Virus record (IMG/VR): IMGVR_UViG_3300032070_000002
Span: 26,230-90,229 of that record
Direction: 5' to 3' (one strand)
Length of the DNA: 64,000 nucleotides
Source of the DNA: a virus
This document shows positions 1-64,000 of this stretch, in pieces. The translations under genes were made by a program, and so were the position numbers. How positions within the stretch are numbered: the first letter of the stretch is position 1; each line of letters opens with the position of its first letter. The notes beneath the pieces are model-generated. The model worked only from the letters and a program-made list of their open reading frames with translations. It was not told the origin of the DNA and did not search any database.

Positions 1-788
1 AAAATATACAATATAGGAAGTTTAAGGGTTTCCTATAGTAGAGTAGGAAAAGGAATTTGTATTAAGATTTTTGGTAGTATATTATCTATCTATTTTGATT
101 TAGAATTAAGTCAAGGATGGAACAAATGCGATTAACTTTAAAAGAGTTAAAAGAAGAATTATATAGTTACTGGGGAGATGTAGGAAACGGTATAGTAGTT
201 TTCTTTCCGGAAAATAAGTTTTTTAAATTTATAAACGATTCCGGTTTTATAAAAGTTCAATTTAACGACGGTATCCTTTCAAAAGCAAAACTTAAAATGG
301 ACGACTATTATAAAAAATACGGCGCCCGAGTTGCTAATCAAATATGGGAAGAGGAAAATTTAGGAAGTGGTCAATGGCTAAAGAGGTTTGCAGTTATGAG
401 TATAGAGGAATACTTTAATAAGCTTATATGGTCTTACGAAATGGTTCACCCGATATTTAATTTAATAAGACAAATGAAGGAATTAGGCGAGTTAGAGGTG
501 ATAATTGAAAGTTAAATTTACTTGTAAAAATAGTCATTATTTTGAGAAAACAGAAGAAGAAATAAAAAATACTAATCAGCCTTTTAGATATTGTTTTTGC
601 GGCGAAAAGTTAAGTGTTCAAAATATAGAGGAAATAGTAATTTTAGATATACAAAATTCAATTGTAGAGCATACTACTAATAGAATAGTAAAATTAGGAT
701 TAGAGGGTTTTGTTGAGGCGGTAGAACATTTACAAGACGGAAAAATAAAAGAGTTATATAGGGAAGAATTAAAGAGGAGAGGAATAAA

Positions 789-1313
789 ATGGATGAAATA
801 ATTAATACAGAAAAGAAAGAGGAACAAATTATAAAGGAAGAAATTCCCGTTATAGAGCCTGTAGTAGAAACTAAACAACCGGAAGAAGTAAACTATATAG
901 ATAACGGCTGTCTTCATTTTAACTTTTGTAAAAGTGTTATAGTAAAAGGTTTACCGAATAGATGTTGTCATAACCCGTCTTATTTTATGGATAAACTAGG
1001 CAGACAATGTAATTTACTATCTCCCTGGTATCCGCCTAAAGAAGTTAAAAAGATAAAGGATTTAGTAGAGGGAGAAGGAGTAACCACTAATACAAACGTA
1101 CCTACTAATGAAAATAAGGATACTACTATTGTTAATACAATTAAAGATAATAAACCTAAGGTTAGTAGACTAGGAAGGATTAGAGAATTACTAAAGGAAA
1201 ATAAGTTAGACGTAGAAATAGTAGAAATAGTTAAAAAAGAGTTCCCGGATGCATCGCCTTCTATTATAAAAGGGCAGATTTACTTAGCGAGAAAGGCGGC
1301 TAGTAATGGATAA
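789..1313 (+). CDS. Hypothetical protein; Cys-rich middle and C-terminal helical domain paralogous to 15417..15647
   Basis: C-terminal SRLGRIRELL..EIVEIVKKEFPDA...IKGQIY aligns with SRLGRIKGLL..EIVEVIKAKFPDA...VRGQIY. Confidence 0.6.
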   Translation: MDEIINTEKKEEQIIKEEIPVIEPVVETKQPEEVNYIDNGCLHFNFCKSVIVKGLPNRCCHNPSYFMDKLGRQCNLLSPWYPPKEVKKIKDLVEGEGVTTNTNVPTNENKDTTIVNTIKDNKPKVSRLGRIRELLKENKLDVEIVEIVKKEFPDASPSIIKGQIYLARKAASNG

Positions 1314-1800
1314 ACTACAATCTTTAGTAAACGAATACTTACAATTTAAAAGTAATGAGTTACTAGAAAAAATTATAATTCTTTTAAAACCCTTTATTAA
1401 ATACAAGGCAAAAAGAATTAGCGACATATCTAAAACAGAATTTAAGGATATAGAGCAGGAGTTATTTATAGTATTATTAAAGAGAATAAAAAGTTATGAT
1501 AAAAATAAAAGTAAGTTTATTACTTACCTATTTAATAGTATGAAGGGAGACCCTACGGGTACGCTACAAAGTTTAACAAGAAAGAAACGAGGAGGTAATG
1601 GAGAGAGGAAATTTTTAATTCCTATCTCTTTAAGTGAAATATTAAATAGGGATTCCGATAATAAAGAAATAAATTTTGAAAATAGTTTACATACTTCTAT
1701 TAACATCCGAGATGAAATAGAGAAAAAAGATATACGTGAGTTAATAGAAAAATACGGATTTAAAAGAGCAAAAGAAATACTACAAGAGGAGATAAAATAA
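1306..1800 (+). CDS. Sigma70-family factor, region 2(-3) only
   Basis: KPFIKYKAKR...DIEQELFIVLLKRIKSYDKNKSKFITY (region 2 pattern D..QE....L..A...YD...KF.TY) and ISL; no region-4 HTH. Confidence 0.7.
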   Translation: MDKLQSLVNEYLQFKSNELLEKIIILLKPFIKYKAKRISDISKTEFKDIEQELFIVLLKRIKSYDKNKSKFITYLFNSMKGDPTGTLQSLTRKKRGGNGERKFLIPISLSEILNRDSDNKEINFENSLHTSINIRDEIEKKDIRELIEKYGFKRAKEILQEEIK

Positions 1801-2062
1801 TGGGCGCATTTAAAGATTCTTTTACAACTTCTGCAAAACAGAAGATAGCTGCAATCCATAGTAAAATGGATAAAGATTTAGGATTTAGTGAACCCTCTAA
1901 AGTAGAGAAGAAAAAGATACGGTATGTAAAATCTAATTCTTTAACGCCTTTACAGTGTATGAATTGTAAATATAAACCTACTATGGATTGGGTAAAAAGG
2001 ATTAGGCAACAAGGAGAACATTTTACGTGTAACGATAAGGTAGTTTCTACTTAAAAAATAAG

Positions 2063-2091
2063 TTGACAAACCCTCAAAAATATGTTATACT
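2063..2091 (+). promoter_or_regulatory. Host sigma70-type promoter
   Basis: TTGACA (2063-2068), 17 bp spacer, TGn-TATACT (2086-2091), intergenic, upstream of AGGAGG RBS of 2133. Confidence 0.85.
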
Positions 2092-2132
2092 ATATATAAG
2101 AGTTAAGGAAGTATAACATAAGGAGGTAAGAA

Positions 2133-2831
2133 ATGAATAACTTCTTTCTACATTATATAGGCTCTCGTTTATATCCCAAAGAAGTCTTTATTAAGGAAGC
2201 CGAGAAATTTGGAGTAAATAGATGCCTTCCTCTAAAGATAATAAAAAAATTCTCCTGGGGAGATAGGATATTATTGGCTACTTTTATACCGCAGAAAGTA
2301 GATATTATTGAACAACAGGTATTGATTAATGGGAAATTAGAAAAATATGATGGTAGAAAAAACAGAAAAGGCGGCAAAGGCGAGGTTTTTGGTTATTTTG
2401 ATATAAGAGGGCTTAATTTAATCGCCTCTAATGAATTTAAGACAGCCTTGACCTCTCAATTAAATATAATAAGCACAAAGGAAGTTAATCAAGGCGTGCA
2501 AAGACAGTGCGGCAGTTATGTTATTTCTTCTGCTCATACTGTTACGGATAGTATAGCGGATATTATTAAGAAGGCAGAAATATTAAGCAAAGAGAAACAA
2601 GAGAAAGTTAAATTTTTTGTAACAGGAAAATTTTATCCTTTAACAGCGATTATTGATAATGCTACTTTTACCAGAACAATTATTGAAGTAGAAATTACAG
2701 AAGAATTAAAACCTGGAGATATAATAAACGAAACTGTTATTGGAATGATTGAGAATTATAATAAGAGGGCATATATTAAGACCCACGAAAAGAGAGGGAG
2801 ACCGAGAAAAAATGAAAATAAAATGCGGTAG
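2133..2831 (+). CDS. Hypothetical protein (first gene after sigma70 promoter)
   Basis: 232 aa ORF with AGGAGG RBS; no family recognised. Confidence 0.6.
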   Translation: MNNFFLHYIGSRLYPKEVFIKEAEKFGVNRCLPLKIIKKFSWGDRILLATFIPQKVDIIEQQVLINGKLEKYDGRKNRKGGKGEVFGYFDIRGLNLIASNEFKTALTSQLNIISTKEVNQGVQRQCGSYVISSAHTVTDSIADIIKKAEILSKEKQEKVKFFVTGKFYPLTAIIDNATFTRTIIEVEITEELKPGDIINETVIGMIENYNKRAYIKTHEKRGRPRKNENKMR

Positions 2832-3067
2832 ACACGAATACGAATTAAAAATCGGAGATTGTATGTTAGATAATGGGGCTTGTTATCAATTTTGTCCCAA
2901 AGACAATTCTGAACTTCCCTGGGGAACTTGGCATCAGTTTTCAAGTGTAAAAATATCTAAAAAAGAATTTAAACGGCTCATTAAATTGTCTAATTGGGAA
3001 ATAAGACAAAGTAAACAATATTCTTTTTGCACTTATTATTATTGGAGAGAATAAAAAGGAGGATTAA

Positions 3068-3970
3068 ATGAAAAAAACAATTTTTTGGTTAGTAATAATT
3101 GGGATATTATTATTTACTTCTTTGGGATATTGTGCTAATTATAATGTGCAAAGTAATATACCACAAAATAATCAAGGATATATTTTTATTAGCACTGGAC
3201 AGAAACAAGGCGGAACGGAAATAGGCACTTGGACAGACCCAACTACAATACCAACTTTAAAGGGCGATAAGGGAGACCAGGGAATTCAAGGTATAGCCGG
3301 AATAGGTATTGATGGAAAGGATGGTTATACTCCTGTTAAGAATATTGATTATTTTGATGGAGTAAATGGGGCAGATGGTTTAAATGGAAAAGATGTTGAC
3401 TCCACTACTGTTACTAATTTACAAAATGAAGATATTACACTTCAAGATAATATAAATATAGAGCAATTTGACCGAATTCAAATGGGAAGTAATTTACAAG
3501 ACAATATCAATATAGTAGATACTGATAGTCAGAATAGGAATATTAGTTTACAAAATAATCTCAATAACGAAACGATTATTAGAAGTAACAAAGATACTCA
3601 ATTACAAAATAATATTAATACTGTTAATTCAAGAGTGGACGAAGTGAGCAATAGAGTATCTAAACTTGAAAGAACTCAATTTGTTTTAGAAACTTCTTTT
3701 AGGATTTTAGATACTAAACGAATAACTTTAAGACCTTTCTTTAGAGAAAATTTAACAAGGAATAAACTTGATATAGTAGGTTTAAAGGTTGATATTAAGT
3801 TAGGGCAAAGCTACGAAGAAAAATTAATTAAAAAGGTAAATGCGAGATTGGATTTATTGGAAAAAGTAATTGGTAATGCTCCGGTAATTGAAAAAGTAAT
3901 AGATAATAAAGGCAATGTTAAATCTATTTCTATTACGGGAAATGGATTAAAGGTTGAGGGAAAGTTTTAA
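3068..3970 (+). CDS. Exported collagen-like / coiled-coil protein
   Basis: Signal peptide MKKTIFWLVIIGILLFTSLGYCA; GXY repeats GDKGDQGIQGIAG, GIDGKDG, GVNGADGLNGKD; LQ(D/N)NIN heptads; C-terminal Phe. Confidence 0.65.
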   Translation: MKKTIFWLVIIGILLFTSLGYCANYNVQSNIPQNNQGYIFISTGQKQGGTEIGTWTDPTTIPTLKGDKGDQGIQGIAGIGIDGKDGYTPVKNIDYFDGVNGADGLNGKDVDSTTVTNLQNEDITLQDNINIEQFDRIQMGSNLQDNINIVDTDSQNRNISLQNNLNNETIIRSNKDTQLQNNINTVNSRVDEVSNRVSKLERTQFVLETSFRILDTKRITLRPFFRENLTRNKLDIVGLKVDIKLGQSYEEKLIKKVNARLDLLEKVIGNAPVIEKVIDNKGNVKSISITGNGLKVEGKF

Positions 3971-3997
3971 TTAAAAAATTAGAGGCAGAAATTAAAA

Positions 3998-4570
3998 ATG
4001 AATAAAAAATATAAATTTATCAAGATTAAAGCAAATTATTTAGGAGATAAAGACAATACATATTGGGCTTTATTAGTAGAAAATATGATTGATTTATTTC
4101 GTTATTTTGAAGCAAAAAACCCTCAATTAGTTAAAGCATATTTTGAAATTAAAAAGAAAAAATCTTTTGGGCATTGTATAGGAAATGAACAAGTAGCAGT
4201 AGAAACATTATTTATTGCTGATAATAATAGTAAAACAGTTGCAGACGATATAATCATTATTAGTGATACATTTTCTAAACCAAAAATAAGGGAAATAATA
4301 AATGGAAATAAATTAATAATAAATCCATCCGGTATTGGATTTTGTAGGTTTGATGAAAAATATCACACAATATTACAAACAATAGAGTCGGATGATTTTA
4401 ATTTTCCTTGTAATGTAGATTATGACGATATTATAGTTAAACAATGGCAAAATGGAAAACATTGGTATGTTAGAGTAGGACAATACGATTTACCGGATAA
4501 ATATTTTAGTTACGAATTAGGATTTAAAGCGGGTAAAGAATATTTAGAAAGGAAATTAAATGGCGTTTAA
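3998..4570 (+). CDS. Hypothetical protein
   Basis: 190 aa ORF in operon context. Confidence 0.5.
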   Translation: MNKKYKFIKIKANYLGDKDNTYWALLVENMIDLFRYFEAKNPQLVKAYFEIKKKKSFGHCIGNEQVAVETLFIADNNSKTVADDIIIISDTFSKPKIREIINGNKLIINPSGIGFCRFDEKYHTILQTIESDDFNFPCNVDYDDIIVKQWQNGKHWYVRVGQYDLPDKYFSYELGFKAGKEYLERKLNGV

Positions 4571-4931
4571 AGTAGCTTTAGTAACTTATAAATCTGGCGT
4601 AATACCCCTTAAATCTTTTGAGACAAAAGATGAAGCGGATAACTATATTCTTGAAACAGCCGAAAAGGAAGGCGGTGTAAAGACCGGATATATTGAAGAT
4701 ACTGAAACAAAAGAAAAAGAAAAGATAGAGGAACTTAAGTAATGTTAAATAATAATCAAGCGATTTTAATTCATAAATACGTTAAGAAGATAAGATGTAA
4801 TACTTTAGTCACTTTATCAGAAGAAAGAGCAGAAGAATGGATTAAGGAAAATAGCGTAAAAGGAATAACTTATATAAAAGAAGTAGTTTGGTTAATTAAA
4901 TAATGAGTTATAATTAAGATAGAGGCATTTA

Positions 4932-5663
4932 ATGCGTGAATTTTTTGCTATATCTATTTTAGGATTAAATCAAAATGAAATGCTTCTTACTCAACTCCTT
5001 CTTTCTTCTCAAGGAGAAATTCCCGGTAAAAATTTAAGGATATTATTAAATATTAATAAGGACCAATTATTTGAAATATTAGAAAAACTTGTTCAACGAA
5101 ACATAATTGGATATTCTAATAATCCTTCTAACGAAACCCTTACTTATATAAGAGCGGGAGAGGGCGGTTATGTATTAAATAGAAATTATAATATGTGGAT
5201 TCCCGAGGCTAATTCTATCTTTTATAAATTATGTAAACTTTTAGATTACCGATGTAATCAACAATCCTATCAAACTATTTTAAATGATTTTAGTATTAAT
5301 CAAAACTTACCTATTAATATTATTAAAAAGGAAGTAAATCAAATAACTCCTTACGAACTTTTCGGCTTATTTTGTCTTCTATATAAGAAGGTATTAGGTA
5401 AGGAATACAAACCTTTAAATAATGCTAAAGATTTAGCAACATTAAAAAGTATAATTTATGAATTTAGTTATAAGAATATAAAGGATAAATATATTAAGGA
5501 ATTTATTGATTGGGTATTTAGAGTAAAAGCAAGAAGTTTTAAATCGGATTTAATAATTGGTTGGTTACCATTATGTTTGAAAGATTATTTAAGTAGTATG
5601 CCTACTGAAAAAGACGTTCCGGGTTTTGTAAGAGACGAAGAAGGCAGATTACGGAAAGTATGA
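4932..5663 (+). CDS. Putative replication initiator / wHTH protein
   Basis: wHTH-like N-terminus (LRILLNINKDQLFEILEKLVQRNII); ATGA-coupled to primase-helicase. Confidence 0.35.
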   Translation: MREFFAISILGLNQNEMLLTQLLLSSQGEIPGKNLRILLNINKDQLFEILEKLVQRNIIGYSNNPSNETLTYIRAGEGGYVLNRNYNMWIPEANSIFYKLCKLLDYRCNQQSYQTILNDFSINQNLPINIIKKEVNQITPYELFGLFCLLYKKVLGKEYKPLNNAKDLATLKSIIYEFSYKNIKDKYIKEFIDWVFRVKARSFKSDLIIGWLPLCLKDYLSSMPTEKDVPGFVRDEEGRLRKV

Positions 5664-7885
5664 AAGTAAAAAACCTAAATAATGTAATAGAACAATTGAA
5701 ACCTTTCTTAAAGGATTATTTAGAAACCCAAGGAACGGAATTTACGCGTTCTCATTTTACTTGTCCAAATAGGGTATGGCATAAAAATAATGACGCTAAA
5801 CCGTCCTGTGCATTTTACCCGGATGAAAGTTCTTTTCATTGCTTTTCCTGCGGGAAAAACGGATCTATCTTTGATGCAGCTAACTTACTTGAAGGGTTAC
5901 CCTTAGAAGGAAGTGAGTTTATAGAAACCGTAGTAGAATTAGCAAAACGATTTAATATTACCGTAGAGATAGAAGAAGACTCTGTAGATAAATATCAAAC
6001 AAAATTAAAAACATTACTAGAATTAGTAAGGGATGTAGCCTATAAGACTTATTTAAGTAATAATGAAATAAGGGAATACGTAAAGAAAAGAGGCGTAAGT
6101 GAAATAGAAGATAAAGTTAAATTTGGATATCTTAAATACGATTCCTTACTTCCTTTTCTTACTACTAAAGGATATACTGAAAACGATATAAAAGAAGCGG
6201 GTTTATTTAGAGAGTTATTAAATGAAAGATTAATTATACCTATATACGATTCTTTTAATAGATTAGTAGCGTTTGGAAGTAGAAAAATTAAAGAGGATCA
6301 ATCGGAAAGGTATTATTTATCCTCCACTTGTCAAGTATATAAAAAGTCTGAAATTTTATTTAATTTTAATAATTCAAAACAATATGAAACAATTTATATA
6401 GTAGAAGGATTTTTAGATGCCTTTCAATTAATTAAAAATGGTATTCCCAATGTTGTAGCAGTTTGCGGAGATGCTATATCGTATAAACATATAAGGTTAT
6501 TAGTAAAATATAAAGTTAAAAAAGTTATACTTTTATTTGATAGCGATAACGCGGGAAAAGAGGCTACCAAGAGTGCTATATCGGCTTTATCTAAAACCCC
6601 GGAGCTAGAGGTATATATTAAGGAATTATCGGATGCTAAAGACCCGGACGAATATCTATTGAAGTACGGAAAAGATAAGTTTTTACAGCTTCCGGAAAGT
6701 TCTATGTTTGACTATAAACTTAAAAAATATATAGATTCAAACTTAGATAAGAATTTAAAGGAAGACCTTTTACAATTTATTTCGGAAGAACAAAGTTTTA
6801 TTGAAAAAGAACATATGTGTAAAAAGTTAGCAAAGGCGGCTAGTGTAAAAACGGAAACGGTATTGAGTGAAATAGAAAGAATAGAAAAAGTAAAGTTAGG
6901 AGATTACGGAGTAACTACTTCTGATATAGTAAATGAAAAAGATACTTTAAATAAAGAAATATTTTTATTTGAAAGTTGGTCGGAAAGTAGAGGAAAATTA
7001 TTAGGACTAAATATTGCACAATGGCCTATAATGACTGAAAAATTAGACGGTTTTCAAAATGCGTTATTTATAGTTGCAGCGGAAGAGAATACGGGTAAAT
7101 CGGCATTAACTTGTTCGTTATCTTTAAATTTAGCATTATCTAATCCGGGTAAAGTTTTTATATTATATTTTGGATTAGATGTAAGTAATAGAACAATGAT
7201 AGCTAGAATGGTAGCTAATTTATCGGGTCTGCCTATTAATACTGTTTCAAATCCTAAATATAAAATTTTAGAAAATCCTACTATAATAAATAAAGAAGAG
7301 TTAATGAAAATAAGGGAAGAAAAAATAAATCAAATTAGATTATTATCGGATACTATTTCTATTAAGGATGAAAAAACTATAAGATCGATAGAGGATATGG
7401 AAAGATTAATTAAGGTATATTTAAAAGCATATGAAGGAAAACAATTAGTCGTAATAATAGATAGTTTAAATCAAATGCATACAGCGGTTAAAAAAGAGAC
7501 GCGTGATATTTATATGTATATTTCGGATAAACTAAAGGAGTGGACTGTAAAATTTGATATCCCGGTTATAGCTATTTCAGAATTAAGAAAATTAGCACAC
7601 CCGGGAATGAGGCCTACTAATGATGATATAAAGGAAGTAAGCGATTTAAAATATGATGCGGATGTTACGATTTTACTTTATAATGAACTTCATTCAAAAA
7701 GGGATTCTTCTACAAGAACTTTTATAGGAGAAGGAGGCATAGTTTATCCTATAGTAGAATTAATATTTTATAAAAATAAAACGTCGGAATTTAAAGGAAC
7801 ACTCTTTTATAAATTTTATACGGATACAAGTCGCATAGAGGAATGTACTATTGAAGAAATGAGAAAGTATTGGAGTGAAAGATGA
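5660..7885 (+). CDS. DnaG-type primase / DnaB-type helicase fusion
   Basis: Zn finger CP..H...PS...FHCFSCG; Toprim IVEGFLD and LFDSDNAG, KDPDE; helicase Walker A NTGKS, IIDSL, ISEL, YDADV, KNK. Confidence 0.9.
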   Translation: MKVKNLNNVIEQLKPFLKDYLETQGTEFTRSHFTCPNRVWHKNNDAKPSCAFYPDESSFHCFSCGKNGSIFDAANLLEGLPLEGSEFIETVVELAKRFNITVEIEEDSVDKYQTKLKTLLELVRDVAYKTYLSNNEIREYVKKRGVSEIEDKVKFGYLKYDSLLPFLTTKGYTENDIKEAGLFRELLNERLIIPIYDSFNRLVAFGSRKIKEDQSERYYLSSTCQVYKKSEILFNFNNSKQYETIYIVEGFLDAFQLIKNGIPNVVAVCGDAISYKHIRLLVKYKVKKVILLFDSDNAGKEATKSAISALSKTPELEVYIKELSDAKDPDEYLLKYGKDKFLQLPESSMFDYKLKKYIDSNLDKNLKEDLLQFISEEQSFIEKEHMCKKLAKAASVKTETVLSEIERIEKVKLGDYGVTTSDIVNEKDTLNKEIFLFESWSESRGKLLGLNIAQWPIMTEKLDGFQNALFIVAAEENTGKSALTCSLSLNLALSNPGKVFILYFGLDVSNRTMIARMVANLSGLPINTVSNPKYKILENPTIINKEELMKIREEKINQIRLLSDTISIKDEKTIRSIEDMERLIKVYLKAYEGKQLVVIIDSLNQMHTAVKKETRDIYMYISDKLKEWTVKFDIPVIAISELRKLAHPGMRPTNDDIKEVSDLKYDADVTILLYNELHSKRDSSTRTFIGEGGIVYPIVELIFYKNKTSEFKGTLFYKFYTDTSRIEECTIEEMRKYWSER

Positions 7886-8565
7886 TGTGTAATAAGGGAC
7901 AAGAATTTAATGTGACAAATGATATTTGCCTTAAATGTGATAATTTTAGGGAGTGTAGTTTTTTTAAAACATTTAAGGAATTAGAAAATAAGTCTTTAAA
8001 CATTCCAAAAATATTAGGAGTAACGGATAAAGGAAAATTTCAAATAGAGTATACCGAAATAAAAGAAATAGCATTAAGTCAAAATAAAAATTCTAAATAT
8101 TATAAGGGAGATAAAATTACAGAAAATGAAGTAAAAGATTTTCAAATAACATTAGGTTTAGTAAATACGATAGACGATATTATTAACATAATAAGGAGGT
8201 ATTAAATGAAGAAACTTAATAAGTTTGAAAACGTAGCATTTAATTGTTTACGGAAGTTATTCGGATTTAATAAAGCGTTAAATATAATGAGAAAATTTTG
8301 GAGAGGATATTTTAGATTACAATATCTTCCTAAATCGCTATACTATAGCGTAGTAATATTTTATTATAAATCGTGTATTCTTCTTATTAAAAAGGTAGGT
8401 ATATAAAATGAAAATACAAATATACTCTATAATGTATAGAAACTTAAAAAATGTATTCACATTTTTACACGGTACGAAGAATGGTAAAGAATGCATAATA
8501 GGAGAGTGTCACGGTTCTTTATGGAATACTATAAAACTTATATTAAAAGTTTGGAGGACGAAAAC

Positions 8566-8937
8566 GTGAAAATTCAAACAGAAGTAAAATTAGATTCTGC
8601 TCATAGATTACCGAACTATATTGGCAAGTGTGCTAATTTGCACGGGCATACTTGGAAGATAGTAATTACGGTAGATGCAGAAGTTTTAGATATAAACGAA
8701 TTTGCGGTAGATTTTGTAAAGGTAAAAGAAGTAATGAATAAATACGACCACACCTACTTAAATAATTTTATAGAAAATCCTAATGCGGAAAATTTAGCTT
8801 ATAAGTTTGCTAATGAGATAAAGGAATTAGGTAATCAATATATGGAAGGAACCGCAAGTCCGATAGGAAATAGATTTAACTACGTGACAGTTAAAGTGTA
8901 TGAAAGCGAGGTTAGTTTTGCTGAGGTCACAATATAG
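8566..8937 (+). CDS. queD: 6-carboxy-5,6,7,8-tetrahydropterin synthase
   Basis: SAHRL...CANLHGHTW, DHTYLN, AENLA, VYE; likely start is GTG 8566 (GGAGG RBS, GTGA overlap with small upstream ORF 8408..8569). Confidence 0.92.
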   Translation: MKIQTEVKLDSAHRLPNYIGKCANLHGHTWKIVITVDAEVLDINEFAVDFVKVKEVMNKYDHTYLNNFIENPNAENLAYKFANEIKELGNQYMEGTASPIGNRFNYVTVKVYESEVSFAEVTI

Positions 8938-8949
8938 GGAGGGTAAATA

Positions 8950-9438
8950 ATGAAATACAAACTAACAAATGTAACAAAGGTATGGTGTGGAATAACCTTG
9001 CATCAGATTGAGGCGACTATTTCTTTTGGTGGTATATCTAAAGGCGATAAGGGGGGATATATAGAAAAAGAAAATAATTTAGACCAATCTGGCGACGCTT
9101 GGGTGTCTGACAACGCTCGGGTGTCTGGCAACGCTTGGGTGTATGGCAACGCTCAGGTGTATGGCGACGCTTGGGTGTATGGCAACGCTTGGGTGTCTGA
9201 CAACGCTTGGGTGTCTGACAACGCTCGGGTGTCTGACAACGCTCGGGTGTATGACAACGCTTGGGTGTATGGCAATGCTCAGGTGTATGGCGACGCTTGG
9301 GTGTATGGCAAATTAAAACTTACTTTTGGGTACTTTTTTGGAATACGCTTTAAAAAAGAAAAAATAAAATATGTAAAATTAGATGATAATAATGAGATTA
9401 TTTGTAAGGGGGATATAAAGTTTGAGGAACTTAAATAA
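8950..9438 (+). CDS. Phage hexapeptide-repeat (left-handed beta-helix-like) protein
   Basis: [14 protein letters not shown] followed by (V[SY][GD][ND]A[WRQ])x12. Confidence 0.85.
9091..9306 (+). repeat. 12 x 18-bp coding tandem repeat
   Basis: Unit g[ga]c[ga]a[ct]gct(tgg/cgg/cag)gtgt[ca]t; 216 bp. Confidence 0.95.
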
Positions 9439-10109
9439 CCTATGCCTAACCCCGGAGGCTCACAATGAATGAATTACGGGAAGCGATTGAGGTATTAGAG
9501 CAACTTTATAATATCAGAATGGGGCAATGTGGTTATATGCCACCATACGAAACGAGTAAAGAGGCAAAGGCATTACAGCTTGCTATTTCCTTCCTCCAAG
9601 TTTTAGAGGGCAAGGGGATGCCGGAGTTTCATTCAGTTAAGGATAATTATACTTCTTTTGAAAAATATACCGAATGTGAACATAAGAAGATTGATGCACT
9701 CGGAAATAATTGCCAAGCGTGTGATATTGCCTGGCTTATAGAAAGATGCAAATGTTTAGAAAAAACTATTAAAGAATATAATGTCTACCACGCCAAACTC
9801 CAAGCAGAATGGCGGGAGAAGGCGGGGGTGGAGAAGATAGAGAAAATAATAGAAGAAAATGACGAATTTCCTAATATGTCTATTCAAACATTAAGAGATT
9901 TAAATGTAAATAATTTATTAGCATATAATCCAAAAAGATTAGCCCAAGCCCTATCTGATTACCTGGAGGTAAAGTGAGTATGGAGAATAAAATGATGCAA
10001 TGTAGTATTTGTAAAGAATTTTTTAATCCCGCAATGTTATCAGAAGTATTTGAACACGAACATAGTAATATATCTACAGATAAAGAATACTACGGAAAGA
10101 AAGTAGAAA

Positions 10110-10541
10110 ATGAAAAAAATTAAGTATACTTGGCAAGAATTTGATAAAGATGTAATACTTTTAATTAGAAGGATTAAGTACTCAAAATTTCAGCCGGAAA
10201 CCTTAGTCTGTCTAGCTACAGGCGGTTGCCCTCTAGGTACAAAATTACATAATAGATTAGAAAAACCCCTAACAATTATAAGTGTAAAAAGTTACGAGGA
10301 TACTAAACAGGGTGCGATACTTTTAAATAGTTCCTATACCGTTCCTTTAAGGTCTCCGGTTTTATTATTAGATGATGTGGCGGACTCCGGAAAAACTATA
10401 CAATTAGTAAAATCACATTTAGAGTTGGGAGGAGTAGAAGTAAGGACGGCTACACTGTTTTATAAAGAACATTCTGTAATTAAACCCGATTGGTATATTC
10501 ATAAAATAAGTGAGGAATGGCTAATTTTTCCTTGGGAGTAA
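10110..10541 (+). CDS. Purine phosphoribosyltransferase (Gpt/Hpt-like, type I PRTase)
   Basis: LATGG, PRPP-binding VLLLDDVADSGKT, C-terminal WLIFPWE. Confidence 0.9.
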   Translation: MKKIKYTWQEFDKDVILLIRRIKYSKFQPETLVCLATGGCPLGTKLHNRLEKPLTIISVKSYEDTKQGAILLNSSYTVPLRSPVLLLDDVADSGKTIQLVKSHLELGGVEVRTATLFYKEHSVIKPDWYIHKISEEWLIFPWE

Positions 10542-10542
10542 T

Positions 10543-11700
10543 ATGAATAAAATTTTTATAAATCTTCCAAGTAAATATACTACTATTATGTTAGTAGCAC
10601 CTACGGGATTAGTAAACGAATTTGAAAAATATCCTTACGGTATTTCTCATTTTTTAGAGCATATGCATTTTAAGGGTACAAAGAAAAGAACTACAAAACA
10701 AATAGCTTATGATATAGAAAGATACGGCGGAGATTTAAACGCTTTTACGGATAGTGAAATTACGGGTTATTATGTTAAAATAGCTAATCGTTATATGAAT
10801 AAAGGTTTTGACGTAATTTCAGACCTAGTAGAAAATTGCGTAATCCCGGAAGAGGAAATAGATAAAGAAAGAAAAGTAATATTACAAGAGTTAAAAAGTT
10901 ATGAAGACGATCCTCAAGAGAAAGTTAGTGATTTATTTTATACAAATATGTATAATATTCACTATCCACTTCATTACCCTATTATAGGTTTCCCTTCTAC
11001 TTTAAATCAAATAGGTAGAAAGGAATTATTAAAATATAAAAAGGATAGATATAATCCATTAACTTTAATTATAGTAGGCGATATCGCGGATTGTTTAGAT
11101 ATTAAATTGTGTCCTACCTCTTATCCAAAAGTAAATTTTCTTTCTACTAACAAAGAAAAATTTATAGAGCGAAATAATTTACAACAAGCACAAGTTATTA
11201 TAGGATTTTCTCAATTTTTACCTATTGATGCTACAACTTTATTTTTTACGGTAGCTTTAATAGAATCAATTTTAAACGATATGAGCGGAAGACTATTTAC
11301 GGAAATTAGAGAAAATCATAATTTAGTATACGGTATTAGATTTTCAAGTACTATTTTTGGAAATAATCTATTTCAATGGAAAGTAAGTTTAGGATTAGAA
11401 AAAAATAAAATAAATCAAGCAAAAGAATTAATAATTAAGGAATTAACAAGACCTTTTACTAGCCAAGAAGTTGAAGATGCGGTAATTAAATCTATAGGAG
11501 AGCTAGAATTAAGGACTTCGTCTTTTTTAATTTCTAATATTATCGCAAATAGTATAACGACTAATATAGATTGGCAACGAATAATTTTTAACTATAAAGA
11601 GGAATTTAAGAGAGTAAAAGATTATGTAAATAGTGTGCAAGAATTAATAGATTTTACTAATTATAAAATAGTAGGCCTCATTCCGGGAGATAAAAAGTGA
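10543..11700 (+). CDS. M16 (pitrilysin-like) zinc peptidase
   Basis: Inverted zincin GISHFLEHMHFKGT, NAFT, ERKVILQE, RLFTEIRE. Confidence 0.92.
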   Translation: MNKIFINLPSKYTTIMLVAPTGLVNEFEKYPYGISHFLEHMHFKGTKKRTTKQIAYDIERYGGDLNAFTDSEITGYYVKIANRYMNKGFDVISDLVENCVIPEEEIDKERKVILQELKSYEDDPQEKVSDLFYTNMYNIHYPLHYPIIGFPSTLNQIGRKELLKYKKDRYNPLTLIIVGDIADCLDIKLCPTSYPKVNFLSTNKEKFIERNNLQQAQVIIGFSQFLPIDATTLFFTVALIESILNDMSGRLFTEIRENHNLVYGIRFSSTIFGNNLFQWKVSLGLEKNKINQAKELIIKELTRPFTSQEVEDAVIKSIGELELRTSSFLISNIIANSITTNIDWQRIIFNYKEEFKRVKDYVNSVQELIDFTNYKIVGLIPGDKK

Positions 11701-12338
11701 AGATAAATGAAATTTTTAAGAGTATACAGGGTGAAGGAAGATTTCAGGGATATCCTGCATTGTTTATTAGGGTTTCCGGTTGTACAAGAAAGTGTAAATG
11801 GTGCGATTCTAAATACCATATTAACGGGGAAGAATTTACGATAGAAGAATTAGTAAATGAAATTGATGATAGGCCAGAAACGGCTATAGTTGTATTTACT
11901 GGAGGCGAGCCCTTACTATATTTAGAAGAAATAACACACATAATTAGCGAGTTAAAAGGTATTGACGTTAAGTGGCATTTGGAAACGAATAGTGATTTAA
12001 TTAAGACTCAAAAAGATTTTAACGATATAATAAAAACTTTTAACTATATAGTAATTAGTCCAAAGGAATTATCTGTTGTAGAAGAAATAATTAAATTTAA
12101 AAATGCTACCTGTTTTAAGGACTATCTTGAAAGGGTTGAAATAAAAATAGTAACTGACTTAGATAAAATAAATAAAGATTTAGTGCCTTATGCTACTTCT
12201 TTAATGCCCTATACTTCTTATAATAAAAAGAAAGATATAGAAATAAGAAAAAGAGTATGGGCGTATTGCGTAACACATAATTTACATTATAGTGCTAGAT
12301 TACAAGTAATAAATTTTAATAAGAAGAGGGGGGTATAG
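11697..12338 (+). CDS. queE: 7-carboxy-7-deazaguanine synthase (radical SAM)
   Basis: EIFKSIQGEG, FIRVSGCTRKCKWCDS, TGGEP, ETN, ISPK. Confidence 0.92.
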   Translation: MKINEIFKSIQGEGRFQGYPALFIRVSGCTRKCKWCDSKYHINGEEFTIEELVNEIDDRPETAIVVFTGGEPLLYLEEITHIISELKGIDVKWHLETNSDLIKTQKDFNDIIKTFNYIVISPKELSVVEEIIKFKNATCFKDYLERVEIKIVTDLDKINKDLVPYATSLMPYTSYNKKKDIEIRKRVWAYCVTHNLHYSARLQVINFNKKRGV

Positions 12339-12931
12339 TGGATAACTTTCCCGAGTTTAAAGAATTTAAAAAAATACCTAGATTAAGTAGAAAGATTATT
12401 ATTACCGAAAAAATTGACGGCACTAACGGTTTAATTTATATTGACGAAATAAATAATATTTTTGCAGGAAGTAGAAACAGATTTCTTTGGGGATCAATTC
12501 AAGAAGAAATTCATAATGATAATCACGGTTTTGCTCAATGGGTAAAAACTAATAAGGAAGAATTATTAAAATTAGGCAAGGGGTATCATTATGGCGAGTG
12601 GTGGGGAAGCGGAATACAAAGAGGCTATAATTTGCCTAAAGGAGAAAAGAGATTTAGTTTATTTAATACCGATAGATGGATTAAAGATAGAACACAACCC
12701 CTATTAGAAAAACAAGAGTATTGTCCCGAATGTTGTTACGTTGTGCCTATTTTATGGACAGGTATTTTTAATACATCCGACATAGATTCTATTTTAGATA
12801 ATTTAGTATTAAAAGGTAGTAGTGCTTCATTAGGATTTATGCAACCAGAGGGAATTGTAATTTATCATAGGGCGGGTAATTTAATGTTTAAGAAAACGAT
12901 TGAGAAGGATGAAAAAGGAAAAAATGAATAA
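12338..12931 (+). CDS. RNA ligase (Rnl2-like nucleotidyltransferase)
   Basis: Motif I TEKIDGTN, SR, YGEWWG.GIQ, F.LF, EGIV. Confidence 0.8.
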   Translation: MDNFPEFKEFKKIPRLSRKIIITEKIDGTNGLIYIDEINNIFAGSRNRFLWGSIQEEIHNDNHGFAQWVKTNKEELLKLGKGYHYGEWWGSGIQRGYNLPKGEKRFSLFNTDRWIKDRTQPLLEKQEYCPECCYVVPILWTGIFNTSDIDSILDNLVLKGSSASLGFMQPEGIVIYHRAGNLMFKKTIEKDEKGKNE

Positions 12932-13810
12932 TATTTGGTCTATAAATATTTCAGATTTTTTAGAAATACTAGAAGAGGCAATTAAGTTAGGTAGAGAAAG
13001 AGGTAAAAAAGAGGGCGAAAATATAGAACCGGAATTTTTTGAGATAGCAAAAAAGAAAAATAAAATGCCTAAACATTTAGGCGCAACAGAATTAAATAAA
13101 GAAGAATTACTAGAAGAATATAAATTAAGAAATTTAAAAGTATTAGATTTAACTAAAAAGGAGAAATAAATGGAAGAGTTAAAATTATATAACGGGTTAC
13201 GCGTTAAAGTTTGGCAGTTAGGCTGCGGCGAAAATAAATCCGCAGGCGGATATTCTATTTGTAGAGTATATATTTGGAGTGAAAATTTAATTAAGGAGTT
13301 AGGATTAGGGCAGCCCTTTCATTGCGCATATCAAGAAGCTGAAGAGTTAGCGGTTTTAATAGATGCGGAATTAACTTTAAATGGATCAATCGTAAGAAAA
13401 TCTACTAACGGAGAATATAAATGAAGTGTATAATTTGTAATTTAGAATTAACAGAAGCCGATGAAATAATAACTCAATACGGTTTAGATATGCATAAAAG
13501 TTGTGAAGAAAAATTTATATACTATACTAATCCTACTTATAGAGACTATATAAAATGTTGTAATGTAAAACACGATATAATAGGTTTACTTAAACAGGGT
13601 AAATTTATAGGTATTGGAAAATGTAAAATATGTGGAAAGACTTATATTACTAGTAGACTTCCAAAAAATCCAAAACCTAGAAAACCTAAAGCTCCAGAAA
13701 GATATTCAGACGACGCCGAAAGAAGAAAAATGTTTGGAGTAAAGTAAAATGGTTATTAATTTATTAATAATATATTTAACAATTTTATATATAGTATCAA
13801 GGAGAAGAAA

Positions 13811-14644
13811 ATGAAGGACTTACTACCGGATATTCAAAATACGCCTGTTTCTTCTATTCAAATAGATAGAGTAGGAGTAACGGATATTGATTTTCCGCTA
13901 CCCATAAAATTAAAAAACGGTATAATTCAAACTATTTATTCTACCGCACATTTATATGGTTCCTTACCTAAAACAAGAAAAGGAACTAATATGTCTAGGT
14001 ATTTAGAAGTATTATTTCAACAAAAACAACCTTTAAACGTAAGAAAAAATTTAAGAGATTTTCTATATCAATTATTACAAGTAGTAGATACGAAGGATAT
14101 ATATTGTGAAATTAATTTTAAATTATTTATGGAGAAAATAGCTCCGGTTTCAAAAAAGAAAGGTGTGTTAGCATATAATTGTTCTCTTATAGGCAGATTA
14201 CAACAAGGTAAGTATACTTTCTTTAATTATGCATATAAAATTAAAGTTCCCGTTACTTCGGTTTGTCCTTGTTCTAAACAAATAAGTAAGTTCGGCGCAC
14301 ATAATCAAAGAGGCTACGTTGAAGCTACTATAATATTTGAAAAAAATAAATCAATTCCTTTAGAGGATTTAATAAAACTAATAGAAAAACAAGGCTCGTG
14401 TGAACTATATCCTATTTTAAAAAGACCCGATGAGAAATACGTAACCGAAAAGGGCTATAAAAATGCAAAATTTGTAGAGGATATATGTAGAGATGTGGCT
14501 ATTAAGTTGCAAGAGATAAGTGTAATAAAGAAGTTTAAAATTAAGGTTGAAAATTTTGAAAGTATACACGACCATAACGCGGTAGCGTATGTTTTTAGAA
14601 AGAGACGGGGTAAGAGATGGACTTCAGATATACAAATAATTTAA
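13811..14644 (+). CDS. folE2: GTP cyclohydrolase IB
   Basis: LPDIQ, IDRVGV, KGTNMSR, CPCSK, AHNQR, KRPDEK.VT, FVED, ESIHDHNA. Confidence 0.93.
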   Translation: MKDLLPDIQNTPVSSIQIDRVGVTDIDFPLPIKLKNGIIQTIYSTAHLYGSLPKTRKGTNMSRYLEVLFQQKQPLNVRKNLRDFLYQLLQVVDTKDIYCEINFKLFMEKIAPVSKKKGVLAYNCSLIGRLQQGKYTFFNYAYKIKVPVTSVCPCSKQISKFGAHNQRGYVEATIIFEKNKSIPLEDLIKLIEKQGSCELYPILKRPDEKYVTEKGYKNAKFVEDICRDVAIKLQEISVIKKFKIKVENFESIHDHNAVAYVFRKRRGKRWTSDIQII

Positions 14645-15211
14645 AAAGTGTTCTACATTTGAATTATAATATAGATAAGGAGGAAGTAAATGAGTGCAGA
14701 TAATGGCGTTTATATCTTACATACTAAAGATGGATATCGTGTAACTCAAGCTCAAGCGATAGAGAATATTTATTGGTGGAGAATTTATACGTGTGATTGT
14801 AAAATAGGTAATTCAGAAAGTTGGAGTGAATGTATAAAATGTGGAGCGTTAATTATTAATGAAGAAAGGCCGGAACCAAATCCAATAGTATTAAAAAATT
14901 ATTTCGGATTGTGCAAAGTGTTTAACATAGTAGAAGAAGCGTTAAAAGAAGCGGGTAGAATTTATAATGAAGTAATTAACGATCCTATTTGTCCAATCTG
15001 TGAATACGGTATCGGCGTGCTTGATTGTAGTAAAATAGTATTTCCAAAATAGAGGAATAGATGAAAGTTACTTGTCCGTTATGTGGAACAGAAGTAGAAG
15101 CAAAAGAAATATTTTTACATACCTCGGAATTTAGAATTTTCGGATTATCTTTATCTCAAATAAAGAAAAGATTAGATTTTGCTAGGAGTAAAGATTATGC
15201 GGAGGAATAGA

Positions 15212-15412
15212 ATGGAAACACTTTCAGGCCTTTGGAAAAATAAGGGTAAAACAGGCGAATACTTATCCGCTTCTTTAGGTAAGGTAAAAATTTATGTATT
15301 TCCAAATTCCTTTAAACAACTAGGTACTAATCAACCTGATTATTATTTATGTGTAAAAGGAGCCGAAGGTTTATTTAGTAAAATTTTAAATAGAATATTT
15401 AAGAGGAGGTGA
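15212..15412 (+). CDS. Small DUF736-like / OB-fold protein
   Basis: GLW...K.G.YLS....F.N..K....PDY pattern; ATG at 15212 after GGAGG. Confidence 0.5.
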   Translation: METLSGLWKNKGKTGEYLSASLGKVKIYVFPNSFKQLGTNQPDYYLCVKGAEGLFSKILNRIFKRR

Positions 15413-15416
15413 GTAA

Positions 15417-15647
15417 ATGGGCAAGAATAGCAGATTAGGAAGAATCAAAGGTTTATTAGCAGAAGGAAAGACAACCGATGAGATAGTAGAAGTTATAAAG
15501 GCGAAGTTTCCGGATGCAAAGTCTACCGTTGTAAGAGGCCAGATTTATTCCGCGAAGAAAGGTAAGACAGTAAAGGAAACAGCTACAACAGAAGGCGTAG
15601 AAAAACCGGCGGAAGGTACTACTACCGCTCCAACGACAGGCGTTTAA
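15417..15647 (+). CDS. Small basic putative DNA-binding protein
   Basis: Strong AGGAGGTG RBS, Lys-rich helical domain, Thr-rich tail, followed by terminator. Confidence 0.6.
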   Translation: MGKNSRLGRIKGLLAEGKTTDEIVEVIKAKFPDAKSTVVRGQIYSAKKGKTVKETATTEGVEKPAEGTTTAPTTGV

Positions 15648-15671
15648 TAAATAATAAAGATCGATAAGGAG

Positions 15672-15710
15672 AGTAAGAGCTATCCGTTAAAGATAGCTCT
15701 TACTTTTATT
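15672..15710 (+). terminator. Rho-independent terminator
   Basis: Perfect 13-bp stem AGTAAGAGCTATC / GATAGCTCTTACT, 7-nt loop, followed by TTTATT. Confidence 0.85.
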
Positions 15711-15716
15711 AAAATT

Positions 15717-16457
15717 ATGAAATTAGCTTTTATTGTTCCTAGTTCTTATATTAAAGAAGTAGATAAGTATTGTGACTTACACTTATTTCTTTCTCATTTA
15801 CTTTATAATAATTCTTACGCCGCCGCAGTTTTATCAATTAATAAATATAAAATTTTAGATAACGGCGCTTTTGAAACTGGCATACCGGAAGAAGGAAATA
15901 CGCTATTATCAAAAATGGATTTTGTAAAAGCAAATGAAGTAATATGCCCTGATATATTTTACAATACAAAGGAAACCTTAAAAAAAGTTAAAACTTTTAT
16001 ATCTTTTTTAAAGAAGAAAAAGGAATTAAGAAATTATAAATTACAAGCTTCTATTCACGGCAGAACATTAAATGAATTATTATATTGTTATGCAGAATAT
16101 TTAGATATAAAAGAAATAGACGTAATAGGAATAGGCTATACCGCTATAAAATATAGCGGATTTAGTAGGATAGAATTTATACGCGGATTACAAGGAGAAG
16201 GATTATTACAAAAATCCATACATTTGTTAGGGTTAGGAAATAACGGGGGAGAAGAGTTGAAGGAGTTAGGCAAATGTAAATTTATAAGGTCAAATGACAG
16301 TTCTGCAGCGTATGTTTTAGCAAGGGATAATAAATTAATAAGTCCTATAGGAAAATTTGAAAGGAATAAGAAACCTATAGATTTTAATGACGAATATAAA
16401 TTAGAAACATATTTAACTCTAAAGCGAAATATGCAAACTTTAAGAAGGTTAGGATGA
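15717..16457 (+). CDS. dpdA: DpdA-like (TGT-fold) DNA 7-deazaguanine transglycosylase
   Basis: ILDNGAFE, ICPD, IHLLG, IRSNDSS match TGT/DpdA motifs; sits among folE2/queCDE. Confidence 0.75.
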   Translation: MKLAFIVPSSYIKEVDKYCDLHLFLSHLLYNNSYAAAVLSINKYKILDNGAFETGIPEEGNTLLSKMDFVKANEVICPDIFYNTKETLKKVKTFISFLKKKKELRNYKLQASIHGRTLNELLYCYAEYLDIKEIDVIGIGYTAIKYSGFSRIEFIRGLQGEGLLQKSIHLLGLGNNGGEELKELGKCKFIRSNDSSAAYVLARDNKLISPIGKFERNKKPIDFNDEYKLETYLTLKRNMQTLRRLG

Positions 16458-17200
16458 AATATTTTGAGCGCTGGTCAGAAAAGGAACTTAAAGAATTAGA
16501 AGAATATATGAAACAAAAGTTAACTAGCGAAGAAATTGCTAAACTTTTAGATAGAACAGAAAATACGGTAAGAATACATATGAGAAGATTAAGAACTAAA
16601 ACTTCTACCTATGGAAATAAGGGAGGTAGAAGATATAAAAGAGAATTAGATACCGAATTTATTAATTTAATTAAACCTAAAGATATACTAGACGGTTATT
16701 GCGGTAGTGAAACACATTATCCAAAAGAAATAACAATAACAAATGATATAAATAAATCTTTTAATACCTCTTATCACTTACCGATTTTTAAACTTTTAGC
16801 AAAATTTACATATGAAAATAAGAAATTTGATTTAATAGATTTAGACCCTTGGGGTTCTGCATACGATAGTTTATATTTAGCAATTTATTTAGCTAATAAA
16901 GGTTTAGTAGTTTCTTACGGCGAATGTTACTTAAAAAGATTTAAGCGTATAGATTTTGCGGCAGAAAAATACGGTTTGTATTTTGATAAATACGGTTTTA
17001 GTACAAAGATGTTAGTTGAATATACAAAACATTTAGGAATGATTTGCCGAAAAAAATTAGAAGTATATAAGGATTATGATTTAGGGCACTTTAGTAGAGT
17101 ATACTATATAATAAAACCTTTAAAAACATTAAAAGTTGTCCAAAGTTGGAATACTATTAGAGAAAGAAAAGAAGAGTATGCTAAAAAAGCAGTTACATAA
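16454..17200 (+). CDS. HTH + Rossmann methyltransferase with Trm1-like DLDPxG motif
   Basis: N-terminal W..E...L...EIAK.L.R...V HTH; ILDGYCG, NDIN, FDLIDLDPWGS. Confidence 0.65.
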   Translation: MKYFERWSEKELKELEEYMKQKLTSEEIAKLLDRTENTVRIHMRRLRTKTSTYGNKGGRRYKRELDTEFINLIKPKDILDGYCGSETHYPKEITITNDINKSFNTSYHLPIFKLLAKFTYENKKFDLIDLDPWGSAYDSLYLAIYLANKGLVVSYGECYLKRFKRIDFAAEKYGLYFDKYGFSTKMLVEYTKHLGMICRKKLEVYKDYDLGHFSRVYYIIKPLKTLKVVQSWNTIRERKEEYAKKAVT

Positions 17201-17621
17201 AAAACATCTTAATTATTGGCGTAAACGTAAAAGATGTATTATTTGTAAAGTAATATTAACTAGAAAAAATTTACGCCCTTGGATGAAAAGGTGTTACAGA
17301 TATATTTGTAATATATGTGAAAGAAAAGGGTCTATATCTTACTATAGGGAACATCAATTGTCTTCTGGAAATAAGTATTTTTCTAATATTAATAAACGGT
17401 CCTATCCTAAAGACGGTAAATGCGAAATTTGTAAAAGGAATAAAACCCTTAAAGGTAAATCTATTAGATTAGTTTACCACCACTGGAATAATAAAGACTT
17501 TTTGAAAGGTATTTGGACGTGCGTATATTGTCACGCTATGATGGAGTGTATAGAAAAAGGGCGTCATTTAGTTTATTTTAAACTTAAAAAATTAATAGAA
17601 AAATTAGAAGGTAAAAAATGA
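17136..17621 (+). CDS. HNH-type endonuclease
   Basis: CxxC pairs, CEIC...LVYHH...WTCVYCH; true start may be ATG at 17178. Confidence 0.65.
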   Translation: MSKVGILLEKEKKSMLKKQLHKKHLNYWRKRKRCIICKVILTRKNLRPWMKRCYRYICNICERKGSISYYREHQLSSGNKYFSNINKRSYPKDGKCEICKRNKTLKGKSIRLVYHHWNNKDFLKGIWTCVYCHAMMECIEKGRHLVYFKLKKLIEKLEGKK

Positions 17622-18499
17622 GTAAACCCCGGGCGGAAGCTAGAAATTTGTGGATAGAACGTTTCAAAAACTATTTAAAAACTCTAAAAAAAGAAGAATT
17701 AGAGTTAATAAAAAAAGAAGTGTTGCCTACCTCTAAAGTAAATAATTTAGAAGTTTTTAATTCTGGAATAATGGGAAGTCAAAGATTAATATATAAAGAG
17801 ATAACAAATAATATTCCTAAGGATGTAAAAACGATAGCCGTTCCTTTTGCTTGCGGTTTAGATTTAACTTATTATTTAACTAAAAAGGGTTATGTAGTTT
17901 ATTCTTGTGATAGAATGGAATGCGTAAGAATATTAACAGAAGTATTAAAAGATTTTATAACGGATACGGATTTAGTAAAAGCTTCAAATATTTTATGTTT
18001 TACAACGGGAAAATCTTTTGGTTGGGAAGACTATATCAAAATTATGCGGTTAAAATTATTTGTAGGTGATAAGTATAGGAATTGGTTTCATTGGCAAGAA
18101 GATGCTTTTGAGTGGCTACCTAGAATGATGGCGGCCCTGAATGTGGATTTAGTATATTTAGGTACGCCCACTATAATGGAAAATAATAAGAAATTCTATC
18201 AAAGATATGTAAAGTTAGAAAAGGAGTTAGGTAACGAAATTTCGGACGATTGGAATAGAGATAACGAAATGTTAAGGTTCCGTAAATTAGTGGAAATATG
18301 CAAGTCCAAAGCCGTTAAATACGTATACGCTGGCCACGGTAGTGGAGTCTCTAAAGTAGAAGAAAAAGAAAGTATATTAAAAGAATACTATAAGTATGTC
18401 TATACACTTTTTAAGCCGTATGATACCTTTAATGATTACGTGTTGTTTGCAAGTGAAGTACCCTTAAGGATTGATAGGAGACTATGGTATGAGAGATAA
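17618..18499 (+). CDS. Degenerate Dam/D12-class N6-adenine methyltransferase-like protein
   Basis: MGSQRL, VPFACG (for PF.GG), DAFEW, DLVYLGTP (for D.VY.DPPY). Confidence 0.55.
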   Translation: MSKPRAEARNLWIERFKNYLKTLKKEELELIKKEVLPTSKVNNLEVFNSGIMGSQRLIYKEITNNIPKDVKTIAVPFACGLDLTYYLTKKGYVVYSCDRMECVRILTEVLKDFITDTDLVKASNILCFTTGKSFGWEDYIKIMRLKLFVGDKYRNWFHWQEDAFEWLPRMMAALNVDLVYLGTPTIMENNKKFYQRYVKLEKELGNEISDDWNRDNEMLRFRKLVEICKSKAVKYVYAGHGSGVSKVEEKESILKEYYKYVYTLFKPYDTFNDYVLFASEVPLRIDRRLWYER

Positions 18500-18649
18500 G
18501 TGTAAAAGTTGTAAGTTTAGAATAAGATTTAAGGGCTATTTTTCGGAGAGATATAATTATAGTTGCGTATATAATAGACGAAAGGAAAATTGGAATAAAG
18601 AATTAAGGTGTAATAAAGAAAACGGTTATTACGCATATCAGGGGAAGAA

Positions 18650-20497
18650 ATGAAAGATAAAGTATTTGTGCTATTTTCAGGAGGAGTAGATTCAGCGGGA
18701 CTATTATTTAACCTTCTTGAAAAAGGTTTTGAGTGTTTTCCCATATATTTCAAATGGCGGACTTGTAACGTAGCTATAAAAGAAGTAAAAATTATAAATT
18801 GGTTCTATGAAATGTATAAAGATAAATACCCGTTATTTCATAAACCGGAAATTCATTTTGAAAGAGAAATAGCAGAAACAATAGATACTAAAGAAAACAT
18901 TATGAGTAGAAATAGAATATTCCTTAAATGGTTGATAGATAGATGTATTAAAGAAAATATACATAACATAGGAATGGGCGAATACTCTTTTAAAAAAGCA
19001 CCCGATATTTGGCAAGAGAATGATGGCAAAAATTGTTGGATTTATTATTGGGGTCCTCCAAATGTTGATTGTGACGCAAACGACTTACAAGGCTTTATAA
19101 ATAAAAATAATCCTAAGGATTTTAAAATTAAACTTTGGACATTAGACGACTTCGGAATTGCTACCTTTAAACACCATAGAGTAGAAATAGGAAGAAAAGT
19201 TATAGGCTATGATATGTTTAAAACAACTTGCCTTTTAAAAGGTACTCAAATACTGATGGAAAATTACTCAATTAAATTTATTGAAGATATCGTAGTAGGC
19301 GATATTATTTTAGGATTACGGGGAAGTAAACTTATACCTTCTAGAGTTATAAGGTTATTTAAAAGGACTTCTAGCGTAGGCTCTTTAAAATATAATAAAA
19401 AAGAATTATTATCTATTACCGATAATCATAAGATATTACAAGTAGCAAAAGATTCTGAAAAAACGTATGTAATTCCTTCTGAATTAGTGAGTACAATTAG
19501 GGTATACGATATTAATAATAGTCGTTTTTTAGATGATTGGTATACGGGTTGGTTAGCGGGTTATACCGAAGGAGACGGTTGTTTGCGGCAATTACCTAAT
19601 AATTACGTATTAAGTTACCATTCAAAAGATATTCAATTATTAGAATTTGTAAATGGTTGTTTAACTCAATTTGGTATACCTAAATTAAATATTAAAATAT
19701 ATGCTACATATAGAGGGCATAATTTATATAAAATGGCTACCTGGAAAAAATCTACAATAAATAAAGTAAAAGAAGTTATTTCTTTTATAGATACGAAAGA
19801 TTATATGAGAGGCTATTTAGCGGGTATATATGATGCGGAAGGTTCCAATCAAAATACTTGTAAACATATTTGTATAAGTAATTCTAATCCGGTAATACTA
19901 AGTAAAATAGAAAAGTTTTTGAAGTGTTTAAAGTATTCGTATAAAAAGAGGTTAGGGCATCCAAAAGGAACGGGTAATTTATTCAGTAATAACGGTAAAA
20001 GATATTTATCTAAAAGAGATTTATACTTAATTTGTATGCCAAATTATATTAAATTTAATATAGAGTGTAAACCGGTGTTAAAAAGAAAAATTAAATATAC
20101 TTCTACTACTTGGAAATTGAAAGATCGAATTTGCAATTTTAAATACATAAACAATATAAAGGATAATCAAGTTGTTTACAATTTAGAAACAGAAACTGGA
20201 AATTATATAGCAAATGGTATAATTGTACATAATTGTTGCGGTAAAGGAGGAAACGGCCCCGATTGTGGAGGCCTATATCAGCAGGATTATTTATGCGCAG
20301 AAAGACACGTAGCAATGTTAAAAGTTTTTGGATATGACAACACATTTTATTTAAAGGATCCTAAATTTAATCCTTACTTTATTGAGTATTGTGTTCAAAT
20401 GAATTATTTACCGGGTATTCTTTGGACACTTAAAAATAATAAAAAGGCTTTAAGAATTTCAAAATTAAATTTAATTAAAATATTAAAAGAATATTAA
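18650..20497 (+). CDS. queC: Divergent QueC-like PP-loop ATPase with intein
   Basis: VLFSGGVDS, RNRIF, spliced C-terminus TT-CC...DCG......C..R resembling the QueC Zn site. Confidence 0.75.
   Translation: MKDKVFVLFSGGVDSAGLLFNLLEKGFECFPIYFKWRTCNVAIKEVKIINWFYEMYKDKYPLFHKPEIHFEREIAETIDTKENIMSRNRIFLKWLIDRCIKENIHNIGMGEYSFKKAPDIWQENDGKNCWIYYWGPPNVDCDANDLQGFINKNNPKDFKIKLWTLDDFGIATFKHHRVEIGRKVIGYDMFKTTCLLKGTQILMENYSIKFIEDIVVGDIILGLRGSKLIPSRVIRLFKRTSSVGSLKYNKKELLSITDNHKILQVAKDSEKTYVIPSELVSTIRVYDINNSRFLDDWYTGWLAGYTEGDGCLRQLPNNYVLSYHSKDIQLLEFVNGCLTQFGIPKLNIKIYATYRGHNLYKMATWKKSTINKVKEVISFIDTKDYMRGYLAGIYDAEGSNQNTCKHICISNSNPVILSKIEKFLKCLKYSYKKRLGHPKGTGNLFSNNGKRYLSKRDLYLICMPNYIKFNIECKPVLKRKIKYTSTTWKLKDRICNFKYINNIKDNQVVYNLETETGNYIANGIIVHNCCGKGGNGPDCGGLYQQDYLCAERHVAMLKVFGYDNTFYLKDPKFNPYFIEYCVQMNYLPGILWTLKNNKKALRISKLNLIKILKEY
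19229..20233 (+). mobile_element. Intein with LAGLIDADG homing endonuclease (335 aa)
   Basis: N-term CLLKGTQILM, TDNHKI block B, WLAGYTEGDG and YLAGIYDAEG, VYNLET..NYIANGIIVHN|C. Confidence 0.95.
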
Positions 20498-20573
20498 AAT
20501 ATGGATACGTTACTCATAATAATAGTTATCGTAATAATTTTTGTAGTAGCTACTTATCCTAGAAGGAGTAAAA

Positions 20574-20822
20574 ATGAAAATAAATAGTTTTGACGAAAAA
20601 GAATTAAGAAAGTTTACAAAATGGGTTATTGAAGGAAATAGATTAGGAAAGAAAAAATATGCTAAGGATAACTTTACTAGGGATAATATGTTTGAGTACC
20701 TCTACTCTGAATTACGAGATAGCGTAAACTATTTATTCTTCTTATATTTAAAGATTAAATTATTAGAAAAGAATATAATAAAATATTTACCCGAAGTTAA
20801 GGGCGTAAAAAAATTAAGATGA
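20574..20822 (+). CDS. Putative MazG-like NTP pyrophosphohydrolase
   Basis: G.KKY..DN...ELRDSVNY; near dUTPase. Confidence 0.45.
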   Translation: MKINSFDEKELRKFTKWVIEGNRLGKKKYAKDNFTRDNMFEYLYSELRDSVNYLFFLYLKIKLLEKNIIKYLPEVKGVKKLR

Positions 20823-21064
20823 AAACTGAATATAAATATATTCAATTTGATTTAGTAGAACAAGATGAAACAAAGAAGACTCAAGCATATACCGTAAGAA
20901 ACATAAGTCTTCAGATAATATTAGGTTATATAAAACGGTATGGCGCTTGGAGACAATATTGTTTCTTTCCAATGATAGGAACAATCTATGGCGAAGGATG
21001 TTTAAAAGATGTTGCAGATTTTGTAAAACAATTAATGGAAGATAGGAAGAAGGGAGGAACTTAA

Positions 21065-21511
21065 ATGTTTACTAATATAAGATTCCAAGGATTCTTAAAA
21101 TATAAAAAAGTAGTTTCCGATGCAAAAATTGATATGCCGGTATTTAGAGGAGATGTAGGATATGATATTCATTCTATAGAAGACAAACTAATAAAAGCTA
21201 AAAGTTCTGAAATCGTAAGAACCGGTTTAGCTTTTGAAGTTAGTGAGGATTATTGGTTAGAATTAAGAACTAGAAGCGGCCACGGAGTAAAAAATTGTTT
21301 ACAAATTCATATGGGAACCATTGATTCGGGATATAGAGAAGAGGTAACTATAAAAATATATAACCACGGTAATCAGGATTATCAAATAAAGAAAGGAGAT
21401 AAAATTTGTCAATTAGTTATTCACCCGAGAATTGTTTTACCCGCTAAAGAAGAAAAATATTTAAAGTCCTCGGATAGAGGTTTAAAGGGATTAGGGTCTA
21501 CGGGAGGATAA
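21065..21511 (+). CDS. dut: Trimeric dUTPase
   Basis: GYDI, TGL, RSG, GTIDSGYR, GDKICQLV, RG.KGLGSTG. Confidence 0.93.
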   Translation: MFTNIRFQGFLKYKKVVSDAKIDMPVFRGDVGYDIHSIEDKLIKAKSSEIVRTGLAFEVSEDYWLELRTRSGHGVKNCLQIHMGTIDSGYREEVTIKIYNHGNQDYQIKKGDKICQLVIHPRIVLPAKEEKYLKSSDRGLKGLGSTGG

Positions 21512-21512
21512 A

Positions 21513-22007
21513 ATGAAGAAAGTATTAACCGTAATGGTAGGTAATATAGGCTCGGGTAAATCAACAATAATAAAGAAATTAAGGTTACTTCCGCCCGGCT
21601 ATGTAGTAATTTGCAGAGATAGTTTAAGATATATGATAGGCGGCGGCGATTATGTTTTTAATCCAAAGTTAGAGCCAACCATATTTAGGTCAGAAAAAAG
21701 TATTTTAGAAAACTTTATGGAACAATGTGAAAATGTAATAGTAGATGAAGTAGGAATAAGTAAAAGTATGAGAAGGCCGTATATAGATTTAGCGATAGAT
21801 TATGGTTATCAAGCAGTAGCAATTGTAATGCCTAAGTTAACTATGGAAGAATCTGTAAATAGAAGAATGAATAAACCCCACGGTACTCCTAGAAAAACGT
21901 GGTATGAAGTTTGGAAAAAGTTTGACGAGTTATATGAAGAACCTACTAAAAGAGAAGGATTTAGAGATATAATTAAAATAGGAAGAGAAGAAGTAGGGTT
22001 AAAATGA
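21513..22007 (+). CDS. AAA_33 / polynucleotide-kinase-like P-loop kinase
   Basis: GNIGSGKST, CRDSLR, VIVDE, R...R lid. Confidence 0.8.
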   Translation: MKKVLTVMVGNIGSGKSTIIKKLRLLPPGYVVICRDSLRYMIGGGDYVFNPKLEPTIFRSEKSILENFMEQCENVIVDEVGISKSMRRPYIDLAIDYGYQAVAIVMPKLTMEESVNRRMNKPHGTPRKTWYEVWKKFDELYEEPTKREGFRDIIKIGREEVGLK

Positions 22008-22158
22008 ATTTAAACGAACAATTATTACAAGAGGTACAAATTTCTATAGATAAAGTAAATCATATTATGGCGGATGATGAACTTACTCCTTCCGCTAAAC
22101 AGTTTCTTTTAAAAGAAGAATTTAAAAAACAAAGAAACTTAAGTAAGATGAGAGAAGA

Positions 22159-25100
22159 ATGGAACAAGACATAAAACCGGATAATTGTATTAAGTGCGGC
22201 CTTTGGAAGACTAGTTGTGTAGTAAACTATCAAGGACAATTCTTTGCATATAGAGTTATGGGAACCGGTCCTCAAAATGCTAAAGTTATATTTATAGGAG
22301 AAGCTTTAGGACAAGCCGAAACAATTAATCAAAAACCGTTTGTAGGAGATGCGGGCGATACTCTAAATATCGCCTTAAAAGAAGCTAATATAAATAGGGA
22401 AGACGTTTATATAACAAATACTTGTAAGTGTTTTTACAGTCCTAATGTATTAGTATTTACTTCAAAAGGATGGAAAATGCTTGGAAAGATACGTAAGGAC
22501 GATTTAGTATTAACTCATAAAGGACGATTTAGAAGAGTTATAGCCCCTTTAAAAATAAAGGTACATCCGGACACTACTTTTTTTACTTGTTATCTTAAGT
22601 CTAACGGCGGTAATCCCTATAAAATTACCGTTACCGGAGATCATAAATTTTTAACAAATAAGGAATGGACTAAAGTTAGCGACTTACGAATAGGGGATAG
22701 GGTAAGAGTTCTTGCACAAAAATGTATTCAATGCGGTTCCTTATTTTATTCGGATTATAGGCAAACTCAACTTTGCTCCTTAGAATGTACTAAGAAATGG
22801 AACGGTATTAGAGGTGCCCGTCAAAACAGAGTTCAAAATATTAGAGATAATATTTCTAAAAGTATGAAAGAATTATATAAAAAAGGAATAAGAAACGGAT
22901 TTAAAGATACTATTAATTTTCGTAGAAAATTAGACGGTAGCTTAAATGTTATAGGTAGAAACGGGGTAGGCGAAAAAGAACTATACGAATTATTAACTAA
23001 GAATAGGTACGAAGTAAAGCGCCAAAAATTAATAGCGGATAGATATTTTGCAGATTTTTATTTACCTAAATTGAATATAGTAATAGAGGTGTGGAATAGT
23101 AGTTATAGAAGTATGATAGATAAAAGAATATGGTATGAACAAAGAGGTTATAAATTTTTAGATTATCATTATTCAATAATTTTTAGATATCCGGAAGTAA
23201 TTTTAACGGAAATTAGAAATTTAGAAAAAAATGATAATCACGAATTTAACTTTATAGATACCTTATTAATAGATAAAAAAGGGATTACGCCGAGACGAAA
23301 AAGCGTATTTTCTTTATCGGTAGTAGAAGACGAATCTTTTATAGCAGGGGGTTTAGTTTCGCATAACTGTCGTCCTCCTGAAAATAGGCCGCCTAAAACA
23401 ATGGAAATAAAATGCTGTCTTCCTTTTTTATTAGAAGAAATTAGAAATATAAGCCCAAAAATTATATGTACTTTAGGAAGTGTAGCGTTAGAAGCAATAT
23501 TAAAACGTAAAGGAATATCAAATATTAGAGGTAATATATACGAAACCGAAATAGAGGGATTAAAAGTTAAAGTTATTCCTACCTATCATCCGGCCTATGT
23601 TTTAAGACGTCCCGAATATCCTAATTTAAAAGTAGACTTTCATAAAGATATAAAGTTAGTTAAAGAAGTAAGCGATAATTTAGATTATAAAAAAGAAAAG
23701 CTTCCTACCTATTACTGTACTACTCCTAAGGTAGAAGATATTTTAATATATATAGATAAAATTAAAAAAGTAGGCTTATTTGGGTACGATATAGAAACGG
23801 AAGGTTTTAACTTTTTAAAAGATAGAATCATATCTATAGCCTTAAGTTGCGTCGTACAAGAAGCTATAGCTTTTTATTTGATAGATTATACCCCGGATGA
23901 ACAAGATAAAATATTTGCGGGATTAAAAGAAATATTAGAATCAAAAGAACTTCTTAAAATAGGTCAAAATTTAAAATTTGATAATAAGTTTTTTAAAACA
24001 TACGGTATTGAAGTTAAACTACCCTTATTTGATACTATGTTAGCACATTTTTTAATAGACGAAAATAGTTCTCACGGTTTAAAAGATTTAGCTTATAAAT
24101 ATACGGATATGGGTGGATATGAAGAAAACTTTGAAAATATATTTAAAGAATTAAAAGGTAAAATGAAAAAAGATTTAATAGAAAGTTTAAAAGAAACAAA
24201 GAAAAACTCTTTAGAAGTATATACTAAATTATTACAAGAAGGATTAGAAAAGATAGATAATTTTTCTATAGTACCTAAAGAAGTTTTATTACCGTATAAC
24301 GCCTCTGATGTTGATTGTACTTTAAGGATTTATTATGCATTAAAAGATTTAATAGAAAAAGAAGAATTGACTAAAGTATACTATTATATTATGATACCTT
24401 TACTAATAGTATTAACGGAAACGGAATATAGCGGTATTCAAATAGATACTAACTACCTTAATATTTTATCAAAAGATTTACAAGATAGAATAGAAGATAT
24501 ACAATTTCAAATAAATAGTAGGCCGGAAATAAAAAAAGTAGAAGAACTTTTACCTAGTTTAATTAAAAGTAAAAAAATAGAAGATATTAAATTTAATATT
24601 AATTCTCCTAAACACCTTCAAGTCTTATTGTATAAAGTTTGTAATTTACAACCTATTAAACAAATAAAAACCGGTTATTCAACGGATGAGGCTACTTTAA
24701 AAACATTACAAGAAAAAAGTGAAATAGTAAAGTTAATTATGCAATATAGAACGATCAATCACGATTTTACTACGTATGTAGAACAATTAAGAAGTAGTTT
24801 AGATGAAAACGGAAAATGTCATACGGATTATATGCAACACGGCGCTGTTAGCGGTAGAGTAATTTCTCATAAACCTAACTTACAAAATATTCCTAGGGAT
24901 TCTAATATTAAAAAATTATTTATACCGGATAAAGGGTGCGTAATAATATCTGCGGACTATGCTCAAATTGAGTACAAAGTATGGGCTAACTATTCTAATG
25001 ATCCTCAAATGTTAGAGGATATTAGAAATGGGTTAGATATCCATTCGGAAGTTTGTTGTTTAGTGTGGCCTCACTTATATAAAAAAGTAGGCGACAAACA

Positions 25101-25746
25101 ATATTTACATATTCTTACGGGAGAAATAAAAAGTAAAGTAAGCGCGGAACATAGAGTAAAAGCTAAACAAGTGGTATTTGGATTAATATACGGTAGAGGA
25201 ATACCTAGTTTAGTAAAGGATTTAGGAATAACGGAATTAGAAGCTATAGCAATTGTTAATTACGTGTTAGGAAAATATCCTAAAGCTAAATTATGGCTAG
25301 AAAATCAAAAGAAGGATGTAAAGAAGTATAAACGAGTAAAAGATTTATTTGGTAGAATTAGAAGGTTACCGGAAATAGATAGTAAGGATAATGAAAGAGT
25401 AGCAGAAGTTATTAGACAATGTTGTAACGCACCTGTTCAAGGCGGCGCAGCGGATATTACTAGTATAGCTACTATTAGAGTATATAACTTAATTAAAAAA
25501 TTAGAAATGTTAATGAGATTAATTTTAACTATACACGATTCTTTAAAATATTCTACACCAGTAAAAGAAATAGATAAGGGTATAGAATGTATGAAAAAAG
25601 GAATGTGTTCTAGCATTCCGGGAGTAACTTTTCCGCTAGAAATAGAAATAGAGATAGGACCAAATTGGTATGATTTAATTTCTTTAGAAGAATTTAATAA
25701 AGATAGAAATAAATACTTAAAGGAATGGAACTTACTTGAAGTATAA
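22159..25746 (+). CDS. polA: Family-4 UDG - 3'-5' exonuclease - DNA polymerase A fusion with intein
   Basis: UDG: CxxC, IGEALG, PFVG, KC|RPPENR, TYHPA; exo: DIETEG, NLKFD, YNASD; pol: PNLQNIP, DYAQIE, KQVVFGLIYG, HDS. Confidence 0.95.
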   Translation: MEQDIKPDNCIKCGLWKTSCVVNYQGQFFAYRVMGTGPQNAKVIFIGEALGQAETINQKPFVGDAGDTLNIALKEANINREDVYITNTCKCFYSPNVLVFTSKGWKMLGKIRKDDLVLTHKGRFRRVIAPLKIKVHPDTTFFTCYLKSNGGNPYKITVTGDHKFLTNKEWTKVSDLRIGDRVRVLAQKCIQCGSLFYSDYRQTQLCSLECTKKWNGIRGARQNRVQNIRDNISKSMKELYKKGIRNGFKDTINFRRKLDGSLNVIGRNGVGEKELYELLTKNRYEVKRQKLIADRYFADFYLPKLNIVIEVWNSSYRSMIDKRIWYEQRGYKFLDYHYSIIFRYPEVILTEIRNLEKNDNHEFNFIDTLLIDKKGITPRRKSVFSLSVVEDESFIAGGLVSHNCRPPENRPPKTMEIKCCLPFLLEEIRNISPKIICTLGSVALEAILKRKGISNIRGNIYETEIEGLKVKVIPTYHPAYVLRRPEYPNLKVDFHKDIKLVKEVSDNLDYKKEKLPTYYCTTPKVEDILIYIDKIKKVGLFGYDIETEGFNFLKDRIISIALSCVVQEAIAFYLIDYTPDEQDKIFAGLKEILESKELLKIGQNLKFDNKFFKTYGIEVKLPLFDTMLAHFLIDENSSHGLKDLAYKYTDMGGYEENFENIFKELKGKMKKDLIESLKETKKNSLEVYTKLLQEGLEKIDNFSIVPKEVLLPYNASDVDCTLRIYYALKDLIEKEELTKVYYYIMIPLLIVLTETEYSGIQIDTNYLNILSKDLQDRIEDIQFQINSRPEIKKVEELLPSLIKSKKIEDIKFNINSPKHLQVLLYKVCNLQPIKQIKTGYSTDEATLKTLQEKSEIVKLIMQYRTINHDFTTYVEQLRSSLDENGKCHTDYMQHGAVSGRVISHKPNLQNIPRDSNIKKLFIPDKGCVIISADYAQIEYKVWANYSNDPQMLEDIRNGLDIHSEVCCLVWPHLYKKVGDKQYLHILTGEIKSKVSAEHRVKAKQVVFGLIYGRGIPSLVKDLGITELEAIAIVNYVLGKYPKAKLWLENQKKDVKKYKRVKDLFGRIRRLPEIDSKDNERVAEVIRQCCNAPVQGGAADITSIATIRVYNLIKKLEMLMRLILTIHDSLKYSTPVKEIDKGIECMKKGMCSSIPGVTFPLEIEIEIGPNWYDLISLEEFNKDRNKYLKEWNLLEV
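22429..23367 (+). mobile_element. Intein in UDG domain with DUF559/Vsr-like endonuclease (313 aa)
   Basis: CFYSPNVLVFTSKGWK, TGDHKF, E..L...RQ....ADFYLPKLNIVIEV, SFIAGGLVSHN|C. Confidence 0.92.
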
Positions 25747-26175
25747 TTATAATAGAATGAAAATTAAAAAGTGTATAAGAGAACTAGTTTGTCTTCTACT
25801 TTTATTTGGACACGAATATATTAAGCGTGGTAATCAATACGGTACTCAGTTAATTTGTAGAAAGTGCGATAAAAATTTAGGGAGAGTATAGAGTGGAAAA
25901 TATAGGTATAAGTACTACAATTCAATTAGTATGTGATAAATTAGATATTCCCTATACTTCTCCTAATCCTAGTCATTTTCAATTCTATAAAGACGCTAGT
26001 AGAGTATATAGGATAATAGAAGAATTAAAAATAATAGAAACGGAATTAAGCGAAATAGAGAAAAGACATAAAATAAGTGGACTATCAAAAGCAATAGAAG
26101 TATGTAGAAATCAATTACATAATACGGAACACGACTTAGTTAAATTAACAAGAGATATATTAAAGGAGAAGAAAA

Positions 26176-26580
26176 ATGGAACAATACGACTTAGATCCTC
26201 AAGTAAAAGAAGTAATAGATAAAATAGAAGAAATAGGCAAAGCTTTAAGAACAGATGCAATATCTAAAAGTTTTAGTCCTAGAGCAGAATATTTAAAAAT
26301 GTTAGATATAGCAACCGGTTGTTATATGTTTCTTGCTCCAGAGTACAAAAGGTACCGTGCTATAAAAGAAAATAATGAGGTTGCAAAATATGTAACCCTT
26401 AAAAACGAACAAATTACTAAATTTGTTTCTGCTTCTGCAGAACGAGAAGCTAGTACTTTCGTATCTAAGGAAAGATATATAAGAGATGTATTAGAGGGTT
26501 GGTTAATGGCTGCAGAGCAGGCAATTTATACACTAAAGAAACATTTAGGTGACGATAAAAAAGAAGAGAGCCTTTCTTAA
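26176..26580 (+). CDS. Helical protein, possible recombination mediator
   Basis: All-alpha ~130 aa directly upstream of SSB; positional inference only. Confidence 0.3.
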   Translation: MEQYDLDPQVKEVIDKIEEIGKALRTDAISKSFSPRAEYLKMLDIATGCYMFLAPEYKRYRAIKENNEVAKYVTLKNEQITKFVSASAEREASTFVSKERYIRDVLEGWLMAAEQAIYTLKKHLGDDKKEESLS

Positions 26581-26591
26581 AGGAGGAACAA

Positions 26592-27191
26592 ATGGACGAA
26601 CACGGTTGGAAAGATAGCGAACAAGAGCAGGGTATTTTTAGCGGAGAATATGGAAATATATTAAAGCTAAAAATGGTAGAAAAAACTTATACTATTAGAA
26701 TTTTAGGAAAGTATAAGTTTTTCAGATTTCATTGGTTTCAAAATATTCAACGTTCTGCAATTTGTGATAGTGTTAACTGTCCTATATGCGCACAAGGTAG
26801 TAAAGGTCAATTGAAGTATGTTGTAAACATTATAGACAGAGCAGACGGTAAAGTAAAGTTATGGGAATTCGGAAGACGCGTAAAAACAGCTATTGAAAGT
26901 ATAGCAGATTTATATGGGACACCGGATAAATACGATTTAATTGTAACAAGAAAAGGAATGAAGCAAGATGATACCGTTTATACAATTATTCCTGCAAGAG
27001 AAGAAAAAGCTTTAACAGAAGAAGAGCAAAAGTTAGTAAAATTTGATTTAGATAAACTTTATATTGCAACGCCTAAAGAAAAAGTAGATGCTTATTTAAA
27101 AGGTATAGTGCCGCCTAGAACCGAAAAAAAAGTGGAGCCGGCAATAGAACCCGACCATAGTAGTGATTCTGATTTACCGACTTTAGGATAA
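26592..27191 (+). CDS. Single-stranded DNA-binding protein (gp32-like)
   Basis: IRIL...HW...C....CPIC, NIIDR..G.VK, YDL.V.RKG...T.Y, acidic tail DSDLP. Confidence 0.8.
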   Translation: MDEHGWKDSEQEQGIFSGEYGNILKLKMVEKTYTIRILGKYKFFRFHWFQNIQRSAICDSVNCPICAQGSKGQLKYVVNIIDRADGKVKLWEFGRRVKTAIESIADLYGTPDKYDLIVTRKGMKQDDTVYTIIPAREEKALTEEEQKLVKFDLDKLYIATPKEKVDAYLKGIVPPRTEKKVEPAIEPDHSSDSDLPTLG

Positions 27192-27219
27192 ATAACTATT
27201 TAGTAGTTCGTTAATAAAA

Positions 27220-27828
27220 ATGCAAACTATAAAAATTGAAGAAGTAGAAAAACTCCTCAGCAAAAAAATAAGAAAAGAAGCTATTTCAATAGGTTTTGAT
27301 GTAGCTGAGGAGTTTACGGGTGTTTGTATTTTAAAAACAGACAATGATAATATTTATATTGAGGATTTACAAAAAATAGTAACAAATAAAAAAGACGATA
27401 TTAAACATAGGATAGACTATTTTATAGATGCTTTAAAAAAGTTTAAACAAGATTTAGAGAAATATAAAGATAATTATAAAATAGTAATAGTAGAACAACC
27501 GTGGCTTGGATTAAATCCAAAGGTTTTTGAAGCGTTAGTTACTTTTAAAACATTAACATATGTCTCTTTTAAAAAGGAGTGTGATTATATTGATTTTGTT
27601 TCTGCTTCAACTGCTAGAGCAGAAATAGCCTTTAATAAAAATAAACAAATAGAAGTAGGTAATGTAGTAATAGAAAAAATTAGTAGGGGTAAAAATAAAG
27701 GAAAACCTAAAAAAGTAGACATTAAAAAGTTAGTTAAGGATTATTTAAAAACCGCTCTTAGTATTGAAATAGAAGATAGTGATAAAGCGGATGGTTTTGT
27801 TTTAGCCTTATACGGGTTATTGAAGTAA
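27220..27828 (+). CDS. RuvC-like Holliday junction resolvase
   Basis: IGFDV....TG, VIVEQP, D.ADG. Confidence 0.75.
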   Translation: MQTIKIEEVEKLLSKKIRKEAISIGFDVAEEFTGVCILKTDNDNIYIEDLQKIVTNKKDDIKHRIDYFIDALKKFKQDLEKYKDNYKIVIVEQPWLGLNPKVFEALVTFKTLTYVSFKKECDYIDFVSASTARAEIAFNKNKQIEVGNVVIEKISRGKNKGKPKKVDIKKLVKDYLKTALSIEIEDSDKADGFVLALYGLLK

Positions 27829-27837
27829 GGAGATTAA

Positions 27838-28857
27838 ATGGAAGAAAAAGAAAATACTAATAATGTTGTAAAGGCCCTTAATAAGATGTTCGGAAAAACG
27901 ATAATACAGCCTGCTAGTCAAATGAAGGGATTAGAGATAGAAAGAACACTTACCGGCATTATTCCTTTAGATATAGAAATGGGCGGCGGTTTACCGAGAG
28001 GTAGAATGGTAGAAATATACGGCCCGGAAAGTTCTGCAAAAACTTATATATGTTTATGTTCTGTTGCAAACGAGCAAAAACTATTTAAAAAGCCTTGTTT
28101 GTGGATCGATCAGGAAGGCGTTTTCGATCCGGTCTGGTCTCAAAAAGTAGGCGTAAACTTAGACTTGTTAGATATTGCTAAACCGGAAACGGCAGAACAA
28201 GCGGGAACAATATTAGATTCCGCTACTCGGTCGGGAGATTATGCAATAATTGTGTTAGATTCCGTCGCTGCTATGTTACCCGAAGAAGATTTAGATAAAT
28301 CTATGGATGATGCAGAAAGAATAGGTAATAGGGCAATGGTAAATAATAGAATAGTAAGAAAATTACAATCTGCTTTAAATACTAGGGAAGATGACTCTAT
28401 ACCAAACGGAACAATAGTTTTATTTATTAATCAAATAAGAATGAAAATAGGACAATATGGAAACCCGGAAGATACGCCGGGCGGTAAAGGTATTAGATTT
28501 ATGGCTTCAATTAGGTTAGAATTACGTCGCGGTGATTTAATTAAAGAAAAAGAAGAGGGCGAGGATATAGTAACTGCGGTAACTATAAAATTTAAAACAG
28601 TTAAAAACAAAACGTTTACGCCATTTAGAACAGGTCAATTTATTCTAAATACCTTAGGAGATAAAGCGGGTACTATAGATATTTCTGAATCAATAATTAG
28701 ATATGCAATTTTATCCGGAGTAATAAAACACGAGGGTCACTCTTATTATATAGGTGACGATAAGGTATTAGGAATAGAAAATCTAAAACAATATTTAAAT
28801 GAAAAGCCGGAATTAATAAGTAAACTTTATGAAGAAGTAAAAAAGGTATACAAATGA
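27838..28857 (+). CDS. recA: RecA/UvsX recombinase
   Basis: GGGLPRGRMVEIYGPESSAKT, VLDSVAA, FINQIR.KIG..GNPE.TPGG, KNK. Confidence 0.95.
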   Translation: MEEKENTNNVVKALNKMFGKTIIQPASQMKGLEIERTLTGIIPLDIEMGGGLPRGRMVEIYGPESSAKTYICLCSVANEQKLFKKPCLWIDQEGVFDPVWSQKVGVNLDLLDIAKPETAEQAGTILDSATRSGDYAIIVLDSVAAMLPEEDLDKSMDDAERIGNRAMVNNRIVRKLQSALNTREDDSIPNGTIVLFINQIRMKIGQYGNPEDTPGGKGIRFMASIRLELRRGDLIKEKEEGEDIVTAVTIKFKTVKNKTFTPFRTGQFILNTLGDKAGTIDISESIIRYAILSGVIKHEGHSYYIGDDKVLGIENLKQYLNEKPELISKLYEEVKKVYK

Positions 28858-29308
28858 TAAAAACAATTGAGGAAAAATTTATAGCATACGTAATTTCGGA
28901 AGGCGTAATAAAAAGTATTATTGGCGAAATTAAAAATAAACAAGGTATTATTTTATGTAATAAATGTAATGGAGAAATAAGAAGTCATACGGATGAGTCG
29001 GGAACAAATTATCAATGCCTTAAATGCAGAGAATTAATGTATTGTTATAATTATCGTGAAAAAACGCATAAACCGGACTTAAAAAGAAGTGACTTAAAAA
29101 GAATTCAAGAAGAAGTATTTTATTATGCAACCCACGAAGGTCATTTTGACTTCTTAAAAGATAATGATTATCCGACTTTACAATTTAGTTATATAAAAGA
29201 TTTATTAGATAGTAAAGTAAAGGAAATATTTTTAAAATGAGTCCACTTGATTTAGTAATTATTACCGTATTAAGCTTATTTAGTAGGATATAATGAAGGA
29301 AAGAGGAA

Positions 29309-29614
29309 ATGAGCCTTCCAAAATATTTAATCGAAGAAAAATCTGTAAAAAAACAATCTCTTAAACAAGAGAAAAGAGTAAGAAGGCAATTAGCTTCGGG
29401 AGCGTTAGCTTTTTATAAAGGCGACTTAGTTGACTTAGATAGTAATAAAATGTATGAATTAAAGTTAGCGGCGAAAGGAAAACAAGTAATAGTAAAAAGA
29501 GATATGTTAGAAAAAATATTTAAGGAAGCAAAACAAGATGGAAAACTCCCGGTAATGTTTATAGAAATAGGCGAGTATATATTAATAGGAGAAGTAATTA
29601 AAAAAAGGAGTTAG
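29309..29614 (+). CDS. PD-(D/E)XK nuclease, Hjc-like
   Basis: QEK...SGA...KGD.....YELK. Confidence 0.6.
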   Translation: MSLPKYLIEEKSVKKQSLKQEKRVRRQLASGALAFYKGDLVDLDSNKMYELKLAAKGKQVIVKRDMLEKIFKEAKQDGKLPVMFIEIGEYILIGEVIKKRS

Positions 29615-29618
29615 TAAA

Positions 29619-30278
29619 ATGAGAAAACTATATTTAATAATAATAATATTAGTAGCTATTATAGGTTTTATATTAGGTTATACAATTCCGGTTAAAGCGG
29701 AAACTGCAACCTTCCCGGGAATAGAAAAACATTCTGTTCGTTTATTTTCTATCGGTTATGGAGGTATAGGTGGATGCACGGGAACTGTATTATCTAACGA
29801 TGAAACAAAGGCTACCGTTTTAACTTGTAAACATTGCATAAGTATTGATGAGGAATTATTTGTTGAAGATAAAAAAGTAATAAAAATTATAACTGCACCA
29901 GATAATGATTTAGCTTATTTAATAGTGGAAGGAAAATTAAAGAATAAAAAGCCTGCTAAAATAGCAAATAAAAACGAAGAAACGGGTTCTAAAGTATTAA
30001 TGTACGGTAAGCCCGGTTTAACTATAAATTATACGAAAACGGGCTCAGTATTAGTTTATACGCGTCATTGGGCTTTTGCAAAATTAGAATTAATAGGAGG
30101 TTGTTCCGGTTCCGGACTATTTAATTTACAAGGCGAATTAGTAGGTACAGTTTGGGGTTCGTATAAAGAAGGAGGTACCGGCGGTACTTTATTTACAGAG
30201 CCCGTAGGAGGTACGCCTATAGGAATATTTGAACCTTTAACGGATATTAAAAAGTTTCTGGAAGAAGTAAAAAAATGA
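29619..30278 (+). CDS. Secreted/membrane-anchored trypsin-like serine protease
   Basis: Signal/TM N-terminus; TCKHC, DLA, GCSGSG, GELVG triad motifs. Confidence 0.85.
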   Translation: MRKLYLIIIILVAIIGFILGYTIPVKAETATFPGIEKHSVRLFSIGYGGIGGCTGTVLSNDETKATVLTCKHCISIDEELFVEDKKVIKIITAPDNDLAYLIVEGKLKNKKPAKIANKNEETGSKVLMYGKPGLTINYTKTGSVLVYTRHWAFAKLELIGGCSGSGLFNLQGELVGTVWGSYKEGGTGGTLFTEPVGGTPIGIFEPLTDIKKFLEEVKK

Positions 30279-31234
30279 AAGAATACGATATAACTTATAC
30301 GTCCGATTTTCAATTAGATTTAGATAATAGAATAGACGATTTTATAAAATCCCTAAATCAAATAAAAGAAATTGCTAATAAGGGCAAACTTTTAATTATA
30401 GGCGGGGATATTTATAGAGATAGAAGGCCGCACCCTAAAGAGATGAATATATTCCGAGATTTTATAAAGAATATAAGCGTCCCAGTAGAAATAGTAATAG
30501 GTAATCACGACGAAAATTTAGATGTTACTACATTAGATGAATTCTTAAAATTTAATATAAAAGAAGTAACCTTACATAGACCTCCTTTTATATTAAAATA
30601 TAGCGGGTTAAATATATATTTAGACCATACTATTATTGAAGGGGCTAAAATGGGCCCTTCGGACTTTATATTAAATAATAAAAGGGTAAAACCGCTTAAA
30701 AATATATTGGATAATAAATGTGATTTTTATTTAATAGGGGATATACATAAAGCTCAAGTAGTAAATAAAGAACCTCCGGTTCTATATGCGGGTAGTATAG
30801 AAAGAGAAGATTTTGGAGAACGAAATGAAGGTAAATATGTTATACTAATAAATTCTAATACGAAGGAATACGTTTATAAGCCATTAAATATTAGGCCTAT
30901 GTATCAAATAAATTTAGATTTATCTTCGAGTAATGAGCAATTTAAAGAAGGAAAAATAGTTCCTCCCCAAGTAGAAAATGCAATAGTAAAAGTAGTTATT
31001 ACGGGAACTAAAGAACAAATAGAAAAATATAATGAAGCTAATTTAAAAGAAAGTTTAAATAAAACTTTTTCTTACAAAATACAGTATAATGTCTTAAAGG
31101 AAATAAAAAGTAGAAATACTAATATAAACGAAGGAAGATCGATAGAGGATTGTTTTAAGGAATATGCAAAAGAGCATAAATTTAACGAATACGAGTTAGA
31201 AAAAGGAATGGAAATACTAAGCTATGAATGTTAA
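30275..31234 (+). CDS. SbcD/Mre11-like nuclease
   Basis: SDFQ, GGDIY, GNHD, GDIH, YAGS...DFGE. Confidence 0.88.
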   Translation: MKEYDITYTSDFQLDLDNRIDDFIKSLNQIKEIANKGKLLIIGGDIYRDRRPHPKEMNIFRDFIKNISVPVEIVIGNHDENLDVTTLDEFLKFNIKEVTLHRPPFILKYSGLNIYLDHTIIEGAKMGPSDFILNNKRVKPLKNILDNKCDFYLIGDIHKAQVVNKEPPVLYAGSIEREDFGERNEGKYVILINSNTKEYVYKPLNIRPMYQINLDLSSSNEQFKEGKIVPPQVENAIVKVVITGTKEQIEKYNEANLKESLNKTFSYKIQYNVLKEIKSRNTNINEGRSIEDCFKEYAKEHKFNEYELEKGMEILSYEC

Positions 31235-31541
31235 AAGATTGATTCTTCATAATTTTTTAAGTCATAAAGAAGTGGATATAGATTTATCTAAGGAAGGTAT
31301 TTACAATATTATTGGAAAAACGGGTGCGGGAAAGAGTGCTATTAGGGATGCACTTACATATACGCTATTTGGAAAAGGCAGGTATGATGACCAAGAAAAG
31401 TATATTTCTGATTATGAAAAAGAAATGTTTGTAGTTGTAGAATTTGAACAAAATGAAAAAACTTTTAGAGTAACAAGAAAAAAGGTTAAGGGAGAAACTA
31501 CTAAGTTAGAAGTAGAGGAATTAAATGAAATTCGGAAATAG
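31224..31541 (+). CDS. SbcC/Rad50 ATPase, N-terminal fragment
   Basis: L.NFLSH, GKTGAGKSAI.DAL.Y.LFG. Confidence 0.88.
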   Translation: MNVKRLILHNFLSHKEVDIDLSKEGIYNIIGKTGAGKSAIRDALTYTLFGKGRYDDQEKYISDYEKEMFVVVEFEQNEKTFRVTRKKVKGETTKLEVEELNEIRK

Positions 31542-31981
31542 GGTAAAAGTTATAATTTTTTATGGAAAAAATCAAAAAGATAAATTTGAAATTAACGCAG
31601 AATTAGCAGAAATTCGTTGGGATAAAAATAGTTTTCAAATTCGGGGATTATTTAACCCAGATGTAATAAAAGTAGAAAAGGAAAATCTAAATGGAAAAAC
31701 TCCTTAATGAAATTTTAGATAAATTAAATTTTTTAATGGCTAATACCTATTTAATGATAGGAAAGGATTTAAAAACCGTAATGGATTTATATAGTGAAAG
31801 AAAAAAATTAGAACGGCCTACGCCTACTGAAATAGAATTAAAATATTCGGAAGATATCGCCGCGGTAAAGAAACACGCTTTTAGCAACAATCAATTTAAA
31901 ATTAGTGAAGATAGAAAATGGGTTATAGTAGAAGATAAGTATCATATTTATAAAATACCCTACGAATTATGGATAAGATAG
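31525..31981 (+). CDS. Two small hypothetical ORFs (31525..31707, 31691..31981) between SbcC halves
   Basis: Overlapping ORFs of 60 and 96 aa; no family recognised. Confidence 0.5.
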
Positions 31982-33213
31982 GAAATACTCTAAAGGAAAC
32001 GCAGGAAGCGCTAAATAAACTTATAGGTTTTGATTACGATACTTTTAGGTGTTCCGCGTGTTTTGAACAAGGCGAATCTAATAGTTTTTCAAAGTTAACT
32101 CCTAAAGAATCTAAACAAGTAGTTATGAAAATTTTACAATTAGGTAAATTAGAAATAAGAGAACAATTATGTAAAGATAAAGTAACTACTTTTTCTATGG
32201 AGTATAATAATATTTTTAAGGAATTAGAAGTAACAAAAACTTTAGAAGAAGTTATTGAGGATGATACGCCTATTAAGGAAAGAATAAGTATATTAGAAAA
32301 ATTAATAACTAATATACAAGTAGAAATAGAGAAAGCAAAAAAAAGTATACCTTACGAAATAAAATTAAACGAATTAGAAACAAGTATGGAAAGATTTGAT
32401 AAACTAGATAAATGTCCGACTTGTTTACAATCTATTAATGAAAATCATAAAAAAGAAATCCTACAAAAATATAAAGAAGCTATTCGTATTACAAAAAATT
32501 CTTTTAATTATGAAATTAGTCCTAGTCTATTTATAGATAATCAAAATCCAAGGCTATCTAAATTGAATTATGAATTAGGAGAATTGAAAAATAAATTAAA
32601 AAATATTGAGGAAAAGAAATTAAAGCGTACTAAATTAAATACTAAAAAGGAAGAGTTACAAAATAAGTTATATGCTTTAAAAAGGGACATAGATACGTAT
32701 AAAAAACTATCGGAAGCTTTTGGTAGAAATGGAATTCCTACAAATATTATAGAAAATACTCTTCCTGAGATAGAAAGTATAGTTAATGAATTATTAGAAT
32801 TATTAGATATAGATATGCAAATAAAAATAGATACCCAAAAAGAATTAAAAAGTGGCGGCCTATCAGATACTTTAGATATTAACATAGTTACTAATAATAT
32901 AGTTAGGCCATACTTTGGATTTTCAGGAGGAGAAAGATTTATTATAGATTTATCTTTAAGAGTTGCCTTAAGCGTAATTTTACTTAGACGAAAAGGATTA
33001 AATAATAGTACGTTAATAATAGACGAAGGAATGGGATCATTAGATGAGGCTGGCAGAAATAGGGTAGTAAAATTAATTAAAGTAATAAAAGATAAATTTG
33101 GATTTAAAAAGATTTTAGTTATTTCACATATGTTAGATGTTCGGGATAATATAGAAAATAAAATAGTAGTAGAAAAGATAAACGGTATTAGTAAATTGAC
33201 TTATAATTTATAA
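31969..33213 (+). CDS. SbcC/Rad50 ATPase, C-terminal fragment
   Basis: Q-loop F..SACFEQG, coiled coil, zinc hook CPTC, signature FSGGE, Walker B IIDEG, ISH. Confidence 0.9.
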   Translation: MDKIGNTLKETQEALNKLIGFDYDTFRCSACFEQGESNSFSKLTPKESKQVVMKILQLGKLEIREQLCKDKVTTFSMEYNNIFKELEVTKTLEEVIEDDTPIKERISILEKLITNIQVEIEKAKKSIPYEIKLNELETSMERFDKLDKCPTCLQSINENHKKEILQKYKEAIRITKNSFNYEISPSLFIDNQNPRLSKLNYELGELKNKLKNIEEKKLKRTKLNTKKEELQNKLYALKRDIDTYKKLSEAFGRNGIPTNIIENTLPEIESIVNELLELLDIDMQIKIDTQKELKSGGLSDTLDINIVTNNIVRPYFGFSGGERFIIDLSLRVALSVILLRRKGLNNSTLIIDEGMGSLDEAGRNRVVKLIKVIKDKFGFKKILVISHMLDVRDNIENKIVVEKINGISKLTYNL

Positions 33214-33231
33214 TAGAGAGGAGATTAATAA

Positions 33232-34368
33232 ATGAGAAATTCTTGGAATTTAAAAGATATTGACAATCTTAAAAAAATGATGAAACAAAATATTCATCCA
33301 ATAGAAATAGCGAAAACATTACAGCGGTCTTATGATTCAGTATGTGGAAAAATAAAATCAATTAAAAGAGAAGAAAAAATAGGAATTAAACCATATGAAA
33401 AAACAGAAGGAAAATTCAAGAACGAAGAAATAGTAGAAGAAACCAAAAAATATTTTGAGGCTGCAAAAGGCATTATTCATAAATATGATGATTTATATAA
33501 AAATATTAAATTAAAGACCTCTTTTTCATCTGCAAAACAAACAGAAGACCAGGTATTATTATTTTCTGATATGCACACTGGTATGATTAACAAAGCCCCT
33601 ATTACCGGAGAAATAACATATAATCCAGAAATTCAGAAAAAAGAATTACAAACTTTAATGGAAGGATTATATAGATTTTATCAATTATATAAACCTTCTT
33701 ATAATATAGAAACTTTTTATATTTTTTCTTTAGGAGATTTAATTACCAATGATAGAATTTATGAAGGACAGAAAATGGAAATCGCTTTTGGCGTAGGTAT
33801 ACAAATTACAGAAACATTAGAATATGTTAGTGATATGATTAGAAAATTATTGGAAATTTATCCCAGAATAGTTTATATTAATATAGTCGGAAATCACGGC
33901 AGAACTACGCCTCAGCCCATTAGCGAAGATGCTACGAGCAATTTTGAATATTTATTGGGAATATCATTAAAAGAAAGATTTGCTGGCAATAAAAGAGTAG
34001 AAATAATCCTCCCAGACGATTATTCTTATTCTTATACTATAAAAAATCATAGATATTTATTAGCTCACGGAAATACTATTAGTGGTTCAACATTAAATTC
34101 AATAGAAAGGGCGGCAAAAGATATTGCTAATTTAGTAGAAAGAGATTATTATGATGTTATTACAATTGGGCATTTTCATAGTTGTTATGAATTGCCGAGT
34201 ATTTCTCCTTCAACTACTCTTTTAGTTAATGGATGTTTTATTTATAAAGATGATTATGCCTATACCAAATTAAGAAAACATTCTACTGCTAAACAGTATT
34301 TATTTAATGTTTCAAAAAAATCAGCAATGCACAATTTACAGAAGGTGGATTTAAGGTGGAATAAATGA
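33232..34368 (+). CDS. HTH + calcineurin-like metallophosphoesterase
   Basis: SDMH.G, LGD, GNHGR, AHG, GHFH; N-terminal HTH. Confidence 0.8.
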   Translation: MRNSWNLKDIDNLKKMMKQNIHPIEIAKTLQRSYDSVCGKIKSIKREEKIGIKPYEKTEGKFKNEEIVEETKKYFEAAKGIIHKYDDLYKNIKLKTSFSSAKQTEDQVLLFSDMHTGMINKAPITGEITYNPEIQKKELQTLMEGLYRFYQLYKPSYNIETFYIFSLGDLITNDRIYEGQKMEIAFGVGIQITETLEYVSDMIRKLLEIYPRIVYINIVGNHGRTTPQPISEDATSNFEYLLGISLKERFAGNKRVEIILPDDYSYSYTIKNHRYLLAHGNTISGSTLNSIERAAKDIANLVERDYYDVITIGHFHSCYELPSISPSTTLLVNGCFIYKDDYAYTKLRKHSTAKQYLFNVSKKSAMHNLQKVDLRWNK

Positions 34369-34718
34369 AAGAAATAGAAATTCTACGATGTAGAGGCCGG
34401 GGTATTGTAGTAAAGGGAATTAAATCCATTCGTGAACGGGAATATATAATTGATAAGATTATGCGAGCTTCATTGGCTTATAGAAAATTATATAAATTAA
34501 GAAACGCAATATAAATAAAATGGAAAAGAAAAGATTTTGTTTAAAAAATATGTTTAACGTAGATGAAAACGTTACTTGTAAAAAATGTAATTATTATATT
34601 GATGCATCGGGTAGTTTTGAACCTTCGGAATGTACTTATAGTAATATAAAAAATAAAAAAGAAAATAGGGACGATTTTGGAAGAGGTTTTAACGGTTTAA
34701 GAGAAAGGGATTATTAAA

Positions 34719-35375
34719 ATGATAGAAAAGTTTTTAGAAAGTACTAATTTAAGTGAAAAAGCAAATTGGAAAGATATAAGGGATTTTGTAAAAGAAGCTA
34801 ATGAATTAAATGTTTTAGGAGTTTGTACATACATATATTGGAGCGGTATAGTAGATAAATATTTAAAGGAAGGGATAAAGAAAATTTACGTTATAGGATT
34901 TTATACGGGTTCAAAAGAGTTAATAGAAAGAGATTTATCCTTAGTTTCGGATACTAAAGCAGATGAATATGATGTTGTTTTACCTTTAGCTTATTTTAGC
35001 GTAGGAAATATTTCAAAAACAGAAGAACTTTTATTAAAGGTAAGAAAAGCTACAAAGGATAAAGTATTAAAAGTAATCATAGAAACAAATATTTTAAGGG
35101 AAGACCCTAAACCGGAAGAAAAAATAAAGAGTGCCGTTGAATTAGTAAAAGAAATAGGCGCAGATTTTATAAAAACTAATACCGGCCGATTTCCAAGAAA
35201 GATCGATATAGTAGAGGATATTAGGTTGATTAAAAAGTTTACTAAATTGCCTATTAAGGCCGCGGGCGGTATTAAAACGTATGAACAAGTAAAACAATTA
35301 ATTGATTTAGGAGTTAGTAGAATAGGCACCTCTACCGCAAAACAAATTATAGAGGAAGAAAATGGAATCCAATAA
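34719..35375 (+). CDS. deoC: Deoxyribose-phosphate aldolase
   Basis: DE.D.V, LKVIIET, GADFIKTNTG, IKAAGGI, RIGTS. Confidence 0.88.
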   Translation: MIEKFLESTNLSEKANWKDIRDFVKEANELNVLGVCTYIYWSGIVDKYLKEGIKKIYVIGFYTGSKELIERDLSLVSDTKADEYDVVLPLAYFSVGNISKTEELLLKVRKATKDKVLKVIIETNILREDPKPEEKIKSAVELVKEIGADFIKTNTGRFPRKIDIVEDIRLIKKFTKLPIKAAGGIKTYEQVKQLIDLGVSRIGTSTAKQIIEEENGIQ

Positions 35376-35964
35376 TCCCGAAAATAAGCCGGTTGAAATA
35401 GAAGATAATTATCCTTACATTACATATCTTATAGGCGCAATGGAGAAAACCGCTGAGAAAGATGATGGTTCTGCTAAAAGGGAAGATGTAGAAAGAGAAT
35501 TATTATTAAGAAATGTATATCCTATTAATCCCGTAAAACTAGAAGCATTTAAAACGAATATGAGTGTTGAAGAATCTAAAGAAAAAATGATAGGCTGGAT
35601 TGCTTCCGGTAATAGAGAACTTTTAAAAGAGAAATCCGTTGCTATTTGGTTTGGAATAGATTACGTCGCGGAAAACGGTCAACTAATACATATCCCGGGC
35701 GATTTTGATTATGTAAGAATGAGCGATTGGATTACTTTAGTTATAAATAGGGGCGATAAACCTTGCGGTAGTTTTGGAGAAAGTGCATACGGCGCTATTT
35801 TAGGAAAACCTCTTTACATTATTTCTGAAATGCCTAAAAAGGAATTACCTAAAAGTTTATTTCAATGGATGTGTATAGTTGACGGAGAACATTTTGAAAA
35901 TCTTTCTCAGTATTTAAAATATATTGATGAACAATATAAACTTAAAAGAAAAGAAGAAAAATGA
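35362..35964 (+). CDS. Nucleoside 2-deoxyribosyltransferase / Rcl-like dNMP N-glycosidase
   Basis: TYLIGAM, INP, D..V..SD, GS.GE...G...GKP pattern of the NDT fold. Confidence 0.65.
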   Translation: MESNNPENKPVEIEDNYPYITYLIGAMEKTAEKDDGSAKREDVERELLLRNVYPINPVKLEAFKTNMSVEESKEKMIGWIASGNRELLKEKSVAIWFGIDYVAENGQLIHIPGDFDYVRMSDWITLVINRGDKPCGSFGESAYGAILGKPLYIISEMPKKELPKSLFQWMCIVDGEHFENLSQYLKYIDEQYKLKRKEEK

Positions 35965-36289
35965 TTAAAGTTAAGGTTACTTTAATACAGGCGGATATAT
36001 TAGTAGTAGGTAAGTATTCTATTTCCGAAGAGGCTTGTTTAGGAATGATAAAAAGGTTTAAAGAAAATACTGAACCTGTTTTAGTTAGATTAGGTAAAAC
36101 TCCTTTAGTAATAGGTAAGTTAGTAGGTTTAGAATATAATAAAGAGAAAAAGGAATTATTAGGTGTTATTGATTTATATATGGATTTTAATGCAGGCGCA
36201 CAAATATTACAACAATTAGATACGCCCGACGGAATCAGAATATTAGATAGTAAAATAAAGGAAATTACAATGACCCCGGGAGGAAAAGG

Positions 36290-36661
36290 ATGAGATTATC
36301 GGATAAACAAAAAGAAGAATTAAAAAATCAATTTGAAGAGGTAATAAATAACTTTAAAGGGCATACGGATTTTCCTTATATATTACTTCAAATGATGAAG
36401 GTGCATAGTGATAAAAGTAATGACTATGCCCAAGATGAAAGCCCCTTTTCTAATATAGAACTTTGCGAACGCGCGGGTTTTGAAGCGTGGAAGGGCGTCG
36501 TTATAAGATTGGGGGATAAATATAGTAGACTATTGAATGCATTAGCGGGTAAGTTATTTAAGTGCGAAGGAATAGAAGATGCTTTTATAGATAATGCAAA
36601 TTATTCGGTAATAGGACTTATTGAATATCGGAAGGTAAAAGAAACCAATGGATCTAAATAA
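36290..36661 (+). CDS. DUF1599 / Nmad1 (MazG-like, nucleotide-modification associated)
   Basis: K..DY.....N.......G...R..DK..R.......E...D...D.ANY. Confidence 0.75.
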   Translation: MRLSDKQKEELKNQFEEVINNFKGHTDFPYILLQMMKVHSDKSNDYAQDESPFSNIELCERAGFEAWKGVVIRLGDKYSRLLNALAGKLFKCEGIEDAFIDNANYSVIGLIEYRKVKETNGSK

Positions 36662-36839
36662 ATCGTGGTTAAAACTCATAGAGTTTTGCAAACGCGAACG
36701 TTACGGCGAGCTTAAGGTAAAAATTCAAGATGGGGTACCGGTATCTTTACCCGCTCAAATTATAAAAAGAGAAAACTTAGATGGATCAATCACTACTACG
36801 GAAATATCAAAGCCGATAGATTTGACGAAGGAGGAATAG
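36648..36839 (+). CDS. DUF2292-like small protein
   Basis: YGELKVKIQDG.PV. Confidence 0.55.
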   Translation: MDLNKSWLKLIEFCKRERYGELKVKIQDGVPVSLPAQIIKRENLDGSITTTEISKPIDLTKEE

Positions 36840-37013
36840 TGTATTTCAGAAAAGAAAAATTTACGGAGGTAATAATATTAAAAAGATATAGTAGTGATAT
36901 ACTATCGGATGATATTAAAGAATTAGCAAAAGATAATATAATAGTAGATTTACAATTTACGGGCGACGGAAAGAATACATTTAATGCTTTAATACTTTAT
37001 AGGAAAAAATAAA

Positions 37014-37598
37014 ATGGAAAAATACGAAACATTTAATAATGAAATAAATTTAATCAAATCTGAAACAATAAAAGACTATGTTATAAAGACTCTTAAAGAA
37101 ACGCCAGAAATATTTTGGAAAATACCCGCTTCCTCTACCGGAAAATATCATCCCGAATGTACAAATAAAGAAGGAGGTTTAATTATACACGTAAAAAGGG
37201 TAGTATATATTTGCGATAGATTATCTTTCGGCTGGAACATAACCGACCTTAATAGAGATATGGTAATAGCCTCAAGTATTCTACACGACATAGCTAAGTG
37301 TGGAAAAGATAGCGGTATCTATGAAAATTATGTTAATCATCCTATAACTGCGGCTAATATGTTTAAGAAAACCGTAAACTTTAATAGTCAAGATATAACA
37401 CCTATAAATAAAACTATTATTATTAGGATAGCAAATTGTATTAATTATCATATGGGACTTTGGACTCCTAAATCTATAGTAAAACCCTTATCTCAATATA
37501 CATCCTTAGAATTATTGGTTTATACTTCAGATTATATGGCTTCTACTAAAACGTTAGTTACTCCGGTAGATGGAAGTTATACTGTAAAGGATATATAA
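37014..37598 (+). CDS. HD-domain phosphohydrolase
   Basis: PASSTGKYH, GGL..H, LHDIAK, H, HMG, D. Confidence 0.85.
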   Translation: MEKYETFNNEINLIKSETIKDYVIKTLKETPEIFWKIPASSTGKYHPECTNKEGGLIIHVKRVVYICDRLSFGWNITDLNRDMVIASSILHDIAKCGKDSGIYENYVNHPITAANMFKKTVNFNSQDITPINKTIIIRIANCINYHMGLWTPKSIVKPLSQYTSLELLVYTSDYMASTKTLVTPVDGSYTVKDI

Positions 37599-37828
37599 TG
37601 AATACCCTAATTAAAATATTTGATATTTTAGCTTCTATACTTACTGTTTTAAGCTTATATTTAATTTCTAAGTCTTATAAATGGTGGATACTTTATTGTT
37701 TTTCTAGCATACTTTTTACTATTGTTTGCTTTTATAATAAAATATACGGTTTAACATTAATGGGAGTATGCTTGTTTTTTACCGGGATAAATAATTATAG
37801 AATAGGTAAGAAGAATGATAAGAAGTGA
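37598..37828 (+). CDS. Short PnuC-like membrane protein
   Basis: Three hydrophobic helices; L...K....W.......LF.......YG pattern. Confidence 0.5.
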   Translation: MNTLIKIFDILASILTVLSLYLISKSYKWWILYCFSSILFTIVCFYNKIYGLTLMGVCLFFTGINNYRIGKKNDKK

Positions 37829-38183
37829 TATAGTTAGAATTTTAGGATTTGCGTTAATTATTAGCGGACTTATTAACGGTATTAGATATAGATGGTCAGC
37901 TTTAAAAATTCAAGAAGCAAAAATAGCTAGAGGACATTCTAGAAAATCTATGAATACAGGTATTATAGATGATATTATTAAATTACTTTATGGAATTGTT
38001 AAAATGGATTTATATTTAGTTGGTTCAGCGATAGCTTGTCTTACGTTTATGATATATAAATGGTTTATAATATATTTATATTACCCTTATAGAAAAAGGG
38101 GCTTACTAAATTTTAAGAGACCTAGTATTATAAAATATACAATTAATAGTTTAATACCTAATAAGTATAGGAAAAGATTATGA
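37815..38183 (+). CDS. SemiSWEET/PQ-loop-like membrane protein
   Basis: Three TM helices with KI..AK..RG.S loop and YG....D..L. Confidence 0.4.
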   Translation: MIRSDIVRILGFALIISGLINGIRYRWSALKIQEAKIARGHSRKSMNTGIIDDIIKLLYGIVKMDLYLVGSAIACLTFMIYKWFIIYLYYPYRKRGLLNFKRPSIIKYTINSLIPNKYRKRL

Positions 38184-38491
38184 TTATATATTTTGTAATT
38201 ATTTTAGTCGGTTTAATAGAAGCATTTTGTAGCACTTTAAATTCTAAATTTAGACAAAAAAGTAAAAGAATATTAACATTTGTTACTTCATTTATAAATA
38301 TCTTTGTTTGGTATTGTTTACTTCGTATGGTTATAGAAAATATAGCTAATATAAATTTAGCGATAGTTTATGGAATAGCTTATGCTTTAGGGGACGTATT
38401 AGGATTACTGTTTGACACTTATTTAGAAAAAATAGCAAAATTTAGAGGTATTAAATATAGAAGAAGGGCGTCAAGTAAAAGGAAAAGATGA
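38180..38491 (+). CDS. DUF5698/DUF2179-like membrane protein
   Basis: Three TM helices; STL..K, SF.....W...L..V, Y..AYALG. Confidence 0.5.
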   Translation: MIIYFVIILVGLIEAFCSTLNSKFRQKSKRILTFVTSFINIFVWYCLLRMVIENIANINLAIVYGIAYALGDVLGLLFDTYLEKIAKFRGIKYRRRASSKRKR

Positions 38492-38891
38492 AATACCTTA
38501 ATAAATCATTTTCGGTTTTTATGGGAAGTAAAGATTACGAAAAAAACTACGATAATATTTTTAAAAAATCGTTAAAAGAAAAAATTAAGAATTTTATAGA
38601 TAAAATATTATTTAATTTATTTATTAAGGAAATAAAGTAATAATTGCCTAACTTACAAATCTGAGGCCTTAATAGGCTAACAGTCAATAAGAGGGCTAGA
38701 GTAGGAAAATAATTTCTGAAATAGCCCTTTTATATTGGTTTAAAAATGGAAAACTTCTTATTTTTAATAGTGGGATTAAGTATTTGTTATATAGATTTTA
38801 TTATCATAGGACTTTATAAACTTTATAAAAGGATAAAATTAAGAATAATGAATAGTAAAAAATAATTTATTAAAACTGAAAGGAGTAACAA

Positions 38892-39155
38892 ATGAATATT
38901 GAAGAATTATTAAAAAAATTGGAATCCCAAATAAAATACTTATCTAATAATTTTAAGATTCCGGGAATGACAAATAAGGATATTGCACAAGAATTAAACT
39001 TAATGATAATTGAGGACTTTAAAAAATATTCCTCGGATACGTATGATAAGGGATGGTGGTTTAAAAGATTAAAGTGGCATATTCAAAATAAAGCAATGAA
39101 AGAATCCAAAGAACCGGTAAATAGATCGATAAGAATACACACCTTTGGAGAATAA
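38892..39155 (+). CDS. Sigma70 region-2-like protein
   Basis: IKYLSNNFKIPGM...DIAQEL (SigH/ComX-like region 2). Confidence 0.6.
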   Translation: MNIEELLKKLESQIKYLSNNFKIPGMTNKDIAQELNLMIIEDFKKYSSDTYDKGWWFKRLKWHIQNKAMKESKEPVNRSIRIHTFGE

Positions 39156-39548
39156 ATGAGTAATCGTGAAGAACAAGATATAGGTAAAATTTTAGATAGT
39201 TTAGTAGATTCTAGTACTAAGGATCAAATAGAGTTACTTTTATTAGTAGAAAAACTATCTGAAAAATTAGATAGACGACAAGCGTTAATTGTAAGATTAT
39301 TATTATTAGATAATTCTCAAGCGGATATAGCAAAAATATTAGGCTATAGTGCACCGACGATTAGTATAAGTATTAAAAAAATTAGAAAAGCTTTATGTGA
39401 TACGATACAAGAAGAATGGGGCGTTCTCCCTAATAAATTATATAAAAAATTAAAAATAAAATCAAAGAAAGAAACAAATACAACTGTTTTTAATTTAGAA
39501 GGAGATAAGTCTAATGGAGTTAAGGGATCTAAAGGCGGTAGAACGTAG
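39156..39548 (+). CDS. Sigma70 region-4-like HTH protein
   Basis: LDRRQALIVRL....SQADIAKILGYS..TIS..IKKIRKAL. Confidence 0.7.
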   Translation: MSNREEQDIGKILDSLVDSSTKDQIELLLLVEKLSEKLDRRQALIVRLLLLDNSQADIAKILGYSAPTISISIKKIRKALCDTIQEEWGVLPNKLYKKLKIKSKKETNTTVFNLEGDKSNGVKGSKGGRT

Positions 39549-40026
39549 AAAAATAGTAAGAAAATACATACGTCAAAATTTAACCGAAGTAGAAATGGCT
39601 AAGCGTTTAAGCGTAAATGTTAGTACCATTTGTGAAGACGTTTCTATTATAAGGGATGAAAATTCTCAGCGAATTTTAGCTAATAAAAATTTAATAGATA
39701 AGGATATAGATGCATTATTGAAAGCGTTATATAATATAAGTGAGGTAGATGAGGAATCTTGGAAAATATATTATGAAGCAAAAGACGATCAAACAAAATT
39801 GCAAGCTTTAGAGAAAATAAGACAAAATAATTTAGACCGTGCAAAATTACTTAAACTATTAAATCCTTCGCAAGTTAGTATAGAAAAATTGGTATATATA
39901 CAAAATTTAATACCTATAATGGTAGAAAAAATTGTAAATATTGCAATAAATTATATTACCGATAAGGATAAACAAATTGAATTTTTAGGTAGGGTAAAAG
40001 ATACTGATATAGAAGGAGAAAATTAA
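39514..40026 (+). CDS. HTH protein, probable terminase small subunit
   Basis: RR.IV.......T..EMAKRL.V..STI..D; helical C-terminus; upstream of terL. Confidence 0.5.
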   Translation: MELRDLKAVERRKIVRKYIRQNLTEVEMAKRLSVNVSTICEDVSIIRDENSQRILANKNLIDKDIDALLKALYNISEVDEESWKIYYEAKDDQTKLQALEKIRQNNLDRAKLLKLLNPSQVSIEKLVYIQNLIPIMVEKIVNIAINYITDKDKQIEFLGRVKDTDIEGEN

Positions 40027-40692
40027 ATGGAAGATAAAGAAATGACCTCTCAGGAAATTGATACGGAAATACAAAAGCTTTTAGAGTTAAAGAAAAAACG
40101 TGAAACAAAAATAAACGATTATAATTATAAACCGTTAAGAAGTAAATTAGCTTATGATTTACAGCCTATAAAAATATTAACCGGCGGCCTTAAAACTTTA
40201 ATAGTTATTTTATTAATAGGCGGTGCCCTTGTTATGTACGGTTATTGGAAAGGTAAACACGGCAAACCTATAATGGTAGATATGAAAGATTTTCAAGCTA
40301 AAGTTTCTTGTACTTACGATAAAGGAAAAGAACATACTATAGCTGTTAAAAATTATCAAATGTATTTTGATGAAAATCCTATAACGGAAGGGGACATACC
40401 TAAATTAAAACCCTATGGAATAAGTCTTAAACCGGCTTTGTTTGCAGGCTTAGGAACTAAAGGCCCGGCTATAGGCGCAGGCTTTGAATTAGCACATTTC
40501 TACAAATTAAATTTAGATGCATTTTTAATGAGTGATAAAGCTATTTATGCGGGGTTAAGTTACGATTTAAGTATAGATAGTAAAACAACAATAAATTGGT
40601 TTCAAAATAGTAGCGTAGGTTTAGCTTTAGGAAAAGGATTTGATAATCCAAATGATACAAGAGTAATGATATATTTTAAGGTAAAATTTTAA
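40027..40692 (+). CDS. Membrane protein with C-terminal amphipathic beta-strands
   Basis: TM helix at ~aa 55-75; alternating G/aromatic strands ending YFKVKF. Confidence 0.45.
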   Translation: MEDKEMTSQEIDTEIQKLLELKKKRETKINDYNYKPLRSKLAYDLQPIKILTGGLKTLIVILLIGGALVMYGYWKGKHGKPIMVDMKDFQAKVSCTYDKGKEHTIAVKNYQMYFDENPITEGDIPKLKPYGISLKPALFAGLGTKGPAIGAGFELAHFYKLNLDAFLMSDKAIYAGLSYDLSIDSKTTINWFQNSSVGLALGKGFDNPNDTRVMIYFKVKF

Positions 40693-41193
40693 AGGGGGCA
40701 ACGGTGGATAAAAATAATATAAATCCTAATGAATTTGATGCAAACAAAATGGATATATGGACAAGACAATTAGAGGCGTCTGTACATTTATTAGAATACT
40801 TATATGGTATCCTTTATACGTATAAACAAAAAGGTGTTACGTTATATAGTATGGCCTATTTAATAGATTTAATTTGTGCTCATTTAATGCACTTTTACGG
40901 TGGTGATATTTCTAAAATAAAAGAAATTAAAGAAGAAGCGAAAAAAGAATTAGACACTTATAAAGAACAAGAACAAAGGGATGGATCGACGGAAATAGAA
41001 AAGGTAACTAAGGAACTAAAAGATTTAGGGATAAATTTTAAAGTTTTATACGATCCTAAAATGAAAAAAGCTTATCCTAATATAGATATTAGTAAATTTG
41101 TAACTAAGGAAATGATAGACGATTGGATGTTAAAAAATATGGATAAAGTGTTAGATAACTATTTGGAGAAGAAAAAACAAAAAGAGAGTAAAA

Positions 41194-41640
41194 ATGATAG
41201 TATGTGAAAATTGTAAACAAGAAGTAGACTATTTAAAAGAAATAGAAGTTTGTATGGGCGCAATATTATGTCCTCATTGTAATGTTATAATAAATCAAGA
41301 CGGTACAATTTTAGAGGATCGATCGGAATTAGAAAAGTTGTGTAAAAGATGCGGAATGTGCTGTCATAGTAAAGTAAAAATAAATAATGAAGTTTGTATA
41401 TTTTTAAATAATCCTTGTACTCATTTGACATATGAAGAAGATGAAAAAGGATATACAAGAGCAAAGTGTTTAGTATATGAAAAAAGATTTAATAGAGAAG
41501 AAATAGGCATAATTTGTATACCTATTGATATAGCAATAAAGAAAGGAATTCTTCCTGAAGGATGCGGATATTTAAAGATAGTACCAAAGAATTATATTCC
41601 TGCAAAAGTAGTAAGTAAGTTAACAGATATTTCCCTATGA
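41194..41640 (+). CDS. YkgJ/CxxCxxCC Cys-cluster protein with N-terminal Zn ribbon
   Basis: LCKRCGMCC, C..L......C.VYE.R, LPEGCGY. Confidence 0.75.
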   Translation: MIVCENCKQEVDYLKEIEVCMGAILCPHCNVIINQDGTILEDRSELEKLCKRCGMCCHSKVKINNEVCIFLNNPCTHLTYEEDEKGYTRAKCLVYEKRFNREEIGIICIPIDIAIKKGILPEGCGYLKIVPKNYIPAKVVSKLTDISL

Positions 41641-41709
41641 GGTATGCAGAAGCAGTAAGGAAAAAGTTATAAAGATATAAGTAATTGATATCTATAAAGA
41701 TAAAAGAGA

Positions 41710-44418
41710 ATGGATAAACCTTTAAGAAGCCAAGATAGACAATTAGATTACAAACAAAAGATAAGGGAAATGATCGATAGAAAAATATTCCTACTAACAG
41801 ACGATTCAATATATGATGAAAAACCCGTCACTCCTTCTGTGTTTTTTAGCGATTGGATGAAACAACCCTTATTTCCCTTACAACAAATAGCCGTAAATGA
41901 TATATTAGTAGAACTGGATAATGAGGGTAATTCACAATGGAATACTAAGTACGAGGAAGCGTATCTATTATGGGGCGAAGGTTGCATTGACGGAGGTACT
42001 TTAATTAAGGATACGGTAACAAAAGAAGCGCATACTTTAAGGTCTTGGTATAGATTAAATAAATCATTTAATGTAATAGCTTATGATTTTGAAAATTCGT
42101 CTTTTGTAATAACAAAAGCAGATGTACCTTATTTAAAAGGTAGTACTTCTTTGTATGAAGTAGTAACCTTGGCAGATTCCGGAAAATATATTAGAAGAAT
42201 AGTTTGTACAAAGGAACATAAATTTTTTACTAAAGAAGGTTGGAAACAGTTAAAAGATATTAAGGAAGGAGATAATATAGCCTATTATGACCACGGTAAT
42301 GCTATTTTACAAATAAAACAACAACCGCCTTGGAATAAGAATAAAAAGTGGAATGTATTAAATAAACAGCATATTAGTTACGGAGTAAAAAATTCAGTTA
42401 AATATAAAACTTACTTAAGTTCGGATAAACGGAAAGAGTGGCTTAAAACTATAGGGGCTAAGTTATCCGAACAATTTAGAAAAACTCCTTGGAAGTTTAT
42501 TTCTAAAGGGGGAAGGTGTAAAATAGTAAAATATAAAAATACCTATGTTCAAGGTAACGATGAATACCGATTTGTAAAGCTATTAGATGAATTAGACATA
42601 CCTTGGGAAAGATGTAAACAGTGGTTTAAGTATACCTATGAAGGAAAAGAACATAATTATCAACCTGATTTTGTAGTCAATCTTAACGGTAACAAAATAT
42701 TATATGAAATTAAGGGTTGGTTAAGGCCCGTTGATGAAGTAAAATTAAATGCGGTAAGAAACTCAAATAGACCTATAGTGTTAGTAACAAGCGATAAATT
42801 AGAATTAATGTTGAAAAATAAAAATATAATTACTAATCATACAAAATTAAAGTTTACAAAAATAGTATCTATTAAGTATAAAAAAGAAGGCGACTACTAT
42901 GACTTTAACGTGCCCGTATATCACAATTACTTATTAAAAGGATTATTACACCATAATAGCGGAAAAGATTTTACCGTAAGTAGGATATGGACTTATACAA
43001 TTTATTGGTTATTATGTTTAAAGAATCCTCAAATGTACTTTAGGTTAGGAGGAGATACAGAACCGATAGATTTAGTAAACGTATCTTTTGATGAGGAACA
43101 AGCTCAACACGTATTTTTTAAGAAGTTTAAAAGTGCATTAGGAAGTGTAGTAAATCCTGCAACAGGAAAGAAATGGTTTGAGGAAAAAGGAATGGTAATA
43201 AAGGAAACAAGTAAAGCTCAGATAATAGAATTTCCTAAACACATAACCACATACAGTTTGAATAGTAAGGAATATAAGGCAGAAGGGAAAAACGTTTTAA
43301 TGGCTTTGTTTGATGAAATGGCTGTATTTAAAGTAGATAAGGCAGATGAGTTGTATAAGAACCTTAAGGGAAGTATGCGTTCAAGATTTCCTAAACAACA
43401 CAAATTTATAGCTATAAGTTACAAACGAGATGATTATGATTATATGATGATAAGGTGGGAGAAAACAAAAGATAATGAAAGGATATATAGAAGCGGGCCC
43501 CTTGCTACCTGGGAAGTAAACAAATTAAAAACCCGAGAAGACTTTAACGAAGCTTACGTTACTGACCCCGAAGATTCCGAACGTAGGTACGAATGTAAGG
43601 GTAGTACAAGTAAGGGAGGTTACTTTAAATTTAAAGAAAAGATTGTAGAGAATATAAACAAAAACAGAACCTCACCCGTATTAGATGAAACTATTCCAAT
43701 ACGTGATATCTTGGGAATAAGATTTAAAAATGATTTTATAGGTAAAGAAAATTATAAGTACCGAATACAAATTGACTTAGCTAAAGGAAAGGATTTAGAA
43801 AATTCAAAAGCAGATTGTGCAGGATTTGCATTAGGGCATCTTGAACCTACTGAGGAAGAAGATAAACCTAAAGTAATAGTTGACTTAATGATGCAATTAA
43901 AATCAGAGCCGGGCAAGGAAATACAATTTGAGCATATACGACAACTCATTTATGATTTAATTGTAAAAAGAAATTTTAGTATAGGTAAGGTAACCCTTGA
44001 CGGATATCAATCAACTGACTTTATGCAACTATTAAGTAATAAAGGAATAGAGTGCGAATTATTATCCGTAGATAAAGATACAAGCGCCTACGATACAATG
44101 AAGGGTTTAATATATACTGGAAGGTTAGACTACTACGGACATAAAGTTTTTATTAGAGAGTGTGAAGAAGTAAGGTTAATAAACGGAAAGGTAGACCATC
44201 CTGACTTATCTCGTAGGCGAGCCTTTGAAGAAAAAGATGAAAGAGGTAGTAAGGATGTAAGTGACGCTGTTGCAGGGTTATGTAAAAGTTTAATAGGCGA
44301 TAGGCCTACTACTACAAAATGGTTAGGTATGAATGAACCCGACGAGGAAAACAAAGACGGCGCAAACAAAAGGGAATACGGTGATAATTATAAAATAGAG
44401 GATGAAGACGATGATTAA
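41710..44418 (+). CDS. terL: Terminase large subunit with intein
   Basis: PLQ, Walker A GEG|SGKD, Walker B LFDE, IS, nuclease IDLA, DGYQS, KVDHP...SKDVSDAVAG. Confidence 0.92.
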   Translation: MDKPLRSQDRQLDYKQKIREMIDRKIFLLTDDSIYDEKPVTPSVFFSDWMKQPLFPLQQIAVNDILVELDNEGNSQWNTKYEEAYLLWGEGCIDGGTLIKDTVTKEAHTLRSWYRLNKSFNVIAYDFENSSFVITKADVPYLKGSTSLYEVVTLADSGKYIRRIVCTKEHKFFTKEGWKQLKDIKEGDNIAYYDHGNAILQIKQQPPWNKNKKWNVLNKQHISYGVKNSVKYKTYLSSDKRKEWLKTIGAKLSEQFRKTPWKFISKGGRCKIVKYKNTYVQGNDEYRFVKLLDELDIPWERCKQWFKYTYEGKEHNYQPDFVVNLNGNKILYEIKGWLRPVDEVKLNAVRNSNRPIVLVTSDKLELMLKNKNIITNHTKLKFTKIVSIKYKKEGDYYDFNVPVYHNYLLKGLLHHNSGKDFTVSRIWTYTIYWLLCLKNPQMYFRLGGDTEPIDLVNVSFDEEQAQHVFFKKFKSALGSVVNPATGKKWFEEKGMVIKETSKAQIIEFPKHITTYSLNSKEYKAEGKNVLMALFDEMAVFKVDKADELYKNLKGSMRSRFPKQHKFIAISYKRDDYDYMMIRWEKTKDNERIYRSGPLATWEVNKLKTREDFNEAYVTDPEDSERRYECKGSTSKGGYFKFKEKIVENINKNRTSPVLDETIPIRDILGIRFKNDFIGKENYKYRIQIDLAKGKDLENSKADCAGFALGHLEPTEEEDKPKVIVDLMMQLKSEPGKEIQFEHIRQLIYDLIVKRNFSIGKVTLDGYQSTDFMQLLSNKGIECELLSVDKDTSAYDTMKGLIYTGRLDYYGHKVFIRECEEVRLINGKVDHPDLSRRRAFEEKDERGSKDVSDAVAGLCKSLIGDRPTTTKWLGMNEPDEENKDGANKREYGDNYKIEDEDDD
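41983..42957 (+). mobile_element. Intein in terminase Walker A with PD-(D/E)XK (TnsA-like) endonuclease (325 aa)
   Basis: CIDGGTLI, CTKEHKF, YQPDF...YEIKGW, YDF.VP.YHNY...GLLHHN|S. Confidence 0.92.
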
Positions 44419-44977
44419 TACGGATATTAATTCAAAAACTTTACAGGAACTACTTAAACTTAAAGGCGCAAATGCGGTAGGAGTAGAAAGAAGTTTAGTA
44501 AGAGATGTAATGATATTTACCTTTATATATAAAAATGATAAAATAAAACACTATGAATTAGCTTTTGAAGAATTAGAAGATACCAAAGGATTAGGTATAT
44601 TATCACATATGCCAATTAATTGTGCATACTTTATAAATAGTAAATTACTTGAGATAGATGAAAAGAAAATATATCACGCTATTACTTGTAATTGTTATGA
44701 TTGTAGAAAGGGTATTTCTTTAAAAGCAAAAGATTAATAGGAGATAAAAAATGAAATATTGTTCTCATTGCGAAAGAGTATTTGAAGATAGTTATGAAAA
44801 GTGTCCGGAGTGTAAAGGCGAATTAGTTACGATAGATAATACTATGGTAGTATAAAATGAAACCTACTCCCGGAGGATAAAATGAATTTAATACTAGGAA
44901 TAGTTTTATGTTGTATGGGACACCCTATTATAGGTATATTAGTAATACTATGTACAGATAGTATTTAAGAGGTAACT

Positions 44978-45340
44978 ATGCCTATCTATGTTTACGAGTG
45001 TAATAAGTGTAAAAGAACCTTCGAAGTGTTCCAGAAAATAACGGATTTAGCATTGACTAGCCATTTAGATTGTAACGAGGGCCACGAAGGATTAGCAGTC
45101 CCTTGCGACGGTAAAATAGGGAGGCTAATACAGCCCTGTGCAGTAATATTTAAAGGTTCAGGTTGGACACCTAAACACTTTACTAAGACAGGGCATAAGC
45201 AAAAGAAAGTAGATGATGCACTTAAACGAATGGGTGTAGAAGATGCTTCTGAAGGGTGGAGTAAAACATCTGATAAAGATGTAAAGGTAAAAGGAAAAAG
45301 AAAACGAGCAAAGAAGTTAGGCTATTTAAAGCTAGATTAA
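44978..45340 (+). CDS. FmdB-family zinc-ribbon protein
   Basis: MPIYVYECNKC...FE, FKGSGW. Confidence 0.8.
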   Translation: MPIYVYECNKCKRTFEVFQKITDLALTSHLDCNEGHEGLAVPCDGKIGRLIQPCAVIFKGSGWTPKHFTKTGHKQKKVDDALKRMGVEDASEGWSKTSDKDVKVKGKRKRAKKLGYLKLD

Positions 45341-46234
45341 GAGGAGGATAAAATGGGCGATGAAGTAAAGAAAGATAAAAAAGAAGAATTAGTAGACGGT
45401 AAACCTAAAGAAGAAAAGGTAACTTCTGAAAAGGAAAATCCTAAAGAAAATAATGGCGAGAAGAGTCAACCCGTACCTACCCCGGAACAAGAAATGTTAC
45501 AAAAGGAAATAGCTTTGTTACAAGAAAAAGCAAAATTAATGAGAGGAAGGATGGAAGGAGCCTCGAAAGAGATAAATGAAGTACTTAAGAAGTATGGTCT
45601 AGAAATAAGGGTAGTACACGAAATAAAATTTGTTCCGTTAAAAAACGAATAAGGTTAAGGAGGTAGAATATGTTTAATAGACATATGCGTAGAGCATTGC
45701 CTAAGATTGCAGCTAAGGAAAAACGCGCTTCAGATAAAATAAGTAAACGAGGTCCGGTGTGTATTATATCTTTAAAGGTATTTGAAAAGTTTAATGAGTT
45801 AACGCCTAGGATGGTAGAATACCTAGGAGACGTAAGAAAAAAGATAACAAATGAGTTGACTAAAAAGAGAATAGATACTATTCTACAAAAACCTCATTTA
45901 AACAGAGATCCTATCCTTGACTTTGATACTTCGGTAAAACCTAGATATAGTGATAGGAAGTATAGAGAGTTAGGATATGAATCGGAAGAAGATTTTAAGA
46001 TTAAGAATGAAGTAAAAGAATTAGTAACTAGTTTAAAAGGAAAGGGAGTAATAAAATGAATCCAATAATTTATGTTTGCGGTATTTGTAATCCTAGCGGA
46101 GAAATGAAAGTACTTAAAGCATTCTTTGTTAGGGAAGAAGCGGAAATGTTTAGAGAGGAATATGTTCCTGAACCAAACGAGTTAAGAGGTACAATAACTA
46201 TAAAAGAAGTTGAGTTAGAATAAGGAGGATTAAT

Positions 46235-46348
46235 ATGATGGACTGAGGTGAAACAATAAAAGGTACGTTAATTAATTTATTAACAGTTCTTATAATATTA
46301 GGTATTTGGAAATTGATAGAGATAATAATTTTAGCATTTAAAAAATAG
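46235..46348 (+). pseudogene. Small TM-protein gene with TGA at codon 4
   Basis: AGGAGG RBS, MMD*GETIKGTLINLLTVLIILGIWKLIEIIILAFKK. Confidence 0.5.
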
Positions 46349-47155
46349 GGAGATAAAAATGAAAGAACTACTTATAGTTGCGATAGAGAGGGATGTACTT
46401 TTGAGACTACGGATAAGAAAATGTTAATGACGGTTATTAAGTATAACATAACTACAAGTAAAAGAGGTAAAGCAAAAGCTATCAGAATAGAGAAACATTA
46501 TTGTTCTGATACGTGTTTAAAAAAGGCTAACGGCTATGGCGATTAAGATTAAGATTGATAGAAAGGCGTTAGAAAAGTAATGAACGAAAAACTACAAAGA
46601 ACATATTATATAGTAGGAATAATTCAAAGGTTAAGTATGGTAGCACTAACCTTCGGAATGATGGTTGCGTCATATAAGATTTATGAATTATCAATAAAGT
46701 CATTAGAGTTAATTCAAAGTTATGGAATAGAGATAAAGGAAATTCATAAATTACTTGAAACAATTTATACGATGTTACACAAATCGTGGTTCTTTTAAAG
46801 GAGAAATAAAATGTTTGAAGCATTAAGATTTATTAAGGATGTAATAGCTATAACAATATGCACTATAGGCGGCGCGATTTACGACGTAGGCTATTTTATA
46901 GGAAATTTATAAATGTTTACCTCAATATGTATCACGGCGTTAATTTTATTTTGTATCTTAGTAATAAGAAAATGGTATAAAGATTATCACGGTAAAATAA
47001 AAGATATTGGTAGAGACGATTGGATGATGGAAGATTAAAATGGATAACGATGTTGAAACAAAAAATCACTATTTAAAGTGTTGCGGTGAAGTTATGTTAA
47101 ATTATTATATAAAGCCTGACGGCGATTGTATAAGGGAATATTGGCGATGTAATAA

Positions 47156-47668
47156 ATGTTTAACGTTAATAGAGGTAAGTATATTAAAATGAAAATAACA
47201 GAAAGTCAATTAATAAGAAAGATAAGGTATTGGGCAAAGAAGTTTGGTATAAATAAGCTACATATTTGTACGGATAATAAAACAAGGTATCAAGGTTATG
47301 TTATGGAAATAAGCGGAGAGCCCTATTTTTATTTTAATATAAATGTTGTAAATAAAAGTAAGAAGGGTTTTACAGAAGCTTTTATTTTTCACGAGTTAGG
47401 ACACATACTTTATAAAACATATTGGTATGATAAACGGGAAAAAATAAATAGAATAAAAAGTGAATATTTAGCAGAAAAGTTTGCTTATGAAATGATAGAA
47501 AAGTATTTTCCAAATAAATTAAAAAGGGTAATAAGTGTTACGTTAAAATATATTTATAATAATAAATGGCAAAAGAAATATCCAATACATACAATAGCAT
47601 TTACAAAATTATATTTAGAAAAGACGAGGCATAGAGATGCGATTATATACAGCGGATACTCATTTTAA
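47156..47668 (+). CDS. HEXXH zinc metallopeptidase-like protein
   Basis: FIFHELGH...E..AE.FA; true start likely ATG ~47189. Confidence 0.65.
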   Translation: MFNVNRGKYIKMKITESQLIRKIRYWAKKFGINKLHICTDNKTRYQGYVMEISGEPYFYFNINVVNKSKKGFTEAFIFHELGHILYKTYWYDKREKINRIKSEYLAEKFAYEMIEKYFPNKLKRVISVTLKYIYNNKWQKKYPIHTIAFTKLYLEKTRHRDAIIYSGYSF

Positions 47669-48200
47669 TCATAAGTTAATTGCAGATATAAGAAGTTATT
47701 CAGGCGGAATGGGATTTAAGTCTACCCAAGAACACGACGAATTTATTATAAAGACTTGGAATAATTATGTAGGAAAAAAAGATGAGGTTTGGCATCTCGG
47801 CGATTTTTGTTTTGGAAGTCACGAAATTGTAAGAAGTATAAGAGCAAGATTAAATGGAAAGATTCATTTAGTATTAGGCAATCACGATTATGCAAACAAG
47901 CTATTTAATATTAAAGGATGTTTTACATCGTTTAATGATATTAAAGAAATAAAATTAGGAGGCGGAAGAGTTGTAATTTTATGTCATTATGCTATGAGAG
48001 TATGGAGTAGGTCGCATTATAATTCCGGGCAACTATACGGCCACTCTCACGGCCGTTTAAAAGGATTAGGTAAACAGTGGGATGTAGGATTAGATAATAA
48101 TGGATTTAGATTGTTGACGGATAGAGATATTATAGAGATAATGAGAAAACTACCGGACAACGTAAATTTAATAAAAGATAAAGAAGGAATTAAGTGGTAG
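47637..48200 (+). CDS. Calcineurin-like metallophosphoesterase
   Basis: ADTHF.H, HLGDF, GNHD, CHY, GHSHG, DVG.D. Confidence 0.9.
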   Translation: MRLYTADTHFNHKLIADIRSYSGGMGFKSTQEHDEFIIKTWNNYVGKKDEVWHLGDFCFGSHEIVRSIRARLNGKIHLVLGNHDYANKLFNIKGCFTSFNDIKEIKLGGGRVVILCHYAMRVWSRSHYNSGQLYGHSHGRLKGLGKQWDVGLDNNGFRLLTDRDIIEIMRKLPDNVNLIKDKEGIKW

Positions 48201-48920
48201 TATATAAGGAGGATAAAATGATATATAAAGGCAAATTCGGCGCAGATAAAATAAAATACAAAGATGGCGTAGGTTGTTGTATTTGGCAAATCATAAATAA
48301 AATAGACCCGGATACCGGGCTTTGTTGGGATTTTAGTTATAAAGATATAGATACGATAATAAATCTATTGCAAGAATTAAAAAAAATTAAACCAATTATT
48401 TTCAAGGAGAATAAAAAATGAAAACAATTTCAGGACAACCGTTTAATTCTGAGAAAGAACAAAGGCCGGATATGGGCGAAATGATTATAGCCAATATGAA
48501 AGCTAATTGTGATGCTTGCATAGTTAAAAAGAACTTAGGAGAGTGTGAATTTAAAAAGAATACTTTAAAATGTTTAATAGCACAAAGGCGTGTAAAGAAA
48601 GTATTAGCAGAAGAAAATGATGGCGAAGAAGAGAAAGAAGATAGGGGTTTAGTTGATGAACAAAACAAGGGAATAAAAAGTTTATTAGACTTAGCCGTAG
48701 AAGAAGACGATGATAAAGAAGAAGAAGAAAAGGAGGAAGACGATTAAAATGAGTTATGTATTATTCTTTAAAGTAGAAAGTCAAAAAGATAGTAGATGTT
48801 CTTTTGCGAAACAAATTAATACCTTAGAGGAAGCTTTAATAGAACGTGAAATACTAATCCGAAACGGATATCGGGACGAAAAGGTAATACATACTAGATT
48901 GATAGAGGGTAGAATATAAG

Positions 48921-51185
48921 ATGTTAGAAGTAAACTTAAATAAAAAAGTAAAAATAATTACTTCTGAGGAAATAACAGAAACGGATAAGTTTTTTGTATA
49001 CGGTAAACCTATTCAGCTTTTGTTTACGGATTCTACCGATATTTCTATATTATCTAGGAAGAAAAAAATATTAGAAGCAAATTGTAATTTAATTGTAGTA
49101 ACACAATTAGCAGAAAAGTATTTAAGAGATAGTAAGTTAACATACCTTATTGTAGATAGAGCAGATTTTAATGAAAAATTATTTAAGGAAATACCCTCGG
49201 TAGATATGATTAGTTATTACGGAAGTATATCAAGAGATATAGTAGAAAGTATAGTATCAAAATATAATATAAGGTTAGTATATGGAGCAGAGGATACTTT
49301 AAATTTTGTAAAAAGATTTAGTGTTAGTAAGGAAGAATATAAATCAACTACAGAAGAAATTAATAAAATAAATGAGATAGTAGAAAAAGATTTAGATAAG
49401 GATTTAGACTTAAGTAAGAAATTATTAATATACCGAGATGATTGCGGTTTAGGAGATTTGTTAATGATTACCGCGTGTTTAAAATCCTTAAAGGAATATT
49501 ATAAGGATTGGAAAATAGTAATAGGTTGTAACAAAAAATATCATACTTTATTTGAAAACAACTCGTATGTAGATAAGGTAATAAGTAATTTTAATGAAAA
49601 AGATTATGATAAAGTATTTAATTTAACAAGATTTTTTGAACACGAAAACTATCCTATGGACGGATGGAAAGCTAATCATAAAAGTAGAGTAGATTTATTA
49701 TATGAAGATGCTTTTAAAATACCCGCTATAGATAGAAGACTTTTGTATTATATAACTGAAGACGAACAAAAATGGGCAAAGGCATATTTAAGTAAATATG
49801 AAAAAGGAGAATATTTAGTAGGATTCTCAATAGATGCCGCGGGAATGAGTAGAAATTGGCCTATTAATTATTTTTTTGAATGTCAACACATATTAAAAGA
49901 TAAAAAAGTTACTTCTATTTTATTTGGGAATAGAATAGGCACACAAAATAAATATGATTATGCGGGAATATTTAGAGAAGGAATGATTAATGCAACAGGG
50001 CTTACTTTAAGAGAAACCGCTGCTTTAATAAATGAAGTAGATTTAATGGTATGCGTAGATTCGGGACTATTACATTTAAGTGCTGCTTTAGAAAAGAAAA
50101 CAATAGCCTTATTTGGAAACATACGGCCATTAAATAGAATACTATATTACGATACGGTAGAAGAACTTTATTCTGTAGGAGAATTAGATTGTATACCGTG
50201 TAATGATGCTCTTTATATAAATAAATGTATGAAGGTTTGTAATGATTTATCGGAATATAGGCAACCGGCAATGTGTATGTGGAGGTTAACAGTTGATAAA
50301 GTATTAACTAAAATCTTAATGGATTTAGGATTGCTAAAAAGTAAATCTGTAAAGTATAGGCCAAAGTTATCATTCGCTATGATGACTCATAACGAGGAAG
50401 CGTGGATAGGACAATGTTTAGACAGAATTAATGAAGTAGCAGATGAGATAGTAATAATAGATGATTCTAAAGACGATACGCGTAAAATAGCAAAAAAATA
50501 TAATAACGTAAAAATATATAACGTAAAAGACTTACCTTGTCCTAAAGAATGTAACTTTTGTAAAAAGAATAATATAGATATAGAAAAAATAGGCCGGCCC
50601 TGTAGCGCAAAATTAAGGCAACAATCATTTGAAGCGTGTACAGGTAATTGGATATTTAGAATAGATGCAGATGAGGTAATAAGAAAGGAAGATACAATAA
50701 AATTACGATATTTAGTAGATTATGCAGATGACTTATTTCCAAGTATAAAAATATTTTGGTTTACTACGGTTAATTTCTTTTTAGATGAAAATCATTATAA
50801 AGTAGGAACCCAAGGTCACGCTTGGTTTCCGGATGTTCATAAAAGGCTTCAAAAGAATGATGAAAGTTTACACAAATGGACATTACCCGCCCACGAACGA
50901 ATGATAGGAATTACAAGAAGAGGACAAGTAGAATTTTTAGATAATCAAAAAGAATTTAATTTTCAACATATGAGTAATTGGTTTTACGTATACCATTACG
51001 GTTATTTACAACCGAGAAAAGAAAGGGTAGTAGATAGTATTAAGTACGAAAAAATGAAAGTATTATTACATACCTTAGATAATAAAAATATAGAACCCTG
51101 GGTTTGGAAAAAACCTACTAAAGTAATTCTACCTCCCGAATGGGGAACAGGTATTTGTGAATATGAAGAAGGAGAAAAAGGATGA
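48921..51185 (+). CDS. GT9 (heptosyltransferase-like) + GT2 glycosyltransferase fusion
   Basis: GLGDLLM, RNWP, DSGLLHLSAAL..K.IALFG, CIPC; GT2 NEE..I..CL, DEIVIIDD, IDADE, HYGY. Confidence 0.88.
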   Translation: MLEVNLNKKVKIITSEEITETDKFFVYGKPIQLLFTDSTDISILSRKKKILEANCNLIVVTQLAEKYLRDSKLTYLIVDRADFNEKLFKEIPSVDMISYYGSISRDIVESIVSKYNIRLVYGAEDTLNFVKRFSVSKEEYKSTTEEINKINEIVEKDLDKDLDLSKKLLIYRDDCGLGDLLMITACLKSLKEYYKDWKIVIGCNKKYHTLFENNSYVDKVISNFNEKDYDKVFNLTRFFEHENYPMDGWKANHKSRVDLLYEDAFKIPAIDRRLLYYITEDEQKWAKAYLSKYEKGEYLVGFSIDAAGMSRNWPINYFFECQHILKDKKVTSILFGNRIGTQNKYDYAGIFREGMINATGLTLRETAALINEVDLMVCVDSGLLHLSAALEKKTIALFGNIRPLNRILYYDTVEELYSVGELDCIPCNDALYINKCMKVCNDLSEYRQPAMCMWRLTVDKVLTKILMDLGLLKSKSVKYRPKLSFAMMTHNEEAWIGQCLDRINEVADEIVIIDDSKDDTRKIAKKYNNVKIYNVKDLPCPKECNFCKKNNIDIEKIGRPCSAKLRQQSFEACTGNWIFRIDADEVIRKEDTIKLRYLVDYADDLFPSIKIFWFTTVNFFLDENHYKVGTQGHAWFPDVHKRLQKNDESLHKWTLPAHERMIGITRRGQVEFLDNQKEFNFQHMSNWFYVYHYGYLQPRKERVVDSIKYEKMKVLLHTLDNKNIEPWVWKKPTKVILPPEWGTGICEYEEGEKG

Positions 51186-51290
51186 AACTAAAGTATAAAA
51201 TAGGTTATTGTATATGGAAAGTATTGATAAAACTTAAATTATTTGATAGTGTAATGAGAGCGCTTATTTGGATAGAAAGGCATATTTAAA

Positions 51291-51554
51291 ATGAGTTTAG
51301 GCGAAAAAATAAATCAACTTATTCAAGCTAATATTAAAACTTGGCATAAAGATACAATTCTTAAGGATAGACATAACAATTTAAGAACCGATTTAGATAT
51401 GTCAAGTGAAGAAAGAGCAAAAGTGTTTTTAGATGCTAGAAAATTTAATAGAGAAAGAGCAAAAGTTAAGGATGAAATAGATACTATATGCGGAGAACAA
51501 ACGTTTTCCGAAAAGGTAAACTATTATAATGAACCCAAGACAAATAATAATTAA
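51291..51554 (+). CDS. DUF4254-like helical protein
   Basis: GE.I..L...NIK.WH.....N.ER.....ID. Confidence 0.55.
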   Translation: MSLGEKINQLIQANIKTWHKDTILKDRHNNLRTDLDMSSEERAKVFLDARKFNRERAKVKDEIDTICGEQTFSEKVNYYNEPKTNNN

Positions 51555-52074
51555 CATAAAACATACTGGGGAAATACATAAAATAGAAGAGGAAGTAAAG
51601 AAATTTATTACTCCTGAAATGAATGGTATAGATATAGGTAGCGGCGGAGTTCCAATACTATTACAAACTATTTCAATAGACCAATGTTTTCCAGGTCAGT
51701 ATTCCGAATATGTACATTTAAAAGGTGACGCAAGAAAACTAATTTGGTTTAAAGATAATTGCTTAGACTACGTATTTAGTAGTCATTGTTTTGAGGATTT
51801 TGATATACCTGAAAAAGTAGAAGTATTTAAAGAATGGATAAGAGTATTAAAAGTAGGCGGATTACTTTTGCTATATTTACCTAATGAACAATTATATAGA
51901 GAGTATTGTAAAAAGGTAGGCAATAAAGCAAATGTTTCGCATAAGGATGCTAATTTTAATGTAGAAACCGTTTTAGAAATAGCAAAGGAAGTAGGAAAGG
52001 TAGCGGAAATATATTCAATAATTAATCACGGGGACTATTGTTTTTTTATAGTATTTAAAAAAGTAGAGGAATAA
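51529..52074 (+). CDS. Class I SAM methyltransferase (type 11)
   Basis: DIGSGG, GDA..L, DYVFSSHCFED, EW.RVLK.GG. Confidence 0.88.
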   Translation: MNPRQIIINIKHTGEIHKIEEEVKKFITPEMNGIDIGSGGVPILLQTISIDQCFPGQYSEYVHLKGDARKLIWFKDNCLDYVFSSHCFEDFDIPEKVEVFKEWIRVLKVGGLLLLYLPNEQLYREYCKKVGNKANVSHKDANFNVETVLEIAKEVGKVAEIYSIINHGDYCFFIVFKKVEE

Positions 52075-52278
52075 ATGTTAGAATATACTATAGGGGAAGT
52101 TATAGATAGACTTTGTATAACTAACTTAAAAATGTGGCATTTGGAAGAGCAAATGGCTGACCCTAAAATTAGTTTAAATGATAAGGGTAAGATAAGCGAA
52201 CAAATAATTAAATTAAACGATTTAAGAATGAAATGTATAAAATCAATAGACGAATATTTTGAAGGGATAAAGAAATGA
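52075..52278 (+). CDS. DUF4254-like helical protein
   Basis: TIGEVIDRL.I.NLKMWH.E....LN..R.....ID. Confidence 0.6.
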   Translation: MLEYTIGEVIDRLCITNLKMWHLEEQMADPKISLNDKGKISEQIIKLNDLRMKCIKSIDEYFEGIKK

Positions 52279-52886
52279 AAATATATGAAGGATGGGAATA
52301 CGATATAGTAAATAAGGAATTTGAACTTTTCCCTCTTAAATATGCTACTTTAGTAGATGTAGGCGCAAAAGGCAACTACGGCGTAGTTCCTAGACTATTA
52401 AAAAGAAATTGGAATGGCGTACTATACGAACCGCATCCTGAAAGTTATAAAGAATTAATAAAACTATATGAAAACAATATTTTAGTTAAAGTACTAAATA
52501 ACGCAGTATCAAATGAAACCGGTAGAATGATTTTTCTATTACACCCTAGTCCTGAATTAAGTTCCTTAGCTCCAAACGTAACTTGGTTTAAGGAAGATAC
52601 TAAAGTAACAAAGATAGAAGTAGAAGTAGTAAAACTTCACGAAAGTTTACAAGAACATAATATAAGTATTCCAAAAGATTTTGATTTTTTAAAGGTAGAT
52701 GCGGAAGGTTTTGACTATAGAATTTTAGAATGTATGTTTAAAGAAAGTTTTTATAGGCCAAGAATAATTATGCACGAAATACAACATCCGGGACCTAAAG
52801 AGTTTGAGAAATTATTAAATTTACAAGGATATGAATTAATAAATAAAGAACCAGAACATAATATGATATATAGGAAAAAAGAATGA
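52275..52886 (+). CDS. FkbM-family methyltransferase
   Basis: VDVGA, EPHP, NAVS, DFLKVDAEGFD, P.II..E. Confidence 0.88.
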   Translation: MKIYEGWEYDIVNKEFELFPLKYATLVDVGAKGNYGVVPRLLKRNWNGVLYEPHPESYKELIKLYENNILVKVLNNAVSNETGRMIFLLHPSPELSSLAPNVTWFKEDTKVTKIEVEVVKLHESLQEHNISIPKDFDFLKVDAEGFDYRILECMFKESFYRPRIIMHEIQHPGPKEFEKLLNLQGYELINKEPEHNMIYRKKE

Positions 52887-53899
52887 AGGTATTACTTTTA
52901 TCTTTAGGCCTAGGACAATACTATTGTAATTATCCTATAGAAGAAGAGTTAATAAATAGGGGATATCAAACGTATTCCATATGCCTTTCTGCATTTGACT
53001 TATACAAAGAATATAATGAAATGGAAATAGAAAAGTATGGCGTAGTTATAGTAAATGATTTAAAGTTTGCGGAAGACTTTAAGAGATTAAATATTAAATC
53101 AAATTACTTAGTAAGCGGTATACATACCCTTGCCCCTAAGGATGAACATTGGATAAGAAGGATGGTTGAAGCGGGAGTAGATTTAGATATAGAAGCAGGT
53201 AAGTATAGTTTACTAACCTTAGGAAACGATTTGAAATCAAATAGAAATAAAATAGTAATAGGCGGTTTTCCTAAAATGGATTATGTAATAAGGAATAAGG
53301 ATAAAAGAACCTTTTACAAAAAAGCTTTATTAGATAGGTTTAAATTTAATAAAGGATGGCCTATAATATTATATGCTTCAACATATTCTACCGGTCAACA
53401 CGCGGGAGGCACCTTTACTTATTGTGAAAGAATATTAGATAGCCTAAAAGGTCAAAAGTTAAATCTAATAGTAGGCCCGCACCCGGGCGATCATAAATTA
53501 TTAACGAATAGTATGGTAATAAAAAATTACAATAATGTTAGGGTATGCTTGGACTTTAATAAAAATGATTTAATATTAGGAAGTGATTTAGTAATAAGTG
53601 ATAATTCTTCAATAATTTTAGAAGCTAGTTTAGCAGATGTACAGGTAATGCAATTATTTAAGGAGGAAGGAAAAGAATCTCAATATTTATATAGTAACCC
53701 AAATATGAATAAATTTATTATAGCTCAAACAGTAGAAGTGCCTACGGAATTAGATATCCTTCCGAAAAGAATTTTTAGAAGTATAGACTATAATCCAATG
53801 GAAAAGGAAAAGGAATACTGGTTAAATGAATTATGTTCCGGAGTAACGGGTAATGATGCAAAGAAATATGTTGACGAAATAGAAAGGAGGTTAAGATGA
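52883..53899 (+). CDS. TagF/TagB-like CDP-polyol phosphotransferase
   Basis: GFPKMD, ILYASTY, HP, SDLVISDNSSI..E. Confidence 0.75.
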   Translation: MKVLLLSLGLGQYYCNYPIEEELINRGYQTYSICLSAFDLYKEYNEMEIEKYGVVIVNDLKFAEDFKRLNIKSNYLVSGIHTLAPKDEHWIRRMVEAGVDLDIEAGKYSLLTLGNDLKSNRNKIVIGGFPKMDYVIRNKDKRTFYKKALLDRFKFNKGWPIILYASTYSTGQHAGGTFTYCERILDSLKGQKLNLIVGPHPGDHKLLTNSMVIKNYNNVRVCLDFNKNDLILGSDLVISDNSSIILEASLADVQVMQLFKEEGKESQYLYSNPNMNKFIIAQTVEVPTELDILPKRIFRSIDYNPMEKEKEYWLNELCSGVTGNDAKKYVDEIERRLR

Positions 53900-54339
53900 A
53901 AATAGTATATACATACGGCGTATTTGATATATTACATCCAGGACATATAAGCCTTTTAGAGCGTGCAAAAGCGTTAGGAGATTACTTAATTGTAGGAATA
54001 GTATGTGATGAAGCGGTTAGAGAAAGAAAAGGAAAAGGAAGACCTATACAAAATCAATATGATAGAGCAAGAATAGTAGGTGCCTTAAAGTGTGTAGACG
54101 AAGTAGTTATACAGGGTATGTTTAATCCTTGCGGAGTATTGTTTGCAAAACATTTTTTAGGACAAACCGTAAGTATACTTTGTAAGGGAGATGATTGGAA
54201 ATATATTCCCGGTAAAGATGCTATAGAAATGTTAGGAGGTAAGTTAGTAAAGTTACCTTATTCAAAGGAATGGTCTACTAGTAAAATAATCAAAGATGTT
54301 AGGAGTAAAAGTGTTTTTATTATCAGAGATAAGAGGTAA
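53896..54339 (+). CDS. TagD/RfaE-like cytidylyl/adenylyltransferase
   Basis: GVFDILHPGH, KG.GRPI, KGDDW, STSKII. Confidence 0.9.
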   Translation: MKIVYTYGVFDILHPGHISLLERAKALGDYLIVGIVCDEAVRERKGKGRPIQNQYDRARIVGALKCVDEVVIQGMFNPCGVLFAKHFLGQTVSILCKGDDWKYIPGKDAIEMLGGKLVKLPYSKEWSTSKIIKDVRSKSVFIIRDKR

Positions 54340-54342
54340 GTA

Positions 54343-54870
54343 ATGATAGTATACTCAAGTCACTTATGTAAGTATAATATAAAACTTAACGGTGTTATTA
54401 GAATAAACGTTGCGTGGATTAAAAGTTATTCGGATTTATTAGAAATTTTAGATAATACAAAACAAGATATATTTTTAGATTATCCTAAGGGCAGAACAAA
54501 ACCGCCTCGGCCAACTATGCATTGGAAAACAATATTAACATTATTAAAATCTAATAAATATCTACAAATAAAATATTTTGCTATTTCTAACGTAGAAAGT
54601 GTAGGAAGAATATCTACTATACGAAAAGTAATTCCTACTAATATTCAATTAGTTCCAAAAATAGAAACGGTAATAGGCGTTAAAAGAGTAGTAGAACTTT
54701 GTAAAGCGTGTAAGACAAATTTAATAATGTTAGATAAAGAAGATTTATATACGGATACAAATCGTAATCAGAAATTATTTGAAGGATGTATTCAATTTTG
54801 TAAAGAGTTATGTAAAAAGAATAATATAAAAATACTTGAACTAAAAGGTGTAGTATTTATAGATGAGTAA
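54343..54870 (+). CDS. Truncated pyruvate-kinase/HpcH-like TIM-barrel enzyme
   Basis: VIRINVAW, FLD.P.G, S.VE, VPKIET..GV, IMLD..DL. Confidence 0.55.
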   Translation: MIVYSSHLCKYNIKLNGVIRINVAWIKSYSDLLEILDNTKQDIFLDYPKGRTKPPRPTMHWKTILTLLKSNKYLQIKYFAISNVESVGRISTIRKVIPTNIQLVPKIETVIGVKRVVELCKACKTNLIMLDKEDLYTDTNRNQKLFEGCIQFCKELCKKNNIKILELKGVVFIDE

Positions 54871-56064
54871 ACAAGTTAAAAAAGAAAAAGTAAATTCGGA
54901 ACTTACTAAAAAGATAGAGATAGCGAGGGCTCGTTATCAAAGTTGTAAGTGTAACGAATGTAAAAAAGTTCTAAAGAATTTACTTAAAAGGAGGAATAAA
55001 TGCTAGCATTATTAAGGGTAATTGATTTAACAATATCTATATATATGTTTCCTCTTGATTTACTAAGAGGATATTTAAGGTTAATAATTAATTTTAAGGT
55101 ACAACAAAAGTTAGCAAAGAAGTATGAAGGAAAGTCTAATGAGGAAATTTTAAAAGAGTTATACGGTATTACAAGTATTAAACAAGAGGAAACTACTATT
55201 ACAAAAACTAGGAAGAAAAAACTAGCCGTATGTAAAGAATGCGGTACGGGAATATATAATTTAAGTATAGGTTGTAAAAAGTGTAATAAGGTAGGTAAGT
55301 AAAATGGAAGATAAAAATAACTATACCATTAAAATTGAATGCGATAATTGTAAACACGCGTGGGATGAGACGGTATTGAAAGGGCATAAGGTAATTAACA
55401 TTTCTTGTTTAGGTGCGAAAGTAGTAGAAGATAATGATACAAAGGAAACTCAAAATTATATTAAAGAAATAGGCTGTCCAAACTGCGGTTGCAAAACCGA
55501 AACAAAAAGGAGTAACAAATGAATAATCAAACCTTAGGAATGTATTTAAAGATAGGCGGAATTGTAGAGGGCGTGGTTATAGCTATATTACTATTAAAAT
55601 GGCATCCGGTTTTAGTAATTTTATTAGCATTAGGCGCAGGAATATATTTTGTAGGAGATTATATTTCAAAAAAATAATAAAAGGAGACCAATACAATGGA
55701 TAAGATAACTTACCCAAATATAGCAAAAGCGTTAATAAATGATAGTAGGGAAGTTAAAACAGGCGCACATTTTGATTTTAGTAGTATAGAAAATTTATCA
55801 AAGCAGTTAGAAAATTTATTTGTAATAAGGTGGGGCAAAGAACAAAAGAACCTATTAAAAAATGTAGCGGAATACGTTAAGAAACTTTAATGTTAACGAA
55901 TATACAAAAGGAAGAAGTATTTTGTTTTTGGTGCAATAAATGGATAGACGCACACCTAGTTTTAATTGACGTTTTATATGAAGGAAGTATTACTTGTGAT
56001 AAGGAACATTTAATAGGTAATAAGCAAGATTTAGAATGGCAAACAATGTTTGGAGTAGAAGAAA

Positions 56065-56508
56065 GTGATTAAAATAATTATATTCTTAATAGTTTTAGCA
56101 TTTATTCACGCTAAATGGGAAGTTCAAATAGAAGGAAAAGACGGATGGGCTGCTAAATTACCTTGTTGGAGGCTTAATGTATTTTTTAGAAAACTATTAG
56201 GCGAGAAACCTATAACGGGTTATCATACTTGGATGATAATATTATTTCAAATGATGTTTCATAGTACTTTTATATTTATTGACTGGTCTATAAGTAGGGA
56301 GTTATTATTACAAGGAGTATTTTTATGGTATACAATAATTGAAGACGTTATTTGGTTTATAGTAAATCCTCACTATACAATAAAGAAATTTAAGAAGCAC
56401 CAAATAGAATGGCATAAGAGATGGCTTTATGGATTACCGTTAAGTTATTGGTTATTTGGAATAATAGGTAGCTGTTTAATATGGTTAAGTAAAAAATGTT
56501 ACTTTTAA
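56065..56508 (+). CDS. Multi-pass membrane protein
   Basis: Four hydrophobic segments; E.QIEG..GWA..LP.W, ED..WF..NP. Confidence 0.55.
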   Translation: MIKIIIFLIVLAFIHAKWEVQIEGKDGWAAKLPCWRLNVFFRKLLGEKPITGYHTWMIILFQMMFHSTFIFIDWSISRELLLQGVFLWYTIIEDVIWFIVNPHYTIKKFKKHQIEWHKRWLYGLPLSYWLFGIIGSCLIWLSKKCYF

Positions 56509-57077
56509 TTTATATAATGAGTTTAACGGTTGCAGTATTATTACACGAGACAGCTCATTTTTTAATAGCAAGAGCTTGTAAATGTAAGGTAGAAGTATAT
56601 TCCTTAGGATTTGGAAAAGTGTTATATAAAAGAAAAATAGGTAAGACAATATATCAATTTGCATTATTACCTATCGGAGGGTATTGTAAATTATTAGGAG
56701 AGTTAGAGTATAGTAAAAGTAAATATGCTTTATGTAATTTAATATATACGAAAAAATTACTAATAGCACTTGCGGGCGTAGTAGTAAATTTAATAATTGG
56801 AAGTATATTAGTTTATATAGGTTTAAAAACTAATAATTTTATTACTTATAATATTGGATTTGCTAATGTTATTTTAGGAGTAATAAATACCCTTCCTATC
56901 CCGGGTTTTGACGGCTGGTACCCGCTCTTTTTATTAACAGAGAAAAGAATAGGTAAGAAAAAATGTTGTAAGATGTTATATAAAATGAATAGAATAATTG
57001 TAATAGTATTTACAATACTAAATATACTATTGGTTATGATATATTGGAAACAATTTATAATATTAATTAAATCGTAA
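56496..57077 (+). CDS. M50 site-2 protease (RseP-like, no PDZ)
   Basis: LHETAH, SLGFG, LPIGGYC, AG..VN, N.LPIPGFDG. Confidence 0.88.
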   Translation: MLLLIYIMSLTVAVLLHETAHFLIARACKCKVEVYSLGFGKVLYKRKIGKTIYQFALLPIGGYCKLLGELEYSKSKYALCNLIYTKKLLIALAGVVVNLIIGSILVYIGLKTNNFITYNIGFANVILGVINTLPIPGFDGWYPLFLLTEKRIGKKKCCKMLYKMNRIIVIVFTILNILLVMIYWKQFIILIKS

Positions 57078-57327
57078 GGAGCGCTATGAGAAAAACCGCT
57101 TTGAAAACGGTAAAAGTAATTAAGATATTAAAAAAGTATTGGGAAGAATATAAAGAAGCAGAAGCAGAATTTAGACATAGTGTTATAAAAATAGAAGAGA
57201 GAATGCAAAAAGAATTAAAGAAACCCTTATCGGAATTCTTTTATGATAAGAATACGTGTATAGGAATAAGTATAGAACTTAGTACAAATAAGAAAAAATT
57301 AATACGGAAAGAAGATATTGAATAAAA

Positions 57328-57744
57328 ATGGAAAATAACGTCCTTTCTATAAAGGGTATAAAACAGCTTAGTTTACACTGTGGCCCTGCTTGTATAGAAA
57401 TGGTTTTAAGGTATTTTGGCTATAATAATATTAAACAAAGACGAATAGGTAAAGATATAAAGGTTAACCTTAAAGAGGGTTGTTATACGATAGATATAAT
57501 TAGATATTTAAAAAGGTATAATATAATTACGGAATTTAGAAAGGGAAAAAACGTTTTAAAAAGTTTAACTATTACACATCCGATAGTAATATGTACTAGG
57601 TCTCATTTTATGTTACTAGTAGGAAAAGAAAATGAAAAATATATTATTATAAATCCGGCTTCGGGTAATCATATTAAAAAAGATATAGACTTTTTTAAAA
57701 AAGAAATTGTAGGATATATTATAGTAAGGGAGGTAATTAAATGA
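57328..57744 (+). CDS. C39-like cysteine peptidase
   Basis: KQ....CGPAC..MVL.YFG, HF..L.G, INP. Confidence 0.8.
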   Translation: MENNVLSIKGIKQLSLHCGPACIEMVLRYFGYNNIKQRRIGKDIKVNLKEGCYTIDIIRYLKRYNIITEFRKGKNVLKSLTITHPIVICTRSHFMLLVGKENEKYIIINPASGNHIKKDIDFFKKEIVGYIIVREVIK

Positions 57745-57995
57745 CTCGTATAAAAGGTAGTAGTAAGGATGTAATATTAAAAGATATTTTAGAGAGATTA
57801 AATAAGTTAGATAGTAGACTAGATAACATAGAACAAGAAATTGAAGGCGTAAAAAAAGCAGTAAAATTAGTTATGTGGATAATAAAAGGTGTAGGCGCAA
57901 TAGGTACACTTTTAACCGCTGTTTATAAAATATGGCCTTGGATACCTAAAGGTAAAGGAGCCGAAAGTGTGCAAAAAAATATTCGTAAAAAATAG
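57741..57995 (+). CDS. Small coiled-coil + TM protein (XhlA/holin-like)
   Basis: Heptad N-half, single C-terminal TM, basic tail. Confidence 0.4.
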   Translation: MTRIKGSSKDVILKDILERLNKLDSRLDNIEQEIEGVKKAVKLVMWIIKGVGAIGTLLTAVYKIWPWIPKGKGAESVQKNIRKK

Positions 57996-58157
57996 TTCTT
58001 CCGATATAAATTTTGGTTATTATGACGTAGAGATTATTGTTAGAACAGATGGCGGAAGACTTTATTTAAGTAAAGAGTATGGTGCTAAACTTGAAGTAGA
58101 CGAAAAAACTAATAAGTTAAAAGTTATACTTTGTGAAAAACCTTAAGGAGGATAAAA

Positions 58158-58988
58158 ATGGCTGATAAGAATACTTGTAGAGATCGTGACGGAAAAGAAC
58201 ATTTTGGCGAATATGGTTGGTATGACGGATATATAGGATCTATAGGTAATTGCAGATGCGGATTAAATTCAAGGGGCGGCGCTTGTAAAGATGTAGATTT
58301 ATGTATTGAGGAAAGTCATAACAAGATAGCAAACGGTCAACTAAATACTAACATAGTTTCTTATAATTTAGATAGTATGGTTGCAGGCGAGAAGCAAAAG
58401 GAAAAAGAAAGAAAAGAAGATAAGGAAATGGAAGATATCCGGCGGCAAAAAGAAAAGGAAGAAGCGGAAAAGATAAAACAAGAGAAAGAATTAGGCGGAA
58501 AAACAATAAAAGAAGTTAAAGATGATAAAGGGGCATCTATTAAGATTTGTCCTTATTGTGATAAACCTATTGAAAATGATTTAGTAATCGGGGAAGACGG
58601 TAAAACATATCATAAACCGTGTATAGGCAAAGGGCCGATTATTTTAACTGAACCCAAAAAAGAAGAATCTAAAAAAGAGGAAAAGAAAGAAGAAAAGGTA
58701 GAGCCTTTAGATGAAGAAAAAGAAACCGAATTAATGGAAAGAAAAGAGTATGACCATAAGTGTTCTCACTGTGGTAAGACTATAGGAGAAAAAGAAATAG
58801 TAGATAAAGGAGACGGTAAGACTAGACATCGTAGCTGCGGCGGAGTAATTAAGTTTAAGGAAGCACCTAAAAAGGAAGAACCTAAAAAAGAGGCTAAAGA
58901 AGAGGTGAAAATTGAAGAGGATAAAAATAAAGAGACACCTAAAATTGAACCCGCAAAAGAAGAAATTAAACAAGAAGAAAAGAAATAA
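58158..58988 (+). CDS. Lys/Glu-rich protein with two LIM-like CxxC...HxxC zinc fingers
   Basis: CPYCDKPI...DGKTYHKPC and CSHCGKTI...DGKTRHRSC. Confidence 0.6.
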   Translation: MADKNTCRDRDGKEHFGEYGWYDGYIGSIGNCRCGLNSRGGACKDVDLCIEESHNKIANGQLNTNIVSYNLDSMVAGEKQKEKERKEDKEMEDIRRQKEKEEAEKIKQEKELGGKTIKEVKDDKGASIKICPYCDKPIENDLVIGEDGKTYHKPCIGKGPIILTEPKKEESKKEEKKEEKVEPLDEEKETELMERKEYDHKCSHCGKTIGEKEIVDKGDGKTRHRSCGGVIKFKEAPKKEEPKKEAKEEVKIEEDKNKETPKIEPAKEEIKQEEKK

Positions 58989-59078
58989 AAGTATTTTACT
59001 TAATTCAAAGGTTTATAAGGAATGCAATATTTGTAACGGAACTGGTGAAATAGATACGGGTTTAGTAGTAAAAAAATT

Positions 59079-60314
59079 ATGATTATAAAATTAACTATTC
59101 CCGTAGAGGGAAACAATTATATAATAACAAACAGTGAAACTATTCTTTTGGTTTTTGTAGATACTATAACCCACGAAGTAAGAGAATTTTTAGATGCTGT
59201 AAGTAAAGAAAATGTTTACGCTATAGTATTTACTTCTACAAGAGAAATAGATACTGTGTTATATAAGGGCACCATTTTATATTTAGAAGACTATAGCTTT
59301 ATAGAGGATATAGTAGAAGAACCCTATCAAATTAGGTTTGTAATAGGGTTTGGAGACGAAGGGAAAAATATTGCAATTAGATTTTCTCAAAAAAATAAAG
59401 GAATTGTTTATTTACAAGATATAAATAGTTTCAAAAATATTTATAAGAATTTAGGTAATACTGTTTTAATACAAATGAGTGAAGGTATAGGAGATTTGTT
59501 AATGACATTACCTGTCGCTCGTTATTATTTTAAACAAGGTTATAAGGTAGATATACTAACAAATCTCGGATATGAAGAAATTTTAAATAGTATAAATTAT
59601 ATAAACAAAGTTTATACGTTTGAAAAAAATATAGACTATTCTAAGTATAGACTTAGATATAATCCAAGTGGAAAATTATCTAATTACGATAAAGAGTATT
59701 GTAAACAACATAGAGTTTTTACTATTGCAAATTTATGCGGACTAGATAACGATAAAGTAGAAAATGATATGTTACCGGATTTAGTAATAACTGAAGATGA
59801 AAAGGTTTGGGCTCAAAGATTATTAAAAGGATATTCAAAAACCGTAGCTTTAACATTAGATTCGGTTCATTCTAAGCATAGAAGTTTACCCCCAGAATGT
59901 CAACAGGATTTAATTAATAAATTAAAAGTTAATGGTTTTAATCCTATTATATTACATTCAAAATTACAACCTTATATAAACTGTTTAAATCTATCAACGA
60001 AATTATCTTTAAGGCAATTTTTTGCTATTTTAGCAGTAAGTGAATATATAGTTACCGTAGATACGTGTACTGTTCAAATAGCTGCAGCCTTAAATAAGTC
60101 AATTGTATTAATTCCTAGTATAGTTAATTATAAATGGCGTATATATAAAGAAAGAGAAGTACGTTTAATAAAATTAAATACGGATTGTTATCCCTGTAAT
60201 GAAAAATATTGGAATAATTCAGAAGATATACTCTGTGGCCAATTGTTAGAAGAATACCCTAAGTGTATGAAGAGTATAAATATAGATGAGATAGTACAAA
60301 ATTTAATTAAATAA
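59079..60314 (+). CDS. Second GT9 glycosyltransferase
   Basis: GIGDLLM.LP, RS.P, VDT..V.IAAAL.K, CYPC...C...CM. Confidence 0.85.
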   Translation: MIIKLTIPVEGNNYIITNSETILLVFVDTITHEVREFLDAVSKENVYAIVFTSTREIDTVLYKGTILYLEDYSFIEDIVEEPYQIRFVIGFGDEGKNIAIRFSQKNKGIVYLQDINSFKNIYKNLGNTVLIQMSEGIGDLLMTLPVARYYFKQGYKVDILTNLGYEEILNSINYINKVYTFEKNIDYSKYRLRYNPSGKLSNYDKEYCKQHRVFTIANLCGLDNDKVENDMLPDLVITEDEKVWAQRLLKGYSKTVALTLDSVHSKHRSLPPECQQDLINKLKVNGFNPIILHSKLQPYINCLNLSTKLSLRQFFAILAVSEYIVTVDTCTVQIAAALNKSIVLIPSIVNYKWRIYKEREVRLIKLNTDCYPCNEKYWNNSEDILCGQLLEEYPKCMKSINIDEIVQNLIK

Positions 60315-60376
60315 TAATAATAATTAGGTGTTTTAATTTATGAGAGAGAAAATAACCATTAAACTGAGAGGATAAA

Positions 60377-61948
60377 ATGTTTTTCTTTACAAAAAAAAGA
60401 TTTGAAAAGGCAGTAGCAGAAGCAGCTTCAAAAAGGATTGAAGCAAAATCTTTAATAGAAGACGAAAGAACTAGAGACGGTAAATATGTAGAAAGAACCC
60501 TTCAAGTATCTTACGAAGAGATGTGGTTGATGTATTTAAGAAACGAATGGGTAAGAGGTTGCGTAGATAAAATTACTAAATCGGCTACAAATAGTAATTT
60601 ATTTGCTGAAGCTATAACGGATGAAACAGAAAGTATCTCTCCGGAAACAAAGGCTCATATAGAAGAGATTAATACGTTATTAGAAGATCCTAATACGGGT
60701 TTAGAGTCTTGGAAAGATATAAGAAGAGAGTATTTAAGAGATATTTTAATATACGATGCTGGCGGATTAGAGATAGTTTATGATACTAACGGCGTTCCCG
60801 TTGAATTATATTCTTTACCTGGACAAAAGATAAGATTAAACGTAGGTAAACACGGCACATTTATGTCGGAGGAAGAAGCTTATTATCTTCAAGGAGGTTA
60901 CTGGGGAGGCAGAAAAGTAGAAGATATTCCTTTTGCAAGAAAGGAAGTAATTTATTTAGTAGCTAATCCTAAGACAGGCTCCGTATATGGGCTATCTCCG
61001 TTAGAAACCCTCTATCAGTCGGTGGCTTCGGACTTATTCGCTGCTAAGTATAACTCTGACTTCTTTAAGAATCACGCGGAAGCTTCCGGTATGTTAGGAG
61101 TAGAAGGAATGTCGGAGCCAGATTTAAAAAGATTTAGAACCTATTGGAAAGCCGAAGTAAAAGGTCAACCGCATAAAATGGTTATAGTAAATGGAAAAGT
61201 AAATTGGATTCCAATGAACGTATCTAATAAGGATATGCAATTTTTAGAATATCAGAAATGGTTACTATGTAAAATAATGACGGTATATTCTATGCAACCT
61301 ATAGTATTAGGTATAATAGATCCTACTACTGGTAAGTTAAATTCAAAGGAACAATTAACTGCTTATAAAGAGGAAGCAATAAAGCCTTTATTAGAGATGG
61401 AAACTTATCAATTAACAAAAGTATTAGTTCAGCAAGGCTTTGGATATAGTGATGTAAAAATAAGTTATAAGTCTATTGATGTTAAAGATGAAGTTTCCGA
61501 TGCTTCTGTTGCGGTTCAAGTTGTAAGTGGACGTATTATGACTCCTAATGAAGCAAGAAAGAAATATTTTGATATGAAAGAAATTGAGGGCGGAGATACT
61601 TTATCCGGAGGTCTTGGAGATATCTTTCCGCAGCCTGAACAAACTTCTATGACAGAAGAAGAAGTAAAAAGTAATTTAGATGAAAATAAAATTACCGAAG
61701 AACAAGTAAAAAGTTTCGGAGAAACATTTATTATGGAATCTCCTATATATGATTATAACTGGATAGAAAAGAAAGTTGTTAAGAGAGGTAATAAGTGGTG
61801 TGTAATTCACGCACATCCTCAAAAAACCGGTTCTAAAACTGATAAACCACTGGGAAGTGTAATAAAATGTTTTCCTACTAAACAACAGGCAGTAAAAATG
61901 CATACCGCAATTGTAATATCTCAAGCAAGAGCTGCGGGAAAAATATAA
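60377..61948 (+). CDS. Portal protein
   Basis: WV..CV.KI, L..PN, YGLSPLE, N..FF.N, DMQF.E, I.P.L, MTPNEAR, GGD. Confidence 0.9.
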   Translation: MFFFTKKRFEKAVAEAASKRIEAKSLIEDERTRDGKYVERTLQVSYEEMWLMYLRNEWVRGCVDKITKSATNSNLFAEAITDETESISPETKAHIEEINTLLEDPNTGLESWKDIRREYLRDILIYDAGGLEIVYDTNGVPVELYSLPGQKIRLNVGKHGTFMSEEEAYYLQGGYWGGRKVEDIPFARKEVIYLVANPKTGSVYGLSPLETLYQSVASDLFAAKYNSDFFKNHAEASGMLGVEGMSEPDLKRFRTYWKAEVKGQPHKMVIVNGKVNWIPMNVSNKDMQFLEYQKWLLCKIMTVYSMQPIVLGIIDPTTGKLNSKEQLTAYKEEAIKPLLEMETYQLTKVLVQQGFGYSDVKISYKSIDVKDEVSDASVAVQVVSGRIMTPNEARKKYFDMKEIEGGDTLSGGLGDIFPQPEQTSMTEEEVKSNLDENKITEEQVKSFGETFIMESPIYDYNWIEKKVVKRGNKWCVIHAHPQKTGSKTDKPLGSVIKCFPTKQQAVKMHTAIVISQARAAGKI

Positions 61949-61962
61949 TAAGGAGAAAATAA

Positions 61963-62262
61963 ATGGGAAATGCTTATTCTAGAACTTTAACAGATGTAGT
62001 TAGTTATGGAAATACTTTTACAGAAGTAACTTTAGTCTCCGGAGTAGATTTTGAAGCGTTACTTTTTGATAATAGAGGCAGTTATAATGTAGAGGTAAGA
62101 ATTAATCAAGGCTCTGAAAATCCTTTTACAATTAAGTTAGAATCAGGTATGTATATTGATTTACTTATTCAAAATTTAAGTAAGTTAGAAATAAGGTGTT
62201 CGGATACCGGACATAATAGTAACGTATTTTATATGTTACAGGGAGACAAAGTAATCTCTTAA
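61963..62262 (+). CDS. Small beta-rich protein, probably structural
   Basis: Directly after portal, beta-strand-rich composition. Confidence 0.4.
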   Translation: MGNAYSRTLTDVVSYGNTFTEVTLVSGVDFEALLFDNRGSYNVEVRINQGSENPFTIKLESGMYIDLLIQNLSKLEIRCSDTGHNSNVFYMLQGDKVIS

Positions 62263-62281
62263 TAAATTAAAGGCGTAAAAA

Positions 62282-63871
62282 ATGGGTTACGGTATAACTA
62301 AAAAATATGTAGATGATAAAGTTGCAGAAGTAACTACACAATTTCACGTAAAGGATCCTGTTGCTAATTATAGTAGTTTACCTATAACCGGCAATGGTGA
62401 AAACGATATAAGGTTTGTAAAAGATACGGATAAAGGCTATGTTTGGTCAATAGCTTCTCCCACGGGAAGTTTAACGGATTGGAAAGAGATAGGATTAACA
62501 TCCGTGGATTGGAGTTTAATAACTGGAAAACCATCTTCAAGTGTTACTAATATTGATGATGCAGTTACTTTAAAACATACTAAAAATGCTGATACTATAC
62601 TTGATGAAGGCGGCGTTAATGAAATTGGAGTAGCAAAAATAACGCCTAGATTAACTGAAAATATTAATTATTATATTAATCCAGATACGGGCAGTAATGA
62701 TAACCCCGGAACGTCCGCATTACCTTTTGCAACAATTCAAAAAGCTATTAATTTATTACCTAAAAATTTAGGTTATAAATCTGCGGTAATATATTTACAA
62801 TCAAGTTTAAACTACACGGGAAAAACAGAAATTTTAGGTTTTTATGGCGGAGAATTAAGAATTAGAGGAGTTACTACTACACCTGCAAACGCTTTAATTA
62901 CTAGTAGCGATGATGGCTTTTATATAAGAAATTGTTATGCTTATATAAGAATAGACTATCTTAGTATAAAAGTTACAGCAAATAGTAAGAAATGTATCAA
63001 TGTAGTCGGAAGTTTTAGGATACGGATAGATACAGTAAAATATTCAGATAACAATAATATTGGAACTATAGGAGTTTATGGGGATAATAGTATAATTAGA
63101 GTCCTTAATAGTTCTGATTATGATGATAAAAAAGTAGCAGAAGGAATTAAAAACAATCTGGGGTATATTACTCCCGACGGTTCAGAGTTTGGAGACCAAT
63201 GGTTAAGTTTAGCTTCTTCAGGAATAATCAGTGATGATAATAAAGGGGTTGTATTTAATGGAATAGATACTATTAAAGCAGTTTACGAGTCAGAAGAGGA
63301 TTTAAAATATTTGAATATAGGAGAACCTTCTTCCGGAGGTTTCATTCGTTTATTTAAAAAAGGCGGAATTTATGTCGCCAGAGGTTCGGTTGAATTTCAA
63401 GCGGATTATTCTGAAAATGATGAAGATGCAGCAAGATTTGGATTTTGGACTTATAATGGAGAAGAAGGTACTGATAGCATATTACTTATGGAATTATTTA
63501 AAAATGGCAAAGTTTATGTGCCAGGCTTTATATTAGTTGAAGGGAGAATCAATGTAGGCGGAAATATTCTATTACACGGTAATTTAACGGATGGAGATGA
63601 AGAAAATGCAACCTCTCCCGCAGAATTAAAAGACGCCGTAAATAAAAAGCATTCTAATTCTTTAGACCATACCCAAAATACGGATACGGGAACTTCTCAG
63701 AATTTTGACGTAGTTGGAGAAGTATCAATAAAAGTTTATTCTCAAAATGAAGAACCTACTTTAGGCGCAAATAATAGAATGGCGATATGGGTTGATACAA
63801 ACGATTCCAATAGAGTTTATTTACTTTTTAAAAGAGGAACCGGTGACCAAGTATTAGTTGAATTATCATAA
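62282..63871 (+). CDS. Virion fibre/spike-like protein with DUF1565/pectin-lyase-like domain
   Basis: YINPDTGSNDNPGT..PFATIQKAI, beta-helix-like repeats, W..ITGKP and HTQNTDT fibre motifs. Confidence 0.65.
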   Translation: MGYGITKKYVDDKVAEVTTQFHVKDPVANYSSLPITGNGENDIRFVKDTDKGYVWSIASPTGSLTDWKEIGLTSVDWSLITGKPSSSVTNIDDAVTLKHTKNADTILDEGGVNEIGVAKITPRLTENINYYINPDTGSNDNPGTSALPFATIQKAINLLPKNLGYKSAVIYLQSSLNYTGKTEILGFYGGELRIRGVTTTPANALITSSDDGFYIRNCYAYIRIDYLSIKVTANSKKCINVVGSFRIRIDTVKYSDNNNIGTIGVYGDNSIIRVLNSSDYDDKKVAEGIKNNLGYITPDGSEFGDQWLSLASSGIISDDNKGVVFNGIDTIKAVYESEEDLKYLNIGEPSSGGFIRLFKKGGIYVARGSVEFQADYSENDEDAARFGFWTYNGEEGTDSILLMELFKNGKVYVPGFILVEGRINVGGNILLHGNLTDGDEENATSPAELKDAVNKKHSNSLDHTQNTDTGTSQNFDVVGEVSIKVYSQNEEPTLGANNRMAIWVDTNDSNRVYLLFKRGTGDQVLVELS

Positions 63872-64000
63872 AGGAATTTAAAATGAAGAAACAATTATAT
63901 CAGCGTAGGGGGGGTAATGGCAGGTCATATAAGACCACAATGTAAAGTTGGTTATTTTATTAATCCATTAATTATAGGATTATACGTAATAACTGAATTA

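Follow-up and report, generated by a model that had tools for sequence, protein, structure and literature searches.

Gene content of the locus

The window, a stretch of 64,000 nucleotides, derives from an uncultured sediment phage (IMG/VR record IMGVR_UViG_3300032070_000002) and carries a real block of deazaguanine genes, the features of which are collected in Table 1. The record is 90 kb long and only 78% complete by CheckV.

Table 1. Features of the deazaguanine gene block and its surroundings, with positions in the window.
Feature	Position	Strand	Basis or remark
QueD (6-carboxytetrahydropterin synthase)	8491..8937	+	PF01242 E 6e-23; TIGR03367 E 1e-23
Gpt/HGPRT-like purine phosphoribosyltransferase (PRTase)	10110..10541	+	PF00156 E 6e-19
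M16 (HxxEH) peptidase	10543..11700	+	PF00675 E 5e-29; overlaps PRTase and QueE genes
QueE (7-carboxy-7-deazaguanine synthase, radical SAM)	11697..12338	+	PF04055; top NCBIfam matches all QueE models
FolE2 (GTP cyclohydrolase IB)	13811..14644	+	PF02649 E 3e-79; NF010200
Perfect 13-bp hairpin followed by T-run, terminator-like	15672..15711	+	read from sequence
DpdA3-subfamily DNA guanine transglycosylase	15717..16457	+	hhalign against phiST CGPG_00065
HTH and Trm1-like class I methyltransferase (MT1)	16454..17200	+	Foldseek; motif DLDPWGS
Cys-rich protein, HNH-like pattern	17136..17621	+	CxxC..HH..N..CxxCH only
Dam/DpnM-derived protein (MT2)	17618..18499	+	motif IV DPPY replaced by GTPT
60-aa ORF bridging Dam-like gene and queC	18471..18653	+	TTG start; ORF call only
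Divergent QueC-like PP-loop ATPase, intein-interrupted	18650..20497	+	phrog_1550 'QueC-like' E 5e-7
LAGLIDADG intein, 335 aa	19229..20233	+	PF14528 E 3e-13; PF14890; TIGR01443 over cut-off
Trimeric dUTPase	21065-21511		neighbouring nucleotide-hydrolase gene

The core pathway of FolE2, QueD, QueE and DpdA given in the initial annotation holds on Pfam and NCBIfam matches, with the DpdA3 assignment made by using hhalign. Conversion of GTP into 7-carboxy-7-deazaguanine (CDG) is the established route of the FolE2, QueD and QueE families. FolE2 scored 239 bits against NF010200 (cut-off 215), and the CxxxCxxC motif was read in QueE. QueD carries the CxxxHGH signature and is therefore not a DpdL-type paralogue; no second QueD copy was found with phmmer.

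The transglycosylase gene gave no direct match to a Pfam TGT/DpdA model. A profile built from 52 sequences of its family matched phiST CGPG_00065 with a probability of 100% and E 1e-43 (hhalign), and PDB entry 7ui4 ('DNA-guanine transglycosylase') with E 7e-5. The Atlas fold has a TM score of 0.85-0.91 to TGT/DpdA clusters, family members match the DpdA3 genes of Cellulophaga and Campylobacter phages, and que genes lie at 55 of the 80 loci of DpdA relatives. The earlier call of dpdA was thus correct, and the gene belongs specifically to the DpdA3 subfamily; its product probably exchanges a base for G in DNA. The terminator-like hairpin and T-run end 5 bases upstream of the dpdA ATG and are unlisted by the consensus scan.

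The purine PRTase, also noted initially, is borne out by its PF00156 match; among NCBIfam models it comes closest to xanthine and hypoxanthine PRTases, at scores under their cut-offs. Homologues adjoin FolE2 in five of seven FolE2-type DpdA3 loci, and also in the syntenic relative L139, and this recurrence of a Gpt-like enzyme beside FolE2 suggests guanine salvage, with GMP formed from guanine feeding FolE2. The M16 peptidase, which has a homologue in none of the related loci, is probably lineage-specific and outside the pathway. An AAA_33 kinase-like gene, the dUTPase and PolA come after the cluster; the dUTPase is the neighbouring nucleotide-hydrolase gene, and the MazG-like ORF proposed initially was not found nearby.

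Models for QueF, ArcS/DUF5591, formyltransferases, the CxxCxxCC protein (YkgJ-type, DpdM) and DpdL/DpdM/DpdN-type genes gave no match in the 90-kb record (78% complete), in agreement with the earlier remark that no QueF or ArcS is visible in the window. DpdB and DpdC were not identified in Pfam scans of the window.

Two methyltransferase-fold proteins

The sequence has 4-base overlaps between dpdA and the MT1 gene and between the end of the Cys-rich ORF (17621) and the start of the MT2 gene (17618). MT1 was correctly described as a Trm1-motif methyltransferase: its best Foldseek matches are the Trm1 structures 3axs and 2ejt (E 1e-8), and PF02005 was detected in 16 of 31 homologues. With Trm1, the tRNA guanine-26 N2,N2-dimethyltransferase, it shares the catalytic Rossmann fold and the D-x-DP(F/W)GS motif; unlike Trm1, it is a protein of 248 aa with an N-terminal HTH, lacks the C-terminal tRNA-binding half, and is found in phage methyltransferase islands. 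Its proposed place in the pathway did not survive the comparison of neighbourhoods, in which dpdA/que genes occurred at none of 55 viral loci of MT1 relatives and QueD in none of 30 whole records with such relatives; MT1 is also absent from L139 and from jumbo contigs in which the Dam-like gene abuts dpdA. The usual neighbours of its relatives are other DNA methyltransferases, so that it resembles a general anti-restriction methylase. Judged by these neighbourhoods, MT1 belongs with the generic phage methyltransferases and is a passenger of the deazaguanine cluster. Because of its overlap with dpdA it would be co-expressed in this phage, and it may still act on modified DNA.

The Cys-rich ORF, for which ATG at 17178 is the likelier start from start codon context, had been labelled HNH; no Pfam, PHROGs, NCBIfam, PDB or phage tblastn match supports that label, and only the pattern given in Table 1 is visible.

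MT2 is, as first described, a degenerate Dam-like protein. It matched E. coli Dam with a Foldseek E of 1e-7 (VIA Z 15 over about 195-200 residues), in the alignment of its profile with DpnM GGKRQLL lies opposite GGQRLIL and GTPT opposite DPPY, and PF02086 matches were obtained for three of seven family members. The family is very rare (eight relatives among 1.8 billion representatives). Fold, motif order and motif X are common to MT2 and the D12-class DNA adenine methyltransferases (E. coli Dam, T4 Dam, DpnM), whereas DPPY has become (G/D)(T/S/M)PT, with loss of its Asp as well as its aromatic residue, and the FxGxG loop, unconserved across the family, has degenerated to a single Gly. MT2 has invariant motifs of its own (GxGxG at 239-243 and F271/D273), and is genetically tied to QueC/DpdA, not to restriction systems. 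MT2 retains motif X (GGQR) and, where motif II lies, an aspartate, and may therefore still be a SAM-binding, catalytic protein; the loss of DPPY and the degenerate glycine loop make simple methylation doubtful. The copy at locus L150 is only 199 aa long; what normally separates motif I from motif IV is missing from it, which would suit neither a complete methyltransferase nor a part in recognising DNA.

The divergent QueC and its co-variation with MT2

The call of a divergent queC stands in so far as the protein is a very divergent QueC-like PP-loop ATPase; it contains, in addition, the 335-aa intein, and falls below the Pfam QueC cut-off (15.3 bits; cut-off 22). Intein boundaries were set by aligning the spliced extein with its intein-free orthologue from L139. 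The resulting extein of 280 aa has no GATase domain, in agreement with the earlier remark that no Gat-QueC is visible. A local QueC profile matched it with 21.9 bits, in the PP-loop and in the C-terminal Cys motif. Aligned from end to end, it shares 45% identity with the L139 orthologue, which itself passes the Pfam model (22.8 bits; cut-off 22). The intein interrupts QueC at its conserved zinc-binding Cys (Cys1 ... HN / Cys+1), and the spacing of the Cys motif in the window protein is unlike that of its orthologues. The 60-aa ORF upstream is doubtful as a gene; it is absent in L139, where the Dam-like and QueC-like genes overlap directly.

The window, L139, the jumbo contigs L140/L141 (QueC-like 37% identical, E 4e-41), L145 and L150 each carry both MT2 and the divergent QueC; they represent only four to five independent lineages, the window and L139 being related phages and L140/L141 near-duplicates. 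In four of the five retrievable lineages the pair of genes abuts or overlaps, and MT2 abuts DpdA3 in the fifth. Neither gene was found in 80 other DpdA3 loci, in which a canonical QueC is present in 29 of 36 complete pathways, and a tblastn search of 50,697 deposited phage genomes matched neither. This sequence evidence makes MT2 the conserved companion of that QueC clade. Neighbourhood analysis, proposed initially for both methyltransferase-fold proteins, therefore linked one of them to the pathway: every retrievable MT2 relative lies in a dpdA/que cluster, and the MT1 relatives at 55 viral loci never do. As MT2 relatives always accompany the divergent QueC clade there, a tailored or non-standard base is still a live possibility. 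The suggested deazaguanine beyond the known series is plausible as an end product in view of this tie; its formation by simple methylation is argued against by the lost DPPY.

Proposed pathway and alternatives

The DpdA3 phage systems described in 2023 (PMC10516641) share with the window the DpdA subfamily (CGPG_00065), a FolE/QueD/QueE block between primase and DNA polymerase, and a nearby nucleotide pyrophosphatase-type gene. The window differs from them in having FolE2 instead of FolE, in giving no match to DpdL, DpdN, QueF or the YkgJ-type DpdM model, and in its divergent QueC with a Dam-derived partner. Phage Gat-QueC, a QueC fused to glutamine amidotransferase, gives G+, and phage 'QueC*' is a proposed ADG synthase (PMC10516641); the idea in common is that an altered or partnered QueC changes the 7-substituent made, although the partner here is a separate Dam-fold protein, not a GATase domain. 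In the bacterial Dpd system, DpdA/DpdB insert preQ0 and DpdC turns dPreQ0 into dADG in DNA. It thus offers a precedent both for an accessory protein that aids DpdA and for a 7-substituent that is changed once the base is in DNA, and the match to the DpdA structure 7ui4 given above is a further point in common; the accessory proposed here is instead Dam-derived.

We consider it somewhat better than an even chance that the window encodes a DpdA3-type phage system in which G in phage DNA is replaced by a 7-deazaguanine, and that the QueC-like and Dam-derived proteins form a module within it that works as follows. FolE2, QueD and QueE would convert GTP into CDG, and DpdA3 would put the completed base into DNA in exchange for G. 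In place of the absent canonical QueC, the QueC-like PP-loop ATPase and the Dam-derived protein without DPPY would act jointly at the CDG-to-amide/nitrile step. MT2 is most likely a non-methylating partner, which could offer in-DNA dCDG to the QueC-like enzyme by base flipping or, alternatively, serve as a regulatory or substrate-holding subunit. Guanine released by DpdA would probably be recycled by the Gpt-like PRTase, through GMP, to GTP for FolE2. MT1, the Cys-rich ORF and the intein would be mobile passengers between dpdA and the module. The default products would be dADG or dPreQ0; with this rare pair in place of the usual QueC, a new 7-deazaguanine could be what results.

Alternatively, MT2 might have rebuilt its active site and work as a SAM-dependent transferase on what the QueC-like enzyme makes, as free base or in DNA, for example by N-methylation of a 7-carboxamide, giving a 7-deazaguanine outside the eight known; this moves the idea of the initial annotation to another gene. 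The strict co-variation with the special QueC clade, the retained motif X and motif II aspartate, and the invariant GxGxG and F271/D273, which could make a new active site, are consistent with it, as is the report that QueC homologues in actinomycete deazapurine clusters act as amide synthetases with other amines (bioRxiv 10.64898/2026.04.15.718813). Loss of both Asp and aromatic residue from DPPY, the FxGxG loop reduced to one Gly and unconserved in the family, and an L150 copy without half of the Rossmann core make this possible yet rather unlikely. It is improbable that the exocyclic N2 of guanine or deazaguanine is the target of MT1 in phage DNA, with an N2-methylated deazaguanine as the final base: the Trm1 fold with intact DLDPWGS, the HTH and the overlap with dpdA would suit such a role, whereas the relatives at loci and in records devoid of dpdA/que or QueD, the absence from L139 and the jumbo contigs, and the company of other methyltransferases speak against it, the last of these pointing to a general anti-restriction function.

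Slightly more improbable still is entry of the base before replication, in which the PRTase would form a deazaguanine ribonucleotide, kinases and reductase would yield the dNTP, and the phage PolA would incorporate it. ToyH of toyocamycin biosynthesis is a PRTase precedent for a deazaguanine ribonucleotide. The PRTase is conserved inside the cluster, the kinase-like gene, dUTPase and PolA lie downstream, and ADG nucleoside was observed in CP220-infected cells, as quoted in PMC10516641. However, neither a ribonucleotide reductase nor a dGTP-specific hydrolase turned up in the vicinity of the cluster, the resemblance of the PRTase is to 6-oxopurine (Gpt/HGPRT) enzymes, and the presence and conservation of the DpdA3 gene argue for post-replicative exchange.

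Genomic setting and core pathway

The source record is a linear virus of 90,229 bp from a sediment metagenome (CheckV completeness 78%), of which the window forms the right-hand 64 kb. A sediment metagenome, perhaps the origin of the contig, was the one listed sequencing run to contain it in full, and no RNA run was among those listed. The window has a GC content of about 29%, and all of its genes lie on a single strand. The deazaguanine block is situated in the replication arm, with a primase-helicase gene on one side and dUTPase, kinase-like and family A DNA polymerase genes on the other. In Bacillus phage BSP19, Weizmannia phage Youna2 and Cellulophaga phage phiST, que genes and a DpdA-like gene are located immediately upstream of a DNA polymerase gene; BSP19 and Youna2 also have a primase gene, at the opposite end of the que block. 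Among deposited phages, no match was obtained by megablast of the block or by tblastn with the Trm1-like, Dam-like or QueC-like protein.

Features of the deazaguanine block and its surroundings, in window coordinates
Feature	Coordinates	Remarks
Paralogue of the Lys/Thr-rich protein	789-1313	near window start
Primase-helicase	5660-7885	
QueD	8491-8937	PF01242 match; CxxxHGH signature kept
Beta-solenoid repeat protein	8950-9438	YdcK type; immediately 3' of QueD
Phosphoribosyltransferase (PRTase)	10110-10541	PF00156 above cut-off
M16 (HxxEH) peptidase	10543-11700	between PRTase and QueE genes; overlaps QueE gene
QueE	11697-12338	radical SAM; top curated matches all QueE models
RNA-ligase-family protein	12338-12931	PF09414; within que block
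FolE2	13811-14644	above NCBIfam cut-off
Small Lys/Thr-rich protein	15417-15647	just upstream of dpdA
Hairpin with T-run	15672-15711	perfect, 13 bp; ends 5 bases 5' of dpdA start codon
DpdA3-type transglycosylase	15717-16457	
Trm1-like protein	16454-17200	
Cys-rich 'HNH' ORF	17136-17621	
Dam-like protein	17618-18499	
QueC-like protein	18650-20497	intein 19229-20233
dUTPase, kinase-like and DNA polymerase genes	21065-25746	
Family A DNA polymerase	22159-25746	carries an intein
DeoC-like aldolase, weak DUF1599 (Nmad1) match and HD-domain protein	34719-37598	grouped

The core deazaguanine pathway of the initial annotation was recovered: QueD, QueE and FolE2 were identified by profile, and DpdA was assigned to the DpdA3 subfamily. 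Searching around the block revealed no MazG-like ORF. The QueD gene keeps CxxxHGH and is therefore not a DpdL paralogue, which rules out that candidate. Absence searches covered QueF, ArcS, a formyltransferase (DpdN type), a CxxCxxCC protein (YkgJ/DpdM type) and a second PTPS (DpdL type). In the phage record, which is 78% complete, no second PTPS and no homologues of QueF, ArcS, DpdL, DpdM or DpdN were found; PF14489, PF17884, PF00551 and PF03692, the last of which we tentatively take to be the YkgJ/DpdM family, were all without a match.

Several further genes lie in or beside the block. The beta-solenoid repeat protein strongly matched phrog_7964 and phrog_5070, which are function-unassigned phage families. 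The M16 peptidase gene had no counterpart among the related clusters. Another RNA-ligase-family gene is present in the jumbo contig L140 (6173-6832), a few kb from dpdA. The DNA polymerase has an intein-interrupted N-terminal uracil-DNA-glycosylase-superfamily domain (Intein_splicing, residues 153-403), and this intein is the second in the replication arm.

Although the Pfam models TGT, DpdA and DUF6610 gave no direct match to the dpdA product, sequence and predicted fold place this protein in the DpdA3 subfamily, with guanine exchange in DNA as its predicted activity. The assignment was made because a family profile (A5, with the window protein as first row) aligned by hhalign with phiST CGPG_00065 (probability 100%, E 9.7e-44, 246 columns); because a 52-sequence family profile matched the 'DNA-guanine transglycosylase' 7ui4 (E 6.9e-5) with the QG, HLLG and DS motifs aligned; because the ESM Atlas model gave TM values of 0.85-0.91 against clusters named TGT/DpdA; and because at least one que gene was located within 10 kb in 55 of 80 loci (the best 80 of 196 IMG/VR relatives). 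A 10-sequence DpdA profile failed where the 52-sequence profile matched 7ui4. CGPG_00065 was confirmed as the locus tag of the phiST gene, the founding DpdA3 member; family members also matched genes of Cellulophaga phages phi13:1 and phi19:2, as well as phiST, and Campylobacter phage genes. In the window, the gene is itself encoded together with 7-deazaguanine synthesis genes. In the three phages examined by Cui et al. (2023, PMC10516641), the DpdA3 subfamily goes together with replacement of every G, and heterologous activity of DpdA3 has so far not been achieved in E. coli (PMC10516641).

Between the hairpin and the dpdA start codon no obvious ribosome-binding site was seen, and a promoter/terminator scan gave the same counts as shuffled sequences. 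The small Lys/Thr-rich protein was related to its paralogue by phmmer with an E value of 5e-14.

The Trm1-like protein and the Cys-rich ORF

In the initial annotation it was proposed that two methyltransferase-fold proteins, one Trm1-like and one Dam-like, may tailor a new deazaguanine base. The Trm1 motif call proved right. PF02005 was recorded on 16 of the 31 homologues, and the AlphaFold model (pLDDT 82.7) had the Trm1 structures 3axs and 2ejt as best Foldseek matches (E 1e-8 to 1e-7). Within the motif D129-L-D-P-W-G-S, residues D129, L130, D131, G134 and S135 were invariant and P132 nearly invariant across 27 sequences of the family. The protein (248 aa) shares the catalytic domain fold and DP(F/W)GS with Trm1 (about 370 aa), but is without the C-terminal tRNA-binding half and has an N-terminal HTH; some 190-208 columns aligned out of the 370-387 residues in the Trm1 chains. 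From Trm1 chemistry, methylation at N2 of guanine would be expected, and we know of no case of this as an enzymatic mark of DNA.

The further claim, that the extra enzymes belong to the dpdA pathway, found partial support, namely for the Dam-like protein, whose retrieved contexts are all deazaguanine clusters, and not for the Trm1-like protein. Homologues of DpdA, of the que genes and of the Dam-like gene were found in none of 55 viral loci carrying relatives of the latter, and QueD was found in none of 30 whole records with such relatives, 17 of which were at least 90% complete. The Trm1-like enzyme was therefore rejected as a dpdA-linked tailoring enzyme and is removed as a false lead. Its relatives usually lie next to genes for other DNA methyltransferases, for primases and for small nucleases, and a relative is absent from L139, the syntenic relative of the window, and from the jumbo contigs, where dpdA adjoins the Dam-like gene. 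The HTH plus Trm1-like family is a sizeable, phage-only one (55 viral loci, L003-L057), often located beside DPPY-type and C5 DNA methyltransferases.

The HNH call on the Cys-rich ORF was not borne out: searches of PHROGs, NCBIfam, the PDB and Pfam (E up to 1), together with phage tblastn, gave no HNH profile or structure match, and the Cys/His pattern is the sole HNH-like feature visible. Single-sequence PDB searches with three unknown proteins were uninformative. In our reading, the Trm1-like gene, this unconfirmed 'HNH' ORF and the intein of the QueC-like gene entered the operon as mobile cargo.

The Dam-like protein and its QueC-like companion

The Dam-like protein has a class I methyltransferase fold with the Dam motif order. 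Its model (pLDDT 85.3) gave E. coli Dam, T4 Dam and DpnM as the best matches with the longest alignments (Foldseek E 1e-7 against Dam; VIA Z 15.2-15.3, rmsd 3.2-3.6, 196-201 residues aligned). PF02086 was matched by three of seven family members, and the family profile matched DpnM with an E value of 5e-4, pairing GGKRQLL with GGQRLIL, PFVGGG with PFACGL, and DPPY with GTPT. Fold and motif order are thus common to this protein and to D12-class (Dam) N6-adenine DNA methyltransferases, but motif IV and FxGxG are not. The catalytic (D/N/S)PP(Y/F/W) is lost and, in the alignment to DpnM, its place is taken by GTPT in the window and by (G/D)(T/S/M)PT family-wide; the SAM-binding loop is degenerate, with a single Gly kept in the window that is not conserved in two of the seven members. 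Relatives are rare: only eight were found among 1.84 billion representative proteins, and two metagenome scans returned no members of the family.

The QueC-like ORF (615 aa) consists of a 280-aa extein and a 335-aa LAGLIDADG intein, which was recognised by PF14528, PF14890, PF05203 and TIGR01443, by its Hint blocks, Cys1, terminal HN and Cys+1, and by comparison with the intein-free L139 orthologue. The insertion point is exactly the conserved Cys that opens the QueC zinc motif, and the spliced extein aligned end to end with the L139 orthologue at 45% identity. A GATase-partnered QueC was ruled out by the extein length of just 280 aa. The PP-loop SGGxDS motif (LFSGGVDSAG, residues 8-17) aligned to the QueC profile; against the Pfam QueC model (PF06508, gathering cut-off 22) the window protein reached 15.3 bits over its N-terminus only, and the L139 protein scored barely over the cut-off (22.8 bits, positions 3-199 of 210). 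The zinc-binding Cys cluster (C...CxxCxxC) is represented by CGxCYLC in the L139 and jumbo-contig orthologues, and the window protein has four Cys with altered spacing, the first of which is the intein site. For the jumbo-phage protein, the identity was 37% (E 4e-41). By sequence comparison, the QueC-like proteins of the window, L139, the jumbo contigs, L145 and L150 group as one divergent clade distinct from canonical phage QueC, their mutual similarity far exceeding their similarity to the latter.

Dam-like contexts were retrieved from IMG/VR for the window, L139, L140/L141, L145 and L150, with the relatives P0046, P0047 and P0048 left out, and all fall within deazaguanine clusters. The gene order in L139 is PRTase, FolE2, two small ORFs, Dam-like and (overlapping) QueC-like, one small ORF, DpdA3, dUTPase and PolA. 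In the jumbo contigs L140/L141, DpdA3 overlaps the Dam-like gene, QueD is located 7 kb upstream, and QueC-like and QueE are located 12-15 kb downstream. L145 has QueD, QueE, two ORFs, FolE, Dam-like and QueC-like; L150 has a shortened Dam-like gene overlapping the QueC-like gene, followed by QueD, QueE and FolE. Profile searches found both the Dam-like member and the divergent-clade QueC missing from 80 other DpdA3 loci, among which canonical QueC was present in 29 of 36 complete pathways. Because the two genes share contexts in the retrieved lineages and are both absent from these 80 loci, they co-vary, in a small sample of four to five lineages. The system is of a known kind, namely DpdA3-type deazaguanine DNA modification; the rare two-gene Dam-like/QueC-like variant is new.

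The gene of the L150 Dam-like relative (9129-9728, 199 aa) shares 4 bases with the QueC-like gene. The protein retains GGQ, YLGTPT and GLGSG, but about 95 positions that separate motif I from motif IV are missing; it represents either a minimal or a decayed form.

Possible roles of the pair and of the phosphoribosyltransferase

The Dam-like and QueC-like proteins would together replace QueC function at the step from 7-carboxy-7-deazaguanine (CDG) to the amide or nitrile. In our preferred reading, the Dam-derived protein does not methylate and may serve as a base-flipping or substrate-presenting partner; such a role fits the published suggestion of CDG as the base that DpdA3 may insert, with its conversion then required in DNA (PMC10516641). 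The main rival is that the Dam-like active site has been rebuilt and adds a group. The default product would be dADG or dPreQ0, and a new deazaguanine derivative, for example an N-substituted 7-carboxamide, is a rather improbable outcome. Only tentatively, as a proposal on the unlikely side, do we suggest that the Dam-derived and QueC-like proteins form a dedicated two-protein machine which makes, or finishes in DNA, a 7-deazaguanine outside the eight known, and that DpdA3 replaces most or all guanines with that base. If true, this would be the first DNA adenine methylase fold recruited to deazapurine chemistry.

Phages are known to counter restriction by carrying 7-deazaguanine in their DNA. 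For the all-guanine-replacing DpdA3 branch, the inserted base, the route from CDG to ADG and the reason for the inactivity in E. coli are open (PMC10516641). The rare Dam-derived protein and the alternative QueC provide a two-gene candidate for a missing step, for a missing partner, or for a ninth deazaguanine derivative.

A related PRTase gene directly adjoins FolE2 in five of seven FolE2-type DpdA3 loci and in L139, so that a recurrent, putative guanine-salvage enzyme is flagged in FolE2-type clusters. Guanine salvage is the simplest reading because transglycosylation frees guanine and FolE2 uses GTP; a nucleotide route like that of ToyH is a less likely alternative. The best matches of the protein were the Gpt and HGPRT NCBIfam models, at scores far under their cut-offs (38.8 vs 138 bits).

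Follow-up and report, generated by a model that had tools for sequence, protein, structure and literature searches.

Wedged into a phage gene cluster for 7-deazaguanine DNA modification lies an open reading frame whose product, judging from its sequence, looks functional and belongs to a methyltransferase family restricted to phages, in which a truncated catalytic core of the Trm1 kind is joined to an N-terminal HTH. The DNA analysed is a 64,000-nucleotide stretch (the window) belonging to a phage from a sediment metagenome. Among sequencing runs it was matched by one sediment-metagenome run, which may be its source, and in small part by a second; no RNA run is listed for it. Profile and fold comparisons support an enzyme that is related to Trm1 and stands outside the ordinary DNA adenine and cytosine methylases; with moderate confidence I read it as an orphan amino-methyltransferase that descends from Trm1 and is directed to DNA by its HTH, its gene having come into the deazaguanine cluster as part of a small methylase cassette. 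What makes this worth reporting is that, across a widespread family, the core of a tRNA guanine-N2 methylase seems to have been borrowed, its tRNA-binding domain dropped and a DNA-type HTH gained.

The gene is intact, opens with an ATG and encodes 248 aa (16454-17200 in the ORF list). Read directly, its start codon (ATG, 16454-16456) shares two letters with the stop codon (TGA, 16455-16457) of the ORF at 15717..16457 to give ATGA, the overlap with the dpdA stop that an earlier note on this DNA had pointed out. The genes and junction that matter here, with the evidence for each in brackets, are:

15717..16457, plus strand: predicted DpdA3-like DNA guanine transglycosylase, 246 aa (AF2, Foldseek against PDB and BFVD, que linkage)
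16454..16457, plus strand: ATGA start/stop overlap between the dpdA3-like gene and the methyltransferase gene (sequence)
16454..17200, plus strand: HTH-fused minimal Trm1-type SAM methyltransferase, 248 aa (homologues, AF2, Foldseek, ESM Atlas)
17178..17621, plus strand: Cys-rich small protein, start possibly TTG 17136 (ORF)
17618..18499, plus strand: Dam-like (D12-class) methyltransferase-fold protein, 293 aa (Atlas structure neighbours)
18650..20497, plus strand: divergent QueC-like ATP-PPase with a LAGLIDADG intein (Pfam)

The protein has plenty of company among viruses. A word-index search brought up 32 homologues at 34-42% identity, many of them tagged PF02005, and a profile search through 1.84 billion representatives returned 91 clusters at E<1e-30. 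Aligning these 91 sequences reveals at least 85% conservation at Y53, N54, K62, N66, L79, D80, G84, N97, D98, D126, D129, D131, P132, G134, K149, G150, G156, Y173 and R215, with N97-D98 invariant in a set of 28 sequences, and the aromatic residue of motif IV being W in the window protein and F or Y in its relatives. Compared with the 91 members, the window protein retains every one of these residues that falls in the catalytic domain and deviates at just two positions, N54 and N66, both in the linker and within the range of the family. Since the conserved positions are kept, it looks like an ordinary, functional member that is neither decayed nor specially diverged. I also considered whether it might be a diverged, neofunctionalised outlier, an idea rejected on the grounds that the two deviations are confined to the linker and lie inside the family range.

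Hardly any members were found outside viruses. In the ESM Atlas the window protein falls in viral, PF02005-bearing clusters that were named automatically after Trm1, and family members turned up on only 6 MAG contigs among 185,579 species genomes; 400 further genomes from the same phylum yielded none. Bacterial genomes were searched for a restriction-modification context, and the family is essentially absent from cellular genomes. A tblastn search of 50,697 GenBank phage records with the window protein and one homologue (P0034) gave no match, and a scan of metagenome contigs with the single window protein found no relative.

How firm is the kinship with Trm1? Taken singly, the window protein reaches 14.5 bits against the Pfam TRM model (PF02005; E 0.02, residues 120-147), below the gathering cut-off of 27 bits. 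When 28 homologues were scanned one by one, 27 matched the same model at E<=0.01 (best 6.2e-9), and the longer members P0097, P0111 and P0063 exceed the Pfam cut-off with 36.7, 40.3 and 27.3 bits; P0097 and P0111 are long fusions whose C-terminal extensions have no Pfam or PHROG match. Comparing the family with an archaeal Trm1 (L061:7719-8723) by hhalign gave 96.9% probability and E 1.9e-10, and in the PDB profile search the family profile aligns to residues 127-156 of the P. horikoshii Trm1 structure 2dul, over motif IV. Both the 2dul profile alignment and hhalign set FDLIDLDPWGS against IDLDPFGS of Trm1 and make D131-P132-W133 the counterpart of its D-P-F. With D126, D129, D131, P132 and G134 all conserved in at least 85% of the family, the resemblance to Trm1 motif IV is, on these alignments, evidently no chance match, and the earlier note's recognition of a Trm1 motif in this stretch has been borne out by Pfam, the PDB profile and hhalign alike.

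Structure comparison leads to the same place. Foldseek, which the earlier note had proposed running against Trm1, puts Trm1 structures at ranks 1-5 (E about 1e-6, TMq 0.5). The VIA search, which is independent of Foldseek, scores Trm1 at Z 14.5 and 13.4; these alignments begin at model residues 50-53 and, at 173 and 168 residues, are the longest obtained. The RlmI-like protein Tt1595 is tied with Trm1 at Z 15.3. No solved DNA methylase occurs among the best 50 Foldseek or VIA fold matches, bearing in mind that the generic class I fold is common to both kinds of enzyme. As for sequence motifs of DNA amino-methyltransferases, the window protein reads D-P-W-G with one proline, as against (D/N/S)-P-P-(Y/F/W), and no target-recognition domain was recognised in it apart from the HTH; it does match phrog_11619, annotated 'DNA methyltransferase', weakly (E 1.7e-3), as does P0063 at E 5.6e-6. 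The same note had held that the claim would fall if the structure grouped with ordinary DNA methyltransferases, and by Pfam, profile and fold the enzyme appears not to group with the ordinary adenine or cytosine methylases of DNA.

In the AF2 model of the methyltransferase (pLDDT 82.5), three N-terminal helices form a domain of their own, from which a long linker helix leads to a Rossmann core of seven strands; the following elements can be placed along the chain:

16478..16603, plus strand: predicted N-terminal three-helix HTH, residues 9-50 (AF2 helices; Pfam, PHROGs and PDB profile matches)
16610..16672, plus strand: linker helix with the T-Y-(G)-N ... K motif, residues 53-73 (conservation, inspection against Trm1)
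16688..16705, plus strand: motif I, L79-D80-G-Y-C-G84, the predicted SAM-binding loop after strand β1 (conservation, model)
16742..16747, plus strand: motif II, N97-D98, at the end of strand β2 (conservation)
16826..16858, plus strand: motif IV, FDLIDLDPWGS, residues 125-135 (PDB profile alignment, hhalign)

Identity to Trm1 is about 15-22%, and inspection reveals an order of motifs that is collinear: FYNP...NRD of Trm1 faces TYN...K...N of the family, LSATG faces (L)D-x-Y-x-G with D/ND at the end of strand β2, H-S-DA faces Y/N-x-DA, YDLIDLDPFGSP faces FDLIDLDP(F/Y/W)GSA, and K-x-x-G-L-L-G-I-T faces K-K-G-L-I-I-T; motif I was compared with LSATGVRALRYAKE of the archaeal Trm1. By this alignment the linker helix would be collinear with the F-Y-N-P...N-R-D segment at the Trm1 N-terminus. 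Strands β1 (78-80) and β2 (94-97) of the model are separated by 13 residues only, so helix αA is essentially lost and replaced by a short loop. SAM-binding proteins seldom have so short an αA, which speaks against an orphan DNA methylase. At the other end, the protein stops at residue 248, after strands β6-β7 and one helix, and thereby lacks the C-terminal tRNA-binding domain of Trm1; the archaeal Trm1 in L061 runs about 190 residues further.

The N-terminal domain is the second defining part of the architecture, and the HTH of DNA-binding type described in the earlier note is seen by several methods. AF2 models its helices at residues 9-20, 25-32 and 36-50 with pLDDT 91-95; Pfam gives sub-threshold HTH matches over residues 11-49 (Sigma70_r4_2 at E 2e-4, GerE and HTH_11); PDB profile matches include 2lvs (E 3e-4) and, more weakly, NarL and GcrA; GcrA (PF07750) is matched in 6 of the 28 members scanned, with Myb-like matches in others; and phrog_323, 'transcriptional regulator, D5-like', covers the first 74 residues at E 2.4e-9. 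This last is the best PHROG match of the protein, and some methylases with N-terminal HTHs autoregulate, so one can imagine a transcription regulator whose HTH binds promoters while the methyltransferase-like domain senses SAM or serves autoregulation, catalysis being secondary. The GcrA-like matches agree with such a role as well. I regard it as very unlikely, since nothing in the family is better conserved than motif IV (D-P-aromatic-G) and the SAM-binding motifs, which argues for selection on catalysis.

A substrate of RNA deserves more thought. The closest characterised relatives and top fold matches, namely Trm1, RlmI-like enzymes, Trm5 and TYW2, act on RNA, the automatic cluster names read 'N2,N2-dimethylguanosine tRNA methyltransferase family', and the window has an RNA ligase gene close by. 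The family could therefore have kept its ancestral activity as a phage m2G/m2,2G methylase of host or phage tRNA or rRNA, serving, for example, to stabilise tRNAs or to shield them from host tRNA-targeting nucleases. I consider both this activity and this role unlikely, while granting them more weight than any other alternative discussed here: the domain with which Trm1 binds tRNA is gone and the protein ends after the Rossmann core, the domain added instead is an HTH of the sigma-70 r4, Myb or GcrA type that is typical for DNA binding, and the family adjoins DNA methylases and replication genes in small phage genomes of 30-50 kb. That all the closest characterised relatives act on RNA is also an observation that counts against an orphan DNA methylase, as do the lack of any solved DNA methylase among the best 50 fold matches and of an evident target-recognition domain beyond the HTH. 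The choice of DNA over RNA would be made on the HTH and the gene neighbourhood only.

That neighbourhood was surveyed in 55 IMG/VR loci around methyltransferase homologues, taking in up to 10 kb of flanking DNA per locus. The family gene sits in early/replication modules, where PF01555 DNA methylases, C5 cytosine methylases, NinG, primase-helicase and WhiB are recurrent neighbours. A PF01555 N6/N4 DNA methylase lies within 5 kb in 14 of the 55 loci, corresponding to 12 distinct clusters at 70% identity, and abuts the family gene in 5 loci; the count in DpdA3-like loci is 0/77, these loci being no neutral control for methylase frequency. The window has its own variant of this arrangement, with a Dam-like gene (17618-18499) two genes downstream of the methyltransferase. 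Its product has PF02086 D12 adenine methylases as Atlas structure neighbours (TM 0.65-0.70), carries a motif IV that reads LGTPT, and includes among its feature neighbours the PF22555 DAM-like-phage1 'antirestriction adenine methyltransferase' cluster; neither this ORF nor the Cys-rich ORF before it has a match in Pfam, PHROGs or PDB sequences. Inspection of its motifs (CxxC ... HH ... CxxCH) would allow a guess that the Cys-rich protein is HNH-like.

The upstream gene was called dpdA in the earlier note, an assignment that has held up well. The 246-aa protein is modelled by AF2 at pLDDT 92.4, and the best PDB matches of the model are ArcTGT and TGT (Foldseek, E 1e-7). The best BFVD match (E 9e-19, TMq 0.88) is a protein of Cellulophaga phage phiST, an entry that I take to be the published DpdA3 (CGPG_00065). 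DpdA3 has been assigned to phiST and to a Flavobacterium phage, and complete guanine replacement has been reported in DpdA3 phages (Hutinet et al., 2023; PMC10516641). The protein has no Pfam match and a PDB sequence-profile search returned nothing significant; among 80 related IMG/VR loci, QueE is nearby in 43 and QueD in 33. The ORF at 15717-16457 thus combines the features by which DpdA3 is recognised, these being a TGT-like TIM-barrel fold, similarity to phage DpdA3 and linkage to queD/queE, and on its model can be taken to be a DpdA3-like DNA transglycosylase. Genes for QueD, QueE and FolE2 are likewise present in the window, together with one for a divergent, intein-containing QueC, which gives Pfam matches to LAGLIDADG_3, Intein_splicing and Hom_end_hint together with weak N-terminal matches to QueC/ThiI/tRNA_Me_trans. 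The 90-kb record yielded no QueF, and because of this a preQ1-type amine would be unexpected as an acceptor.

Given these surroundings, it is natural to propose that the methyltransferase is functionally tied to the deazaguanine pathway. The earlier note inferred N2-methylation of G or deazaG in DNA; acting on the phage's guanine, or on the 7-deazaguanine that DpdA3 puts there, such a step would give a new, doubly modified base. The gene follows dpdA3 with an ATGA overlap and precedes queC, its closest characterised relative is the N2-guanine methylase Trm1, and the missing QueF leaves no alternative preQ1-type amine acceptor to be expected. Nevertheless, I find this tailoring reaction improbable. 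No DpdA-like gene, QueC, QueD, QueE or FolE2 was detected by tblastn in any of the 55 methyltransferase-homologue loci (0/55); neither PF01242 (QueD) nor PF01702 (TGT) occurs in 41 of the whole viral records behind those loci (0/41), 17 of these records being at least 90% complete; and, from the other side, an HMM of the methyltransferase domain matched 0/80 DpdA3-like loci. Across all the loci and records compared, the pairing of the methyltransferase with dpdA/que genes was met only in this window. A related locus, L087, shares PRTase, FolE2, DpdA, QueD and an AAA kinase with the window at 31-51% identity, and after dpdA it continues with unrelated genes (cupin, Mre11/Rad50-like proteins) and no methylase, the trio of minimal Trm1-type, Cys-rich and Dam-like genes being absent from that related phage. 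Moreover, the window protein is ordinary at all conserved catalytic positions, and base specificity is unreadable from the D-P-aromatic motif.

The overlap itself says less than it seems to. Of 100 gene junctions in the window, 18 have a start/stop overlap of 4 nt, some of them between unrelated genes, for example M16 peptidase and QueE, so the ATGA is non-specific; the proposal of translational coupling to dpdA therefore keeps its ATGA and loses its specificity, and the functional tie to the pathway finds no support in the loci, the records or the overlap, which is commonplace. The case for a new guanine hypermodification tied to dpdA is accordingly weaker. Since the window is the one case where the methyltransferase does abut dpdA, a recruitment specific to this lineage is possible; since its relatives in the loci and records compared are never found beside 7-deazaguanine genes, the methyltransferase is probably a mobile orphan and not an enzyme of deazaguanine tailoring. 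There is a caution in this for the 7-deazaguanine field, namely that a gene wedged in a dpdA/que cluster, even one whose start overlaps the stop before it, may not encode a pathway enzyme.

How might an orphan methylase aimed at DNA work? The HTH would dock the enzyme on nucleic acid, most likely the double-stranded DNA of the phage, and SAM would be held by motif I (D80, G84), motif II (N97-D98) and D126. A flipped-out base would then enter the pocket formed by D131-P132-W133 and have its exocyclic amino group methylated. The D-P-aromatic motif would point to amino-group methylation and gives no base; the N2 of guanine or deazaguanine is a possible target atom, for which the low identity to Trm1 is the sole pointer. 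The minimal Trm1-type protein, the Cys-rich protein and the Dam-like protein would form the cassette that sits between dpdA3 and queC, and the first of these would most likely be an orphan self-protection methylase as opposed to a tailoring step of the 7-deazaguanine pathway.

An HTH fused to a truncated Trm1 core, restricted to phages, is an architecture undescribed in the literature searched, and databases label its members automatically as Trm1-family; the same search found no Trm1-like phage DNA methylase and no natural N2-methylguanine in phage DNA. If these enzymes do methylate DNA, they would represent a new lineage of DNA methyltransferases, and if guanine N2 is their target, then N2-methylguanine would be a naturally occurring minor-groove mark new to DNA, relevant to the biology of anti-restriction and to the making of enzymatic tools. 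The family is still a good place to look for guanine-N2 methylation of DNA, low as its probability is. The boldest version, in which the whole family is a phage-exclusive DNA guanine-N2 methyltransferase that acts in this phage on the 7-deazaguanine installed by DpdA3, leaving a base modified in both grooves, is one that I entertain as a long shot.

It is instructive to set the family beside the systems already known. DpdM, the only validated methyltransferase acting on 7-deazaguanine in phage DNA, is likewise encoded beside dpdA/que genes and has an unrelated fold. It is a dPreQ1 methyltransferase of the DUF3109 family with a CxxxCxxCC metal-binding motif (PMC10516641), and its target is the side-chain amine of preQ1, so any deazaguanine methylation by the window protein would be a different reaction. 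That the window protein might itself be a DpdM was rejected, as it has no DUF3109 match in Pfam, lacks the Cys motif and is a Rossmann methylase instead. The orphan phage DNA amino-methyltransferases (the beta-class N6A/N4C enzymes of PF01555 and the Dam/D12 enzymes of PF02086) share the genomic niche of the family, often as direct neighbours, use a D/N-P-P-aromatic loop for exocyclic amines and in some cases carry HTH fusions; they belong to a different class I lineage, whereas the family has D-P-W-G with a single proline and no recognisable target-recognition domain. GcrA reads methylated DNA, and it and Myb-like HTH proteins resemble the W-x-x-E-E...I-A...R...V...K-R-L three-helix domain at the N-terminus of the family through weak matches below curated thresholds, with the difference that the family domain is fused to a methyltransferase. 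Closest of all is Trm1 (PF02005; 2DUL/2EJT from P. horikoshii and 3AXS/3AXT from A. aeolicus), the tRNA (guanine26-N2)-dimethyltransferase, which has the same class I Rossmann catalytic core and the same order of motifs, running from (F/T)YN through motif I, ND, xDA and DLIDLDP(F/W)GS to K-x-G...T, whereas the family is phage-only, has dispensed with the C-terminal tRNA-binding domain, has αA reduced to a loop and has added an HTH at its N-terminus.

Three of the genes in the window, encoding the proteins listed here, form a group whose layout is also present in four more viral loci from IMG/VR (L073, L087, L088 and L139):

10110-10541, small phosphoribosyltransferase (PF00156)
13811-14644, FolE2, the type IB GTP cyclohydrolase
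15717-16457, DpdA3-like protein, a predicted DNA guanine transglycosylase

Across these four loci, identity to the window proteins is 32-47% for the phosphoribosyltransferase and 35-50% for FolE2, and since the same grouping recurs in all of them, the phosphoribosyltransferase may be a conserved component of the window's DpdA3 module. An RNA ligase gene (PF09414; 12338-12931) lies between queE and folE2, and the related phage locus L087 likewise carries an RNA ligase (L087:18612-19679), there with an OB/tRNA-binding N-terminus. Also interspersed with the que genes of the window are those for a YdcK-type beta-solenoid/hexapeptide protein (8950-9438) and an M16, insulinase-like peptidase (10543-11700).

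Downstream of the Trm1-type methyltransferase gene (16454-17200), the window continues with:

17136-17621, Cys-rich ORF
17618-18499, Dam-like protein of 293 aa, from an Atlas structure match
18650-20497, QueC-like ATP-PPase, highly diverged and carrying a LAGLIDADG intein
22159-25746, UDG-PolA fusion with an intein, the region of which also matches DUF559 (PF04480)

The Cys-rich ORF overlaps the 3' end of the methyltransferase gene by 23-65 nt, and judging by how its CxxC...HH...CxxCH motifs are spaced it could encode a nuclease of HNH or zinc-ribbon type, an identity for which searches of Pfam, PHROG and PDB sequences gave no support. Its own end overlaps the start of the Dam-like gene in an ATGA, and the product of this next gene, which had no match in Pfam or PHROG, resembles the D12/Dam adenine methylases as an Atlas model (TM 0.65-0.70), also matches the 'DAM-like-phage1' antirestriction cluster in the Atlas, and has LGTPT at the position expected for DPPY.

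The methyltransferase itself belongs to HTH-mini-Trm1, a phage-only family joining an HTH to a Trm1-type core, and some members carry 200-450 additional fused residues (P0097, 646 aa; P0111, 700 aa; P0156, 626 aa; P0175, 418 aa), in which Pfam and PHROG gave no match except for hints of HTH_23 and of a MerR-type HTH. Such fusions might point to the partners or targets of the family. In several viral loci (L054, L011, L012, L014 and L005) the family gene is immediately adjoined by a PF01555 DNA methylase of the CcrM-type beta class, and in L054 (L054:9283-11759) it is flanked by one on each side; weak GcrA-type HTH matches were found in 6 of 28 family members. GcrA reads DNA that CcrM has methylated, and taken together with the abutting CcrM-type methylases and the GcrA-type matches, this raises the idea that the HTH of the family could be directed to DNA pre-methylated by the adjoining PF01555 enzyme.

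What the first reader, a model, noticed from the sequence alone, without database searches (positions are those of the whole stretch)
34719..38491. Putative phage deoxynucleotide-dismantling module: DeoC + NDT/Rcl-like + Nmad1 + HD + transporters
Overlapping genes form a coherent route. dNTP goes to dNMP via the MazG-like DUF1599. dNMP goes to free base plus deoxyribose-5-P via the Rcl/MilB-type NDT fold. Deoxyribose-5-P goes to glyceraldehyde-3-P plus acetaldehyde via DeoC. An HD phosphohydrolase and three small transporter-like proteins follow. Phages normally build dNTPs, and DeoC is not a gene I expect in one. Inference: selective destruction of one nucleotide, base swapping linked to the deazaguanine system, burning host DNA sugar for energy, or reverse-DeoC RNR-independent dNMP synthesis (no RNR is seen in this window).
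Basis: partly seen in the sequence, partly recalled or inferred. Interest (0 to 1): 0.8.

Follow-up and report, generated by a model that had tools for sequence, protein, structure and literature searches.

The report
Phage deoxynucleotide-breakdown gene pair (DeoC + NDT-like)
An uncultured 90-kb phage carries a genuine deoxyribose-phosphate aldolase directly coupled to a base-removing enzyme of the deoxyribosyltransferase fold, a pairing kept in related phages. Together they probably take DNA building blocks apart into a free base and simple sugars, a route that phages are not known to encode.

Summary
The genes are real and translationally coupled.

**What each gene is**
- 34719-35375 is a true class I DeoC. 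It passes the NCBIfam equivalog cut-off and keeps the catalytic Lys, Lys and Asp.
- 35362-35964 is a virus-specific branch of the NDT superfamily. The fold match is Z 14.6. The Tyr/Asp/Glu triad is invariant. It has no Asp at the 5'-OH position, which fits a nucleotide substrate.
- The HD domain is real.
- The DUF1599/Nmad1 call is below threshold, and its MazG-like nature is unproven.
- The three "transporters" are only small membrane proteins.

**Conservation**
- DeoC followed by an NDT-family gene recurs in five other viral genomes, with different NDT subfamilies.
- In 23 of 25 loci the NDT gene is followed by a PF18909 dATP/dGTP diphosphohydrolase. This is the pairing shown biochemically for DmtZ + DUF5664 in Z-genome phages (NAR 2026).

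**Best reading (0.55)**
dNTP goes to dNMP, then to base plus dR5P, then to G3P plus acetaldehyde. The target base is unknown.

**Not supported**
- A link to deazaguanine: relatives without preQ0 genes keep the pair.
- The transporter role.
- Reverse-DeoC synthesis.

No RNR or thymidylate synthase is found in the record. Earlier notes of this scan report the same pair on other phage DNA. I class it as a new variant of a known kind.

The parts
33232..34368 (+). HTH + calcineurin-like metallophosphoesterase ('exonuclease' PHROG). It is the most constant upstream neighbour of DeoC in this phage lineage.
   Evidence: phrog_284 at E 9.6e-40, no Pfam hit. A homologue (MPE or d15) lies 0-4 genes upstream of DeoC in nearly all 20 DeoC loci. 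MPE motifs are visible in the relatives' sequences.
34719..35375 (+). Class I deoxyribose-5-phosphate aldolase (DeoC/DERA)
   Evidence: PF01791 35.3 bits. TIGR00126 equivalog 118.3 against cut-off 117.3. PDB DERAs down to E 3.7e-25 over the full length. D82, D85, K118, K152 and K180 are invariant among 7 phage copies.
35362..35964 (+). Virus-specific NDT-superfamily enzyme. Predicted dNMP N-glycosidase, with possible dR5P transferase activity.
   Evidence: 121 metagenomic homologues. 350 profile hits among 1.84 billion representatives; the distant ones are PF05014/PF15891. Y22, D114 and E140 are invariant. AF2 pLDDT 87.8. VIA Z 14.6 to NDTs and 12.7 to DNPH1. Pro134 lies at -6 from the catalytic Glu, where nucleoside NDTs have Asp.
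35961..36293 (+). Conserved 110-aa protein of unknown function
   Evidence: No Pfam or PHROG hit. Homologues occur in G012, G017 and G039. In G039 it sits in the same slot, between the NDT and Nmad1-like genes.
36290..36661 (+). All-alpha DUF1599/Nmad1-like protein. Candidate nucleotide pyrophosphohydrolase occupying the position that PF18909 holds in relatives (inference).
   Evidence: PF07659 19.9 bits against 25; phrog_1485 at E 1.8e-11. 41 homologues, with invariant K42, D45, R73-D76-K77, R80, E93, D97 and D101. Five-helix model with pLDDT 85. Best fold match AF_0060 (2p06), Z 8.1 over 86 of 88 residues. It lies next to or near the NDT gene in G039, G040 and G041.
36648..37012 (+). Two small ORFs (63 and 57 aa), unknown, not conserved in relatives
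   Evidence: No family hits. No tblastn match in seven relatives' genomes.
37014..37598 (+). HD-domain phosphohydrolase, substrate unknown
   Evidence: PF01966 27.4 bits; phrog_5889 at E 1.1e-36. Homologues in SPO1-like, CP-51-like and Clostridium phages. In G012, G017 and G040 the homologue lies elsewhere in the genome.
37598..37828 (+). 76-aa membrane protein
   Evidence: At least 2 hydrophobic segments. NMN_transporter 17.5 bits against 27.3, covering only the first 59 of 175 profile positions. Homologues in G039 and G040.
37815..38183 (+). 122-aa membrane protein. It lies between DeoC and the NDT gene in G012 and G017.
   Evidence: Hydrophobic segments. No family hit. Homologues in G012, G017, G007, G022, G023, G038 and G039.
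38180..38491 (+). 103-aa 3-TM DUF5698 membrane protein
   Evidence: PF18955 36.6 bits against 27.5. Cluster c3 is present in 16 of 25 NDT loci. In many of them it sits near an M14/AstE-like peptidase.

Best explanation
The region encodes a short catabolic route for deoxynucleotides.
1. A nucleotide phosphohydrolase trims a dNTP to dNMP. In relatives this is a PF18909 dATP/dGTP diphosphohydrolase. Here it is probably the DUF1599-like protein and/or the HD enzyme.
2. The NDT-fold enzyme (35362-35964) cleaves the N-glycosidic bond of the dNMP through its Glu140 nucleophile. This releases the free base and 2-deoxyribose 5-phosphate.
3. The co-translated DeoC (34719-35375) splits that sugar phosphate into glyceraldehyde 3-phosphate and acetaldehyde, which makes the removal irreversible.

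The upstream exonuclease-like metallophosphoesterase and SbcCD could feed the route with dNMPs from degraded DNA. Which base is targeted is unknown. An acidic residue (E28) sits where DmtZ has its adenine-reading Asp12.

Status of each step:
- Shown by homology: the DeoC identity, and the NDT fold with its catalytic triad.
- Inferred: the nucleotide (not nucleoside) substrate, hydrolase rather than transferase activity, the identity of the first-step enzyme, and the physiological purpose.
For: - DeoC passes the equivalog cut-off and keeps its catalytic residues.
- The NDT fold is matched at Z 14.6, and Tyr/Asp/Glu are invariant over 44 diverse members.
- At position -6 from the catalytic Glu the viral family has Pro, Cys, Thr, Ser, Met or Gly. 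The nucleoside NDTs 2a0k, 7m5h and 7o62 have Asp there. The CMP glycosidase BcmB has Ser and DmtZ has Thr.
- DeoC and the NDT gene overlap by 14 nt.
- DeoC followed by an NDT-family gene occurs in five other viral genomes. The closest relative, G039 (capsid protein 76% identical), has an NDT only 23% identical in the same slot, while the flanking DeoC is 49% and Nmad1 66% identical. The pairing is kept while the gene diverges or is replaced.
- 23 of 25 NDT loci have a PF18909 gene just downstream.
- PF18909 (DUF5664) and an NDT-family enzyme, DmtZ, were shown to convert dATP to dAMP to adenine + dR5P. That work used E. coli DeoC as the coupling enzyme (PMC12884076).
- A DeoC homologue is present in 5 of 10 complete NDT-bearing genomes. 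It is almost absent from 50,697 GenBank phage records.
Against: - There is no biochemical evidence for any step.
- The fold does not separate hydrolases from transferases: NDTs score Z 14.6 and DNPH1 12.7.
- This genome has no PF18909. Its stand-in shows no detectable homology to PF18909.
- In 14 other loci of the wider lineage DeoC sits directly before the terminase module, without an adjacent NDT gene.
- One complete DeoC-bearing genome (G028) gave no NDT hit.
- Five complete NDT-bearing genomes lack DeoC.
- A phage with no RNR or thymidylate synthase would seem to need dNMPs rather than burn them.
- All the genomes compared are related, so co-occurrence is partly shared descent.
Confidence: 0.55

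Rival explanations
1. The chemistry is the same, but the purpose is sanitising rather than depleting. The NDT-fold enzyme would act like human DNPH1 on modified dNMPs (such as methylated or hydroxymethylated ones) released when the phage nucleases digest host DNA. This would keep them out of phage DNA or away from host sensors. DeoC would dispose of the sugar.
For: - The fold is equally close to DNPH1, solved with hmdUMP bound (8qhq, Z 12.1).
- The module lies directly after SbcD, SbcC and an exonuclease-like phosphoesterase.
- A 2026 preprint listed reports a defence system triggered by m6-dAMP arising from chromosome degradation. I read only the title and abstract.
- This would explain why a phage without RNR can afford the enzyme.
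Against: - Nothing in the sequence points to a modified base.
- The constant partner in relatives is a dATP/dGTP diphosphohydrolase. That fits triphosphate pool control better than clean-up of monophosphates from DNA digestion.
Confidence: 0.15
2. The NDT-fold enzyme is mainly a deoxyribose-5-phosphate transferase, like the second activity of DmtZ. It would move dR5P from dGMP (or dAMP) to a free 7-deazaguanine base (preQ0 or CDG) made by the phage's FolE2/QueD/QueE/QueC. That would give a modified dNMP for replicative incorporation. The released guanine would be recycled by the phosphoribosyltransferase in the cluster.
For: - The window encodes a complete preQ0 pathway that yields a free base, plus a 6-oxopurine-type PRTase.
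- PRTase, FolE2, QueD and QueE travel together with DeoC-NDT-Nmad1 in own, G039 and G041.
- In G041 a QueD-like gene lies between the NDT and Nmad1-like genes.
- No PF01702 TGT is detectable.
- DmtZ sets the precedent for natural dR5P transfer to a non-canonical base.
- Hutinet et al. 2019 raised undetected deoxyribosyltransferases as a possibility.
Against: - The pair is kept in genomes with no deazaguanine genes, namely G040, G012, G017 and G021.
- A transferase releases no dR5P, so the tight coupling to DeoC would be unexplained.
- A DpdA4/DUF6610-like candidate exists at 15717-16457, on weak evidence: 2 of 10 homologues, E 0.011.
- Hutinet et al. 2023 found a DpdA in all phages known to carry deazaguanines.
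Confidence: 0.1
3. The adjacency has no metabolic meaning. DeoC would be a lineage-core auxiliary gene that boosts the host's own deoxynucleoside catabolism for carbon and energy. The NDT-fold gene would be a mobile accessory gene with another target, such as nucleosides or a signalling nucleotide, that happens to be inserted beside it.
For: - In 14 loci of the wider lineage DeoC sits as MPE...DeoC-d2-d5-d1-TerL, with the NDT gene far away or absent.
- NDT genes occur in many phages without DeoC.
- The stretch between DeoC and the terminase module is variable.
Against: - The NDT slot right after DeoC is filled in six genomes by differing NDT subfamilies.
- The product of the predicted NDT reaction is exactly DeoC's substrate.
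- Start and stop codons overlap.
Confidence: 0.12
4. The route runs in reverse as RNR-independent dNMP synthesis. DeoC would condense G3P and acetaldehyde to dR5P, and the NDT-fold enzyme would attach a base.
For: - No RNR or thymidylate synthase is in the record.
- The DERA reaction is reversible (established enzymology).
Against: - Attaching a base to unactivated dR5P is the reverse of a strongly favoured hydrolysis (established knowledge of N-glycosidases).
- NDT-family enzymes form their covalent intermediate from a nucleoside or nucleotide donor, not from the free sugar phosphate.
- The record is only 78% complete.
Confidence: 0.03

Closest known systems
DmtZ with DutZ or DUF5664 (PF18909) in PurZ0 phages Ghobes and Wayne (Poubanne et al., NAR 2026, PMC12884076)
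   Same: A phage NDT-superfamily enzyme with a Tyr/(Asp or Asn)/Glu triad and no acidic residue at the 5'-OH position, genetically paired with a dNTP diphosphohydrolase. In relatives of this phage the partner is the same Pfam family, PF18909. E28 aligns with DmtZ Asp12 and E140 with Glu103.
   Different: Sequence relation to DmtZ is marginal: the A2 profile does not find it, and hhalign probability is 22%. No PurZ occurs in this phage or in 24 relatives. This genome has no PF18909. A DeoC gene is coupled here, which the DmtZ paper does not describe in phages; there DeoC is only an assay reagent. There is a 40-residue helical insertion at residues 57-97.
DNPH1/Rcl, 2'-deoxynucleoside 5'-phosphate N-hydrolase
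   Same: Same fold (Z 12.7, rmsd 3.0 A, 137 residues). Same predicted reaction, dNMP -> base + dR5P. Non-acidic residue at -6 from the nucleophile.
   Different: Only 10-12% identity. The profile E-value to Rcl 2khz is 0.32. It has an acidic residue where Rcl has Arg19. It is viral, larger, and sits in an operon with the aldolase.
MilB / BcmB CMP (hmCMP) N-glycosidases
   Same: NDT-fold nucleotide hydrolases. BcmB's SPGTHIEIG motif closely resembles the SPGTHKELG of the G040 copy.
   Different: Those act on ribonucleotides in antibiotic biosynthesis. Here the coupling to DeoC points to a 2'-deoxy substrate.
Bacterial deo-operon route (nucleoside phosphorylase, DeoB mutase, DeoC)
   Same: It ends in the same DeoC reaction. 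DeoC here is an equivalog-level match.
   Different: The cellular route goes dN -> dR1P -> dR5P. The phage pair would reach dR5P in one step from dNMP, without phosphorylase or mutase. I did not see homologues of those in the Pfam scans of about 50 window proteins.
DatZ (HD) + MazZ pool clearing in PurZ phages
   Same: An HD phosphohydrolase and an all-alpha nucleotide pyrophosphatase-like protein encoded together in a phage that modifies a purine.
   Different: The HD protein here matched only the general PF01966 model. Its specificity is unknown, and in relatives it is not linked to the module.

Membership tests
Class I deoxyribose-phosphate aldolase (DeoC, TIGR00126 / PF01791) | Full-length match above the curated cut-offs | tested here: met
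   TIGR00126 118.3 bits against 117.3, profile positions 3-210 of 211. PF01791 35.3 against 23.8.
Class I deoxyribose-phosphate aldolase (DeoC, TIGR00126 / PF01791) | Schiff-base Lys in the (F/W)IKT(N/S)TG motif, second Lys in K(A/P)(A/S)GG, and the Asp of the proton relay | tested here: met
   K152, K180 and D82/D85 align with Aquifex DERA 1mzh and are invariant in 7 phage copies. Residue roles come from established DERA enzymology.
Class I deoxyribose-phosphate aldolase (DeoC, TIGR00126 / PF01791) | Cleaves dR5P to G3P + acetaldehyde | not testable with these tools
   Needs an enzyme assay.
Nucleoside 2-deoxyribosyltransferase superfamily (PF05014 / PF15891) | Flavodoxin-like NDT fold | tested here: met
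   VIA Z 14.6, rmsd 2.5 A, 133 of 137 residues of 7o62. The 48 best rows are all NDT, DNPH1, MilB, BcmB or YtoQ. Foldseek probability 1.00.
Nucleoside 2-deoxyribosyltransferase superfamily (PF05014 / PF15891) | Catalytic Tyr (strand 1), Asp, and Glu nucleophile in the G(T/S)xxE motif | tested here: met
   Y22, D114 and E140 are invariant in A1 (32 sequences) and A2 (44 sequences, mean identity 22%). They align with the TbPDT, E. faecalis and D. psychrophila NDT motifs.
Nucleoside 2-deoxyribosyltransferase superfamily (PF05014 / PF15891) | Pfam model match of the protein itself | tested here: not met
   No Pfam family at E <= 0.1 for the window protein. The link is through homologues: 10 of 32 and 22 of 44.
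dNMP N-glycosidases of the NDT fold (DNPH1/Rcl, DmtZ) | No Asp/Asn at the 5'-OH-binding position, leaving room for a 5'-phosphate | tested here: met
   Pro134 at -6 from E140. Relatives have Cys, Thr, Ser, Met or Gly. The nucleoside NDTs 2a0k, 7m5h and 7o62 have Asp. BcmB has Ser and DmtZ has Thr97.
dNMP N-glycosidases of the NDT fold (DNPH1/Rcl, DmtZ) | Detectable sequence kinship with DmtZ or DNPH1 | tested here: inconclusive
   hhalign of A2 against Ghobes DmtZ gives probability 21.9%, with the triad in register. hmmsearch finds no hit. Rcl 2khz scores E 0.32.
dNMP N-glycosidases of the NDT fold (DNPH1/Rcl, DmtZ) | Genetic pairing with a dNTP diphosphohydrolase | tested here: met
   PF18909 lies directly downstream in 23 of 25 loci of the family, and classic MazG is also present in some. 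In this genome itself the partner is only inferred.
dNMP N-glycosidases of the NDT fold (DNPH1/Rcl, DmtZ) | Hydrolyses dNMP to base + dR5P | not testable with these tools
   Needs an enzyme assay.
All-alpha NTP pyrophosphohydrolases (MazG-like), for 36290-36661 | Family model or profile match | tested here: inconclusive
   DUF1599 19.9 bits against 25. No PDB profile hit. hhalign to the PF18909 cluster gives probability 0.2%.
All-alpha NTP pyrophosphohydrolases (MazG-like), for 36290-36661 | Four/five-helix NTP-PPase fold | tested here: inconclusive
   The best of 48,161 chains is AF_0060 (2p06), Z 8.1, 86 of 88 residues. By my recollection SCOP places it among the all-alpha NTP pyrophosphatases. 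Z is under the tool's stated caution level for helical bundles.
HD-domain phosphohydrolases (PF01966), for 37014-37598 | HD domain above the gathering score | tested here: met
   27.4 bits against 22, residues 57-173.
PnuC / NMN transporter (PF04973), for 37598-37828 | Family model match over the 7-8-TM transporter | tested here: not met
   17.5 bits against 27.3. Only profile positions 2-59 of 175, in a 76-aa protein.

The most novel reading that the evidence does not exclude
The NDT-fold enzyme is a natural deoxyribose-5-phosphate transferase. It would load the phage-made free 7-deazaguanine base (preQ0 or CDG) onto dR5P taken from a canonical purine dNMP. This would be a nucleotide-level, DpdA-independent route to deazaguanine DNA. 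The DUF1599-like and HD enzymes would drain the competing dNTP. The cluster's PRTase would recycle released guanine into GTP for more preQ0. DeoC would remove dR5P from the hydrolytic side reaction.
Probability: 0.1. Interest if true: 0.85.

Novelty: new variant of a known kind. Interest (0 to 1): 0.6.

Why it matters
Phages are known for building or re-routing dNTP pools. A phage-encoded route that irreversibly takes a deoxynucleotide apart down to central metabolites has not been described in the literature I could search.

The only precedent for the first two steps is from 2026 and concerns Z-genome actinophages. Here the same logic appears in unrelated, uncultured phages that have no PurZ. 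It uses new NDT subfamilies, includes a DeoC gene, and in some genomes sits beside a deazaguanine pathway.

Finding the target base would show whether these phages exclude a canonical nucleotide, clean up modified nucleotides from digested host DNA, blunt a nucleotide-sensing defence, or simply burn host DNA.

The enzymes are small and easy to express. Natural dNMP-level NDT enzymes are also of interest for making nucleotide analogues.

Tried and rejected
- **Z-genome module.** Rejected. PF00709 (PurZ/PurA) is absent from this record and from 24 relatives.
- **NDT gene tied to deazaguanine synthesis.** Not supported. QueD (PF01242) is absent from all 24 NDT-bearing records. tblastn of all own ORFs finds no QueD/QueE/QueC/FolE2 in G012, G017, G007, G021 or G040.
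- **The 293-aa protein before QueC (17618-18499) as DpdA.** Rejected. It is Dam-methylase-like.
- **15717-16457 as DpdA.** No support from Pfam, NCBIfam, PDB sequence or PDB profile searches. The only signal is weak DUF6610 hits in 2 of 10 homologues.
- **Nmad1-like protein homologous to PF18909.** Not supported. Foldseek found nothing at E < 1.
- **Pfam DeoC model over relatives' genomes.** It missed true homologues. I therefore give family-model negatives limited weight and repeated the searches with proteins.
- **Searches that found nothing.** Single-protein viral scan for DeoC. Megablast of 15 kb against GenBank phages, and tblastn of the NDT protein against them.
- **Promoter and terminator scan.** No better than shuffled sequence.
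- **PDB sequence searches for the NDT protein and for its close family profile.** Nothing found.
- **Literature.** 'Nmad1' and 'YtoQ' gave nothing useful. Kaminski & Labesse 2013 is not held.

Full report
**Setting**

The window is bases 26230-90229 of a 90,229-bp IMG/VR virus record that CheckV rates 78% complete. All genes run on the + strand and G+C is about 0.29. Megablast finds no close relative among 50,697 GenBank phage records.

Other genes in the window:
- primase-helicase
- a UDG-fused family A DNA polymerase with an intein
- RecA
- SbcD and a split SbcC
- dUTPase
- RNA ligase and a PNK-like kinase
- an intein-bearing large terminase

The window also holds a preQ0 set:
- QueD, 8491-8937
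- a 6-oxopurine-type phosphoribosyltransferase, 10110-10541
- radical-SAM QueE, 11697-12338
- FolE2, 13811-14644
- an intein-bearing QueC, 18650-20497

The record has no RNR of class I/II or III and no ThyA or ThyX.

**Observation**

From 33232 to 38640 the ORFs form a chain with junctions of -14, -4, -1 or +1 nt.

*DeoC, 34719-35375*
- It passes Pfam DeoC (35.3 bits against 23.8) and the NCBIfam deoC equivalog (118.3 against 117.3).
- It aligns end to end with solved DERAs, the best being 1mzh at E 3.7e-25.
- The Schiff-base lysine motif FIKTNTG, the IKAAGG lysine and the EYDVV aspartate are present. They are invariant in seven phage copies.

*NDT-like protein, 35362-35964*
- The protein itself has no Pfam, PHROG or PDB sequence match.
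- It has 121 metagenomic homologues.
- A profile search of 1.84 billion representatives gives 350 hits. Half of the distant members sampled carry PF05014 or PF15891.
- The protein atlas places it among virus-only clusters named nucleoside 2-deoxyribosyltransferase family.
- The AlphaFold model has pLDDT 87.8.
- The model superposes on the NDTs 7o62 and 7m5h at Z 14.6 (rmsd 2.5 and 2.4 A; 133 of 137 residues of 7o62). It scores 12.8 on YtoQ, 12.7 on DNPH1 and 11-12 on MilB and BcmB.
- Y22, D114 and E140 are invariant across 44 members with 22% mean identity. They align with the catalytic motifs of solved NDTs.

*Other proteins*
- The HD domain of 37014-37598 passes its cut-off.
- The DUF1599/Nmad1 label of 36290-36661 rests on 19.9 bits against a cut-off of 25. 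One homologue carries the domain.
- The three downstream proteins are small multi-pass membrane proteins. Only DUF5698 on the last one is a significant match. The PnuC-like hit on the 76-aa protein is below threshold and covers a third of the model.

**Substrate level**

In the printed profile alignments the residue six positions before the catalytic Glu differs by enzyme type:

| Enzyme | Type | Residue at -6 |
|---|---|---|
| TbPDT 2a0k | nucleoside NDT | Asp |
| E. faecalis 7m5h | nucleoside NDT | Asp |
| D. psychrophila 7o62 | nucleoside NDT | Asp |
| BcmB | CMP N-glycosidase | Ser |
| Ghobes DmtZ | dAMP hydrolase / dR5P transferase | Thr97 |
| this protein | - | Pro134 |
| its relatives | - | Cys, Thr, Ser, Met or Gly |

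The DmtZ paper states that NDTs hold the 5'-OH with Asp or Asn, and that hydrolases and DmtZ have uncharged, space-saving residues there. This favours a 5'-phosphorylated substrate. It is an inference from alignment, not a structure with ligand.

E28, nearly invariant, lies six residues after the catalytic Tyr. DmtZ Asp12 (proposed to read the adenine amino group) and Rcl Arg19 occupy the same offset. hhalign puts the two residues in the same column.

**Conservation of the neighbourhood**

*The NDT partner*
- Twenty-four viral loci encode close relatives of the NDT protein.
- In 23 of 25 loci, counting the window, a cluster lies directly downstream. Pfam identifies it as PF18909, dATP/dGTP diphosphohydrolase.
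- Some loci add a classic MazG.
- A distant clade adds a second NDT paralogue in tandem.

*DeoC at the genome level*
- DeoC lies within 6 kb of the NDT gene only in G012 and G017.
- A DeoC homologue is present in 6 of 24 records and in 5 of 10 complete ones.

*Closer kin found through the DUF1599-like protein*
- Searching viral contigs with this protein uncovered G039, G040 and G041.
- In all three the order is HTH-phosphoesterase, DeoC, an NDT-superfamily gene, then the DUF1599-like gene. Between the last two there is a c43 homologue, nothing, or a QueD-like gene.
- Their NDT genes belong to other subfamilies. They match a profile built without this protein's clade at E 2e-49, 5e-31 and 5e-13.
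- G039 is the nearest genome, with capsid protein 76% identical. Its DeoC is 49% and its Nmad1-like protein 66% identical, but its NDT is only 23% identical.
- The DeoC-NDT juxtaposition is therefore kept while the NDT gene itself diverges strongly or is replaced.

*The wider lineage*
- In terminase-related phages DeoC has a fixed place: phosphoesterase ... DeoC - d2 - d5 - d1 - TerL. There is no NDT gene beside it.
- Of 14 such additional records, five hold an NDT gene elsewhere. Most of the rest are fragments. One complete genome (G028) gave none.
- In GenBank phages DeoC relatives appear in only 21 records. Most of these are short unannotated fragments or bacterial contigs.

**Published precedent**

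Poubanne et al. (NAR 2026, PMC12884076) report the following:
- DmtZ, an NDT-family protein of PurZ0 phages, hydrolyses dAMP to adenine and dR5P. It also transfers dR5P to 2-aminoadenine.
- DutZ or a DUF5664 (= PF18909) enzyme supplies dAMP from dATP.
- The dR5P was measured with E. coli DeoC as the coupling enzyme.

The gene pair found in relatives of this phage (NDT-like + PF18909) is the same two-family combination. The DeoC gene adds in cis the enzyme used in that assay.

The family here is not DmtZ itself. The A2 profile does not detect DmtZ, and hhalign gives 22% probability. None of 25 genomes has PurZ.

**Mechanism proposed**

1. A dNTP is trimmed to dNMP.
2. The NDT-fold enzyme cleaves the glycosidic bond through Glu140.
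3. DeoC cleaves the released dR5P.

In this genome the first step is unassigned, because PF18909 is absent. The DUF1599-like protein sits where PF18909 sits in G012 and G017. It has a five-helix model whose best structural match covers all of AF_0060 at Z 8.1. Profile comparison gives no homology, and the Z value is within the tool's caution range for helical proteins.

The HD enzyme is a second candidate. Its homologues in relatives are unlinked to the module. They occur in SPO1-like and other Firmicute phages without an assigned function.

**The deazaguanine link**

- For: the free-base product of the preQ0 pathway would be an ideal acceptor for a DmtZ-type transferase. PRTase, FolE2, QueD and QueE co-travel with the module in own, G039 and G041.
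- Against: G040 (complete), G012, G017 and G021 keep an NDT gene and DeoC (adjacent in G040, G012 and G017) without any deazaguanine gene. A transferase would leave DeoC without a substrate.
- I keep this as the most novel reading, at about 10%.

**The membrane proteins**

No evidence makes them transporters. The 122-aa protein is the one most tied to the module, lying between DeoC and NDT in G012 and G017. In many relatives the DUF5698 protein lies near an M14/AstE-like peptidase and a membrane-anchored trypsin-like protease. That would equally fit a lysis or envelope role.

**Earlier notes of this scan**

Searches show that first readers and follow-up agents reported DeoC + NDT-fold pairs on other phage DNA. 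The cases include T4-like and jumbo phages, a 105-kb phage with about 40 further examples, and an Asgard archaeon. I did not test those claims. My own evidence for conservation is limited to the genomes listed above.

**Verdict**

It is a new variant of a kind that became known in 2026. The new features are the DeoC coupling, new NDT subfamilies, the absence of PurZ, and a DUF1599-like partner.

Noticed in passing
window 18650-20497, 22159-25746, 41710-44418; L017 and L018 NDT genes: Inteins interrupt QueC, the DNA polymerase and the large terminase of this phage. In relatives the NDT gene itself carries an intein, giving products of 520-545 aa.
   Followed up: partly
window 10110-10541: A 143-aa 6-oxopurine-type phosphoribosyltransferase sits inside the preQ0 gene set. 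It co-travels with FolE2, QueD and QueE in G039 and G041. It could salvage guanine, or it could make a deazaguanine ribonucleotide.
   Followed up: partly
G039 (L095-L099): The closest relative has FolE2, QueD, QueE and PRTase. It has no BLAST-detectable QueC, DpdA candidate or Dam-like gene. Its pathway may stop at CDG, or those genes may lie in the missing 28% of the record.
   Followed up: no
Two of ten homologues hit DUF6610 (the DpdA4 family) at E 0.011. The D48-N49-G50, H169-L-L-G172 and D194 motifs are invariant.
   Followed up: partly
L086 5583-6002: A QueD/PTPS-like gene lies between the NDT-like and DUF1599-like genes in G041.
   Followed up: no
L020-L025, gene upstream of the NDT gene: A second NDT paralogue (PF05014, E 5.4e-8) stands in tandem with the NDT-like gene in a distant clade.
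   Followed up: partly
window 17618-18499: The 293-aa protein before QueC resembles D12-class Dam methyltransferases by language-model features and structure (TM 0.70), though Pfam finds nothing.
   Followed up: partly
window 31224-31541 and 31969-33213: SbcC/Rad50 is split into a Walker A piece and the remainder, with two small ORFs between them. In G041 the homologue is one 545-aa gene.
   Followed up: no
window 37014-37598: The HD protein has homologues in SPO1 (gp32.5/32.6 region), SP8, CampHawk, CP-51-like and Clostridium phages. This hints at a Firmicute host.
   Followed up: no
L002-L016, genes c3-c8-c10-c2 upstream of the NDT gene: In many relatives a DUF5698 membrane protein, an M14/AstE-like peptidase and a membrane-anchored trypsin-like protease precede the NDT gene. 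This may be a lysis or envelope cassette.
   Followed up: no
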